Source: a virus (taxonomy: Duplodnaviria; Caudoviricetes). Taken from it: a DNA stretch of 40,679 nucleotides. The stretch covers positions 1-40,679 of the IMG/VR virus record IMGVR_UViG_3300025375_000007. One strand, given 5' to 3'. The translations under genes and the position numbers were made by a program. How positions within the stretch are numbered: the first letter of the stretch is position 1; each line of letters opens with the position of its first letter. This document shows positions 1 to 40,679 of this stretch, one piece after another. The notes beneath the pieces were generated by a model. That model ran no database searches. It saw only the letters and a program-made list of their open reading frames with translations, and was not told where the DNA came from.

Positions 1-1
1 A

Positions 2-169
2 GAAGAGACATTTTCATTACTAGATTTAGTAAAGATGGAAATCAATTCGCATAAGATACTAGGTACGGATACACTTGATAGAGATGATGCTAAGAAGTTT
101 GTGAAGCTAAAGAAGGTATTGACACAATGCTTAGACCATCTTAATCGTGAGATGTCGGAGGCTAAGTGA
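2..169 (+). CDS. 5'-truncated hypothetical protein
   Basis: Open frame from the window edge (EETFSLLDLVKMEIN...EMSEAK*); the stop overlaps the next GTG start. Confidence 0.55.
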   Translation, partial: EETFSLLDLVKMEINSHKILGTDTLDRDDAKKFVKLKKVLTQCLDHLNREMSEAK

Positions 170-282
170 GCTTTACCATCTATCAAGCAGACGGCTTAAA
201 AGTAATTCAATGGTTTAAGTCCGTTGATGAACTATTAGCCAGCATGTTCACACATCCCCATGACGCTTATCATAGGAACTAA
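166..282 (+). CDS. small hypothetical protein (38 aa)
   Basis: GTG start after GGAGG RBS, GTGA overlap; MSFTIYQADGLKVIQWFKSVDELL...; not in the ORF track. Confidence 0.6.
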   Translation: MSFTIYQADGLKVIQWFKSVDELLASMFTHPHDAYHRN

Positions 283-283
283 T

Positions 284-373
284 ATGAACAGAGAAGATAT
301 ATTATTGATTATATTCGCAGTATCCTCAGTAATAGATACTGTATTAAATATTTATAAGGAGTTAATAAAATGA
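284..373 (+). CDS. small membrane peptide (29 aa)
   Basis: AGGA RBS; MNREDILLIIFAVSSVIDTVLNIYKELIK; ATGA overlap with the next gene. Confidence 0.5.
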   Translation: MNREDILLIIFAVSSVIDTVLNIYKELIK

Positions 374-561
374 CAGACGCAGAGTTAATCGCTATACTAA
401 ACAGAGGTGGGATTGCTTCTACATTGTATGAAGGAGAAGTAGGAGAAACTAATATGCCTACTTGGAGAAAATTAGCTAAGGAGTTTAGAAACTATTATGA
501 GGTATATTATAACACACAATCTGATTCACGAGACTCTTTCCTTAATGGAGATAATGCCTGA
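370..561 (+). CDS. hypothetical protein
   Basis: AAGGAG RBS; tightly packed with neighbours. Confidence 0.7.
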   Translation: MTDAELIAILNRGGIASTLYEGEVGETNMPTWRKLAKEFRNYYEVYYNTQSDSRDSFLNGDNA

Positions 562-679
562 AGTTAATCGAGCTAATACTTATTCACCTGAGCAGATGGA
601 TTGTGAGTGGTTTCCTTGGGATTGTGACAATGTATCAGGAGAAGCTCTAGGAGGCGATGAAGAAGAAGATGAGGTGTAG
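554..679 (+). CDS. small acidic hypothetical protein
   Basis: GGAG RBS before ATG 554 (preferred over 497); MPEVNRANTYSPEQMDCEWFPWDCD...DEEEDEV. Confidence 0.55.
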   Translation: MPEVNRANTYSPEQMDCEWFPWDCDNVSGEALGGDEEEDEV

Positions 680-747
680 GTATCACCCAGCAGTAGAACG
701 AGTCTTAGAGACCCCTTTAAAGCCTTCTAAACAGCATTGGAGACCCT

Positions 748-957
748 ATGCGCTGTTATTGTTGTAACAACTTGTTGACTGACTATGAGTCAACGATTAA
801 GTCAGTAAACACTAACCAGTTTCTTGACATGTGTTTAACCTGTTTGAAAACTGTCAAGGATGATATACTTTATAAAGACAGAGTAGACTTACTAAGCAGT
901 AGTGATATAGACGATTTAGACATCTATCTAGATGACTTCTTAGATGATGAATACTAA
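748..957 (+). CDS. zinc-finger protein with acidic tail
   Basis: CYCC...CLTC motif, D-rich C-terminus, GGAG RBS, directly upstream of the primase. Confidence 0.75.
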   Translation: MRCYCCNNLLTDYESTIKSVNTNQFLDMCLTCLKTVKDDILYKDRVDLLSSSDIDDLDIYLDDFLDDEY

Positions 958-1038
958 TATGATAATATTCTTAATAGTAATAATCATCTTAGTAGTATGT
1001 ATTAAAGAAACAATAACTAAATAGAAACTAAATAGACT

Positions 1039-2610
1039 ATGAGTAATTTAATAAAACATATTCCCTGTGAAGCATGTGGTAGCTCAGATGGTAATTCACT
1101 CTGGGATGATAATCATCAGCATTGTTTTGTATGTCTTAATCATATTAAAGGCGATGAAGATTATGTTGCAACTCCGAGAAAGAAAGTTATGATTGAAGTC
1201 AAAGGTGAAGTCAAGTCGATACCTGACCGAGGGATTACTCAGGCAACGTGTCAGCACTATGGTGTGTCCCAAGACGGGACTAACCAGTACTATCCGTATG
1301 CGAATGAAGAAGGGGCTATCATCGCCTCAAAATCACGCAACGTAGGAACTAAGACTTTTGCCATTACTGGTGACTGGAAAACATCTACGCTCTTTGGTCA
1401 AAATATATTTGCTAAAGGTGGTAAGACTGTTACCATCCATGAAGGTGAGCTAGACGCATTAGCAGGCTTTCAGATGAGTGGTAGCAAGTACGCTAACGTC
1501 TCAGTACGCAACGGTGCTCAAGCAGCTCTAAAGGATGTTAAACAGGCTTATGAGTGGTTATCTTCATTCGAGAATATCTACCTATGCTTTGATGCGGATG
1601 AGGTCGGTCAGAAGGCTGTCAACGAAGTAGCTGAAGTGCTAGGTAATAAGTGCAAGATTGTTAAACATCTGAAGGGATTTAAAGATGCTTGTGACTACCT
1701 TAAGGCAGGAAAGACTGCAGACTACATCAAGCAATGGTGGGCAGCAGAGCAGTGGACACCTGATGGAATCATCGCAGGCTCTACGCTATGGGACGAAGTT
1801 AATCGACCTGTGGAGAAATCGTCAGCCATGTACCCTTGGCCTGGAGTCAATGAACTTACCTACGGTATCCGTCCAGCAGAACTTATCACAGTCACGGCAG
1901 GCTCAGGACTAGGCAAGTCTCAATTCTTACGTGAGATTCTATGGCACTTGATTAAGACTACCAACGACAATATCGGCTTAATGTTCATGGAGGAGTCAGT
2001 ACGTAAGACTGCTCGTGGTATTATGTCGCTCCATCTAAATAAACCACTACACTTACCTGACACTGAGGTTAGTCCTGAGGAGTTAAAGAATGCGTTTGAT
2101 ATTACACTTGGCACTGATAGGCTTTTCTTTTGGGATAACTTTGGTAGTACTGATATCGACAATGTGGTCAATCGTATACGCTATTTCGCCAAGGCAGCAG
2201 ACTGCCGTTACGTCTTTCTTGACCATATTAGCATGGTTGTATCCTCTCAGTCTAATGGTGATGAGCGTAAAGCTATCGATGAACTTATGACCAAGCTTCG
2301 TATGCTCGTGCAGGAGACTGGGGTTAGTTTGATTGTTGTCTCACACCTAAAGCGTCCTGAGTCTAAGGGACACGAAGAGGGTGCTGCAACGTCGCTGTCT
2401 CAACTCAGAGGCTCAGGTGCTATTGCTCAGCTTAGCGATATCGTGATTGGCCTTGTTAGAAATTCTCAGCATGAAGACCCGATGGAACGTAACACCACGA
2501 GGGTTAGTATTCTAAAGAATCGCTTCAGTGGGTTAACCAGTCCTCACTGTGCAAGCTTGCTCTACAACAAAGACACTGGTCGGATGTTAGAGATTCAGGA
2601 GACACTATGA
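1039..2610 (+). CDS. T7 gp4-like DNA primase-helicase
   Basis: Zn finger CEAC..HCFVC, TOPRIM EGELD/FDAD, Walker A AGSGLGKS, FLDHIS, LRGSGAIAQ, LKNRF. Confidence 0.97.
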   Translation: MSNLIKHIPCEACGSSDGNSLWDDNHQHCFVCLNHIKGDEDYVATPRKKVMIEVKGEVKSIPDRGITQATCQHYGVSQDGTNQYYPYANEEGAIIASKSRNVGTKTFAITGDWKTSTLFGQNIFAKGGKTVTIHEGELDALAGFQMSGSKYANVSVRNGAQAALKDVKQAYEWLSSFENIYLCFDADEVGQKAVNEVAEVLGNKCKIVKHLKGFKDACDYLKAGKTADYIKQWWAAEQWTPDGIIAGSTLWDEVNRPVEKSSAMYPWPGVNELTYGIRPAELITVTAGSGLGKSQFLREILWHLIKTTNDNIGLMFMEESVRKTARGIMSLHLNKPLHLPDTEVSPEELKNAFDITLGTDRLFFWDNFGSTDIDNVVNRIRYFAKAADCRYVFLDHISMVVSSQSNGDERKAIDELMTKLRMLVQETGVSLIVVSHLKRPESKGHEEGAATSLSQLRGSGAIAQLSDIVIGLVRNSQHEDPMERNTTRVSILKNRFSGLTSPHCASLLYNKDTGRMLEIQETL

Positions 2611-2804
2611 AGCTATATGAATTGAGTAAAGGTGATTGGTTTAAAATCACTGATGAAGAATTGAGAGTACCTCCAGCACATGACGATGTAGACCTTGATG
2701 ATACATATTGGTTTGGACACGTTGATGGAATGTATAGTTACTGCAAAGATAAAGACGGACAGTTATGTCACTTTGCAGCATGGACAGAAGTGGAGAAGGT
2801 ATGA
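2607..2804 (+). CDS. hypothetical protein
   Basis: AGGAG RBS; ATGA overlaps on both sides. Confidence 0.75.
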   Translation: MKLYELSKGDWFKITDEELRVPPAHDDVDLDDTYWFGHVDGMYSYCKDKDGQLCHFAAWTEVEKV

Positions 2805-3172
2805 TACCTGCTATGCGTAATGCGAATGCTTCTCATGTAGACTTTGGCTTCCTACGTGGAATGATACCGACTAACCCTAGCTTCATGCCATCTAACATCG
2901 ATATGATTATTGAACGTAGAGGTGAGTTTATCTTCGGTGAGTGGAAGCGTGAAGGTGAGAAGATGACGGTAGGGCAGAGGATTCTTCTCTTAGCCTTATC
3001 TAAGATGCACACAGTCCTGCTCATCACAGGCCATGTAGATGACGAGGCTCATGTGTCAAAGGTACAAGTTGTTACATGTAACGGTAAGCTAAACTTGATT
3101 GGTAATAGCAAAGAAGATTTGATTACTTACCTACAAGACTGGTATAACGCAGTGGAGAAACGGAAAAAATGA
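2801..3172 (+). CDS. PD-(D/E)XK nuclease-like protein (VRR-NUC-like)
   Basis: PSNIDMIIER...FGEWK...TVGQ pattern; start moved to ATG 2801 (overlap with the upstream stop). Confidence 0.65.
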   Translation: MIPAMRNANASHVDFGFLRGMIPTNPSFMPSNIDMIIERRGEFIFGEWKREGEKMTVGQRILLLALSKMHTVLLITGHVDDEAHVSKVQVVTCNGKLNLIGNSKEDLITYLQDWYNAVEKRKK

Positions 3173-3255
3173 TTGTTGTTCTTTTAATAGCTATTTTGGT
3201 AATAGTATTTTGTTACTTGTTATCTCATGCTGTTTCAGACTTTTGGAAAGAGTAA
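3169..3255 (+). CDS. small membrane peptide (28 aa)
   Basis: MIVVLLIAILVIVFCYLLSHAVSDFWKE; ATGA overlap. Confidence 0.5.
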   Translation: MIVVLLIAILVIVFCYLLSHAVSDFWKE

Positions 3256-3258
3256 ACT

Positions 3259-3381
3259 ATGAGAAGAGATGGAGGCAAAGGTGATAAACCTAGACCAGTG
3301 GAAGATAGGAAGAAGTTTGAGGAGAATTGGGATACTATTTTTAAGAAGAAAGAGAAGCCTACTCCTACTCCTCCTAAGTAG
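3259..3381 (+). CDS. small phage protein (GGKGxKPRP...NWDxIF type)
   Basis: MRRDGGKGDKPRPVEDRKKFEENWDTIFKKKEKPTPTPPK; resembles a microprotein type recurrent in aquatic phages. Confidence 0.65.
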   Translation: MRRDGGKGDKPRPVEDRKKFEENWDTIFKKKEKPTPTPPK

Positions 3382-3571
3382 TTCAGTTGTGTGGGTTGTT
3401 ATTATACATAGAGACGTACTGTATAATAGCCAGGTAGGAGACCCAAGATGCTTTGAGACTTTCCAGTATGAGGCGTTCTACTCTGTGAACCATGGAATAG
3501 AATATTGTTTTTATCGTAAGAGAGAATATCCCTATTCAATTAAGGGTGGGGTCATAGGAGTTAAGCCATGA
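3269..3571 (+). CDS. putative membrane-anchored hypothetical protein
   Basis: Basic stretch, hydrophobic segment, two Cys; ATGA overlap with the next gene; start uncertain. Confidence 0.55.
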   Translation: MEAKVINLDQWKIGRSLRRIGILFLRRKRSLLLLLLSSSVVWVVIIHRDVLYNSQVGDPRCFETFQYEAFYSVNHGIEYCFYRKREYPYSIKGGVIGVKP

Positions 3572-3696
3572 AGATAATTACTAGCGTATTTTTGTTTTGT
3601 CTAGTAACAGTAGCACAGGCACAGACTATTATTGTGCAGCCTGACGGCACAGTTATTACTTGTGTTGTAAACGGCTCTGTGGTACAGTGCTGGTAA
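3568..3696 (+). CDS. small secreted protein with signal peptide (42 aa)
   Basis: AGGAG RBS; MKIITSVFLFCLVTVAQA|QTYIVQPDGTVITCVVNGSVVQCW; TAATG overlap with the polymerase. Confidence 0.7.
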   Translation: MKIITSVFLFCLVTVAQAQTIIVQPDGTVITCVVNGSVVQCW

Positions 3697-5345
3697 TGAA
3701 GACTATTGTTCTCGATATTGAAACAACATTAGACCACAATACAATCTGGTGCTGTGTAACACTACATAGAGAAACTAATGACATCACTGTATGGCGTTCT
3801 GCACAAGGCTTAAAGGAATATTTAAATAATGCTACATTTATCATTTTCCATAATGGATTTGCTTTTGATGCTCCTTTGCTTAATCGTTTATGGGGAACAC
3901 AGATTAGGAAATCCCAATGCCAAGATACTCTTTTGCTTTCTCGTCTTTCTGATTCTTCTAGAGATGGCGGACATAGTTTAGATGCTTGGGGTAAGACACT
4001 GGGCTTTGAGAAGATTGACTTCTCAGACTATGATGGTGGCCTGACCGAAGAGATGGTAACGTATTGCATACGAGATGTAGAGCTTACGTCTAAAGTATTT
4101 GATGTGTTAGTAGCAGAGATACAAAAGAATAAGATAGGACCAGAGGCTGTAAAGCTGGAATATGAAGTGCAGGTGATTCTTTCGGAGATGGAACGCAATG
4201 GATTCAAACTTGACGCACCGTATGCACAGACGTTGCTCTGTGCGATTAAGACCGAGATGGCAGAGATTGAAGAAGCCTTACAGAAAATCTTCCCACCCAT
4301 TACAACTGAGCGTGTATCTGAGAAGACTGGTAAACGGCTCAAGGATGATGTTGAGGTGTTTAATGTTGGCTCAAGGCAACAGATATCGAAGCGTCTTATG
4401 TCTAAGGGTTGGGAACCTACAAAGACGACTGAAAAGGGACAAATTATCGTTGATGAGACAATCCTTAGTGAGGTATCACTTCCAGAGGCTAAGCCAATCG
4501 CTAGGTATTTGACACTACAAAAGAGAGCATCACAGTTAGATTCATGGTTAGAAAAACTAGGAGAGGATGGTAGAGTTCATGGTAAAGTCATTGGTTTTGG
4601 TGCTGTTACTGGTAGAGCTACTCACTCTAGCCCTAATATGGCACAAGTCCCTGCAACTAGGGCAGTGCTGGGAAAAGAGTTTCGGTCTTGCTGGACGGTT
4701 GAAAGCGGAAACGTATTGGTGGGTGTCGACCTTAGCGGTATTGAGCTTCGATGCTTTGCTCATTACCTTAATGATGAGGCATACATAAATGAAACAGTCT
4801 ACGGTGATGTCCACGAAAGAAATAAGCAAGCTTTCGGGGTTGAGACGAGAGACCTTGCGAAGACTGTCCTTTATGCGACTCTCTACGGAGCATCCCCAAC
4901 CAAGGTCGGTAAAGTTATTGGTGCTACTCCGAAACAAGGAGCCGACATCATTAATCGTTTCTGTAAAGCAGTACCTGCGTATGGGAAGCTTAAGTCAAAA
5001 GTTGAAAGACTTGCTGAGAAAGGAACACTACCTGGGCTTGGTGGTTATCAGCTTAAGGTCAGGTCGGCCCATTCGTCGCTTAACACGCTACTTCAAAGTG
5101 CAGGGGCTATCATCAGTAAGCAGTGGCTTGTTCAAATCAAGAAAAACCTTACAGCCAAAAGGATACCGTACAGAATGGTCGCATGGGTCCACGACGAGGT
5201 GCAAATCGAAACTCCTATGGAACACGGAGATATGGTAGGAGAAGTGGTCGTTCACTCAGCAGCAGAGGTAGCAGATATATTACAGTTCCGTTGCCCAATC
5301 GGGGCTGAATATCATGTTGGTAAAAATTGGGCAGAAGTTCACTAA
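3696..5345 (+). CDS. polA: DNA polymerase family A (T7 gp5-like) with 3'-5' exonuclease
   Basis: Exo LDIET/HNGFAFD/YCIRD; TGRATHSSPNMAQVP; motif A DLSGIELR; motif B RDLAKTVLYATLYG; motif C VHDE; start at MKTIVLD. Confidence 0.97.
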   Translation: MKTIVLDIETTLDHNTIWCCVTLHRETNDITVWRSAQGLKEYLNNATFIIFHNGFAFDAPLLNRLWGTQIRKSQCQDTLLLSRLSDSSRDGGHSLDAWGKTLGFEKIDFSDYDGGLTEEMVTYCIRDVELTSKVFDVLVAEIQKNKIGPEAVKLEYEVQVILSEMERNGFKLDAPYAQTLLCAIKTEMAEIEEALQKIFPPITTERVSEKTGKRLKDDVEVFNVGSRQQISKRLMSKGWEPTKTTEKGQIIVDETILSEVSLPEAKPIARYLTLQKRASQLDSWLEKLGEDGRVHGKVIGFGAVTGRATHSSPNMAQVPATRAVLGKEFRSCWTVESGNVLVGVDLSGIELRCFAHYLNDEAYINETVYGDVHERNKQAFGVETRDLAKTVLYATLYGASPTKVGKVIGATPKQGADIINRFCKAVPAYGKLKSKVERLAEKGTLPGLGGYQLKVRSAHSSLNTLLQSAGAIISKQWLVQIKKNLTAKRIPYRMVAWVHDEVQIETPMEHGDMVGEVVVHSAAEVADILQFRCPIGAEYHVGKNWAEVH

Positions 5346-5351
5346 GGAGAA

Positions 5352-5516
5352 ATGATGGAAAACATTAAATTAGATTTAACAGTTCAAGAAGTAAATGGTA
5401 TACTACAAGGACTAGGGCAGTTGCCTTTTGCCCAAGTAGAAGCCTTGATTAACAAGGTTCGTAGTCAGGCACAGGCTCAGTTGGCTGTGGTAACACCAGA
5501 AGTGACAGAGCAGTAA
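5352..5516 (+). CDS. small helical hypothetical protein (54 aa)
   Basis: AAGGAG RBS; MMENIKLDLTVQEVNGILQGLGQLPFAQVEALINKVRSQAQAQL... Confidence 0.8.
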   Translation: MMENIKLDLTVQEVNGILQGLGQLPFAQVEALINKVRSQAQAQLAVVTPEVTEQ

Positions 5517-5530
5517 TTTTGTGGTATAAT
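5502..5530 (+). promoter_or_regulatory. sigma70-type promoter upstream of the SSB gene
   Basis: GTGACA (5502-5507), 17 bp spacer, TATAAT (5525-5530) with extended TG. Confidence 0.7.
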
Positions 5531-5567
5531 AGTAACTCAACTAAACAGACTAAATAGGAGTAATACA

Positions 5568-5975
5568 ATGAGTACAGGTAAATCAGTAACAGTTAATGCA
5601 GACCTCTTTTGGGCTTGCCTCAATGAACGCAATTCAATGAGCAGTAAGTTTCAAGTAGACCTTTGCAACTTGTCAGAGAAAGATGTAGCAGCATTAGAAG
5701 AGCTAGGCTTGAAGGTTAACAACAAACCTAATAAACCAGAGCAAGGTAGTTACATCACTGCTAAGAGCAACTACGAAATCAAAGCAGTTGATGGTAGTGG
5801 TAACGATGTACCAACAGATGTGCGTATTGCCAACGGCAGTAAAGCTAAGGTAATCGTAAGTGCTTATCCTTTTCCTAAACCTTACCCAGGCTTCGGTGCA
5901 AGTATCAAGAAGCTTGTTGTAACAGACTTACAAGAATATAGTCCTAAAGATGCTTTGATGGACGACGTTCTGTAA
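5568..5975 (+). CDS. ssDNA-binding protein (T7 gp2.5-like)
   Basis: Lies between polymerase and exonuclease; KFQVDL...IANGSKAKV...KLVVTDLQEY pattern; short acidic C-terminus. Confidence 0.8.
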   Translation: MSTGKSVTVNADLFWACLNERNSMSSKFQVDLCNLSEKDVAALEELGLKVNNKPNKPEQGSYITAKSNYEIKAVDGSGNDVPTDVRIANGSKAKVIVSAYPFPKPYPGFGASIKKLVVTDLQEYSPKDALMDDVL

Positions 5976-6661
5976 TGTCACACGTCTTAATAGATGGAGA
6001 CATTATTGGATACCGCATAGGCTTCTCTACTGAAGAAGAGAATGAGAAGATTGTTATATCTCGTGTGGCTACATTTATTGAGACTATGCTCTGGGAGGAC
6101 CTCGAAGCTGAGACCTACCAGGGCTACTTAACTGGCAAGGATAACTTTAGAAATGACATCGCAAGAACTGCACCTTATAAGGGCAACCGCACTGCGCCTA
6201 AGCCTAAGCATCTCCAGCTTATTCGAGACTATCTTGAGTCGGCTTGGGACTTCCAAGTCTCCGTCGGGCAAGAAGCGGATGATTCGATTGCGATAGAGCA
6301 TGTAGCACGTAACTACGAAAGCATTATTGCTAGTATTGATAAAGACTTCCTACAGCTTCGTGGCAATCATTGGAACTTTGTCAAGAAAGAAATGACAGTA
6401 GTAACAGAAGAAGAAGCACTTTTAAACTTTTACTTACAGGTACTAACAGGTGACAGAGTTGATAACATCATTGGTCTCAAAGGCATCGGCCCTGTTAAGG
6501 CTAAACAAAGGCTTGAAGGATGTAAAAGTGCAGCAGAAATGTATACTGCTTGTGTCGAAGCTTACGGTGGCAATGCAGAACGAACAATCGAAAACTGCCA
6601 ATTGCTATGGCTTAGAAGAGAAACCAACCAGCTCTGGCAGCCTCCCACCGAAGGGCTATAA
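5975..6661 (+). CDS. 5'-3' exonuclease (T7 gp6-like)
   Basis: LIDGD, YKGNR, EADD, SIDKD, GDRVDNIIGLKGIGPVKA (H3TH motif). Confidence 0.93.
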   Translation: MSHVLIDGDIIGYRIGFSTEEENEKIVISRVATFIETMLWEDLEAETYQGYLTGKDNFRNDIARTAPYKGNRTAPKPKHLQLIRDYLESAWDFQVSVGQEADDSIAIEHVARNYESIIASIDKDFLQLRGNHWNFVKKEMTVVTEEEALLNFYLQVLTGDRVDNIIGLKGIGPVKAKQRLEGCKSAAEMYTACVEAYGGNAERTIENCQLLWLRRETNQLWQPPTEGL

Positions 6662-7339
6662 ATGATATTATTACTAAACAATCACGGACACTCTGACGAA
6701 AGGTTTAATGAATATGTTCAACGAGCTTCTCAGTTCTATGCTGAGCAATTATTCACTAAACAACTCCTCAGACATCTTGTTATTACTCTTAAGTTTAATA
6801 AGCATTTGGATGCTTTTGGATACAGTAGTATTGAGAAAAGGAACACCAAAGGTGCAGCAAGGGAATTCTTAATTGAACTCCATCCTTACATCAGTGGTGT
6901 AGAAATATTAAAAACACTTGCACACGAGTTTGTGCATATTAAACAGTATGTCGAGGGAGATTTAAATGACAGTCAAACGGAGTGGAAAAGTGAAGCCATT
7001 GACAGTGATGCAGTGGACTATTACTCACTGCCTTGGGAAATCGAAGCTTTCGGATTGGAAGTCGGACTATTCACTAACTTCGCTAAAAAAGAAGTTCTCT
7101 GGAATGTCTTCGAGGGTGTTAGGAATCCCGACGCAGTTGTGGAAGCGGAGCCAATAGGGTGGTTAAATGAAGACAAGCTCAGCAAAACAAAAAGGCCGAC
7201 TGTTGCAGCAGGTTACGAGAGACCTAATACTTCGCTCTTTCCCGATGTTGACGGAACGAGACGTAAAGAGCACAAGCATGGGAGCACAGGGAGAGGACGT
7301 TCAGTTATCGGAAGCTGGTTTAAAAAGATTTTTCTATAA
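6662..7339 (+). CDS. zinc metallopeptidase (HEXXH, SprT-like)
   Basis: TLAHEFVHIKQY and YYSLPWEIEAF motifs. Confidence 0.8.
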   Translation: MILLLNNHGHSDERFNEYVQRASQFYAEQLFTKQLLRHLVITLKFNKHLDAFGYSSIEKRNTKGAAREFLIELHPYISGVEILKTLAHEFVHIKQYVEGDLNDSQTEWKSEAIDSDAVDYYSLPWEIEAFGLEVGLFTNFAKKEVLWNVFEGVRNPDAVVEAEPIGWLNEDKLSKTKRPTVAAGYERPNTSLFPDVDGTRRKEHKHGSTGRGRSVIGSWFKKIFL

Positions 7340-7520
7340 CGTTGAGTGTAAGAATCTAGCCAAGATAGCAGTCTATAAGTTTTACGAGCAAGCAACAACC
7401 CATGGAGACGCAGAGCCTCTAGTGGTAATCAAACAGAACAGAAGCAAACCCTTAGCAATAGTAGATTTAGAACACTTCGTAAACCTAGTGAGGAAAGCAA
7501 ATGAGCAAAGACAGATTTGA
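7167..7520 (+). CDS. Holliday junction resolvase-like PD-(D/E)XK endonuclease
   Basis: SAKQKGR.LQ, SMGAQGEDV, VECKN, PLVVIKQNR motifs. Confidence 0.8.
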   Translation: MKTSSAKQKGRLLQQVTRDLILRSFPMLTERDVKSTSMGAQGEDVQLSEAGLKRFFYNVECKNLAKIAVYKFYEQATTHGDAEPLVVIKQNRSKPLAIVDLEHFVNLVRKANEQRQI

Positions 7521-7842
7521 TTTAGAAAATGACATTATGAATATCTGGGCTATTAAAGACCAAGTTTCAATGCTAAGATGGAGAATGTACGACCATCCTG
7601 AATTATTGTCCGAAGATGATGAACACAATTACATCATGGCTATTGAATACAATATTGATTTACATTGTTCAAAATTAATGGATACTTTCTGCCAAGTATT
7701 TGAACTTAACGAATACGCTAGTGCTGAAGTAAAAGAGATGAGAGCAGCTATCCTTCGTGGACATGAAGAACAAGCCGATAAAGAAGACCTACCAAGTTTC
7801 CCTGTTAAAAGCAAAAAAGCTAAAAAACATGGAAATAAATAA
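7501..7842 (+). CDS. hypothetical protein
   Basis: GAGG RBS; DRFDLE N-terminus; coupled to neighbours. Confidence 0.75.
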   Translation: MSKDRFDLENDIMNIWAIKDQVSMLRWRMYDHPELLSEDDEHNYIMAIEYNIDLHCSKLMDTFCQVFELNEYASAEVKEMRAAILRGHEEQADKEDLPSFPVKSKKAKKHGNK

Positions 7843-8579
7843 TGAAGATACTATTACTTGATATAGAGTCCTCACCTAACGTAGCACATGTCTGGGGCTT
7901 ATGGCAACAGAACGTTGGAATCAATCAACTAATGGAATCTTCGTATGTACTTTGCTGGGCTGCTAAGTGGCTTGGTGAAGATGAAATCATATTTGATTCT
8001 GTTCACCAGTCTAAACCAAAGAAGATGCTGAAAGGTATCTATGACTTACTCAATGCTGCAGATGCCGTCATTCATTATAATGGTACTAAGTTTGACATTC
8101 CTACTCTTAACAAGGAATTTCTCTTACATCATTATAGTCCGCCATCACCTTATAAACAGATTGACCTTTTACGTGTTGCTCGTAGCCAGTTCCGTTTTCC
8201 TAGCAACAAACTGGACTACGTTGCTCAGCGATTAGGTCTAGGAAAGAAACAAGAACACGAAGGACATGACCTTTGGGTCAAGTGCATGAATGGAGATAAA
8301 GATGCTTGGCAGCGTATGGAAACGTATAATATTCAAGATGTCGTTTTGCTTGAATCTCTGTATTGCCGTCTTCTTCCATGGATTAAATCTCATCCTAATA
8401 GTAATCTTTTTGCCGATAGTGCTGTGTGCCCCACCTGTGCTGGGACTAGACTTCAAAAGCGTGGTAATGCTGTCTCGTCTACTGGGACTTATCAACGATA
8501 TCAGTGCAGAGATTGCGGAAGCTGGTCTCAAGGTACTAAATCAATCAAGCCCTCCGTCGAGGTGAAGGGGCTATCATGA
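7842..8579 (+). CDS. DEDD/RNase H-like 3'-5' exonuclease with C-terminal Zn ribbon
   Basis: LDIES, HYNGTKFD, SNKLDY, YNIQDV; CPTC...CRDC. Confidence 0.88.
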   Translation: MKILLLDIESSPNVAHVWGLWQQNVGINQLMESSYVLCWAAKWLGEDEIIFDSVHQSKPKKMLKGIYDLLNAADAVIHYNGTKFDIPTLNKEFLLHHYSPPSPYKQIDLLRVARSQFRFPSNKLDYVAQRLGLGKKQEHEGHDLWVKCMNGDKDAWQRMETYNIQDVVLLESLYCRLLPWIKSHPNSNLFADSAVCPTCAGTRLQKRGNAVSSTGTYQRYQCRDCGSWSQGTKSIKPSVEVKGLS

Positions 8580-8923
8580 ACGAATGCCTTTATCATAAAA
8601 GGCTTTACCACACTTTTTGTCAAGACTGCATGATGTTAAAAATGGAAAATAATAAAACTACTTACGGAGCAGGCCCTTCTGACTCCTACTACCCACCTGG
8701 TTCTACCAAAGATAATATTAATCCTGATTACTATCGTCTAGGTGGTATTGAATGTATTGATGCTATTAACGAAGTTGTGCAACATCTTGATGGCATGGAA
8801 GCAATGTGTACAGGTAACGCTATTAAGTATCTATGGCGTTGGAAGCATAAGAACGGAATTACTGATTTGCGTAAAGCATCGTGGTATATTCAAAGGATGA
8901 TTGATGAGTTTGACTCTCACTGA
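8576..8923 (+). CDS. DUF3310 / T7 gp1.7-like nucleotide kinase family protein
   Basis: DNINPDYY..GGIECID...GNAIKYLWRWKHKNG..DLRKASWY. Confidence 0.85.
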   Translation: MNECLYHKRLYHTFCQDCMMLKMENNKTTYGAGPSDSYYPPGSTKDNINPDYYRLGGIECIDAINEVVQHLDGMEAMCTGNAIKYLWRWKHKNGITDLRKASWYIQRMIDEFDSH

Positions 8924-9074
8924 TATAATCTATCGACTGAAGCAACTAGATGAGATGGACATCACAGATATTCTTGGTTTGACTACCGAGGATATCTGTG
9001 AAAGATTCTTAGATGTAATAGAAGAAAAAGCGGATGTATTAGAACAACTATTAAAGGACGATGATGACAACTAA
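8904..9074 (+). CDS. small acidic hypothetical protein (56 aa)
   Basis: MSLTLTDIIYRLKQLDEMDITDILGLTTEDICERFLDVIEEK...; AAGGA upstream; not in the ORF track. Confidence 0.7.
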   Translation: MSLTLTDIIYRLKQLDEMDITDILGLTTEDICERFLDVIEEKADVLEQLLKDDDDN

Positions 9075-9285
9075 AAAGCCGTTACACGATATGGGACCAC
9101 CGATTGAACAGGAAATCCCAGGCCTCAGGGACTTCTTTGCTACTTCAGTACTCTCAGGAGCAATAGACTCTGCTGGAGTACCAGAATCAAATGTAGAAGA
9201 GTACTGTGAGTTCATAGCTATCTTCTGCTATAAAATGGCAGATGCAATGATGACAGAAAAATATAAGAAAAACACACGACACTAA
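9061..9285 (+). CDS. hypothetical protein (LRDxFA...YxxADAM type)
   Basis: GLRDFFA...CYKMADAMM motif, common in phage small proteins. Confidence 0.75.
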   Translation: MMTTKKPLHDMGPPIEQEIPGLRDFFATSVLSGAIDSAGVPESNVEEYCEFIAIFCYKMADAMMTEKYKKNTRH

Positions 9286-9292
9286 GGACAAG

Positions 9293-11194
9293 ATGTACAC
9301 AACACCATTTAGCACAGTAGGCTACATTACCTACAAGAGAACTTATGCACGTCGCTTAGACGAAGCAGACATCACCAGCAAGACAGAAGAGTTTCCACAG
9401 ACAGTAGAACGAGTTATTAAAGCAGCAAACACTCAATTAGGTTGTAACTTTACAGAGAAAGAGCAAGAGCGTTTACGTAAGTATTTAACAGAACTCAAAG
9501 GAACTGTAGCAGGTCGTTTCCTTTGGCAGATGGGTACAGACACTGTAGGCAAGCTAGGCTTAGCCTCGTTACAGAACTGTGCATTCACTGTAATTGATGA
9601 ACCTGTTCGTCCCTTTACTTGGGCTATGGACCTATTGATGTTAGGCTCTGGCGTAGGTTATAACATTCAAAGGAAAAACGTTGAAAAACTTCCTGAAGTC
9701 AATCCTAATTTTACTGCCCCTACTCGTTTGGATACAAATGATGCGGATTTTATTGTTCCTGATTCAAGGGAAGGCTGGGTCAGTCTCCTTGGCAAAACGC
9801 TCAAAGCAGCGTTCTTAAGCGTTAAAGAACCTACCTTTACTTATAGCACTGTATTAGTACGTGGTCGTGGTGCTGTTATTAAGGGCTTTGGAGGCACTGC
9901 ATCAGGCCCTGAAGACCTTTGTGAAGGTATCGCTAAGGTAAGTACTATCCTTGAGAAGCGTGCAGGTAAGAAGCTACGTCCTATTGATTGCTTGGACATT
10001 ATGAATATTATTGGTGCAATCGTCGTAGCAGGTAATGTACGTCGTTCAGCACAAATTGCTATTGGAGATGCAGATGACGTGGAATATCTTCTTGCTAAGC
10101 GTTGGGATATGGGAAATATTCCTTCTTGGCGTGCTATGTCTAATAACTCGGTGGTGTGTAACGACATTAAAGACCTCCATGAGTATTTCTGGGATGGCTA
10201 CGAAGGTAAAGGAGAGCCTTACGGTCTTATTAACCTGCGTCTCAGTCGCAAGATTGGTCGTCTTGGTGACACTAATTATCCTGACCCTGACGTTATGGGC
10301 TATAACCCATGTGCTGAGCAGTCTTTGGCAGCTTATGAGACTTGCTGCTTAGCTGAAGTCTATTTATCTAATGTAACCTCTAAGGAAGAATTCGTTGATA
10401 TCTGCACACTCCTTTATCGCATTAATAAGCATAGCCTTTCTCTTCCTTGCCATTTACAGGAAACAGCCGATATCGTCCATAAGAATATGCGTATGGGTAT
10501 TGGCGTTACTGGAGTTCTCCAGGCTTCTGACGAACAACGCTCTTGGTTGAATGAAGCCTACACAGAGCTACGTGCTTTTGATAAAGAGTACTCTGCTAAG
10601 CATGGCTTTCCTGAATCAATCAAGTTGACTACAGTTAAACCTTCAGGCACTCTATCGTTGTTACCAGGTGTGACCTCAGGATGCCACCCTGCTTATAGCC
10701 ACTACATGATTAGACGTATCCGTATCGCTGCAGACCATAGCTTAGTGCAGGTATGTCGTGAGCATGGATACCCTGTAGAGTTCCAGCGTAACTTTGATGG
10801 CACTGATGACCACAGCACAATGGTAGTATCTTTTCCTTTTGCTTATCCTGAAGGTACAAAGATTGCTGCTGAGATGACTGCTATTGACCAACTAGAAGTA
10901 GTTAAGTGGTTGCAAGAGAACTGGTCAGACAATAGCGTGAGCTGTACTGTCTATTATCGTAAGGAAGAGTTGCCAGAGATTAAGAAATACTTGGCTAAGA
11001 ACTACAAGAATAACCATAAATCACTGTCGTTTTTACTCCACAATGAGCATGGCTTTAAACAAGCTCCTCTTGAAGAGATTACAAAAGAAGCGTATGATGC
11101 TTTAGTTGGTTGTACAAAGCTAATTACCAAGGTGGAAGATGCTTCGTTTGAAGGTGACCTCGAATGCGCAGGTGGAGTTTGCCCCGTTAAATAA
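9293..11194 (+). CDS. nrdJ: class II (adenosylcobalamin-dependent) ribonucleotide reductase
   Basis: YKRTYAR, LQNCAF, VAGNVRRSA, NPCAEQ, TCCLAE, TTVKPSGT, C-terminal CAGGVCPVK; no beta subunit gene. Confidence 0.95.
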   Translation: MYTTPFSTVGYITYKRTYARRLDEADITSKTEEFPQTVERVIKAANTQLGCNFTEKEQERLRKYLTELKGTVAGRFLWQMGTDTVGKLGLASLQNCAFTVIDEPVRPFTWAMDLLMLGSGVGYNIQRKNVEKLPEVNPNFTAPTRLDTNDADFIVPDSREGWVSLLGKTLKAAFLSVKEPTFTYSTVLVRGRGAVIKGFGGTASGPEDLCEGIAKVSTILEKRAGKKLRPIDCLDIMNIIGAIVVAGNVRRSAQIAIGDADDVEYLLAKRWDMGNIPSWRAMSNNSVVCNDIKDLHEYFWDGYEGKGEPYGLINLRLSRKIGRLGDTNYPDPDVMGYNPCAEQSLAAYETCCLAEVYLSNVTSKEEFVDICTLLYRINKHSLSLPCHLQETADIVHKNMRMGIGVTGVLQASDEQRSWLNEAYTELRAFDKEYSAKHGFPESIKLTTVKPSGTLSLLPGVTSGCHPAYSHYMIRRIRIAADHSLVQVCREHGYPVEFQRNFDGTDDHSTMVVSFPFAYPEGTKIAAEMTAIDQLEVVKWLQENWSDNSVSCTVYYRKEELPEIKKYLAKNYKNNHKSLSFLLHNEHGFKQAPLEEITKEAYDALVGCTKLITKVEDASFEGDLECAGGVCPVK

Positions 11195-11204
11195 GGAGAA
11201 AGAT

Positions 11205-11474
11205 ATGATTGATAAACAAGAGTTTATGTTTGGAATGCAACGTTTGAATGAAGTGCTTAACTTGGCTGATGAAGTTCAACCTATTATTATGAAGCGTTGT
11301 ATGGAAGCTGCAGAGGACTTTGATTCAATGGACTCTGTACAGTTTTTAGTGTTGTGGAATGACATTAAGAAACTATTAGAGCCTGTGAATGACAAATTGT
11401 TAGAACTACAGACTGTCTCTATGTTTAGAGAACTACAACCACCTAATTATCCAGACCCTGAAAAGGTCTTATAA
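11205..11474 (+). CDS. hypothetical protein
   Basis: AAGGAG RBS supports ATG 11205 (MIDKQEF...). Confidence 0.75.
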   Translation: MIDKQEFMFGMQRLNEVLNLADEVQPIIMKRCMEAAEDFDSMDSVQFLVLWNDIKKLLEPVNDKLLELQTVSMFRELQPPNYPDPEKVL

Positions 11475-11498
11475 GTTTCCTTGAAGTTGTGATTTGAT

Positions 11499-11524
11499 GG
11501 CCTCCATTCGTGGAGGTCTTTTTT
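11499..11524 (+). terminator. rho-independent terminator ending the replication arm
   Basis: GGCCTCCA-TTCG-TGGAGGTC followed by TTTTTT. Confidence 0.9.
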
Positions 11525-11525
11525 A

Positions 11526-11619
11526 TTGTAAGAAAAAGTTTACCGTTCGGGAAGATTTGCATAAAAAGTGTGCAAAAGTATAAAAAAGTTACCGATAGGG
11601 AAATTTTGTAAGAAAAAGT
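11526..11619. repeat. symmetric repeat array: direct repeat, palindrome, hairpin, palindrome, direct repeat
   Basis: TTGTAAGAAAAAGT at 11526 and 11606; TTACCGTTCGGGAA at 11540 and TTACCGATAGGGAA at 11589; TTTGCA...TGCAAA between them. Confidence 0.75.
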
Positions 11620-11648
11620 GAGAGGTTACAAACTCGCCTGCCAATTCG

Positions 11649-11708
11649 TTGATGCCCTAGTTAGAAAGACGGAAAATCACTAGGTTCTTGATGCCCTCGT
11701 GCCGTCTT
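11649..11708. ncRNA. candidate pseudoknot RNA element
   Basis: Interleaved stems CCTAGT/ACTAGG and AAGACGG/CCGTCTT plus a 10-nt direct repeat TTGATGCCCT. Confidence 0.45.
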
Positions 11709-11711
11709 AAC

Positions 11712-12131
11712 TTATTTGATACCTACTTGTTCATTAATCCACTTCTGAAGCTCTACTACTTGAGCTGTGGTTTCTGCACATTGTCCAGCAAGAACATTGT
11801 AGGCGGAGATAACATCAGTGACGCTGGGGGCTGTGGAAAGTCCTGACACTTTACTGGTACTGGGGTTGTTCCACACGCTAGTAGACTTATAGTAGTTCCT
11901 AATAGCAGACAGCTTAGCTTCATATTCATCTTGAATTCCTTTTGTAACTAATGTTTGTTGTTTTGTGATTGATTCGACTTTTGCTTCTTGCTTCGCTGTT
12001 TCTTCTCTAACCACATGTTGAAAGTCAACGAATCGTTTATGCTCAAAGCTATAGCCAAGATACCAAGTACCAGCCAACAAAGCAACACATACTCCCATTT
12101 TGACATAAGTTAATACCGATAAAGGAAACAT
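11712..12131 (-). CDS. i-spanin (Rz-like)
   Basis: N-terminal TM helix, coiled coil, last gene of the lysis cassette, contains an embedded lipoprotein ORF. Confidence 0.85.
   Translation of the reverse strand: MFPLSVLTYVKMGVCVALLAGTWYLGYSFEHKRFVDFQHVVREETAKQEAKVESITKQQTLVTKGIQDEYEAKLSAIRNYYKSTSVWNNPSTSKVSGLSTAPSVTDVISAYNVLAGQCAETTAQVVELQKWINEQVGIK
11756..11929 (-). CDS. o-spanin (Rz1-like lipoprotein) embedded in Rz
   Basis: Alternate frame MNMKLSCLLLGTTISLLA|CGTTPVPVKCQDFPQPPASLMLSPP...; lipobox LLAC, Pro-rich, AGGA RBS; not in the ORF track. Confidence 0.85.
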   Translation of the reverse strand: MNMKLSCLLLGTTISLLACGTTPVPVKCQDFPQPPASLMLSPPTMFLLDNVQKPQLK

Positions 12132-12334
12132 TATTTATCATCCAAAGGTTTAGTTGTCGTAGCTCTAAGATAAGCTATGACAATACCAATAACAAACATA
12201 GAAACACTATACACCTTAGGGTCTAGTAAATCTTGAATGTATGAAGAGTTATCTGATATAGCTCCGAGTAAGAATAGTAAACCAGAGAACCACATAGTCC
12301 TCGATTTAAATATTCCTTGCATCTTACGTCTCAT
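12131..12334 (-). CDS. putative holin
   Basis: Two hydrophobic segments; KSRTMW...LRATTTKPL pattern; lies between lysozyme and spanin. Confidence 0.7.
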   Translation of the reverse strand: MRRKMQGIFKSRTMWFSGLLFLLGAISDNSSYIQDLLDPKVYSVSMFVIGIVIAYLRATTTKPLDDK

Positions 12335-12471
12335 TACTTCTTTTTACCTTTAGCTTTACGCTGTGTAGACAGTGCGATAGCAATAGCTTGTTTCTGAGGC
12401 TTGCCATGCTTCATCTCAGTGCGTATATTTTTAGAAACAGCTTTCTTAGATTTAGATTTAATTAATGGCAT
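12334..12471 (-). CDS. small basic protein (45 aa)
   Basis: [45 protein letters not shown]; AAGGA RBS; QAIAIAL motif common in phages. Confidence 0.75.
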
Positions 12472-12473
12472 GA

Positions 12474-12923
12474 TTATCCTTTATAGTTTGCATGTAAGAA
12501 GCATTCTTGCTCAGCAAGTCTACGCTTTAAAATACTATCGCTGTGTCCATTACTAACCATACACCACTTAGGAAACTCTACAGCAGCTTCGTTCTTTCTA
12601 CCTTCTTTAAGTAGTTTAAGAAGTGTAGAACGCTTAAAAGCACCACACCCTAAGTTATAAGTAAAAGACACGAGAGCATCAAATTCATATTGAGTAAGGT
12701 CTAGTGCTGAAGAGTTAACACAATCCTCAGCAGACTTAACGTCATCTCGAAGAAGCTGTGTAGCTTGTCCCATAGTAATAGGACTACCTTGAACTAAGCC
12801 ATCACCAACAACCATTAGATGTCCATAACCCGCCGTCCATTTACTTGCTGTATCTAAGTAAGGCATGCTACGAAAGCCTTCAAAAGTTTTAAGCTGTTCA
12901 ATACCTTTATCAGAAGTTCTCAT
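12474..12923 (-). CDS. endolysin, GH24 phage lysozyme
   Basis: E-X8-D-X5-T triad ([16 protein letters not shown]), [21 protein letters not shown]. Confidence 0.93.
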
Positions 12924-13369
12924 GTTGCTGCTGTCTGTGAAGTTAGGATACCATTAGTAAAAGTCATGCTACCATTAGAACCACCACCAGTAAGCTTAGC
13001 TGTAGTAATCGTTCCTGTGTATCCAGTAGGTTTGTGTTTAATGTACGAATACAAAGAACTATTGGTCTCTGTCCAGTCTGCCTGTACTTGAGTAATACCA
13101 GGAATACCAGTAATAGTCCCACCAGTAATTGCTACAGTATTAGAATTCTGTGTAGCCATAGTACCAAGACCAAGATTACTACGAGCACCTGCTGCAGTAG
13201 AGGCTCCTGTACCACCTTGCAGAATAGTCCAGATATTGTTACCTGTCTGGGCTTTCTGAATGTAGTTACCTAAGTTACGAAACCATTCACGCCAACGAGG
13301 ATTCTCTGAAATCTCGTCTTGTGGTATTGGTGGTAAATTATTAGGAGCAGAACTAGGATTAACAGCCAC
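12920..13369 (-). CDS. putative minor tail / tail needle-like protein
   Basis: GTG start after AGGAG; PRWREWF motif, GGTGASTAAGARSNLGLG fibre motif, MTFTNGILT C-terminus. Confidence 0.6.
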   Translation of the reverse strand: MAVNPSSAPNNLPPIPQDEISENPRWREWFRNLGNYIQKAQTGNNIWTILQGGTGASTAAGARSNLGLGTMATQNSNTVAITGGTITGIPGITQVQADWTETNSSLYSYIKHKPTGYTGTITTAKLTGGGSNGSMTFTNGILTSQTAAT

Positions 13370-14696
13370 TCTCAACTCCTTCAGCATAGCCTGCAGCTTG
13401 TAAGTCTTCTAAGTGCTTTTGTACTTTCTCACCGATGTCCGTTCTGTAAGCGATTGAATTTGGAATCTCAATCTTCTTCTTGATGGTGTCATAGACCTTG
13501 CAACGAGCATCTTCAATGGTTTCACCTAGTCCTACTACTGTGCAGACATAGTCACCCGCAGTAACAAACATAGGCTCATTCTCTTTGAGCTTACCATCAA
13601 TCATTGCAGGACCTTTGCCCCACTGTACTTCACACAGGTGAACATCAGTAACAGCATCATCCATATCCATGCCCCAGATAGGATAACCAGAGTTCTCCTT
13701 CTTGGTTACTTGGCTATATGGATAATCAGGAATAGTAACAACCACACCAGCAGCAATCTTACTAGACACACGCAGAGTATCTTCTCCGTTGATAAGGTCT
13801 AACATCCACTGAGCAGGGTCTCCCTTGTGTAGAGAAAGTTGAATATTAAAGAGAGGCCAGCCTGGACGCATTGTGAACTCTAAAGGCCATGCTTGACCTT
13901 GTTTGTCGATAATACAGTTCACATCGATGTAGCCAGTGTAGCCTAAACCATGAAGCATGTCTTCTAGTGGCTTGAGCATCTGGTCAGCCAGCTTAGAGTC
14001 TTGCGTATAGCGAACAATAGTACCTTGCTCGCCAGTAGTAACACCGAGTTCACCGTCCATGAGCTTCTTGTGTTCCCAAGACTCACAGAAGTTCTTGGAG
14101 AAACCACAAGCACCAAACCAACCGCCTACACCGAACTCAATGCCAGGACGAAACTCTTGCAGAATAAACTTGCCCTTGAGAGCATTCTTTTTCTTCCAAC
14201 GGTTCAACATGTAAATCATATCAGCAGCAGACTTTGCTACATAAGATAAAGTCTTGTCTCCGTCACCGATAGGCTTAGACACAAAGCGACGTGGGTTCTC
14301 TTTCACATAAGCAATGGCTTCATCATACTTCTCGAAGGTACGACTTGGGATTGTCTTGATGCCAGCGAGATTAAGAATTTTCTCACCATGGTCACGCTCT
14401 TGTTCCCAACGATTAGTATCAATGGATGGTCCAAAGATAGGATAACCTTTATCACGATAACGCTCTAGTGCATGGATGTAGAATAAGTTATCTGTGCAGA
14501 ACACGAGGTCTGCCCAGTTCATGTGGTCTTCCCAGTTGCTCACCCGTTTGATGAGACCACCGTCACCTACTTCAGAACGGCTACCATCCTTATTATGACG
14601 AATGAATAGACGTACTTCGTGTCCGTAGTCTTGGCTACGTAGGCCAAAAGAGAGACCGCAACCGCAGCCTGATTGGTCAATGATTAGTATTTTCAT
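13359..14696 (-). CDS. ATP-grasp ligase, PurD (GAR synthetase)-like
   Basis: GYPIFGPS, FVSKPIG, ILQEF..GIE, EHKKLMDGELGVTTGEQGT, EFTMRPGWP, YRTDIG parallel PurD motifs; GGREH absent. Confidence 0.85.
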   Translation of the reverse strand: MKILIIDQSGCGCGLSFGLRSQDYGHEVRLFIRHNKDGSRSEVGDGGLIKRVSNWEDHMNWADLVFCTDNLFYIHALERYRDKGYPIFGPSIDTNRWEQERDHGEKILNLAGIKTIPSRTFEKYDEAIAYVKENPRRFVSKPIGDGDKTLSYVAKSAADMIYMLNRWKKKNALKGKFILQEFRPGIEFGVGGWFGACGFSKNFCESWEHKKLMDGELGVTTGEQGTIVRYTQDSKLADQMLKPLEDMLHGLGYTGYIDVNCIIDKQGQAWPLEFTMRPGWPLFNIQLSLHKGDPAQWMLDLINGEDTLRVSSKIAAGVVVTIPDYPYSQVTKKENSGYPIWGMDMDDAVTDVHLCEVQWGKGPAMIDGKLKENEPMFVTAGDYVCTVVGLGETIEDARCKVYDTIKKKIEIPNSIAYRTDIGEKVQKHLEDLQAAGYAEGVESGC

Positions 14697-17600
14697 TCTT
14701 TTTTCTTACCGTAAACAGGGAGACCTAAAGTACCTAAGAGAGCACGTTTAGCACCTTCACCTGTAGGAGCTGTAATAGCTGATTGTGCTTGGAAAGGAAT
14801 AGCCATTTGACCGATAGCTTTAGCTTTACCTGCTATAGTCTTATCTTTCAAAGGACCTAGTCCAGGAACAGTACCTGTAGTAGTTACTATAGCAGCACGA
14901 GGAATAAAACCAAGCTTATTAGTTAAAGTCTTTATAGGGTCTTTAACCCAGTGAATAGCTTCCATTGAGTGCTTAGCTAATTGCATGGATGTTCCGTCTC
15001 TGAACTCGATACGAGTAGGGTCTTTATTTTCCCAGATGTCGTGTCCAGAAGTTGCATTGTTTACTATGTTCAATACTGTAGCATAAATAGCAGCGTTACG
15101 CAACTGGTATTGACGTGCAAAGTCAGCTTCTAGTTTAGGATTCCAAAGACCTTTAAGACCAGAACCCTTGTTAAACATTGTCGTAAAAGCACGTAAGGTT
15201 GATACAGTCCAGTCAGGAGCAAACATTAAGAGCTGTAAGTTTCTACGTCCTGTCGGATTGAAAGCTGTCGCTGCAAGTTCTTTAGCAATCTTATTATTAG
15301 TACGTGCAGAAATCTCAAACCAATTTAAACTACCAAAAGTGTTATTAGCGTAAGAAGAAATCTCACGAGCTAAAAGTCTAGGGTCTACATCAGGATGAGC
15401 AAGCTTAGCTTCTTCTAGTTTTTTTAAAGCTATCAGTGTTTTAAAGCCAGTAGCAGCAAAGTCCCAAGTCAACTTATCAAAAGGCTTTAAGGTAATGTCT
15501 TCTACTTTACGTAGAGCCTTCTCAGTGATATTAGTATCTTTAATAGGACTATACTTATTCATTACCCAGTCAGCACCTCTGCCAATGTCAGATAATATAC
15601 CTCTAGAAACGTCTTCAGGAGTTTCTACAACCAAGCCTTCACGCAACAGCATGTCAACGTTATCGCCTAGACCACCTTCACGTAAAGTCTTTAAAGCAGC
15701 CTTAGTTCCTGCAAAGCCTGTAGCAAGTTCTTTAGCAAACTTAATAGGGTCAGATAAAAGGAATGCTTCAGCCAAAGACTTAGCATGGAATAGACTACCA
15801 ACCACGTTAGCACGTTTAGCAGCTTGAGAGACTGCATTCAAGCCTTTCATAATCATCCCTGGGTTCGTATTGTCAAATACAAACTTCATAGGAATAGCCA
15901 TGTCAGGATGGAAAGCATAACCAGGCATCTGAGGATAAGTAACCCAGTCACGAGGCATAGGTTCTTTTTCTGTAATCTTCTGAGCTACAGGGTAGCCTTC
16001 AACATCTTTTAAATTCTTTAAAGAGCCAAGCATTTCTTTGTTGAGAATAGCTTTCTCCATAGAGGCAGAGTATTGCTTCCAGATTTCAGCAGCGTTCTTG
16101 GTCTTGACAACCATGCCACTGCCTTCAATAGCGTTCTGCAAGTCTTCAAAGGTTTCATACTTACGTTCTTTACCAAAGCGAGACTTACCAGAAGTACTTG
16201 GGCTTCTTGAACTACCAGATTCAATGAAGGCTTTAATAGCATCACCAGGAGTCTTGATACCAGACTTCTCAAAGTCTACAATGTGTGGAATGTAATCTTC
16301 AATAAAGCCTTTGATAACGCCAGCTTCTTTACCACGCTCATAGAACTCTTTATAGCCTTTGCTATAGAGTTCGTTAGCTTTAAGTTGTTCAGGTGTCAGT
16401 TTAGAGAAGTCTTTAGAATCACGAGCAAGCGTAATAGCTTCTTGTCCTAATTCATCAGGGACAAACTTTTCAGCAGCAATCTTTAAGTTATGGGAGATAC
16501 GAGAATTAGCCGTATAGTCGTTGATACGCTTACGGATAATGTTCTCTGTTTGTTTACCGAGGTCAGCTTCTTCTTGAAGAGTGTTCAAGTCTTTAACACT
16601 TGCTTGTTCTTTAGCCTTTACTTCAGGAGGCATTTCAGCAGTATGCTCTTCAACCTTAGGCATTCCTGCAGGCTGAACAGCTTTGACAGGCTCGGCTGGT
16701 TTAATGGGCGCAGGAGCCTCTACAGGGACCATCTCAGGGGCTACCTTAGGCCCGCCTCTAATAGCTCTTCCTGTGCCCTCTAAAGACTTGTGCATAGCCT
16801 CAAAAGCTACAGCAGTATATACAGATTCAGAAGCAGCTTGCATGAGGTCTTTTGGATTAACATCACGACCTTCTAGCTTAGCCCTAGCACCTTCAGCACC
16901 ACCAGCTAAAACACCGAATTGAGTTGCAGTATTAGCAGTGTTAATAGCAGCACGTCCAACCTTGGCAGCAGTGCCAGCTTCTGCAGTTAGTTTACCAATA
17001 CGGCCTAATGCGCCTGTAGCGAACATCTCAGGGTCATAGACAAGCCCTTTGATTAAGTCAGCAGTAAAGGCTCCTGGGTTATCAGAAGCTTTTTTAGCAA
17101 TAGCTTTACCAGTCTCAATAGGATTAGCAACACCCTCTTTAAGAGCATTCAAAGTCTCGGAAGCACTACGTTGAACTTGCTTTTGTTCCTCAGGTGTTAC
17201 AGGTTCTAAGCCAGGTACGATTCCGCCTAGAGCAGACCTTGCGGTATACTCTACAATAGGGGCAATCATAGACTTCTTCTTCCAGTCTTCAATCGAGATT
17301 TCGCCTAAGCCTTTACCAAGCTCAGCGAAGAAGCCTTCAGATTTTGGAGCAGTCTTAGCAGAAGGTTCGTCTTCTGTACCAGCAAAAGGACTCTTACCTG
17401 CTTTAATTCTTTCCTCAGCATGAGCAACAGCTTTCTGACGGATTGACTCAGGCATCTTATCTTTAGGACTATGAGTAAGAAGCCAGTTCTTTTCCTTCTC
17501 ATCGAGAGTAGGGACAAGAGTAGGTATCTCTGTTTCTTTACCATTAATAGGGACGCCAATAGATATCTCAGTAGAGATACCGCCTCCAGGTCGTTTTAAG

Positions 17601-17782
17601 ACACCAAGAAAGCCTCCACCTTTAGGGCTGCCGTCTTCACGCTTACCCCAAGTACTTCTATCAGGAATAGAATCATCTTGAGTAGTTGATGCAGCATCAG
17701 GGTCTACAAAGCCTTTAGGAGCAGGCTTAACTTCAACGGAAGCTTTAGGAGCTTGTGCTGCATCTGGGTCGATAAATGCCAT
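14693..17782 (-). CDS. large internal virion / DNA ejection protein
   Basis: 1029 aa, Ala/Gly-rich and helical, third of three genes after the tail genes; LMFAPDW motif. Confidence 0.75.
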   Translation of the reverse strand: MAFIDPDAAQAPKASVEVKPAPKGFVDPDAASTTQDDSIPDRSTWGKREDGSPKGGGFLGVLKRPGGGISTEISIGVPINGKETEIPTLVPTLDEKEKNWLLTHSPKDKMPESIRQKAVAHAEERIKAGKSPFAGTEDEPSAKTAPKSEGFFAELGKGLGEISIEDWKKKSMIAPIVEYTARSALGGIVPGLEPVTPEEQKQVQRSASETLNALKEGVANPIETGKAIAKKASDNPGAFTADLIKGLVYDPEMFATGALGRIGKLTAEAGTAAKVGRAAINTANTATQFGVLAGGAEGARAKLEGRDVNPKDLMQAASESVYTAVAFEAMHKSLEGTGRAIRGGPKVAPEMVPVEAPAPIKPAEPVKAVQPAGMPKVEEHTAEMPPEVKAKEQASVKDLNTLQEEADLGKQTENIIRKRINDYTANSRISHNLKIAAEKFVPDELGQEAITLARDSKDFSKLTPEQLKANELYSKGYKEFYERGKEAGVIKGFIEDYIPHIVDFEKSGIKTPGDAIKAFIESGSSRSPSTSGKSRFGKERKYETFEDLQNAIEGSGMVVKTKNAAEIWKQYSASMEKAILNKEMLGSLKNLKDVEGYPVAQKITEKEPMPRDWVTYPQMPGYAFHPDMAIPMKFVFDNTNPGMIMKGLNAVSQAAKRANVVGSLFHAKSLAEAFLLSDPIKFAKELATGFAGTKAALKTLREGGLGDNVDMLLREGLVVETPEDVSRGILSDIGRGADWVMNKYSPIKDTNITEKALRKVEDITLKPFDKLTWDFAATGFKTLIALKKLEEAKLAHPDVDPRLLAREISSYANNTFGSLNWFEISARTNNKIAKELAATAFNPTGRRNLQLLMFAPDWTVSTLRAFTTMFNKGSGLKGLWNPKLEADFARQYQLRNAAIYATVLNIVNNATSGHDIWENKDPTRIEFRDGTSMQLAKHSMEAIHWVKDPIKTLTNKLGFIPRAAIVTTTGTVPGLGPLKDKTIAGKAKAIGQMAIPFQAQSAITAPTGEGAKRALLGTLGLPVYGKKKE

Positions 17783-17794
17783 TCAAATTCCCAA

Positions 17795-18865
17795 TTAAAG
17801 TTTTTTAAGTTTCTTACCTTCAGAGATAATCTCTTCACGAGACATGTCTGGATTAGCCTTCATTGCTCTGTCAATCCAAGCAGTCTGGTCGGCAGAGTAA
17901 GCACCTTTAGTGGCTTTCTTTGCAGTAGGCTTAGCAGCTTCTTTAGGCTTGTATACAGTTTCATCTTTGCCAGTGAAAGGAACTTCAATTCCAGCAAAGG
18001 TGCTCTTAGTTCTTGTAGTGCCAAAGTCCTGAGAAATAATGTCATCACGAGCTTCGTCAACAGCGTCTTGTCTGCTTGCGTAGTCTTGTGGGTTGTTCTT
18101 GTAACGTTGACGGCCTTCGTTCTCAATGCGAGAAGCTACAGTAGCTCTTTGAGCATCAGACATAGGAACTAAGTTACCAGAAGCGTCTTTAACTTGGATA
18201 TCACCTAGTTCATCTTTTAATGTAGCTGATTGACGCTTAATAGCACCTAGAGGAGCTTCAGGAGAACCTTTGATATTATCTTTACGTGCAGCAGAGTTGC
18301 GAGTACGTTCTAAAGAAAGACCTTCCATAGCCAGGTCATGACGAATCTTTTCATTAGCTTGTAGCACTTTAATCTGAGCAGCTAAGTCTTGTGCTTCGCT
18401 TGTGCCTAAACCAACAACCATCTTACGAGCACCTTCAATATCAAAAGTACCATCAGGTTTTTTAAAGTTACTGATTTGCTGTCTAAGAACCATCTTAGTA
18501 TTAGTATCTAAACCAGCAGTATCTAAAGCACCATAAAGGTCGCTTTCAGTTTTTGCATTTTTAGCAACACGAGAACCTAAGTCAAGTTGTTTTAATTGTG
18601 TGGTTGTTTTATCTAGTTGTTGCTTTTGAGCATCAGTAACTAAAGAAGAAGCTTCCTTTTGAAAGGTATGGGCAAGAGAAGCATTGCCAGTCATACCAGC
18701 TAATTGTGCAGCTTTCTGGTTTATAGTAACCGCAGCTTGTGGGTCAGCAGCGTCTACACCTTTATAGGCTTCCTGTAGAATATTACCAGCAGTAATATCT
18801 TGCCCAATCTTAGCACCTGTTTGATAGCCTGTGCTGACGATGTCAGCTAAGTTGTACATTGGCAT
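17795..18865 (-). CDS. internal virion / ejection protein
   Basis: Position; A/Q/K-rich helical composition. Confidence 0.7.
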   Translation of the reverse strand: MPMYNLADIVSTGYQTGAKIGQDITAGNILQEAYKGVDAADPQAAVTINQKAAQLAGMTGNASLAHTFQKEASSLVTDAQKQQLDKTTTQLKQLDLGSRVAKNAKTESDLYGALDTAGLDTNTKMVLRQQISNFKKPDGTFDIEGARKMVVGLGTSEAQDLAAQIKVLQANEKIRHDLAMEGLSLERTRNSAARKDNIKGSPEAPLGAIKRQSATLKDELGDIQVKDASGNLVPMSDAQRATVASRIENEGRQRYKNNPQDYASRQDAVDEARDDIISQDFGTTRTKSTFAGIEVPFTGKDETVYKPKEAAKPTAKKATKGAYSADQTAWIDRAMKANPDMSREEIISEGKKLKKL

Positions 18866-18872
18866 ATTATCC

Positions 18873-19559
18873 TTACATCATGAATGCTGCAAAAGCAGCA
18901 TCACCAGCACCAGAAGCACCTGCAGCACCTCCGTAACCACCTAAAGCAGAAAGGTCAGTAGCACCTGTAACACCGCCCATAGTAGAGAAATTACCAGCAC
19001 TAGCTCCACCACCTCCACCACCTAAGGTAGTAGCTAAGTTGTTCAAGGCATTAGCAGAAGTTAAATTACCATACAAACCAGCACCGATAGAACCCATACC
19101 TAAAATATTAGATTGCCCTTGTGCATTAATTTGATTCTGTAGACCTGCAGCACCTAGTTGACCAGAGTACTGTGCTTGAGCAGCAGAGGCAGGAGACTGG
19201 GCAGCACCTGATAAAGTAGATAACTGATTGAACATTTGGTTGTAGTAGCTACTAAAGTTAGATTGACCAAGAGACTGCAAAGCAGCAGCTTGTCCGCCTG
19301 ACTGCAACGTTCCTGTAGCAGCCCCTGCAGCTTGTGCTGTTCGTGTACCTTGCTGTAAAGTTTGTTGATAACCAGGAGAAGACAAAGCTGACGAAGGGTT
19401 ACTCACCAGTGCATTTAACTGAGAAGCAGCTCCAGCACGATACTGTGAATAAGGGTCGTAAGTACTTAGACCGTATGGTTGAGGTACGTTTGGTTGCTGT
19501 GAGCCTCCGCCAAAGAGTCCACCGATTGCATTACCGATTCCACTAACTACGCTACCCAT
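18873..19559 (-). CDS. DNA transfer/pilot ejection protein
   Basis: G/A/S/Q-rich; PGYQ...AAATGTLQSG motif; follows the GNAT gene. Confidence 0.75.
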   Translation of the reverse strand: MGSVVSGIGNAIGGLFGGGSQQPNVPQPYGLSTYDPYSQYRAGAASQLNALVSNPSSALSSPGYQQTLQQGTRTAQAAGAATGTLQSGGQAAALQSLGQSNFSSYYNQMFNQLSTLSGAAQSPASAAQAQYSGQLGAAGLQNQINAQGQSNILGMGSIGAGLYGNLTSANALNNLATTLGGGGGGASAGNFSTMGGVTGATDLSALGGYGGAAGASGAGDAAFAAFMM

Positions 19560-19568
19560 GATTGTTCC

Positions 19569-20021
19569 TTAAATAAATTTACTATACAGTTTTTCCATGA
19601 ATGTGTAACCTAAGTATTCAAGTAGTCTAGAATTGTCTAGGTGTACTTTAGTGCTACACATTATCCTATTAACATTAAGGCTCTTGAGATGTTGTTCAGC
19701 GAACTGAAACATCTTGATGCCTGTCCTACCTTTTCTGTGTTCTTTACGAAGATAGTAAATATCCTCTAGTGCTGTTAAGCAAGACTTAACATGTAAGGGA
19801 GCACAGACTATAAACATCATGTACCCAATTAACTCTTGCTCTTTACGACATGTTATAAGATGTAACATGCCTGCTTGTTCTAGACCGTAGTAGCTTTCCC
19901 AGTTAGGTTCTAGTTCGTAACCACCTTTAAAGCCTTCTTCTAGTTCTGCATAATGTTCAGGATAGATTTTAATTAAATCATTCAGTGCATCTGAATAATT
20001 CTCTACCTGAAATGTTATCAT
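19569..20021 (-). CDS. GNAT-fold acetyltransferase-like protein
   Basis: YYLRKEHRKGRTGIKMF (motif A) and LLEYLGY; position equivalent to T7 gp13 / P22 gp14. Confidence 0.85.
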   Translation of the reverse strand: MITFQVENYSDALNDLIKIYPEHYAELEEGFKGGYELEPNWESYYGLEQAGMLHLITCRKEQELIGYMMFIVCAPLHVKSCLTALEDIYYLRKEHRKGRTGIKMFQFAEQHLKSLNVNRIMCSTKVHLDNSRLLEYLGYTFMEKLYSKFI

Positions 20022-20023
20022 AA

Positions 20024-21931
20024 CTAGTTCCTATATTGCATCTGTTGTGGTCCGTCTTGTTCTAATTCACCAATACTGAAATCTACTTCAGCAGCTAACA
20101 ATCTTAAAGGAGTATTATCTGTACAGAGGAACTCCCATGCTCTACGACGTGCTTGTCCTGTTTGATAAATCTGAGGACGTTGTGCAGCTAAGTTAACTGT
20201 GCGATAAGGAGACCAAGACTTATAGTCATCATCTGTATGACGAATATTCATAATGGCTGGTTGCTTATCACCAACAATCTCAACACGTTGATAGAACTTA
20301 CGTTTAGTAGTACCGCTATCTAATAAATCAGTTACTGAGCGATAGTAAATAGGAGCACCAGCATCATTGTATACATGGTCTGAAACAGTATATAGTTTAC
20401 CGTTATCATCATCTAATACGTAGTAGATACTGCCATTACCTGCATAGAAGCTAGGACGGAAGTATTGTTCAGCATAGACGTTAAGCACTCCTGAATCAAC
20501 ACCACCCTTGGCCCACATAGTCCACTGAGTCCAAACTTTTTCATTAGCATCGTATACTATTGTAACATTTAAATCAGCTAATGTCAAGATATAAAAGGTA
20601 TGTCCATTAATCCGTAATGGATAAGCTTTGACATCGGTTAAGGTACTATTCTGGATAATGCGGTCAATGAAAGGAGTAGAAATCTTAGAAGGAGACGTAC
20701 CAGAGATAGCATAGACTGAAGGGCCTAAGTCCTGAGATGTCCCTACAAAGAAGACTACGTTCTCAATACTGACAATGGAATTACCATTAGCACAGCCTAA
20801 TTCAATCTTGTATGACGAGGCAACCGATAAAGGAGAGCCTGGGTAGTTACCAGCGTCATAGAAGAATTCTACGGAATATTGACCAAAGCTAAGAATGTAG
20901 TTTAAATGCTTACAAAGCCCTACTTGATTATCAGGGTCTGACTCAGCAGTGATGTAATTTAAAGCATTCCACACAGTAGGGTCGTTAGGGTTAGAAGTAT
21001 AAATCTCACCATTAGGACTACCGATAACAGTATAAGTATCCAAGTAAGGCGCACCAGCAACTAACTGCCCTGTAGGGAAGCCATTGAGTTCAGCAGTCAC
21101 ATAAGCACCTGCACCACCAGCATCGGTAGCACTAAGCCATTGCAGGGTAGCAGAACCATCAGCAGCAGAGCCACTGGTAAAGGTAGGAGCAGAGGAGCCT
21201 GTTACACCTGTTACAGTAACTGCATAAACGTTAGGGGCAGCTACAATAACATCGCCTGCCATGACGGTTGTGGAGGCTGTCCACGCTGTTCCTGCTGTGT
21301 CACTAATGGTAGCCACTAGGGTATCGCTTAGCGTGTAACCTGAGCCTGCTAAAGTGATTGTAATGCCAGTAACAACACCTCCTGTAGACTGTACAGTACC
21401 TGTAGCTGTTACACCGCCTCCTGAAGGGGCTGAAAAGGTAACAATAGGGTTAGTGTAGTTACTACCGCCAGTAACCACAGTAGTGACAGTAACGCCGTCA
21501 TCTTTAACCTGTAAGAAAGCACCTGTAGCAGGATTATAAGTATAACCATGTACTTGATTCTGGACAAACAAGTAGGTATTGTTTAATGTCTGATTAAAAT
21601 AACATTGCTGTACTTTACCTCCTATTGTGCCAGTCATTGTCCCTATTGTAGTTACTGCATAGGTAGTAGGGTTAATCTTGTAGAGGACATTGTTAATGGC
21701 TGCGAACAAGAAACCATTAAAGTATGATAGCCCCTGTCCTTGCGCTACAGGCAGTGTAGGCGTAGTTACCACTTCAGTCAGGCCAGGACGTTTAACAAAC
21801 TCACGCTTGCCGTTAGTCATCTCAAAGTAGCCATTGACACACTTAGAGTCAGTATTTAAGAAACCATCTCTGGTCTCGATAGGCTGAGATAAAGGTACTC
21901 TAATAATAGGCATATTAGTTTGGTTGTCCAA
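20024..21931 (-). CDS. tail hub / DNA stabilization protein (P22 gp10-like) with insertion
   Basis: KRPGL, AESDPD, SVEFFYDAG, GCANGNSI, KISTPFID, GHTFYIL, GQARRRAWE. Confidence 0.85.
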   Translation of the reverse strand: MDNQTNMPIIRVPLSQPIETRDGFLNTDSKCVNGYFEMTNGKREFVKRPGLTEVVTTPTLPVAQGQGLSYFNGFLFAAINNVLYKINPTTYAVTTIGTMTGTIGGKVQQCYFNQTLNNTYLFVQNQVHGYTYNPATGAFLQVKDDGVTVTTVVTGGSNYTNPIVTFSAPSGGGVTATGTVQSTGGVVTGITITLAGSGYTLSDTLVATISDTAGTAWTASTTVMAGDVIVAAPNVYAVTVTGVTGSSAPTFTSGSAADGSATLQWLSATDAGGAGAYVTAELNGFPTGQLVAGAPYLDTYTVIGSPNGEIYTSNPNDPTVWNALNYITAESDPDNQVGLCKHLNYILSFGQYSVEFFYDAGNYPGSPLSVASSYKIELGCANGNSIVSIENVVFFVGTSQDLGPSVYAISGTSPSKISTPFIDRIIQNSTLTDVKAYPLRINGHTFYILTLADLNVTIVYDANEKVWTQWTMWAKGGVDSGVLNVYAEQYFRPSFYAGNGSIYYVLDDDNGKLYTVSDHVYNDAGAPIYYRSVTDLLDSGTTKRKFYQRVEIVGDKQPAIMNIRHTDDDYKSWSPYRTVNLAAQRPQIYQTGQARRRAWEFLCTDNTPLRLLAAEVDFSIGELEQDGPQQMQYRN

Positions 21932-22664
21932 AGGTCACGTTAGACATGCGAAGGTCAGCTTGGAAGAATGTAGAAGTAGATTCCACATCCCAGTCGGTAA
22001 GCTGGTCTTGATACATCTTAGCTCTTTGTGCAATCTCTTGACGATGGTTCACAGGCAAAGAGTACTCGATAGCAAGCTGGTCTGCTAAGTTCCATACTAG
22101 AGTGTTCATCCACTCATTAGGGAAGTTAGGAATAGAAGAACCATAATTGATGTCTTCGATAGGCTGTTGAGCCATGACATGCAGTTCATACTGGTATGCA
22201 GCATTGTAGTTAGGAGTCAAGTAAGCGTATAGATTACCTGAGTTCTGACGAATCTGATAATAGATAGAGTTAGCAACACCAGTACTAAACTTAGAGCCTA
22301 GAGTGTTGTATTCTTGTTGACTCAGAATCTGCAGAGGAATATCAATAGGAGGGCTTACAGTAATCTGACGTAACCATCCTTGGATAATCTTTAAAGGCTT
22401 AGGAGTATCCAAGTCAGTAGTAGGGTTCTGTGATACAGGCCCTAAGACGTATTCAGTTTGTCCATTAACTAAAGGGACGACCAGTTCATTTACTGTCCAA
22501 AGTTTTAAGCCCTGCGTAGCCATTTGCTTAACAAAAAGGTTTAAAGCTAAAGACGCATTAGCCACAGTCTCTGAATCAGGAACAGAGCCTAGTTCCAAGA
22601 CACCTAGCTTGCGTAAAGCTAAGCTGATAATCTGGTCACGGTTTACAGTAAACACACTTGACAT
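21915..22664 (-). CDS. head-tail adaptor / tail tubular protein A-like
   Basis: IISLALRKLGV...ALN..., FPNEW...WNLA..LA.EY; directly upstream of the gp10-like gene. Confidence 0.75.
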   Translation of the reverse strand: MSSVFTVNRDQIISLALRKLGVLELGSVPDSETVANASLALNLFVKQMATQGLKLWTVNELVVPLVNGQTEYVLGPVSQNPTTDLDTPKPLKIIQGWLRQITVSPPIDIPLQILSQQEYNTLGSKFSTGVANSIYYQIRQNSGNLYAYLTPNYNAAYQYELHVMAQQPIEDINYGSSIPNFPNEWMNTLVWNLADQLAIEYSLPVNHRQEIAQRAKMYQDQLTDWDVESTSTFFQADLRMSNVTFGQPN

Positions 22665-22666
22665 AT

Positions 22667-22894
22667 TTAGCTTCCAAATAAGAGACGAATGGCTTTATCT
22701 AAGCCGATTGATTGAGCGACTACTACAGCCAGAGCACCTACAGCAATGTACTTAATCTGTGATAAGTTTTTTTCTATAGAGTGCATAGTTTGTTTTAAGT
22801 CTACGGTAGTTTCTCGAAGTTCTTTGATGTCTTCAGCGTGGTTAACTTGGTTGACTTCGAGGCGTACTACTCTGGTTTCTAGTTGGTCGGACAT
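22667..22894 (-). CDS. XhlA-like coiled-coil protein with C-terminal TM helix
   Basis: LETRVVRLE coiled coil followed by hydrophobic YIAVGALAVVVA. Confidence 0.65.
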   Translation of the reverse strand: MSDQLETRVVRLEVNQVNHAEDIKELRETTVDLKQTMHSIEKNLSQIKYIAVGALAVVVAQSIGLDKAIRLLFGS

Positions 22895-22898
22895 AGGA

Positions 22899-23057
22899 TT
22901 ATTCTTGTGGTAAGGTTGGTTCTGCAGGAGGCGTAATCAACGCTGCCTGTTGTTGTAGTTTTGTATAGATTTGAGCAGCTCCTGACTCAATAGGTAAACG
23001 ACCAATAGTTGCAATAATAAACGCTGCTTCGTTATCTTCTAATGTAAATGTTTTCAT
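22899..23057 (-). CDS. small helical protein (52 aa), possible tail-fibre-associated factor
   Basis: MKTFTLEDNEAAFIIATIGRLPIESGAAQIYTKLQQQAALITPPAEPTLPQE; AAGGA RBS; not in the ORF track. Confidence 0.7.
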   Translation of the reverse strand: MKTFTLEDNEAAFIIATIGRLPIESGAAQIYTKLQQQAALITPPAEPTLPQE

Positions 23058-23146
23058 TCTTCTTCCTTTTTATCACACCAATTACAAGATTGACCTTTTC
23101 CTACTTCAAGCCACTCTTTTTCAACTATACAGTAGTGCTTCCACAT
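23054..23146 (-). CDS. Cys/His microprotein (30 aa)
   Basis: MWKHYCIVEKEWLEVGKGQSCNWCDKKEEE; ATGA overlap with the next gene. Confidence 0.55.
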   Translation of the reverse strand: MWKHYCIVEKEWLEVGKGQSCNWCDKKEEE

Positions 23147-23147
23147 T

Positions 23148-24821
23148 TTAAATGTTTCCAGTAATGGATGTATGAGCAGCACCTGTAGTATTATAAATTA
23201 ATGCGCTTGAAGCTAAACCGCAGCTATTATTACCTTGTACAACATAGTAATCGCCAGTTCCAGTAAGATTAATCATGTTATAAAAGCCACCTTGAGGTGT
23301 ATCCCAAGGGCCAGCTATACCAAAATTGTTTCCAATAATATTAATTTCATTAGAATTATTAATATTTAAAGCACTACCAAGATAAACATTCCAAGAACAT
23401 CCAGAAAATAAATTATTTGAAATATTTACTGCTGCACAATATTCTAAATTAACAGCAGCTTGCCCAACACCAGCACTATAATTATTAGTAATAATTACTG
23501 AGTTAATTCGATTTTGTTTTGCTGCGGTTGCTCTAACGCAATTTCCATTTGCAGCTGTAAAATAATTTCCATCAATATGAATATCGCCAATATTGGATGT
23601 TGAAGTAGCACCTATTTGATTTAAATATATTCCTTGGCTTTGAGGGCCATCAAATTGGCAATTAGTAATCCAAATATCACCAACACCACTATTATTTCCA
23701 GCTTGAAGATATAACTGAACAGCACCTTTATAAAAAATACATTGATTAAATCTCATACCAGATATTCCACCTGAAGTTGATTTTCCAGCTACATAAACAT
23801 TATATCCTGATGTGTTTGATGAATTACTTACAAATTGACAATCTGTCCATGTCATGTCACCTGTAACAACGCCAGTTTCGCTTCCATCAGTATCTTTAAT
23901 TTGTACGCAACAATTAAAACCAGAAGCAATTGAATCATTCCAAACGGATACACGATTAAAGTTAATTAATCGAGTTCTATACATTAAAATACCATAGTTA
24001 AAACCAGTAATATTTATGTCTTCAACAAGTGATTCTTGTAATCCTTGAATAGAATCTGTTGATATTTGGTTAAAAACAATCCCTGCACCTACATTAGAAG
24101 TTGTTGCAACAATTTGAAATCCACGAAGTGAAAAGTCAATAATAGTATCTATTCCTGTACCGCCTTCTACATTGATTACACCGCCATTACTAAAGTCAAA
24201 ACTAGCAAGCGCAACTAAAGCAGTTCCACCAAGCAAAGTATTAGCGCCTTGTATGTAAATTCCGTACCCAGCACTCATTTGAATAGTCCATGTTCTAGCT
24301 AAAGCATAGCGTTTTGCTGATAGATAAACATAGCATTGACCACCAGAAGAACCAGCAGAATCACGAATACAAGTAATACATTTTTGAAAAGCTGGCTGGT
24401 CATCTGTTGCGTTATCGCCTACCGCACCAAACCATTCAGGATAAACAACACGAATACCTGTAACAGTACCAGCACCGCTAAAAATTTGTTGGTTTGTTGG
24501 CGCATGAAATTCAGATTGAATTTTTAATGTTTTGCCAGAATCAACAGAAAAAGAAGCGCCACCAGCCAAAGTAATAACTTTTCCATAAGCCGTTGTTAAA
24601 TTTGTAGAAATTTTATAAACGCCAGGAGGAAAATAAATTTCGTTAAAAGCTGCTAAAGCATTTGTAATTGCAGTAAAACAATCCGTTGTGCCAGTATTAT
24701 CCGCACCAAAATCAAGAACGGACACAACTTCTTCTAATTTTAAATTAATTGCCCTATTAATTGCCCCAGTAGGAGTTGAACCACCATTTTTAAAATCAAT
24801 TTTTGGGATAAGTGTTGTCAT
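23148..24821 (-). CDS. tailspike / polysaccharide depolymerase (pectate-lyase-like beta-helix)
   Basis: VVSVLDFGAD..G.TD, IYFPPGVY, PEWFGAVGDNATDD, N/I/G-rich beta-helix repeats. Confidence 0.88.
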   Translation of the reverse strand: MTTLIPKIDFKNGGSTPTGAINRAINLKLEEVVSVLDFGADNTGTTDCFTAITNALAAFNEIYFPPGVYKISTNLTTAYGKVITLAGGASFSVDSGKTLKIQSEFHAPTNQQIFSGAGTVTGIRVVYPEWFGAVGDNATDDQPAFQKCITCIRDSAGSSGGQCYVYLSAKRYALARTWTIQMSAGYGIYIQGANTLLGGTALVALASFDFSNGGVINVEGGTGIDTIIDFSLRGFQIVATTSNVGAGIVFNQISTDSIQGLQESLVEDINITGFNYGILMYRTRLINFNRVSVWNDSIASGFNCCVQIKDTDGSETGVVTGDMTWTDCQFVSNSSNTSGYNVYVAGKSTSGGISGMRFNQCIFYKGAVQLYLQAGNNSGVGDIWITNCQFDGPQSQGIYLNQIGATSTSNIGDIHIDGNYFTAANGNCVRATAAKQNRINSVIITNNYSAGVGQAAVNLEYCAAVNISNNLFSGCSWNVYLGSALNINNSNEINIIGNNFGIAGPWDTPQGGFYNMINLTGTGDYYVVQGNNSCGLASSALIYNTTGAAHTSITGNI

Positions 24822-24829
24822 AATGTTTC

Positions 24830-27187
24830 CTATGGATGCGATGCAACATAAGCATCAAATTGTTGTTTTAATTCTTGAATAGCTTTAATCATTGGCGATA
24901 TAAATTCATCATATCTTAAACCTTGTTCACTATTTTCATCAGAAGTATCTGTTTGAATCCAACCACCAAAATCAATATTATTTGGCAAAGATGATTTTAC
25001 TTCTTGAGCAATTAAACCAAAATGTTGTCTTTTTCCTGCAACTGGCGTAATAACAATTGGGTCATCTTCATGTTTACGTTCTTCAACAATGTTTTTACCA
25101 ATTTTAAATTTATACGCAACTGGTCTTAAAGAAGCAATAAAATTAAGCCCTAACGGAGAATCAACAATATCTGTTTTTGTATTTGCGTCAGAAGTTTGAA
25201 TGGTTCCATTAGCTGCCCAAACAGCAGTCCATCTTGCACTACTTACACCTAAAGAATATGAGTTATCAACATAAGGATACATATCTCCAGCTTGGCTAAT
25301 ATAAACTCTAGTTGTTTGCGTACTTGTGCCAGTTGCAAAACCTAAACCACCTCGACCAAGTGCAGGCAATTCATTATAAAATCTAATTTCTGAACCAGAA
25401 TAAGTATTATTGTAATCAGTTTGACAACCAATAGCTAAATAATCACCAGTATTTCCATTGGCATTGTATAAAGAAATTGCCCTAAGATTTGCAGTTGTAG
25501 ACCTAATACCAAGTAAATTAGATTGATTTGCCGTTCCAATTCCTACAGTTCCGTTTACAGATAGGTTACCTGCACCTGGGTCTGTGGTATTACCAATGGA
25601 AACGCCGCCAGAGCTAAAAATACGCATCCGTTCGGTAGTTCCACCAGTTCTAAAAGCAAGAGCTTGATTTGCTATATCGCCAACTACACCAGCAACAGCG
25701 GTTCCAGGTGTAGTCGAAAAATTAAAAGCGTTTGCAGCGGTTGAACTTCCGCATAACTCTACAACGGCGTTTCTATTTAAACTTTGTATTAAAGCAAAAG
25801 AATTTGAGGCGACTGTCCCTGTATTTTGAGAATTGTATAAAACAAAACTTTTACCAAAACCAGTATTAGGACTACTTGTACCAACACCTAAATTAGCACC
25901 ATCAAAAAACAAAGTAGAACTAGAGCTAAATGCGCTTGTACCATTTCCATAAGGAATATAACCAGCAGTAAGCGTAGTTAACCCTGTGCCACCATGAGCT
26001 ACATCAATTGTTCCTACATCGCCTGAACCAAGCAAAGAAGTACCATTTACAGTCTTAATATTAGTTCCGCTTACTAAAGCAGCTTGTTTACCATTAAAAG
26101 TAGTCCAATCTGTGCTTGTAAGATAACCATTTACGCTAGTTGTGGCAGCAGCCATGCTAATTGCTGGAGTAGTACCACCACTAGAAACAACAGGAGCAGT
26201 ACCAGTTACAGAAGTTACTGTTCCGCTACCTTTATTGTTAAAAGTAGTCCAATCGGCTGCACTTAAAGCACCACGATTAGTGGCTGAAGCTGTAGGTACA
26301 TTAAGAGTAATAACAGGAGTTGTAGTTCCTGTAGCTACAGTAGAACTTAAATCTGTGCCTGTAGTGCCTAAAGTTAAAGCAGCTACAGAAGTAACCGTTC
26401 CTGTATTACCAGTTAGCAATACTCCATTAGCCGTTACTGTGCTTGCAAAAGTAGCTTTTGAGTCTTGGTCAATGGTTAATGCTGTGACTTGAGTAGTCGT
26501 AGTATTTGGAGTTACTTTAACTACGGCCTTTGCGCCTCTAGCTGTAGCTCCCCATACTTCGGTTGTTACACCCTCTAATGAAACTTGTGGGTAAGCGTCT
26601 GCTGAAGTCGTACCATAACCTGCAAGTTCAAACTTACCTAGACTATCCCCACTTATAGGTGCTTGTGGAGCAGCTACAGTTCCCCTAAACTTACTTACTC
26701 TAATAGATGAGCTATTGGCATCGCTAGAATAGCCACGCATAGCAATGCGAGATAATGAATTATTGTCTCCCACTGCCCTCATTAGAATAGTAGGTACAGT
26801 AGCTGTATTAATGCCAATGTGCCCAGTAGTTAAAATATTAGGTGCAGTAATGTCACCAGTAAATGTATTGGCTTCATCTAACTTAGGAAAGTCATTGAGA
26901 CTTGCTGCTACCAAACGAAGAGATACTACAGCCCCTGAAGCAAAGATAGTTCCTGTAGTTCCGTCTTGTCCACGAACAATAGTAAATGTAGTTCCTGATA
27001 CTGCAGTTACTTTAACAATTTCAATAGTTGTTTGTGTAGCAGCGTCAGCTAATGTGCAATAGAAGTATTGTGAACCTGTAGGTGCAGGAAAGCCTGTCGC
27101 AGATGTAACAACCATCGAAGTTGCTACAGCAGTAATACCACCATTTAAAGTGGTATTACAGTTGTTTGCAAAAAGCATATTAGCCAT
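24830..27187 (-). CDS. tail fibre with C-terminal intramolecular chaperone (peptidase S74)
   Basis: T/G-rich fibre repeats, ERMRI motif, TSDANTKTDI...LRPVAY...GLIAQEV...LRYDEFISPMIKAIQEL. Confidence 0.9.
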   Translation of the reverse strand: MANMLFANNCNTTLNGGITAVATSMVVTSATGFPAPTGSQYFYCTLADAATQTTIEIVKVTAVSGTTFTIVRGQDGTTGTIFASGAVVSLRLVAASLNDFPKLDEANTFTGDITAPNILTTGHIGINTATVPTILMRAVGDNNSLSRIAMRGYSSDANSSSIRVSKFRGTVAAPQAPISGDSLGKFELAGYGTTSADAYPQVSLEGVTTEVWGATARGAKAVVKVTPNTTTTQVTALTIDQDSKATFASTVTANGVLLTGNTGTVTSVAALTLGTTGTDLSSTVATGTTTPVITLNVPTASATNRGALSAADWTTFNNKGSGTVTSVTGTAPVVSSGGTTPAISMAAATTSVNGYLTSTDWTTFNGKQAALVSGTNIKTVNGTSLLGSGDVGTIDVAHGGTGLTTLTAGYIPYGNGTSAFSSSSTLFFDGANLGVGTSSPNTGFGKSFVLYNSQNTGTVASNSFALIQSLNRNAVVELCGSSTAANAFNFSTTPGTAVAGVVGDIANQALAFRTGGTTERMRIFSSGGVSIGNTTDPGAGNLSVNGTVGIGTANQSNLLGIRSTTANLRAISLYNANGNTGDYLAIGCQTDYNNTYSGSEIRFYNELPALGRGGLGFATGTSTQTTRVYISQAGDMYPYVDNSYSLGVSSARWTAVWAANGTIQTSDANTKTDIVDSPLGLNFIASLRPVAYKFKIGKNIVEERKHEDDPIVITPVAGKRQHFGLIAQEVKSSLPNNIDFGGWIQTDTSDENSEQGLRYDEFISPMIKAIQELKQQFDAYVASHP

Positions 27188-27737
27188 ATATATTTTCTAC
27201 AAAAATAAATTCAATTACATCGCCAGCATTTAAACCAGATAAAAAAGTAATTACAGACACTGATGTTTCTGTATAATTTAAGCCATTAATTTGTTTACTT
27301 CCGTTTACATAAACAGACAAAGCATTATAACCTACTAAATAAGTAAAAGAACCTATATTAAATACTGTTTGATTTTGAGAAGCTATTTGATATTCTTGAA
27401 ATACTGTAACAGTGTCTCTACTAGTAGCAAATAGATTTAAACTACCAGCAGTAATCCGTAATTCAACATTATCACTAATATTAAAAATTTGTGGCTGTGT
27501 TCCTTCTTGACCACGAACAACAGTTAAAACATCTCCTACACGTGCTGTACATTGTACTATTTCAGCTATTTCAGGATTATTAATTTGAATTAATGTCAAC
27601 ATAAAGTAGTTACCACCAGTAGGTGATGGGAAGTAACTACCTGTTCCTGCAGTAATCTGTAATACTGTGTCAGTAGGTGTAATAGCCTTGGCTAAAGCAG
27701 TAGCAGCATTGTTGGTAAATAGGGGTTTTGTTGTCAT
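27180..27737 (-). CDS. tail fibre/tailspike adaptor protein
   Basis: N-terminal half is paralogous to the tail fibre N-terminus; C-terminal QTVF...LSVYVNGSKQ..NYTET...LNAGDVIEF module. Confidence 0.7.
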   Translation of the reverse strand: MTTKPLFTNNAATALAKAITPTDTVLQITAGTGSYFPSPTGGNYFMLTLIQINNPEIAEIVQCTARVGDVLTVVRGQEGTQPQIFNISDNVELRITAGSLNLFATSRDTVTVFQEYQIASQNQTVFNIGSFTYLVGYNALSVYVNGSKQINGLNYTETSVSVITFLSGLNAGDVIEFIFVENIYG

Positions 27738-27741
27738 GGAG

Positions 27742-28020
27742 TTATCCTAACGTAAACGTGTTAACTGGGTATCCGTTAACCAGTTTATTAATGGAATATG
27801 TTCTTATGTATTGGTCTTGTGGTTCTGGTCTTGTCCAAGGAGGTGCTTGGTAATCTGCTACACCACGAACAAAGTCTTGTGGCTGTCTGGGTTCCCAATC
27901 ATCAGGGCAGACCTTAAGACCGTCCCAACGTTGACGTAAGTCTGTAGCACGCATCTTACGACCACAAGCGTCGCAAAGTACTGCCCAGTCACCACGGTCA
28001 TAACGAGAAAAATAACTCAT
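27742..28020 (-). CDS. virion-region protein with Cys motif
   Basis: CDACG...WDGLKVCPDDWEPRQPQ. Confidence 0.75.
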   Translation of the reverse strand: MSYFSRYDRGDWAVLCDACGRKMRATDLRQRWDGLKVCPDDWEPRQPQDFVRGVADYQAPPWTRPEPQDQYIRTYSINKLVNGYPVNTFTLG

Positions 28021-28328
28021 ACTTGAGAAGCGTCGTAGATAGTTAAGTCACCTACACCAACATAGGTGTTTCCTAGTGATGTAGTAATTGTCATCTCTAG
28101 ACGATAGGTTACTTCAGCTAAGCCTGCAACTACTCGTTGGGAAGCAGTCTTATTAACAATAATGGCAGTAGACTGTAGGATAGAAGAAGGACTAGGGTCT
28201 ACTCCGTTCATCACAATAACAGTACAAACTGCCGTCAGAATAGTTTCTGCAGCAGTTAGAACCTGCGTAAAGTCAAAAGTGAACAACTCACTTTCAGTAG
28301 TAATTTTATAAGAAAAGGACTCAGCCAT
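28017..28328 (-). CDS. putative Ig-like structural protein
   Basis: FTFDF...L...ETI...VTYRLEMTITTS.G beta-rich pattern. Confidence 0.6.
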   Translation of the reverse strand: MAESFSYKITTESELFTFDFTQVLTAAETILTAVCTVIVMNGVDPSPSSILQSTAIIVNKTASQRVVAGLAEVTYRLEMTITTSLGNTYVGVGDLTIYDASQV

Positions 28329-29220
28329 GTTTCTTCCATAACATTATAACACGATTTTTAACAAAAGTCAAAGTTTTATCAGCCTTTTCGACTAAAATAT
28401 CTCTGTCTTTAACTACCATTGTCATTAATTTCTTAGGCCCGACAATGAAGGTAAACTTGGCTACAGCTCCAAACTTCTGGATAATAGCAGGGAAAAGCTG
28501 GACTATTGAGGTGCTGATTACCGCTAACAGCTTACCTACACGTCTTAAAAGAGTTGCTGTAGAAACAACTAATACACTTAATGTCCTTAGAAAAGCTTTT
28601 GCAATACTAGCAGTAGATGTAACTGTTACAGACAATAACTTAAAGAAAAAGAAGTTCTTTAATATAGACACTGTGCTTGTAACTGTTCTTGTAATGACTT
28701 TTAAGAAAGCTATAGACTTTGCTATAGTTACTGCACTTACTACTACTTGGTTAATTGTCTTAGTAATACTCTTAAACAAACTAGGCAAACCAGTTACTAC
28801 AATGTTCTTAGTTATTGCTATAGCCTTTTTCAAGGATACTACAGTTACTTCAGTCACAGAAAGCAGTACTAAATGAAATGAACTTTCTGTTAAAACTACT
28901 ATAGCTACTTCGCTAATAGTAGACATTATCTTTTTAATAGCTCTGCTTATTGTGACAAGACTATTAACTGTTACAGCTAAAAGCTTATTTGGTATTTTAA
29001 CCAAAGTAGCTAGTGAAGTAACAATAACACTTAATGTTCTTGTAATTGCTTTTGTAATACTTAATACTGAAGTAACAACATATAAAAGAGTTCTTAAATA
29101 TGCTATTACTTTAGTAATGGTACTAGTACTCGTAGAAGTAACACTTAATGTAGGCGTTAACGTGATGTTATCACTTGCATCGATTGCTACTCTATTTATA
29201 CTAGAACCATTTATTGCCAT
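28321..29220 (-). CDS. repetitive fibre-like protein with about twelve 18-21 aa repeats
   Basis: Repeat consensus roughly (R/K)TLSVxVTSxxSIxKAI; coupled to both neighbours. Confidence 0.7.
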   Translation of the reverse strand: MAINGSSINRVAIDASDNITLTPTLSVTSTSTSTITKVIAYLRTLLYVVTSVLSITKAITRTLSVIVTSLATLVKIPNKLLAVTVNSLVTISRAIKKIMSTISEVAIVVLTESSFHLVLLSVTEVTVVSLKKAIAITKNIVVTGLPSLFKSITKTINQVVVSAVTIAKSIAFLKVITRTVTSTVSILKNFFFFKLLSVTVTSTASIAKAFLRTLSVLVVSTATLLRRVGKLLAVISTSIVQLFPAIIQKFGAVAKFTFIVGPKKLMTMVVKDRDILVEKADKTLTFVKNRVIMLWKKHG

Positions 29221-29585
29221 TAGCTAAACTGTACTTTGAATGTAAAAGCAATACTATCACCGTTATTCAAAGCAATACCTGTAAAGTCACCCTTTACAAA
29301 CAAGTTACCAGATGTAGAAGCATCAAATAAACCAGCATTCGTGATTGTCTCAGTCGTACCAGCAGTCTGTGTTGCAACTACTTGGAATGTATCATTTGTA
29401 GTAGATGTTGTTACCTGAGATACAGTACCACTAACTCGTGGAAGTACCTCAGTAAATAATGTTGTATCCGTAGCACCAGTAGTACCTGCACCAGTTCCCC
29501 ACCCGACATATTGAGGAACAGTACCACCGCTATTTAAACGGCTAGTAATAATAGCCCTACCTGTATTGACTAGTAATGTAGCCAT
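29220..29585 (-). CDS. structural protein, collar/fibre-anchor-like
   Basis: YVGWGTG.....TDTTL.TE..R...ITNAGLFDASTSGNL motif. Confidence 0.7.
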   Translation of the reverse strand: MATLLVNTGRAIITSRLNSGGTVPQYVGWGTGAGTTGATDTTLFTEVLPRVSGTVSQVTTSTTNDTFQVVATQTAGTTETITNAGLFDASTSGNLFVKGDFTGIALNNGDSIAFTFKVQFS

Positions 29586-29722
29586 TTTTTAATTCTCCAG
29601 ATAAGTCTCTTGATTGGATTTTGATGATAATAATCTATAACGCCAAGTTCTTCCACACTGCCGTCAGCACGAGTGATGGTGGCAATTAATTGGATTTCCT
29701 TAGCGTTAAGATTAGTATTCAT
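29570..29722 (-). CDS. small hypothetical protein (50 aa)
   Basis: MNTNLNAKEIQLIATITRADGSVEELGVIDYYHQNPIKRLIWRIKKWLHY; TGATG overlap; not in the ORF track. Confidence 0.65.
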   Translation of the reverse strand: MNTNLNAKEIQLIATITRADGSVEELGVIDYYHQNPIKRLIWRIKKWLHY

Positions 29723-30141
29723 CATGTGTGTTGCTTAACCAACTCAAGAATAATTGTAAAAGTCAACGTTTGTGCTGTTCCTTCGTAGTCAAAGCTTGAA
29801 GTAATACCGCCTGTAGGTGCTGGTGTACCATTATTAATGATACCGCCAAAACGGAAAGCATCTACTTTACCACGACCTGCTAAGTTCCAGATAATTTTAT
29901 TACTGGCAGCAGTTGTATCTTCCCATAATAAATTAACTGTCAAAAGGTCTTCAACGTCATAAATAATCTTGTTAATACGGAGGCGATTAGCCTTTACTCC
30001 GTTAATATCAAAATCACTTAATAAAGAAGGAAGAACAATTTGTTTATAAGTTGCATCAGTCGTTGTTAAAGTACCTTCATACTTAATAACTACGTTACGT
30101 GGGCCGTCTACTAACGTTTGAATCGATGTAGTAGTTGTCAT
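29722..30141 (-). CDS. putative structural protein
   Basis: QTLVDGPRNVVIK...IILELVK; within the structural operon. Confidence 0.7.
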   Translation of the reverse strand: MTTTTSIQTLVDGPRNVVIKYEGTLTTTDATYKQIVLPSLLSDFDINGVKANRLRINKIIYDVEDLLTVNLLWEDTTAASNKIIWNLAGRGKVDAFRFGGIINNGTPAPTGGITSSFDYEGTAQTLTFTIILELVKQHT

Positions 30142-30153
30142 AGTAGCCCCTTA

Positions 30154-30873
30154 TTAACGTGTAGTTTCTTCGGCAATAATAGCGTAGTCGATAGTAACTG
30201 TCTCGGTAGCAACTGGAGTCAGACCAAAGAAAGGCGACATTAAAGCGTTACTGATAGTAGTACTAGCAGAACCGATAGTAACACCTGATACACGAGCAAT
30301 CATGTTGTCAGAAACAAACACTTGCAAGTCAGTACCATCGTAGTAGAAACCTACGTCAAGGTACGTATCAGCAGCAACAGTAGTAATACCTGTAAGCAAT
30401 GTTGTAGAAACGTTGTTAACTACAGAAACCAAGTTCAAAGAAGTTGAAGAAGCTGGTTTGGTAAAGTATAGACGGTCAGTAGTAGCAATAGTGCCACCGC
30501 TAACTTTAGACATACCAAAGTTCAATACCATAGCACCTGCAATAGCAGAAGCTTTTAGACGGTGTAAGAACCAGAACTTATTGCCTGCAATAAACTGGAA
30601 CGAAGCAGCAGTACGATACACAGAAGCAGCAGTAGCGGATACTGGTGTCAAAACACCAATACCGTTTAAGCCATCAGCCAATGCAAAAGCAGCACCGCCA
30701 GTGATTGTACGAGCAGCAGCAGCACCTAAGTCTGTGAAGTCATTTTGATATGTAAATACGCTTACGCCTGGGTCAGACGTGGTATGGAAAGGGTCTGGCA
30801 ATGGATAATCGCCTAGTGGTTTGCCTTTAGCAACGGTGGCAAGACCGTATGTAAATCTTGTTGGTGTGCCCAT
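30154..30873 (-). CDS. putative capsid decoration / structural protein (beta-sandwich)
   Basis: PTRFTYG N-terminus, YQNDF, T/A-rich; AGGAG RBS. Confidence 0.7.
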   Translation of the reverse strand: MGTPTRFTYGLATVAKGKPLGDYPLPDPFHTTSDPGVSVFTYQNDFTDLGAAAARTITGGAAFALADGLNGIGVLTPVSATAASVYRTAASFQFIAGNKFWFLHRLKASAIAGAMVLNFGMSKVSGGTIATTDRLYFTKPASSTSLNLVSVVNNVSTTLLTGITTVAADTYLDVGFYYDGTDLQVFVSDNMIARVSGVTIGSASTTISNALMSPFFGLTPVATETVTIDYAIIAEETTR

Positions 30874-30931
30874 TTGTATCTCCTAAAAGTGATGGGTTCA
30901 CGTCAATTAAGACGTTTAGGATAAGAAAGTG

Positions 30932-31123
30932 TTACGAGTGATTTTTAATACTAGCTACAGGAGTCATGCGTTTCTTTTTAACGCCAGACAACTGACCGCC
31001 TTGATTCTCTACTGCTTGGGTGTTACCGAGACCTTTTGGTGCTTTTGCTTTTGGAGCAGCCATATTACTAGGCTTATCTTTAACAACTGCGTTCTTAGGC
31101 TCTTTAATAATTGGATAGTCCAT
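30932..31123 (-). CDS. small basic hypothetical protein
   Basis: AGGA RBS; directly downstream of a strong promoter. Confidence 0.6.
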   Translation of the reverse strand: MDYPIIKEPKNAVVKDKPSNMAAPKAKAPKGLGNTQAVENQGGQLSGVKKKRMTPVASIKNHS

Positions 31124-31179
31124 TATTTATTCCTAGTAAGGCGGTGAGGAAAGAAACGTTTTAAGTTCCTAACCCCACC

Positions 31180-31208
31180 ATTATAACATAATCTAGTTCT
31201 CTTGTAAA
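31180..31208 (-). promoter_or_regulatory. sigma70-type promoter
   Basis: Minus strand TTTACA, 17 bp spacer, TATAAT with extended TG. Confidence 0.75.
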
Positions 31209-31222
31209 GAACTATTTAGTCA

Positions 31223-31558
31223 TTAATCTAGTAAATAGTTGATAGCTTCTGCAAGAAATTTAGGATTATCTCTAAAATTACCTAAACCTTGATTACAGCT
31301 CATACACAACAATCCACGAACTTTCTTAGTTGTATGGCAATGGTCTACTGCCAGATTTCTAGGTTGTTTCGTTCTGTTATCTATGACTGTTTCAGGGCTT
31401 TTGCATATCATACAAACACCGTTTTGTTTTTCTAACATTTCGTTGTACTGTTCTAAAGTAATGCCGAAGCTTTTCTTTAAATCAGTACTTCGTACTCTGT
31501 TAGGATATTTTAAGCGGTATTGCTTTTGATAAGCAGCAGCTTTAGCTTTTTTATCCAT
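31223..31558 (-). CDS. endonuclease VII-type HNH (homing-like) endonuclease
   Basis: FGITLEQY..M...Q.G.CMIC...LAVDHCH....VRGLLCMSCN.GLG. Confidence 0.92.
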   Translation of the reverse strand: MDKKAKAAAYQKQYRLKYPNRVRSTDLKKSFGITLEQYNEMLEKQNGVCMICKSPETVIDNRTKQPRNLAVDHCHTTKKVRGLLCMSCNQGLGNFRDNPKFLAEAINYLLD

Positions 31559-31569
31559 AATTTCTTAAG

Positions 31570-31582
31570 AATCAACTACTTA
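31570..31582 (+). promoter_or_regulatory. IHF-consensus-like site
   Basis: AATCAACTACTTA matches WATCAANNNNTTR; lies between the capsid and endonuclease genes. Confidence 0.4.
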
Positions 31583-31585
31583 CAA

Positions 31586-32500
31586 TCAAGGACCATTCAC
31601 GCCATACACAGCACGTGGGTCTGACCAACCGAAACTATAACGCTCATAGCCTTTAGCTTTAGCATTCATAGTGTCAAAGTCATTGTCTTGGTCAAATGTG
31701 ATACCAACACGTTCATAGTATTTCATACCATTTTGGATGTTAGTACGCAAGAACCAAGCATGTGGACTTGTAAGGTAATGGTTCATAGTGATACCTTCTG
31801 GGATGGCATTAGTTGCCTTCAGAACGTTGATATCGTTATTTGCAGTACCTGATTGGAATACAGACTTCAGAATGCGGTTAGCGTTGTACCATTCTTGACG
31901 AGCTACAATCAAAGAACGTGGCATTACGTTAATCAACAAACCACGGTCATTTTGGAAACCCATGATTGCGATTGTTGCATCTTCCAAAGAAGCTTCGGAG
32001 AGGTCAACAGACACAGTAGGGGTATTAGCAAAAGTACCACCAGAAGTATTTGGATGAGCTGTAGAGCACAAAGGTTGAGCATCACCACCTGTGTAGGTAG
32101 CATTGAACGCACGATTGTAAACGTTAGCACCAATATTTTCTTTGGTTTGACGGAAAGACATAGCTAAAGCAGCAGCACGACGCTTAGAAACTTGCTCATA
32201 CAAATTGTCATCCAACTCTTCTTTAGTTACGATGTAACCAAGAGCGTATGCAACGTGTGTGTAGCGAGTTACGAAACCTTGAACTTCTGAATCATACTGA
32301 ACGCCTTGACCTTCAGATTTAACAGGAGCAAGACCAAATCCAGTTAACTGAACGTCTTCCTCGTAGTTTTGATGTGAAGTATCTTTGTCGAACAAGTGAA
32401 TATATTCTTCAGGATGTTCGTCGTAAGTTTGACCCCACCAAGCTTTAACACCAGGCCATAGGGCCTTTGGGTGAGTACCAGTTGTAATTACACCAGCCAT
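31586..32500 (-). CDS. major capsid protein
   Basis: 304 aa; KALWPG, GFGLAPVKSEG, ALGYIVTKE..DDNLY, ERYSFGWSDPR.VYG; follows scaffold and cement genes. Confidence 0.9.
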   Translation of the reverse strand: MAGVITTGTHPKALWPGVKAWWGQTYDEHPEEYIHLFDKDTSHQNYEEDVQLTGFGLAPVKSEGQGVQYDSEVQGFVTRYTHVAYALGYIVTKEELDDNLYEQVSKRRAAALAMSFRQTKENIGANVYNRAFNATYTGGDAQPLCSTAHPNTSGGTFANTPTVSVDLSEASLEDATIAIMGFQNDRGLLINVMPRSLIVARQEWYNANRILKSVFQSGTANNDINVLKATNAIPEGITMNHYLTSPHAWFLRTNIQNGMKYYERVGITFDQDNDFDTMNAKAKGYERYSFGWSDPRAVYGVNGP

Positions 32501-32514
32501 TTTTTATTCTCCTA

Positions 32515-33117
32515 TTAAGCGCCGAAGGCTTGTAAATATTGGTGTTTATTAAACTTCACCAAAACGTTATTGTAAGCACCAGGGACATTGCTTGGCTCTT
32601 GGTAGAGACCAACAACTTGGAACATGGAAGCTGCAGTAGCAGAGCTATCGCAAGTTACATAAGTGCTTGAGAAAGGTGAAGACTGGGCCAATGTTGAAGT
32701 CTGGTCAGCAGTGATTGTTGGAACTGCAGTAGCACCAACTTTAGCATCTGCAGAAGCGTTAGCTTGAACAGAGTAAATTACAGCAGGGTCAGTGATAACA
32801 TAAACATAGGTATATGAACCAGCACTTAAGCCAATCCAGAGTTGTGCTAAGTTTAAGTTAGTACCTTGCAATGAAACACCTGGGTTAGCTACACGAATGG
32901 AAGCAATAACACCTAGTGGAACGGAAGCAGCTACAGCTTTAGTAACGAGTGGAACACCATTAGCATCATTACCGACAGCAGACTTCACAACATCGCCAAT
33001 AGCGTATGTGTTGGATGCGTCGTTAGCGATAGCGTAAAGTACGCCTTGCTCGTTAAAGGGTGCACCAGTGATTGTGCCAACTGGCGACAATCCTGTTACG
33101 GCATTTACGTTTGCCAT
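32515..33117 (-). CDS. capsid cement/decoration-like protein
   Basis: MAN....GLSPVG N-terminus, V.FNKH C-terminus; directly upstream of the capsid gene. Confidence 0.7.
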   Translation of the reverse strand: MANVNAVTGLSPVGTITGAPFNEQGVLYAIANDASNTYAIGDVVKSAVGNDANGVPLVTKAVAASVPLGVIASIRVANPGVSLQGTNLNLAQLWIGLSAGSYTYVYVITDPAVIYSVQANASADAKVGATAVPTITADQTSTLAQSSPFSSTYVTCDSSATAASMFQVVGLYQEPSNVPGAYNNVLVKFNKHQYLQAFGA

Positions 33118-33140
33118 TTTTTTTCCTTAATTAGAAAGTT

Positions 33141-33602
33141 TTAAAATTTAATACCAGCATTGTAGAAACCTGTGGAGTCTACACCAGGTGTATTACCACC
33201 ACGGATTGCTGCATCGGTTTTGTCGTTACGCTCTTGTAATTGACGTTGGTCTTCAAGCCACCACTCTTCTTTGATTTTCATCAAGTAAGCATACATTGGG
33301 TCGCCCTTCTCACCAGCCCCTACTAAGAACCTAACCTTATCTCCTACATCGGTGTTACGTGATGTAACATTATCCGTAACGCCACCTACCTCGCTAGGGT
33401 GAACAAACTCATAACCGTTTTCAGTGGCATTCTGGATGCGCCCAGGCGTGTCATTGAAAATATGCAAGTGATACCCTTCAATTTGGTTTCCTACTTGCAG
33501 CTTACCTTGAGTCCCATTAAATACGCCTTTTTTACGTTCACGTGGACGCTCTACCTTAGTAGACTCTGGTACAGCTTTAACTTCTTTTTTAATTTCAGTC
33601 AT
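33141..33602 (-). CDS. head-region hypothetical protein
   Basis: GYH....ND..GRI......GYEFV...AYLMKI..EW; lies between scaffold and cement genes. Confidence 0.75.
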   Translation of the reverse strand: MTEIKKEVKAVPESTKVERPRERKKGVFNGTQGKLQVGNQIEGYHLHIFNDTPGRIQNATENGYEFVHPSEVGGVTDNVTSRNTDVGDKVRFLVGAGEKGDPMYAYLMKIKEEWWLEDQRQLQERNDKTDAAIRGGNTPGVDSTGFYNAGIKF

Positions 33603-33614
33603 GTTCTTTCTCCC

Positions 33615-34454
33615 TTAATCCCATTCATATTCTGCAACATAAGCTTCTTTGGTCATAAGACCTTGCTTAACGAATTTATCACAAGCTGCTTTAGCTTCTG
33701 CAGGTAAGTTGTTGTAAGATTTCTTTCCAGTACCCACTGATGGTCTAGCTGTCCCATTAGAGGAGCCTTCCATCGGATTCTGTACTCGTTTCTTACCAAA
33801 CTTCTCTGGTAGCATTGCTGTAAGTTCCTCATCTAGTTTATCCAAGAAGGCTTGACCATTAAGGCTAGGGTTCTCACGACGGAGTTCAACACCTAATCCA
33901 TTAGCAATACCAGTCATTCTTGTATCTTTACCAAACCAGTCATTCTTCTCAATCCATGTATTTAAGATTGGGTCAGTAGTGACTTGTGGAACTTCTTTAG
34001 CTTTTTCTTCAGCTTCTTTTAAGTCTTGTTTTGCTTCTAGACGCTCTTCTTTAATAGCATCCATGGCATCGTCAATCGCTATTGCTCTGTCACCATCGCC
34101 TTGCGTAATTGCTTCACGCTTAGCTTGCTTCAGGTTTTCTAGCTGACTTTCCAAGTCTTTGGTCTTTCGCTCAAATTGTTGCTTTTGAAACTCACGAAAC
34201 TCTTTAGCAGTTTCACGTGCTTCTTCAGCCATCTTTTTAGCTTCACCTAATTCTTTAAGCAGTTTCTCATTGTTCTTACGAAGGATTGGCATAATCTCTT
34301 TACCACGACGTACAAACGTCTCAGCATCAACCCAATCGCTCTCAGAGCCACGGAACTCATCTGCTGCTACCCAGCCCTGCGCCCTTGCTTCGGACTCGTA
34401 CTGAGGGGCTTTTGGAGCGTCCTGTGGTGCTTCTTGTTGTGTTACTTCACTCAT
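33615..34454 (-). CDS. capsid scaffolding protein
   Basis: EARAQGW, long charged coiled coil, W..KNDWF, C-terminal helix. Confidence 0.75.
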   Translation of the reverse strand: MSEVTQQEAPQDAPKAPQYESEARAQGWVAADEFRGSESDWVDAETFVRRGKEIMPILRKNNEKLLKELGEAKKMAEEARETAKEFREFQKQQFERKTKDLESQLENLKQAKREAITQGDGDRAIAIDDAMDAIKEERLEAKQDLKEAEEKAKEVPQVTTDPILNTWIEKNDWFGKDTRMTGIANGLGVELRRENPSLNGQAFLDKLDEELTAMLPEKFGKKRVQNPMEGSSNGTARPSVGTGKKSYNNLPAEAKAACDKFVKQGLMTKEAYVAEYEWD

Positions 34455-34795
34455 GGTTTTCTTCCCTGTGCTAGATGTGGGTCAATCAACTTCATGTCAT
34501 CATCTAATTTACATACTAAGTTGTCGTAGTTAATCATTCGATAATCCACGCCATCTTTACCTTTGTACATCAAGCCAGCATACTTAGCGTAGCCAACTCT
34601 CATACCTACTGAAACAACACCGTCTGGAACTTCTTCACCTAAGGCAATAATCTCACCTGTAGTATTTGAAAGCTGTTCTCGCTCGCTGGTCTCTGCAGTA
34701 GAAATAATGATTCCACTTGCTGTCTTTTCTTCCACTTCGAGAGGCTTAATTAAAATCCTATCAAATACTGGAGTAATGCCAGACACATTAATCAT
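34451..34795 (-). CDS. groES: co-chaperonin GroES
   Basis: PVFDRILIKP..VEEKTASGIII mobile loop, GEIIALG, VGMRV.YAKYAG. Confidence 0.9.
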   Translation of the reverse strand: MINVSGITPVFDRILIKPLEVEEKTASGIIISTAETSEREQLSNTTGEIIALGEEVPDGVVSVGMRVGYAKYAGLMYKGKDGVDYRMINYDNLVCKLDDDMKLIDPHLAQGRKP

Positions 34796-35015
34796 CCTTC
34801 TTCTCCGTTACTGAATTCATTAACTCGTTGTAGTCTAAAGCTAGAATAGCTGTACATGCTGCTGCTCTTCCACGAATACTCGCATCGTCTTCGGTTCCTG
34901 CTAACAACATTTCTTTTAACCACTCTCTGTCGTTGTGTATTGCCCTCATAAAGGCTTGTGTTACACGACTTGCTTTCCATTCATTAAACTCAGGCTCTGT
35001 TACTACAATAGCCAT
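34788..35015 (-). CDS. hypothetical protein
   Basis: GGAGG RBS; F.EW....VT motif; lies between portal and GroES. Confidence 0.7.
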   Translation of the reverse strand: MAIVVTEPEFNEWKASRVTQAFMRAIHNDREWLKEMLLAGTEDDASIRGRAAACTAILALDYNELMNSVTEKKDD

Positions 35016-35027
35016 ACTACCTCCTTG

Positions 35028-37070
35028 TTACATCTCTGGTTTTTGTTCCTCTACCTGTGTAGGTTGAGACATATCATTCATGTGCTTTTCGAGGTCCATC
35101 ATGGCTCGTAAAGCAGATTGAATTCCTTCATTGTGTGCTTTGGCTGCTCCAATTTGAGCATCTAGCATCGCAATATCATGACCAGTTTTCACACCACCTG
35201 CTTGTTCTACGGCAAGGATAGCGTCTGCTTCTAACTTGTGAATCTTAGCTTGGTTGATTTCAACATCCTTCATAAGCTTCATCATGCCTAGTTTGAACTG
35301 CATTTGCATGTCGGCTTGTTTAGTTTGCATCTTCATTTGTTCAATCTGTACCTTCTCAGACGGTCCTGGCTTAATAGCGTTAGGGCCACGGGGGTCTGGT
35401 AGGATTTGTTCAATGTTGTTTACCTTCATTGCTCTGAGGTAGTTCTTCTGAACTTCATACATATTCATACCAGGAGTTGTGCTTGCTAACTGAAGCAAGG
35501 CAGAAGCCTGTTGAATACGTTGTGTGTCTGAAACAATGTTAGGGTCTGCTGCAGGACGTACATCAGATACAGGACCTGAGAAGTCATCAGCATCAATAAA
35601 GTTTTGACCTTGGTCGCTATTGTAGTTTTCAATACCTTGTAGGTACAGTTGATTCAAGCGATACAACTTACGGAACTCATCTTTAAGACTACGGTAGGTA
35701 CGTTTAAAGATACCAGAGAAAATCTTCATTCCTTGTTCTGCCATTGTCCTTGTAGTCTCAGCAGCAGTATTTTGACCTGGGTTTTGACCAGACAAGATGT
35801 CAACCGAGCCACCAATACGCTCACCGTAGTTGATAAGCATACTAAGCAATGTAAACAGAACTTGAGAAGGCTCTCTAACAGGTAAAGGCATAATACCTTT
35901 ACGCAGGTCATCGCCTGTCGTATCGACATGCTTCCACTCTAAAGGTGCGAAGTTGTAGTTACCGCCTCTGAGCTTGATTCCACGACTAAGGAATCCACCT
36001 GCGGTATTGGCCATCGTGCCTGTGTCAATAAGCTGGTTGAGAAGGGTATCGATACTCTGATTAAGTGGTCCAAGAAGACTTCCAAAACCGAGGTCATAGA
36101 ATCCACCATCAGGTGAGGGAATGAAAGGGAACTTAGTAAAGTACGTTTCTGCTTTGATGGAGAGGACATTACCTTTTTCATCTCTTTCAATAGAAGTGTC
36201 GAAGTAGCGAGCTACAATGCGGAGAACTTGTTTAGTATCACGACGCATCCAGATGATGTACGGCTCAGCGTAGCCATCACCGTCAAAGTCAATGAAGGTA
36301 TGTTGTTCTAGGATTTCGTAAGGAGTGCTATCGTCAATAGAATCAGGAGCAGTCATGCCCTGAGCTTTGTTCTGAGCCAAAGTCATGTTTGACTGAGGAA
36401 CAGCAGCAGGACGGCCTTCCTTCATCTCAGACCACAAGCCACGAGCTACACGCTCATAGATGTCGTTCTTAGATAGGTATTGGATTTGGGTAATGCGTGG
36501 GGACGTATCTAAATGCTTAGTCCAATAGTTTACGACAAAGTCTTTAGCAAGGATATGCTCAGAGACGTTGTACTTTAGGATTGGGTCAAAGTAAGATTTC
36601 TTAAAGGCACAACCTACAATAGGCTGAGAGATAAGAACTCTATCCATCTCAGATTCCCACGTAGTGTCTTCTTCAAGAATCTGGTAAGACATGAACTGGC
36701 TTACACGATGAGCACGTTGCTCTTTAGCACCTGTAGGGTCGTCACCGATTACACGACACTGTACGGGAGTCTCCCCGTTAATAAGTACGGGATAACTGCG
36801 AGCATGAAACTGCAAAGCAGCAATAGTAATAAGCGGAAATTTGACATTGGACGCTCCAGGCCAAGGAAAGGACTTAGCTTCAGCTACCTGAAGAGCTAAC
36901 TTCATAGCATCTTCAGTACGTTTCTCCCAAGCAGAACGAGACTCCAAGTCAGCTTGAAATCCTTTGTAGACGTTGTAGCTAATAGTATTGAGGTCAGCCT
37001 CTTCCAAAATATCAGCGATATTTGGTAGAGAGACAATCTCATCTAAGTTAAGTTCGGTATTTAGTTTCAT
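35028..37070 (-). CDS. portal protein
   Basis: 680 aa directly after TerL; PWPGASNV, G.AFKK.Y.D, DFDGDG, GFY.LG, QLID.GT. Confidence 0.9.
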   Translation of the reverse strand: MKLNTELNLDEIVSLPNIADILEEADLNTISYNVYKGFQADLESRSAWEKRTEDAMKLALQVAEAKSFPWPGASNVKFPLITIAALQFHARSYPVLINGETPVQCRVIGDDPTGAKEQRAHRVSQFMSYQILEEDTTWESEMDRVLISQPIVGCAFKKSYFDPILKYNVSEHILAKDFVVNYWTKHLDTSPRITQIQYLSKNDIYERVARGLWSEMKEGRPAAVPQSNMTLAQNKAQGMTAPDSIDDSTPYEILEQHTFIDFDGDGYAEPYIIWMRRDTKQVLRIVARYFDTSIERDEKGNVLSIKAETYFTKFPFIPSPDGGFYDLGFGSLLGPLNQSIDTLLNQLIDTGTMANTAGGFLSRGIKLRGGNYNFAPLEWKHVDTTGDDLRKGIMPLPVREPSQVLFTLLSMLINYGERIGGSVDILSGQNPGQNTAAETTRTMAEQGMKIFSGIFKRTYRSLKDEFRKLYRLNQLYLQGIENYNSDQGQNFIDADDFSGPVSDVRPAADPNIVSDTQRIQQASALLQLASTTPGMNMYEVQKNYLRAMKVNNIEQILPDPRGPNAIKPGPSEKVQIEQMKMQTKQADMQMQFKLGMMKLMKDVEINQAKIHKLEADAILAVEQAGGVKTGHDIAMLDAQIGAAKAHNEGIQSALRAMMDLEKHMNDMSQPTQVEEQKPEM

Positions 37071-38587
37071 TAATATCCTGTAACAGCGTTTCGTCCAGCT
37101 TGGTCATACCCATAATCATGTAGGGCAACCCTGTATTCTTCTTCATCGACTTCACTTTGAGTAGCAGCTACTTGCATCTGGTTTAAGAGTAAACCAATGT
37201 AGGCCCAAGCGTCGACCTGGTCATCGTGTCTATCTCTAGGGAAACGCAATAGCTCATCTTCAAATGTTTGATACCAATCAGCAGAGGTGTCAAATTTAAC
37301 GGCTCCTGCTCTCATACGAGCTTGCATTGACCTTGCACGACTCAACTTATCACCAGAAGGCTTGAGTAAAACTAAGTTGATAAATGTGTCCTGCTTCATC
37401 ATTGCTTCGTTAAGGTATGGTCCGATAGACTTCTGGATTGTACCTGCCTCGATTCCAAACAACTCAGGGTTGTAAGTTCGCTGGAGGGCAAGAATGGTTT
37501 CCACAATCTGCATCGCATCCATCCTGTCACGGATGATGTTCACACACTGCAAGTGCTGATTTTCATCCATCCCTGCCACAGCAAAAACACTGTAATCACT
37601 ATGTTGTCTTTGACTAATAGCTAAGTCAGCAGCAATGTAGTAATTTAAATTCTTTTTTCTATCTTCGTCTTTAAGTGGTGAGAAGTCACTCTTCTTAAAG
37701 AATCCGTTAGCATCATCAAGAGGTACGTTGAGCATCTCTTGAGAATATACGTCAGCCAAACCTTGTGCGACGTATTGAGCTTTACGCTCTTCTAAAGCTT
37801 TCTTGTTCCATCGAGCAGGCCACAGTATCTTACTAAAGTCATCTGTGTGTGCTCTGTACTTAATGGACAACCAAGAAGTCTTGTAATTTGTATACTGCTT
37901 TAAATCTTCAGTAATGAGATTCTTTAAAGCTTTAGTGCCCAGTGAGGCTAGTTGGGACTCAGGCATCAACCTTTCAAGAAGGGAGTCTAAGTGCAAAATA
38001 GTACCTACTATGCGAATCTTACCTGTAACTGACAGGGCAGGGATAAGAGCTGAGTAGAACCATCTACGAAGCTTTTCACGTCTATCCTTGTTTAGAACCT
38101 GTTCATCAGATTCCATATCGTCACAGATGATTAAGTCTGGACGTTTGTTCAGCCATTTCAAACCACGAAGCTTTTGTTCTGAACCTTTAGCTTGGATTCT
38201 AAATGTATGACCATCATCGAATTTACCTATTATATCATCTTCGGTTTGTTTTGTCAACTCAATGTTACCAAATAAACCATGTATATCGTCATTGTCCCTG
38301 AGTTCTTTAATAATATCACCTAAGAACAAACCAGCTTGCGAGAAGCTGTCTGAGACAATCAAGACATACTTAGACCTACGAAATAGTACTTCTGCAAGAC
38401 AATATGCGTAAGTGACGGCAGTAGATTTACCATGACCACGAGGAGCAGCAATAGCAACAAACTTGTCTTTATGGCAGCACAAGCTCCACAGTTCTCTGTG
38501 GAATTCTGGGGTCTCCGTAGCCGAATCATAGTTTTTAACTAGACAGGCGTTACTAAAACCTTCAATGACTTCACTTGTTAGCTCCAC
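37070..38587 (-). CDS. terL: terminase large subunit
   Basis: Walker A APRGHGKS, Walker B IICDD, VGTILH, ADLAIS, HDDQVDA. Confidence 0.95.
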   Translation of the reverse strand: MELTSEVIEGFSNACLVKNYDSATETPEFHRELWSLCCHKDKFVAIAAPRGHGKSTAVTYAYCLAEVLFRRSKYVLIVSDSFSQAGLFLGDIIKELRDNDDIHGLFGNIELTKQTEDDIIGKFDDGHTFRIQAKGSEQKLRGLKWLNKRPDLIICDDMESDEQVLNKDRREKLRRWFYSALIPALSVTGKIRIVGTILHLDSLLERLMPESQLASLGTKALKNLITEDLKQYTNYKTSWLSIKYRAHTDDFSKILWPARWNKKALEERKAQYVAQGLADVYSQEMLNVPLDDANGFFKKSDFSPLKDEDRKKNLNYYIAADLAISQRQHSDYSVFAVAGMDENQHLQCVNIIRDRMDAMQIVETILALQRTYNPELFGIEAGTIQKSIGPYLNEAMMKQDTFINLVLLKPSGDKLSRARSMQARMRAGAVKFDTSADWYQTFEDELLRFPRDRHDDQVDAWAYIGLLLNQMQVAATQSEVDEEEYRVALHDYGYDQAGRNAVTGY

Positions 38588-38834
38588 TCGTTCTATTACC
38601 TTTTTTTCTATTTACTGCCTTGCTTACAACTCGAAGGTTGCTCTTAGCGGTACTACCGCCTTTACTTAAAGGTTTCTTGTGGTCAACTTCTTTACCATCA
38701 CCTTTGGAGACCTTACCAGCAGAAGCCATCTCAGCTCTTGCACCATTCCTGGAGGCTCTGTTCTTCTTTTGAGTCCCAGTACCATGGTAGTCTTTATATT
38801 CTTGTTTGTAGTTACGTGGTTCCTTGCGGGGCAA
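38571..38834 (-). CDS. small basic HNH protein
   Basis: RNYKQEY...[16 protein letters not shown]....NLRVV....NR. Confidence 0.8.
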
Positions 38835-39267
38835 AATAGTTTCCTTTGGACAAGTTTTCTTTAGCAGGGATAACCCTTAAATTGTTATGAACATGTAATC
38901 CACAAACATTTTTACCCTGTAAAGGGACTATATGGTCCACATGCCACTTTTCACCGCTTTCCTTACTCAGCATAGCTGCTAAGGAATAATAACATTCTAT
39001 ACGTTCTAAATTAGCCCAAGAAGCTGTTGCAGTTGTCCTTGAAGCACGTTGCCTAGCATTCTTGGCATTTACTTTAGGCTTGTTCTGTAACCTGTATTCC
39101 TTATACTGTTCAGACCGTTTTTCTTTATTTTGTTCTTCCCAATTTTTTTTAACAATTGCGTGTAGTTCTTTGTTGTCTTGTTGCCACTTTTTTTGATACT
39201 GTTTAACGTGTTCTTTATTCCGTTCACGCCACAGTTTCATTGAAAGTTTTTTTGTTTCAGACACCAT
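38812..39267 (-). CDS. HNH endonuclease
   Basis: [36 protein letters not shown] with helical basic N-terminal repeats. Confidence 0.9.
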
Positions 39268-39790
39268 TTTCGATTACCAAAGGTTGAGGTGTAATATCTT
39301 TTTCGGTTGTTTTAGGCTTAGCAAAGGCTCTAAACTGTTCAGCAAGCTTAGCTAGTCTGTCGTCTACAGTACGCTCTATCTGCTCCTGTATAGGCTTATC
39401 TTCAATGATATCCTTACGAGCTAACATATCATTAGCGACCTTGGTAGCATCCTTTAAACTGACAGGAACACGAATTAGCTCAGAGGTCTTAGGGTCATAT
39501 TGATAATTACCCTTTTCTAAGCGGTCCTCAGTCACATCTAAAGCTTTAGACACAATCTTAGTTAACCTAGCATTGAGCTTTAAGTTATCTTCAGACTTAA
39601 GGTCATCAACCATCTTCTTGAACCAGTCAGCATAACGCCAACGATTAAAGGTAGCTAAGGGTATGTCTAAGACAGCAGCAGTCTGTGCGCCATTGCCTAA
39701 AGCTAAGAATGTAGTAGCAGCCTCAAGTTTCTGAGTATCCGACCACCATTTACCTTCAGCTTTTAAATCTCTCTTTTTACGCCTTGTCAT
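39257..39790 (-). CDS. putative terminase small subunit
   Basis: HTH-like N-terminus (IPLATFNRW); first gene of the packaging operon; AAGGA RBS favours the MTRRKK start. Confidence 0.65.
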
Positions 39791-39957
39791 ACGTTCCTTT
39801 ACTTGTGGGGTCATTATAACATGCTTTTGTTTAAAAGTCAAGGATTATTTTAAAAGATACAAAATGTATCTCATTGTTTACAAATACCTACGTTATGTAT
39901 ACTATGAGATACAAAACCCTAATCTAAAAGAGACAATAAAGACAATGAAGATAGTAC

Positions 39958-39986
39958 TTGACAAATCTAAAAATGTATGCTATTAT
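39958..39986 (+). promoter_or_regulatory. sigma70-type promoter, divergent from TerS
   Basis: TTGACA, 17 bp spacer, TATTAT with extended TG. Confidence 0.7.
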
Positions 39987-40249
39987 ATACTGTATAGTAT
40001 CTTAGTAGTTCTTTTTAGTTTCTGTATAGTAAGTATTTTATAGAGTTTACTATTAAAGGTTATTACTAAGTAGCTACTAAGATGTCTTTATCTATGTAGT
40101 ACTATAGGGCAAAGAGAACTTCTCAGCCCTTCACAGTGCTTCGAGCACATCTTCCACAGGCTACCGAGCACAGGTTAGCCCTGCCTAGTAACTCTGCAGT
40201 CTTCCCTAGACTTCTCTATGCAGATACTACCCCCTTTTTTAAAAAGTAT

Positions 40250-40570
40250 GTCAGCGTTATAAATAGCGTTATATAAAAACTATAATAATTCTTTTTGACC
40301 CTCCCTGCCCTGTGAATCTATAGGGATTCTCCCCAGCTCTGCTGCCCTTCATTGTCTCCAGCTATTCACCTATTAAGGCTATAGCGTAAGACTATTAAGG
40401 CTATGCAGGACGATAGCTATTCACTATAGCGTTATCGCTATAGAATACTAATCAAGTACTTAGCCTTCTCTCCCTAGTCTTATTCCTATATACAGATTGA
40501 TAAGACAATATCTCATCTTATATATCTATTAGTTATATAGAATCCTTCCTACTCTCTCCCTAGTCTTCTG
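40250..40570. repeat. non-coding short-repeat and hairpin cluster
   Basis: CTATTAAGGCTAT x2, CTCTCCCTAGTCTT x2, AGCGTTATA x2, perfect hairpin CTATAGCG-TTAT-CGCTATAG (40424-40443), IHF-like site 40450-40462. Confidence 0.6.
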
Positions 40571-40679
40571 CTAAGTTATCCCCTATAAATAGGCGTAAAG
40601 CTCTTCCGTTGTATTTTCACAACTAAGGGTATGTCCTAATAGATTTATATATATATAGCCACTAAATTACATATATAGA

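What the first reader, a model, noticed from the sequence alone, without database searches (positions are those of the whole stretch)
11649..11711. Candidate pseudoknot RNA with a duplicated 10-nt motif right after the spanin stop
Seen: two perfectly complementary, interleaved stems, CCTAGT (11656-61) with ACTAGG (11679-84) and AAGACGG (11666-72) with CCGTCTT (11702-08), plus an exact direct repeat TTGATGCCCT (11649-58, 11688-97). On the late transcript it reads AAGACGG-CACGAGGGCAUCAAGAA-CCUAGU-GAUUUU-CCGUCUU-UCUA-ACUAGG-GCAUCAA and starts 3 nt after the Rz UAA. That much order in 60 non-coding nt looks non-random. Inference: a pseudo-symmetric structured RNA, such as a 3'-end protector, protein or ligand sponge, processing element or readthrough signal. 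Readthrough would add a recoded residue plus VKTARGHQEPSDFPSF to Rz.
Basis: partly seen in the sequence, partly recalled or inferred. Interest (0 to 1): 0.7.

Follow-up and report, generated by a model that had tools for sequence, protein, structure and literature searches.

The report
Stop-codon-hugging phage At1-type knotted RNA
The knotted RNA fold right behind this phage's last lysis gene is conserved in many uncultured phages and is a shortened relative of a catalogued stress-induced small RNA of soil bacteria whose job is unknown; it likely survives as a stable RNA that would bind a host factor, and it is not a readthrough signal.

Summary
The two interleaved stems are real: both show compensatory changes across 80 aligned sequences. 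It spans 92 nt (11711-11620, minus strand), with two more covarying helices and a conserved junction. It is a divergent relative of Rfam RF02496 Atu_At1 (48.9 bits, E 4e-7, below the 60-bit cut-off). A model built from the phage copies finds the Agrobacterium sRNAs At1 and Ti2. The 10-nt repeat is incidental: 6 of 178 distinct copies have one. Readthrough is refuted: stop position, frame and extension length vary. This copy lacks the family's closing stem and starts at a stop codon, like 58 of 68 stop-adjacent viral copies, which follow many gene types. It is missing from 4 phages with 93-97% identical Rz. Best reading: a nuclease-resistant small RNA released from the late mRNA end, acting in trans on a host factor (inferred; no expression or partner shown). 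This scan has already reported the family in phages seven times, and a 2023 supplement lists viral matches to it.

The parts
11620..11711 (-). Whole At1-type structured RNA (92 nt), without the closing stem P1 of the free-standing forms
   Evidence: Rfam RF02496 match 11614-11722, 48.9 bits, E 4.1e-7; alignment A1 and covariation
11701..11711 (-). 5' loop GUUAAGACGGC. G11711-C11701 is predicted to close it, and AAGACGG (11708-11702) is the kissing strand
   Evidence: The closing pair is canonical in 95 of 97 clusters, including U-A and A-U swaps, and was not selected for
11666..11672 (-).
   Evidence: 5 of 7 pairs show both-sided changes; 89.3% of cells paired
11673..11676 (-). Near-invariant UUUU, predicted to cross the major groove of the kissing helix and form U.A-U triples
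   Evidence: U in 93, 97, 97 and 93 of 97 clusters; the triples are inferred from geometry and untested
11679..11684 (-).
   Evidence: 6 of 6 pairs show both-sided changes; 89.8% paired
11656..11661 (-). P4 3' strand ACUAGG
11687..11690 (-).
   Evidence: 4 of 4 pairs show both-sided changes; 98.1% paired; includes the top covarying pair
11694..11698 (-). P2 5' strand GAGGG, pairing with CUCUC 11624-11620; the terminal helix in this copy
   Evidence: 5 of 5 pairs show both-sided changes; 71.2% paired, with register shifts in the alignment
11633..11655 (-). P5 hairpin with loop AACGAAUU and junction AGGCGAG, the conserved sequence core
   Evidence: Conserved across clusters, but partly fixed by my search patterns and parser; diverged in Ti2; absent in L469 and L478
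11712..12131 (-). Rz-like inner spanin (139 aa); its TAA stop directly precedes the RNA
   Evidence: ORF. It has no family hit of its own; it is named from the nested Rz1-like ORF and its place after the endolysin
11756..11929 (-). Nested Rz1-like spanin (57 aa)
   Evidence: phrog_3198 Rz-like spanin, E 1.3e-4
11499..11528 (+). Intrinsic terminator of the convergent plus-strand operon (ribonucleotide reductase and downstream ORF)
   Evidence: Terminator scan; no terminator-like site was listed on the minus strand in 11200-12500
11649..11697 (.). The 10-nt direct repeat (11649-58, 11688-97); incidental
   Evidence: 6 of 178 distinct copies

Best explanation
This is a 92-nt, closing-stem-less relative of the Agrobacterium At1/Ti2 small RNA, conserved by base-pair covariation at the end of the phage's lysis operon; it likely folds into a kissing-loop pseudoknot that is predicted to resist nucleases, would be cut free near the stop codon, and would act in trans by binding a host factor through its conserved unpaired bases. 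Shown: the sequence, the covarying helices (kissing helix, P2, P3, P4), homology to At1 and Ti2, and the position at the stop codon. Inferred: U.A-U triples from the UUUU strand, endonucleolytic release near the stop codon and 3' trimming back to P2, accumulation late in infection, and a protein partner. The partner is not identified.
For: Structure. Homology in both directions: the Rfam model hits the window, 8 of 20 phage copies pass the Rfam cut-off, and the phage-built model R1 finds At1 (68.9 bits) and Ti2 (28.7 bits). The same fold is kept in very different settings, as expected for a trans-acting RNA. It stands free behind a GGAAC box in 40 of 53 high-GC bacterial copies (30 at -48/-47 from the first G; background 7%). 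It stands behind ATAAATA at -18/-19 in 10 of 101 viral copies. It also follows the stops of Rz, ferritin/Dps-like, lysozyme, holin, tail-adaptor and RNR genes. Bacterial neighbours are varied in function and orientation. Relatives are known as discrete RNAs: At1 is 113-118 nt, rises from 45 to 866 RPKM in stationary phase and is not depleted by TEX (PMC3738593 passages); Ti2 is 113 nt and accumulates differently from its downstream mRNA (PMC3384568 passages). At1's mapped ends lie at the ends of its closing stem. A closing stem of -8 kcal/mol or better is present in 30 of 32 free-standing viral copies and 78 of 78 bacterial copies, but only 21 of 68 stop-adjacent viral copies.
Against: No expression, processing site or binding partner was shown for any phage copy. 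In 40 of 47 stop-adjacent copies the next gene is convergent, against 14 of 28 free-standing ones (two rows are duplicates), which fits a cis role at the mRNA 3' end equally well. Deleting Ti2 did not significantly affect tumour formation (PMC3384568, data not shown there). The cassette is missing from 4 close relatives, so it is accessory. The 3' core is diverged in Ti2 and absent in L469 and L478, so a single shared partner for all forms is not certain. Lee et al. read Ti2 as possibly part of a 5' UTR.
Confidence: 0.45

Rival explanations
1. A cis-acting 3'-end element. The knot blocks 3'-5' exonucleases, or ends transcription, at the end of the late mRNA and shields it from the convergent operon. 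The discrete At1 and Ti2 RNAs would be stable leftovers of the same block.
For: Next gene convergent in 40 of 47 stop-adjacent copies. No minus-strand terminator listed here. In relatives with small genes after Rz, the motif sits 188-577 nt further on, behind them (L013, L015, L016, L020, L021). Wilms et al. raise premature termination or processing for Ti2.
Against: A plain hairpin would do this job; it does not explain the conserved loop and junction bases. Copies with their own promoter and no upstream gene exist. A U-tract after the last stem is seen in some copies only (by eye). Four close relatives lack it.
Confidence: 0.25
2. A small-molecule or ion-binding RNA (an aptamer-like sponge or sensor). 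The junction and triple helix form a pocket for a stress signal such as a nucleotide messenger.
For: Compact three-way junction plus pseudoknot with conserved unpaired bases. A general-stress-type promoter in bacteria (consensus GGAAC-N16-CGTT from PMC7083833 passages).
Against: No consistent downstream gene or expression platform. No riboswitch family hit in Rfam. Coreless variants exist.
Confidence: 0.12
3. A self-cleaving or otherwise catalytic RNA that cuts itself out of the mRNA.
For: Tight coupling to the stop codon (58 of 68 within -4..+2); conserved core.
Against: At1 and Ti2 are reported with one size each, about full length. At1's 5' end sits at promoter distance from GGAAC and survives TEX. 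No Rfam ribozyme family hit.
Confidence: 0.07
4. A stop-codon readthrough signal that adds a tail to Rz.
For: A pseudoknot directly 3' of a UAA.
Against: Stop offset and frame vary; extensions are 1-112 aa with no shared sequence; one substitution (L012) or a 1-nt insertion (L017, L071) changes the Rz tail. Free-standing copies have no upstream ORF.
Confidence: 0.01
5. A chance or neutral sequence.
For: 32 of 8124 genome windows pass the two-stem test; nested folding z -0.83.
Against: Covariation far above shuffled and slid controls; 178 distinct copies in phages and bacteria.
Confidence: 0.01

Closest known systems
Rfam RF02496 Atu_At1 (Agrobacterium fabrum C58 sRNA At1 = pAT_55271R; Wilms 2012 PMC3384568, Lee 2013 PMC3738593)
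   Same: Same P2, P3, P4 and P5 layout, GYYAA 5' loop, UUUU/UUUC tracts and CAACGAA..GGCAG.CGAG core. At1's AACCGGA and UCCGGUU are complementary in the same positions as the kissing helix.
   Different: The window scores 48.9 bits, under the 60-bit cut-off. It lacks the closing stem P1 and a promoter of its own, and starts at a stop codon. The Rfam consensus does not draw the pseudoknot. At1 lies just upstream of ligD on plasmid pAt. The function of At1 is unknown.
Agrobacterium Ti2 sRNA (VirA/VirG-induced, Ti plasmid; PMC3384568)
   Same: Scores 80.5 bits on RF02496 and 28.7 bits on the phage model; keeps the kissing half and P2-P4.
   Different: The P5 loop and junction are diverged; it has P1; it lies at the 5' end of the atu6155-virK transcript.
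DNA-virus candidate structured RNAs 42510 and 42511 (Fremin et al. 2023, PMC10690425, supplement file 3)
   Same: Listed as matching RF02496, so viral members of the family are already in print.
   Different: Only the table rows were seen. The alignments (two zip files and three oversized files) could not be read, so it is unknown whether they cover this stop-adjacent form or the pseudoknot.
Triple-helix pseudoknots (telomerase RNA, SAM-II riboswitch); recalled, not from a call
   Same: A U-rich strand would cross the major groove of a 7-bp helix next to conserved A-U pairs.
   Different: Here the partner strand comes from the 5' side and there is an added three-way junction. No sequence similarity by Rfam. 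The triples are untested.

Membership tests
Rfam RF02496 Atu_At1 | Covariance-model score at or above the gathering threshold (60 bits) | tested here: not met
   48.9 bits, E 4.1e-7; filed as a divergent relative, not a formal member. 8 of 20 phage homologues do pass.
Rfam RF02496 Atu_At1 | P2, P3, P4 and P5 helices around a three-way junction with the CAACGAA/GGCAG.CGAG core | tested here: met
Rfam RF02496 Atu_At1 | Closing stem P1 joining the 5' and 3' ends | tested here: not met
   Best duplex -5.2 kcal/mol for the identical copy L001, against -8 or better in 78 of 78 bacterial copies
Rfam RF02496 Atu_At1 | Reciprocal detection of the founder RNA by a model built from phage copies only | tested here: met
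   At1 68.9 bits, Ti2 28.7 bits
Rfam RF02496 Atu_At1 | Expressed as a discrete RNA of about 113 nt | not testable with these tools
   No RNA run was available for the phage
Readthrough-stimulating pseudoknot (gammaretrovirus type; features recalled) | Fixed spacing from the stop codon and a conserved in-frame extension | tested here: not met
   Offsets -4 to +2 in different frames; extensions of 1-112 aa
Known self-cleaving ribozymes (HDV-like, twister, pistol, hammerhead and others) | Match to the family's Rfam model | tested here: not met
   No hit to E 10 in 11400-11900 or to E 0.05 in 20 homologue loci
Known self-cleaving ribozymes (HDV-like, twister, pistol, hammerhead and others) | Site-specific self-cleavage | not testable with these tools
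   Needs an in vitro assay
Type III antitoxin RNA (ToxI/AbiQ type; features recalled) | Tandem array of pseudoknot repeats beside a toxin RNase gene | tested here: not met
   One copy in the window; one locus of those searched (L350) held two, about 870 nt apart; no such toxin family among 65 bacterial neighbours scanned
Riboswitch (cis-regulatory) | Consistent position 5' of functionally related genes | tested here: not met
   Varied neighbours and orientations; convergent next gene in 40 of 47 stop-adjacent phage copies
Intrinsic terminator | GC-rich hairpin followed by a U-tract on the transcript strand | tested here: not met
   No minus-strand site listed in 11200-12500

The most novel reading that the evidence does not exclude
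A widespread, portable phage RNA module whose kissing-loop triple helix is gated by the terminating ribosome. While the upstream gene is translated, the ribosome at the stop codon melts the kissing strand. When host translation is shut down, or the RNA is cut free, the knot snaps shut and neutralises a host stress or defence factor. Phages and rhizobial plasmids would then share an RNA-only counter-defence device of an uncharacterised class.
Probability: 0.12. Interest if true: 0.85.

Novelty: new variant of a known kind. Interest (0 to 1): 0.4.

Why it matters
The family has had no assigned function since 2012, and its Rfam consensus omits the pseudoknot, which is among its best-supported helices here. 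The stop-adjacent phage form shows that the closing stem and a dedicated promoter are dispensable, which narrows the working unit to about 90 nt. Phages with 93-97% identical Rz differ by the presence of the cassette, which gives a natural with/without comparison. At1 and Ti2 in a laboratory Agrobacterium strain make the function directly testable. The family's presence in phages is not new: see the 2023 supplement and seven earlier notes of this scan.

Tried and rejected
Rfam at gathering thresholds over the window: 0 hits; the link appeared only with the E-value search. Sequencing runs: no RNA holder listed, so nothing was learned about expression. blastn of the window motif, At1 and two other variants against 50,697 GenBank phage records gave no match covering the motif; no cultured phage carrier was found at that sensitivity. 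Host: the closest cultured major capsid protein is that of an Alcaligenes phage at 53.6%, too far to assign a host. Class-wide samples: 0 of 151 genomes in the class of G008 with model R1 (no positive control in that call), and 1 of 151 (the centre genome itself) in the class of G006 with RF02496. These were scored with strict filters, so they mean only 'not found in those searched'. A pattern scan that left the 3' core free was mostly chance: 15 of 120 loci had 6 or more kissing pairs, and by eye only 2 (L469, L478) looked real. A test for base triples by covariation was uninformative because the U tract hardly varies. Literature: 'Atu_At1' gave 0 papers; 'RF02496' gave 2 papers, both false hits on 'orf02496'; the Ti2 search gave no functional follow-up in its listing; the main text of the Agrobacterium Hfq paper PMC4201532 does not name At1 or Ti2 (supplements not read). 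Rejected: pseudo-symmetry, readthrough, type III antitoxin, riboswitch, intrinsic terminator and known ribozyme classes (see the membership table).

Full report
Setting. The window is the whole 40,679-base virus record G000. Primase/helicase, DNA polymerase, exonuclease and a ribonucleotide reductase lie on the plus strand; terminase, portal, capsid, tail and lysis genes lie on the minus strand. The finding lies in the convergent gap between the two. On the minus strand the last gene is a 139-aa ORF (12131-11712). It holds a nested Rz1-like ORF (phrog_3198) and follows an endolysin; I call it Rz on that basis, as it has no family hit of its own. The host is unknown. The nearest cultured capsid protein is 53.6% identical, from an Alcaligenes phage.

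Observation. On its own the pattern is weak evidence. It is rare in shuffles of the 63-mer (2 of 3000), but 32 of 8124 genome windows pass the same test, and the nested fold is unremarkable (z -0.83). Contigs from public DNA runs of two studies carry the region unchanged.

Homologues. Of 80 Rz-related loci, 19 hold the motif within the fetched flank. It sits directly at the Rz stop in L001, L002, L005, L012, L014, L017-L019, L029, L049, L052 and L071. It lies 188-577 nt further on in L013, L015, L016, L020, L021 and L024. It is absent from L004, L006, L008 and L009, whose Rz is 93-97% identical; there the stop runs straight into the downstream repeat. Those four contigs are fragments (9-43% complete) and show no copy elsewhere. 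A 19-nt pattern from the conserved 3' part returned 119 viral loci (about 160 estimated) and 120 bacterial-genome loci (about 310 estimated). Of the bacterial loci, 89 scored 28 bits or more with a profile of the phage copies; the named ones are mostly Rhizobiales and Bacteroidota. A second pattern returned 119 viral loci, 48 with a profile hit. Alignment A1 holds the window and 79 loci. I left out 11 of the 119 loci as chance matches lacking the upstream features, one truncated copy, one copy identical to the window, and duplicates.

Structure. Counting a five-helix structure on A1 gave 87.9% paired cells and a covariation score of 0.534. Shuffles gave 0.179 (0 of 500 reached the observed score) and slid registers 0.066-0.159. 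Both-sided changes occur at 5 of 7, 5 of 5 (P2), 4 of 4 (P3) and 6 of 6 (P4) pairs. The sequences are related, so these controls are not probabilities. A structure-anchored parse of all loci gave 249 instances, 178 distinct, in 97 clusters at 90% identity. The parse required 7 of 7 kissing pairs; 244 of 262 profile-positive loci met that, and most of the other 18 have one mismatch. Two features were not selected for. G11711-C11701 is a canonical pair in 95 of 97 clusters, with U-A and A-U swaps, which makes the 5' strand a loop and the interaction a kissing loop. A11677-U11665 pairs in 85 of 97, which would leave the P4 loop as UUUU plus the seven pairing bases. From that geometry I infer that UUUU crosses the major groove of the kissing helix and forms U.A-U triples at its two conserved A-U pairs. 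This is an analogy recalled from telomerase and SAM-II pseudoknots and is not tested; the U-tract score was also part of my parser. The sequence core CAACGAA..GGCAG.CGAG was partly fixed by my patterns. It is diverged in Ti2 and absent in two viral loci that keep the kissing half and P1-P4 (L469, L478).

Family. Rfam gives nothing at its cut-offs. By E-value the region matches RF02496 Atu_At1 over the whole model, at 48.9 bits and E 4.1e-7. All 20 homologue loci tried match this family best, and 8 pass the 60-bit cut-off. A model built only from the phage copies finds At1 (68.9 bits) and Ti2 (28.7 bits) in the Agrobacterium plasmids; Ti2 scores 80.5 on RF02496. From passages of Wilms 2012 (PMC3384568): At1 is 113/115 nt and strongest at high density; Ti2 is 113 nt, VirA/VirG-dependent and the most abundant Ti-plasmid transcript; deleting Ti2 had no significant effect on tumours. 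From passages of Lee 2013 (PMC3738593): pAT_55271R is 118 nt by sequencing and about 140 nt by Northern, with RPKM 45, 866, 3597 and 877 without TEX and 105, 717, 3728 and 1042 with TEX; these authors read Ti2 as possibly part of a 5' UTR. At1 lies just upstream of ligD. The supplement of Fremin 2023 (PMC10690425) lists two DNA-virus candidates matched to RF02496; its alignment files could not be read and may bear on novelty. I found no functional study in the searches.

Contexts. Two forms exist. Free-standing copies have a closing stem P1: a duplex of -8 kcal/mol or better in 30 of 32 viral and 78 of 78 bacterial copies. Many also have a promoter-like box at a fixed distance. GGAAC occurs in 40 of 53 high-GC bacterial copies (background 7%), matching the EcfG general-stress consensus quoted in PMC7083833. 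ATAAATA occurs at -18/-19 in 10 of 101 viral copies (the T4 late-promoter likeness is recalled). Stop-adjacent copies, including the window, mostly lack P1 (21 of 68 reach -8; median -5.75), and 58 of 68 have the stop within -4..+2 of the motif's first G (a few of the 68 ORFs are probably spurious). The upstream proteins fall into 19 groups. These include ferritin/Dps-like (21 copies), Rz (12), a lysine-rich small protein (5), GH19 lysozyme (5), tail adaptor (3), holin, phage lysozyme and RNR. The next gene is convergent in 40 of 47 stop-adjacent and 14 of 28 free-standing copies. Bacterial neighbours are varied in function and orientation.

Readthrough fails: the stop falls in different frames relative to the knot, in 16 copies inside its first bases, and the would-be tails run 1-112 aa. 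The 10-nt repeat occurs in 6 of 178 copies. One copy of the repeat lies in strands that covary with distant partners and the other in the conserved junction, so the match is coincidental.

Mechanism. One fold is kept whether it is transcribed alone, at the 5' end of an operon or at the end of an mRNA, and two relatives accumulate as discrete RNAs under stress or induction. The simplest common account is a stable RNA that acts in trans. In this phage it would be made as the tail of the late transcript, trimmed from the 3' side to P2 and cut free near the stop codon; its conserved unpaired bases would bind a host factor (0.45). All steps after folding are inferred. The main rival is a cis 3'-end protector or terminator (0.25), favoured by the convergent arrangement. 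Ligand binding (0.12) and catalysis (0.07) remain open.

Novelty. Earlier notes of this scan report the At1 family in seven other genomes, including one case between convergent early and lysis operons. I took the Ti2 and pAT_55271R leads and the term 'kissing loop' from them, and checked these here. Verdict: a real RNA, a new variant of a known family of unknown function; interest 0.4.

Noticed in passing
window 11533-11567 and 11582-11616; similar word near 12108-12128: A pair of 35-nt imperfect direct repeats (74% alike) centred on TTACCG..GGGAA lies between the RNA and the plus-strand terminator. It is present in L004, L006 and L008, which lack the RNA, and absent in L017 and L071. It may be a protein-binding site or a recombination site.
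   Followed up: no
L469 about 1195-1285 (+); L478 (-), near its 72-120 match: Coreless variants: same kissing loop and P1-P4 but no CAACGAA/GGCAGGCGAG part. They are preceded by TATAAT and a GC-rich hairpin and followed by a U-tract.
   Followed up: partly
L130 97-543 and 20 related viral copies: A ferritin/Dps-like gene (PF00210) ends right at the RNA in 21 distinct viral copies, often with a convergent gene's end abutting the RNA's 3' side.
   Followed up: partly
window 13359-14696 (-): A 445-aa ATP-grasp protein resembling phosphoribosylglycinamide synthetase (PF02843, PF01071, both under their cut-offs) lies between tail and lysis genes; it could be a DNA- or protein-modifying ligase.
   Followed up: no
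L439 1611-1775 (NC_003064.2, 55110-55274): At1 sits about 50 nt upstream of ligD on the same strand, behind a GGAAC box, so it may share a general-stress promoter with the end-joining ligase.
   Followed up: partly
L350 291-394 and 1166-1256; genome G006: Some bacteria hold more than one copy: two about 870 nt apart in L350 beside a fasciclin gene, and three matches in G006.
   Followed up: no
window 12334-12471 (-): A 45-aa lysine-rich ORF (phrog_2423) lies in the lysis module; other small lysine-rich ORFs directly precede the RNA in relatives.
   Followed up: no

Follow-up and report, generated by a model that had tools for sequence, protein, structure and literature searches.

The closest described relatives of the protein studied here are the GAR synthetases, PurD (EC 6.3.4.13; TIGR00877; PDB entries 2yw2, 2xcl, 2qk4 and 1gso), whose substrate, metal and carboxylate residues are assigned roles in the accessible text of PMC2978367 and PMC8449271. 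In virome papers, as far as their available text goes, purD is counted among the purine genes of phages (PMC11097641, PMC12043954). Two "extra PurD-like" archaeal proteins, rrnAC0307 of Haloarcula marismortui and Hlac_1553 of Halorubrum lacusprofundi, are described in the accessible part of Brown et al. 2011 (PMC3261824). They are without GARS_N, the Asp of R[LF]GDPE and the P-loop, they occur beside a true PurD, and they were judged not to be GAR synthetases. That part of the paper deals with these two archaeal proteins only and gives no function, wider family or phage members. Here, we describe a predicted PurD-fold ligase encoded next to likely phage ejection genes, an arrangement that recurs in dozens of uncultured phage lineages. 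In the main texts of the open-licence literature, no paper was found on this phage family or on its association with ejection genes; PMC5512222 could mention them in its contextual tables.

The window, i.e. the whole stretch of DNA that was analysed, comprises 40,679 nucleotides of a virus of the Caudoviricetes (IMG/VR record IMGVR_UViG_3300025375_000007, 88% complete). The ligase gene and its characteristic segments are as follows.

13359..14696, minus strand: PurD-fold ATP-grasp ligase of a non-PurD family, 445 amino acids
14655..14678, minus strand: DQSGCGCG, residues 7-14, in place of the GxGGRE loop of PurD
14019..14075, minus strand: residues 208-226, with the signature EHKK..GxxTGE[MQ]GT
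13854..13880, minus strand: residues 273-281, EFTMRPGWP, that is E273-x-T275-x-R277-x-G-W280-P
13431..13448, minus strand: YRTDIG, residues 417-422, a C-domain motif in common with PurD

Residues 208-226 read EHKKLMDGELGVTTGEQGT. The 445-residue reading frame and the motifs quoted for it in a preliminary description of this DNA are all present, and the ligase ATG does share the tetranucleotide ATGA with the TGA of the 1029-residue gene upstream. The claimed overlap with the start of the downstream gene was also found and amounts to 29 nt when counted from the first ATG (13387). A GTG at 13369, preceded by AAGGAG, is the likelier start, so that the overlap would shrink to 11 nt. DQSGCGCG indeed occupies the place of the PurD loop; as a functional replacement for that loop it did not hold up, since GCGCG is present in 13 of the 120 closest homologues and in none of 150 distant ones. 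The GCGCG is clade-specific, and D7 is the only commonly kept residue of the segment. A metal or redox loop of the CxC type was considered and rejected. Scans for promoters (22 found against 23.5 expected) and for terminators (8 against 8.0) were at chance level.

The model of the ligase (pLDDT 96) has the four-domain N-B-A-C fold of PurD over its whole length. In the VIA comparison it aligned to GAR synthetases with a Z score of 35.9 and an rmsd of 3.2 Å over 396 residues, at 22% identity; the 13 best rows were GAR synthetases throughout (Z 32-36), and the next families followed at Z 24. Foldseek matched it to PurD with an E value of 2e-31 and a TMq of 0.75, and the sequence of Bacillus subtilis PurD matched with an E value of 5e-15. 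The likeness to PurD is thus far beyond chance. It extends to the ATP, metal and carboxylate residues and to the C-terminal RxDIG. However, the PurD profile TIGR00877 gave the ligase 88.1 bits against a cut-off of 288 bits, and ten other members scored 52-112 bits. The profile scans returned no GARS_N and no PHROG match for the ligase, and its matches in a viral structure library were distant ATP-grasp proteins only.

The preliminary description had proposed that the residues binding phosphoribosylamine and glycine be inspected, and this inspection showed that the PurD substrate residues are lost. The phosphoribosylamine site R11, E12, D293 and R383 (Salmonella numbering; R13, E14, D295 and R385 in the human enzyme) is replaced by C13, G14, W280 and Y383. 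The glycine site consists of Asp214, Arg290, Asp293, Glu295 and Tyr/Phe271; its sole kept residue is the arginine (R277), and the other positions carry E208, W280, L282 and D258. Every one of the PurD motifs GxGGRE, GPEAPL, GLAAGKG, the D and E of RFGDPE, and GGRV is replaced, the B-loop GLAAGK having become PIGDGDKTLSY. Among 25 true PurD sequences, R11, E12 and D293 are kept in 24, E73 in 23, and N288, E295, R383 and the B-loop G-L-x-x-G-K-G in all 25. These residues are absent from 52 viral and 31 cellular representatives of the ligase family, except for G144 and K148 of the B-loop, and GxGxRE was found in 0 of 270 homologues. Unlike PurD, the family conserves E208, E223, D258, N260, T275 and R101, and the ligase has an additional C-terminal helix ending in LxxxG.

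It could be argued that such a protein is dead, that it has been repurposed as a structural protein, or that it is an enzyme other than a ligase, e.g. a carboxylate kinase or an ATPase. The rebuilt B-loop would agree with this, as would the replacement of the second metal ligand, the Asn of E-x-N in PurD, by Thr in 73 of 77 family members chosen by phmmer. Yet E98, K141, E187, E208, K210, G225, E273, R277 and R418 are invariant in all 77, over distances reaching 30% identity, and the ATP-grasp set of an ATP-binding Lys and Glu, a metal Glu and an oxyanion Arg is found in K141, E187, K210, E273 and R277. Within residues 273-281 the metal Glu and the carboxylate Arg are retained, and the Asn, Asp and Glu of PurD are substituted. 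N260 is conserved in 70 of the 77, at a position where PurT, by the accessible text of PMC2978367, has a metal ligand, and E223 in 72; together these two residues may compensate for the lost Asn. Moreover, of 11 relatives chosen by hand, 10 have a dN/dS of 0.04-0.11 and one is saturated; in 10 of the 11 the ligase is the most conserved, or tied, among nine genes. The ligase is under strong purifying selection, and we consider a dead or non-ligating protein highly improbable.

The databases offer a different explanation, in which the protein is a divergent but working GAR synthetase and hence a purine auxiliary gene. PurD is its nearest relative in fold and in sequence, the source databases give many members that name, the equivalents of K216 and R290 are retained, and D214 changes only to Glu. 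In one CPR contig, about 11 kb separate a family member from a PurF-like gene; by eye, no pur gene lies between them. Besides the lost substrate residues and the low profile score, the tree speaks against this explanation. FastTree placed the 25 PurD sequences on one side of a branch with a support of 100, subject to a long-branch warning, so that the ligase does not nest among canonical PurD; the phage proteins form their own subclade of 49 rows with a support of 99. A true PurD is additionally present in 24 of 36 cell genomes that carry the family, and in a complete Bdellovibrio chromosome that has a family member both PurD and PurF are below the cut-off. No pur gene occurs among 107 immediate cellular neighbours. 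In this neighbour scan, 17 of 80 long cellular loci were absent because the ligase reading frame had not been called, and a six-frame check recovered the ligase in all of them. None of 50 carrier viruses had PurF above the cut-off. For G024, a pur operon setting was considered and rejected. The window itself fits the earlier statements that no other pur family is present, as judged by a Pfam scan of 44 reading frames, and that the nucleotide-metabolism genes are on the opposite arm: RNR and DUF3310, which we take to be the gene called gp1.7-like, are on the plus arm. We agree with the preliminary description that the ligase is not a purine auxiliary gene; a GAR synthetase is very unlikely, to the point of being barely tenable.

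The residue pattern and the tree instead point to a sister family of PurD that is very large, is filed as PurD in databases and appears to be described nowhere as such. There are 2543 clusters at 90% identity near the ligase, and the size of the family is estimated at about 1000 viral and 2500 cellular stretches; all 120 cellular stretches sampled match the family HMM. Cultured cells that carry it include Halorubrum, Haloarcula, Rhodopseudomonas and Bdellovibrio, and the sole INPHARED record with a member is that of an uncultured virus. As the Halorubrum and Haloarcula members have the same pattern as rrnAC0307 and Hlac_1553, these haloarchaeal proteins are likely to belong to the same family. 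Insertions interrupt 137 of 139 long homologues. The intein-start pattern falls mostly at three sites, each within an invariant motif; two correspond to residues 208-226 and the third to residues 273-281. Frequent inteins, the separate branch and the lack of pur context are further differences from PurD.

The neighbourhood of the ligase gene in the window is made of the following genes.

20024..21931, minus strand: tail hub or stabilisation protein, P22 gp10-like (PF11134 7e-10, PHROG 578 2e-49), the upstream anchor of the block
19569..20021, minus strand: GNAT acetyltransferase (Pfam 5e-5, PHROG 2e-13)
18873..19559, minus strand: first ejection protein, 228 amino acids, Gly/Gln-rich (PHROG 598 'DNA ejection', E 1.1e-5)
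17795..18865, minus strand: likely second ejection protein, 356 amino acids, by position only
14693..17782, minus strand: likely third ejection protein, 1029 amino acids, by position; its stop overlaps the ligase start
12920..13369, minus strand: small tail-like gene overlapping the ligase stop (weak tail-fibre PHROG matches, 2.5e-6)

Of the three ejection labels in the preliminary description, that of the first gene is thus backed by a PHROG; the second and third proteins gave no Pfam, PHROG or NCBIfam match. The C-terminal half of the 1029-residue protein resembles viral LPD38 clusters (ESM Atlas, 0.97), a lead from predicted structures that would make this half LPD38-like. When the ligase was co-folded with residues 480-1029 of that protein the score was 0.00, which points neither way.

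A survey of gene neighbourhoods, which had been suggested as a check, revealed that even distantly related phages keep the ligase tied to the ejection block. The ligase adjoins the third ejection gene on its downstream side in 23 of 29 informative loci, which were picked by their tail hub and not by the ligase. A match to the HMM of the tail hub or of the first ejection gene lies upstream of the ligase in 34 of 44 phage clusters (below 70% identity, with at least 5 kb of upstream sequence). The gap to the upstream large reading frame is at most 3 nt in 27 of 52 clusters and exactly -4 in 16, so the translation of the ligase is apparently coupled to that of the upstream gene. One protein, P0263, joins portal, ligase and MuF, an architecture described for injected effectors in the accessible text of PMC5512222. 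It stands alone among 122 long proteins; neither these nor an earlier set of 12 matches contained a recurrent fusion of the ligase to virion proteins, and the fusions P0156 and P0183 may be assembly artefacts.

The preliminary description also saw the GNAT gene and the ligase as a pair bracketing the ejection genes. The GNAT gene is confirmed by its profiles, but the bracket is not a fixed system: a GNAT of the window type occurs in 10 of 44 clusters, a count in which other GNAT subfamilies could be missed. The slot between the tail hub and the first ejection gene holds cupin or hydroxylase-like genes in 14 of the 44. The sister record G002 has a GNAT in this slot and no ligase, and G001 has a small reading frame there that is GNAT-like by eye and has no profile match. 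The slot is exchangeable and GNAT is no fixed partner of the ligase. T7 gp13 and P22 gp14 are presumably acetyltransferase-like morphogenesis genes; such a small GNAT, immediately preceding the ejection genes, corresponds to 19569-20021. This likeness, which concerns the GNAT only, makes the window GNAT an ordinary podovirus feature.

The position of the ligase would suit a morphogenesis enzyme that acylates or cross-links ejection, capsid or tail proteins during assembly. The apparent translational coupling agrees with this, as do the other likely protein-modifying genes of the same block (GNAT, cupin, cupin-SET), the single portal-MuF fusion and the lysine content of the second and third ejection proteins, which is about 10%. 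Against it, the third ejection protein is hypervariable and exchanged among relatives, being not alignable in 6 of 11, while the ligase stays 82-98% identical; that protein is therefore unlikely to be the specific substrate. A complete sister phage without the ligase has a capsid protein 83% identical and a related third ejection protein, followed directly by a small tail-like gene, and its ejection proteins are equally lysine-rich. The ligase is thus not required for this virion type. In addition, the family occurs in cells, and six loci of T4-like phages have it in a region of non-virion genes. The specific modification or cross-linking of ejection proteins, as first proposed, is disfavoured. 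The modification may instead be independent of sequence, or be aimed at something conserved, e.g. the capsid protein. In all, a role in assembly is unlikely.

Another reading dispenses with packaging: during late infection, a ligase other than PurD would modify a small molecule or some target of the host inside the cell, e.g. by acylating a polyamine or an amino acid, and would lie where it does for the sake of late expression. The cells and T4-like phages that carry the family without ejection genes are in its favour, as is the sister phage that does without the ligase. The T4-like location fits a host substrate rather than packaging. The slot behind the third ejection gene also takes other insertions, followed by unrelated tail or lysis genes, and the ligase could keep its place simply because the block is inherited as a whole. 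In cells, the genes around the ligase vary widely (GNAT, SET, a haem-oxygenase-like oxidase with a methyltransferase, and transporters including EamA exporters); they include small-molecule tailoring enzymes and point to no substrate. On the other hand, the ligase is found on one and the same flank of the third ejection gene in phages of very different kinds, even though that gene is exchanged, and amine-making decarboxylases are not co-encoded (PF01862 in 0 and PF02675 in 1 of 50 carrier genomes, this one match being in a 162-kb phage whose ligase gene lies a long way off); none was found among 150 scanned of 177 candidate neighbours. We hold an unpackaged enzyme to be rather unlikely.

The reading we prefer, with a probability of roughly 0.4, is that the ligase couples a carboxylic acid to a conserved, host-type molecule through an amine that is not phosphoribosylamine, and that it is possibly packaged with the ejection proteins. 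From ATP-grasp chemistry, ATP and Mg would be held by K141, E187, K210 and E273; the donor carboxylate, bound to R277, would become an acyl-phosphate, and attack by the amine would yield the amide. This chemistry, together with the fold, residue pattern, branch, selection and position, we regard as very probably correct. As read from alignments, the acceptor pocket appears to be without the arginines that bind phosphate in PurD and to have acquired acidic and aromatic residues (E208, E223, D258, W280 and Y383), which would suit a cationic, phosphate-free amine; polyamines, amino-acid amines and protein lysines are examples. Glycine is an improbable donor. The substrate would be conserved and present in cells, since the enzyme stays nearly constant amid exchanged neighbours and since cells and T4-like phages carry the family without ejection genes; that it is of host type is probable. 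The weakest step is the last, in which being translated late, and in step with the third ejection gene, would allow the ligase to be co-packaged and delivered at the start of infection, by analogy with T4 Alt and MuF-fused effectors. A new class of effector, a head-loaded ATP-grasp amide ligase that is injected and acylates a host amine before phage expression, is a tentative possibility, and equally tentative is its target, which might be a conserved amine of a metabolite or of a defence signal, or the lysine of a protein.

Should this tentative possibility be true, the same chemistry would be shared by thousands of prokaryotes, bacterial and archaeal, among them minimal CPR and DPANN cells, and any purD auxiliary gene called on such phages would be misnamed. 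A motif test, TGE[MQ]G with EFTxRxG[WY]P against TGGMG with EFNxRFGDPE, sorts any sequence named purD. As cultured cells carry family members, the reaction can be found without a cultured phage.

Two groups of known systems can be compared with the ligase. The amidoligase cluster of the phiEco32/LUZ24 type (a RimK-like ATP-grasp protein, a glutamine amidotransferase, Amidoligase_2 and a COOH-NH2 ligase) likewise consists of phage-encoded amide-forming enzymes whose product is not known, but it has a shorter ATP-grasp family, comprises several genes and is absent from the window. One carrier genome, L463, holds such a cluster elsewhere than its ligase. The second group is formed by virion-delivered enzymes, namely T4 Alt, MuF- or portal-fused effectors and polyvalent proteins (PMC5512222, whose accessible text names neither PurD nor glycinamide and uses ATP-grasp for RNA ligases only). 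The ligase differs from the fused effectors in being almost always a separate gene. It resembles the group in having its gene within a virion block, in the one portal-ligase-MuF fusion and in the LPD38-like half of its neighbour; if it is injected, amide ligation joins the chemistries that phages deliver at infection.

The genome is linear, podovirus-like and 88% complete. Replication genes (primase-helicase, polymerase A, exonucleases, DUF3310, class II RNR) make up the plus-strand arm, and genes for packaging, head, tail and lysis make up the minus-strand arm. The reading frame of the PurD-like ATP-grasp protein, hereafter the ligase, is present with the motifs cited in the preliminary description.

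13359-14696, minus strand: ligase, 445 amino acids; its start overlaps the preceding stop as ATGA
13369 (likely GTG start), minus strand: downstream gene, with AAGGAG ahead of the start

The genes ahead of the ligase are, in order, the tail hub (PF11134), a GNAT, a Gly/Gln-rich protein, and proteins of 356 and 1029 amino acids. The last three had been labelled ejection genes, which a match to a DNA-ejection PHROG upholds for the Gly/Gln-rich protein; for the other two, which are without annotation, the label comes from position, to which an Atlas look-alike (LPD38 clusters) adds a lead for the 1029-residue protein. The sole INPHARED record with the family, MW202796.1, has the gene (42140-43462, unannotated there) after the same hub-GNAT-three-gene block. 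A GroES co-chaperonin (34451-34795), located between the portal and a scaffold-like gene, is kept in MW202796 and in the ligase-less complete sister phage G001. Two free-standing endonuclease VII/HNH-like genes (31223-31558 and 38812-39267) lie within the late arm.

In Pfam, the ligase matched GARS_C and GARS_A, both below threshold, with no match to GARS_N, and its TIGR00877 score was 88 bits against a cut-off of 288. An AlphaFold2 model based on a 77-row alignment has a mean pLDDT of 96. By VIA, it aligned to GAR synthetases with Z 35.9 and an rmsd of 3.2 Å over 396 residues at 22% identity, the next families having Z 24. Since the best structural matches are GAR synthetases throughout (Foldseek E 2e-31), the ligase as modelled has a PurD-type fold over its full length.

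For the active site, 52 viral and 31 cellular representatives (<70% identity, out of 245 full-length members) were aligned with 25 true PurD, whose residue roles were assigned from the accessible text of PMC2978367 and PMC8449271. Because the motif had selected many loci, the pattern was rechecked in 77 phmmer-chosen members. The family keeps K141, E187, K210, E273, R277 and RxDIG (ligase numbering). It has lost R11, E12, D293 and R383 (Salmonella PurD numbering) of the phosphoribosylamine site, D214 (replaced by Glu), Y/F271, D293 and E295 of the glycine site, and likewise E73, N288 and most of the B-loop. Conserved residues have been gained: E208 (77 of 77), R101 (76), T275 (73), E223 (72), D258 and N260 (70 each), and an aromatic at position 280 (W in 35, Y in 33, F in 4). 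From these residues, ATP-dependent carboxylate activation is predicted to be intact, both substrates probably differ from those of PurD, and the acceptor pocket would fit a cationic amine without phosphate. DQSGCGCG, earlier taken as a substitute for the GxGGREHA loop, is not supported in that role: its GCGCG is specific to one clade, being present in 13 of 120 close homologues and in 0 of 150 distant ones.

FastTree, which flags long branches here, placed the 25 PurD apart from the family with support 100 and 49 of the 52 viral rows in one subclade with support 99. Nesting among canonical PurD was checked as had been proposed; the ligase lies on the separate branch and the PurD substrate residues are gone, which makes a true PurD very improbable.

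The family comprises 2543 homologue clusters at E ≤ 0.001 and 242 representatives at E ≤ 1e-30. A motif scan gave an estimated ~2500 stretches in cellular genomes, and the family HMM matched 120 of the 120 returned. Carriers include haloarchaea, DPANN, CPR, Bdellovibrio, Bacteroidota, Gemmatimonadota and alphaproteobacteria. When 36 cell genomes were picked by hand, 24 proved to encode a true PurD as well; one complete chromosome, from Bdellovibrio, has a member with neither PurD nor PurF over the cut-off, as do several small, incomplete MAGs. No pur gene occurs among 107 immediate neighbours of cellular members, where the recurring types are GNATs, SET proteins, transporters, and haem-oxygenase-like oxidases accompanied by methyltransferases. 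In one cellular subclade (loci L235, L254, L258, L260, L263, L280, L306, L310), the member's neighbours are a methyltransferase and a haem-oxygenase-like oxidase, frequently joined by a SET protein; together they may form a small-molecule pathway, which makes this subclade a promising place to look for the substrate. Two haloarchaeal PurD look-alikes were judged not to be GAR synthetases (PMC3261824, accessible text). In the accessible text of PMC11097641 and PMC12043954, phage purD is counted as purine metabolism, and a word search of that of PMC5512222, PMC9503650 and PMC7824862 did not return PurD. No description of the phage family was found in the main texts of the open-licence literature. 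The ligase is genuine and strongly conserved, and it belongs to a large, as yet undescribed family that is sister to PurD.

Among long homologues, 137 of 139 are interrupted by an insertion. The intein-start pattern gave 120 starts at three sites, all within invariant motifs, and LAGLIDADG and Hint matches occur. This heavy targeting (P0124, P0126, P0187, P0248, P0283-P0398), with its three main sites in catalytic motifs, extends to two inteins in some proteins; no paper on inteins in the family was found in the open-licence literature. One of 122 long matches (P0263, on a 65-kb contig) joins portal, ligase and MuF in a single polypeptide of 1236 amino acids.

The proposed link to ejection genes was borne out from both directions. 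A same-strand upstream match to the tail-hub or first-ejection-gene HMM was found in 34 of 44 ligase-picked clusters (loci with at least 5 kb of upstream DNA); eight of the other ten resemble, by eye, divergent ejection blocks, three of them with upstream virion PHROG matches, and two are clear exceptions. Of 77 new loci picked by the tail hub, 31 had enough downstream DNA and 29 extend past the third ejection gene, which the ligase follows in 23 (loci counted without dereplication). The remaining six, which lack the ligase, all come from a single lineage that includes G001, a complete genome with terminal repeats, a capsid protein 83% identical and a related third ejection protein; a search of all its frames, with the window as positive control, found no ligase. 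The ligase is thus tied to the ejection block yet dispensable to it.

Elsewhere, the ligase lies amid non-virion genes in six loci of T4-like phages; in one (L140), pmoC/amoC (3729-4505; Pfam 3e-122) and the ligase (9398-10705) are 5 kb apart. A 77-kb virus (L168) has two diverged tandem paralogues (9337-10731 and 11047-12288), one of which is without the family motifs; a nucleoside deoxyribosyltransferase-like gene adjoins the pair. Another carrier (L463, G089:C1:21000-29000) has elsewhere in its genome a phiEco32-type amidoligase cluster (ATP-grasp, amidotransferase, Amidoligase_2, COOH-NH2 ligase). In 3 of 52 clusters, the window not among them, the ligase has an HExxE gene as its neighbour, and no coupling to the decarboxylase families PF01862 and PF02675 was found in 50 carrier genomes.

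What lies between the tail hub and the first ejection gene (19569-20021 in the window) changes among related loci. Of 44 clusters, 10 have the window's GNAT family in this slot, and 14 have a cupin, a cupin-SET or a hydroxylase-like gene (the last a reading of the sequence, without profile match). With such varied occupants, the GNAT and the ligase, once thought to bracket the ejection genes, do not form a system. All the swapped genes plausibly encode protein-modifying enzymes, which favours a ligase that modifies virion proteins. However, the ligase is 68-98% identical to its counterparts in 11 hand-picked relatives, and at least 82% in ten, whereas in six of them the third ejection protein cannot be aligned and in one further it is 28% identical; modification of virion proteins is therefore unlikely. 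Against the same relatives, the ligase has a dN/dS of 0.04-0.11 in ten, one comparison being saturated, and is the most conserved of nine genes, or tied, in 10 of 11; a dead protein or non-ligase chemistry is very improbable. The third ejection gene (14693-17782) is a hypervariable cassette, here and in L362, L368, L371, L391, L393 and L405, in which unalignable proteins of 470-1500 amino acids replace one another among otherwise close phages.

Our main argument is that a ligase conserved beside an unalignable protein points to a conserved substrate rather than to the neighbouring protein. We give a probability of about 0.4 to an enzyme that would form an amide on a conserved host-type amine, would be produced late together with the third ejection protein, and may be packaged with it for early action. 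The same type of late enzyme, left unpackaged, is rather unlikely. Compared with PurD, the ligase is alike in fold and, as its residues suggest, probably in chemistry, but it falls outside PurD by score, at both substrate sites, in the B-loop and in the tree.
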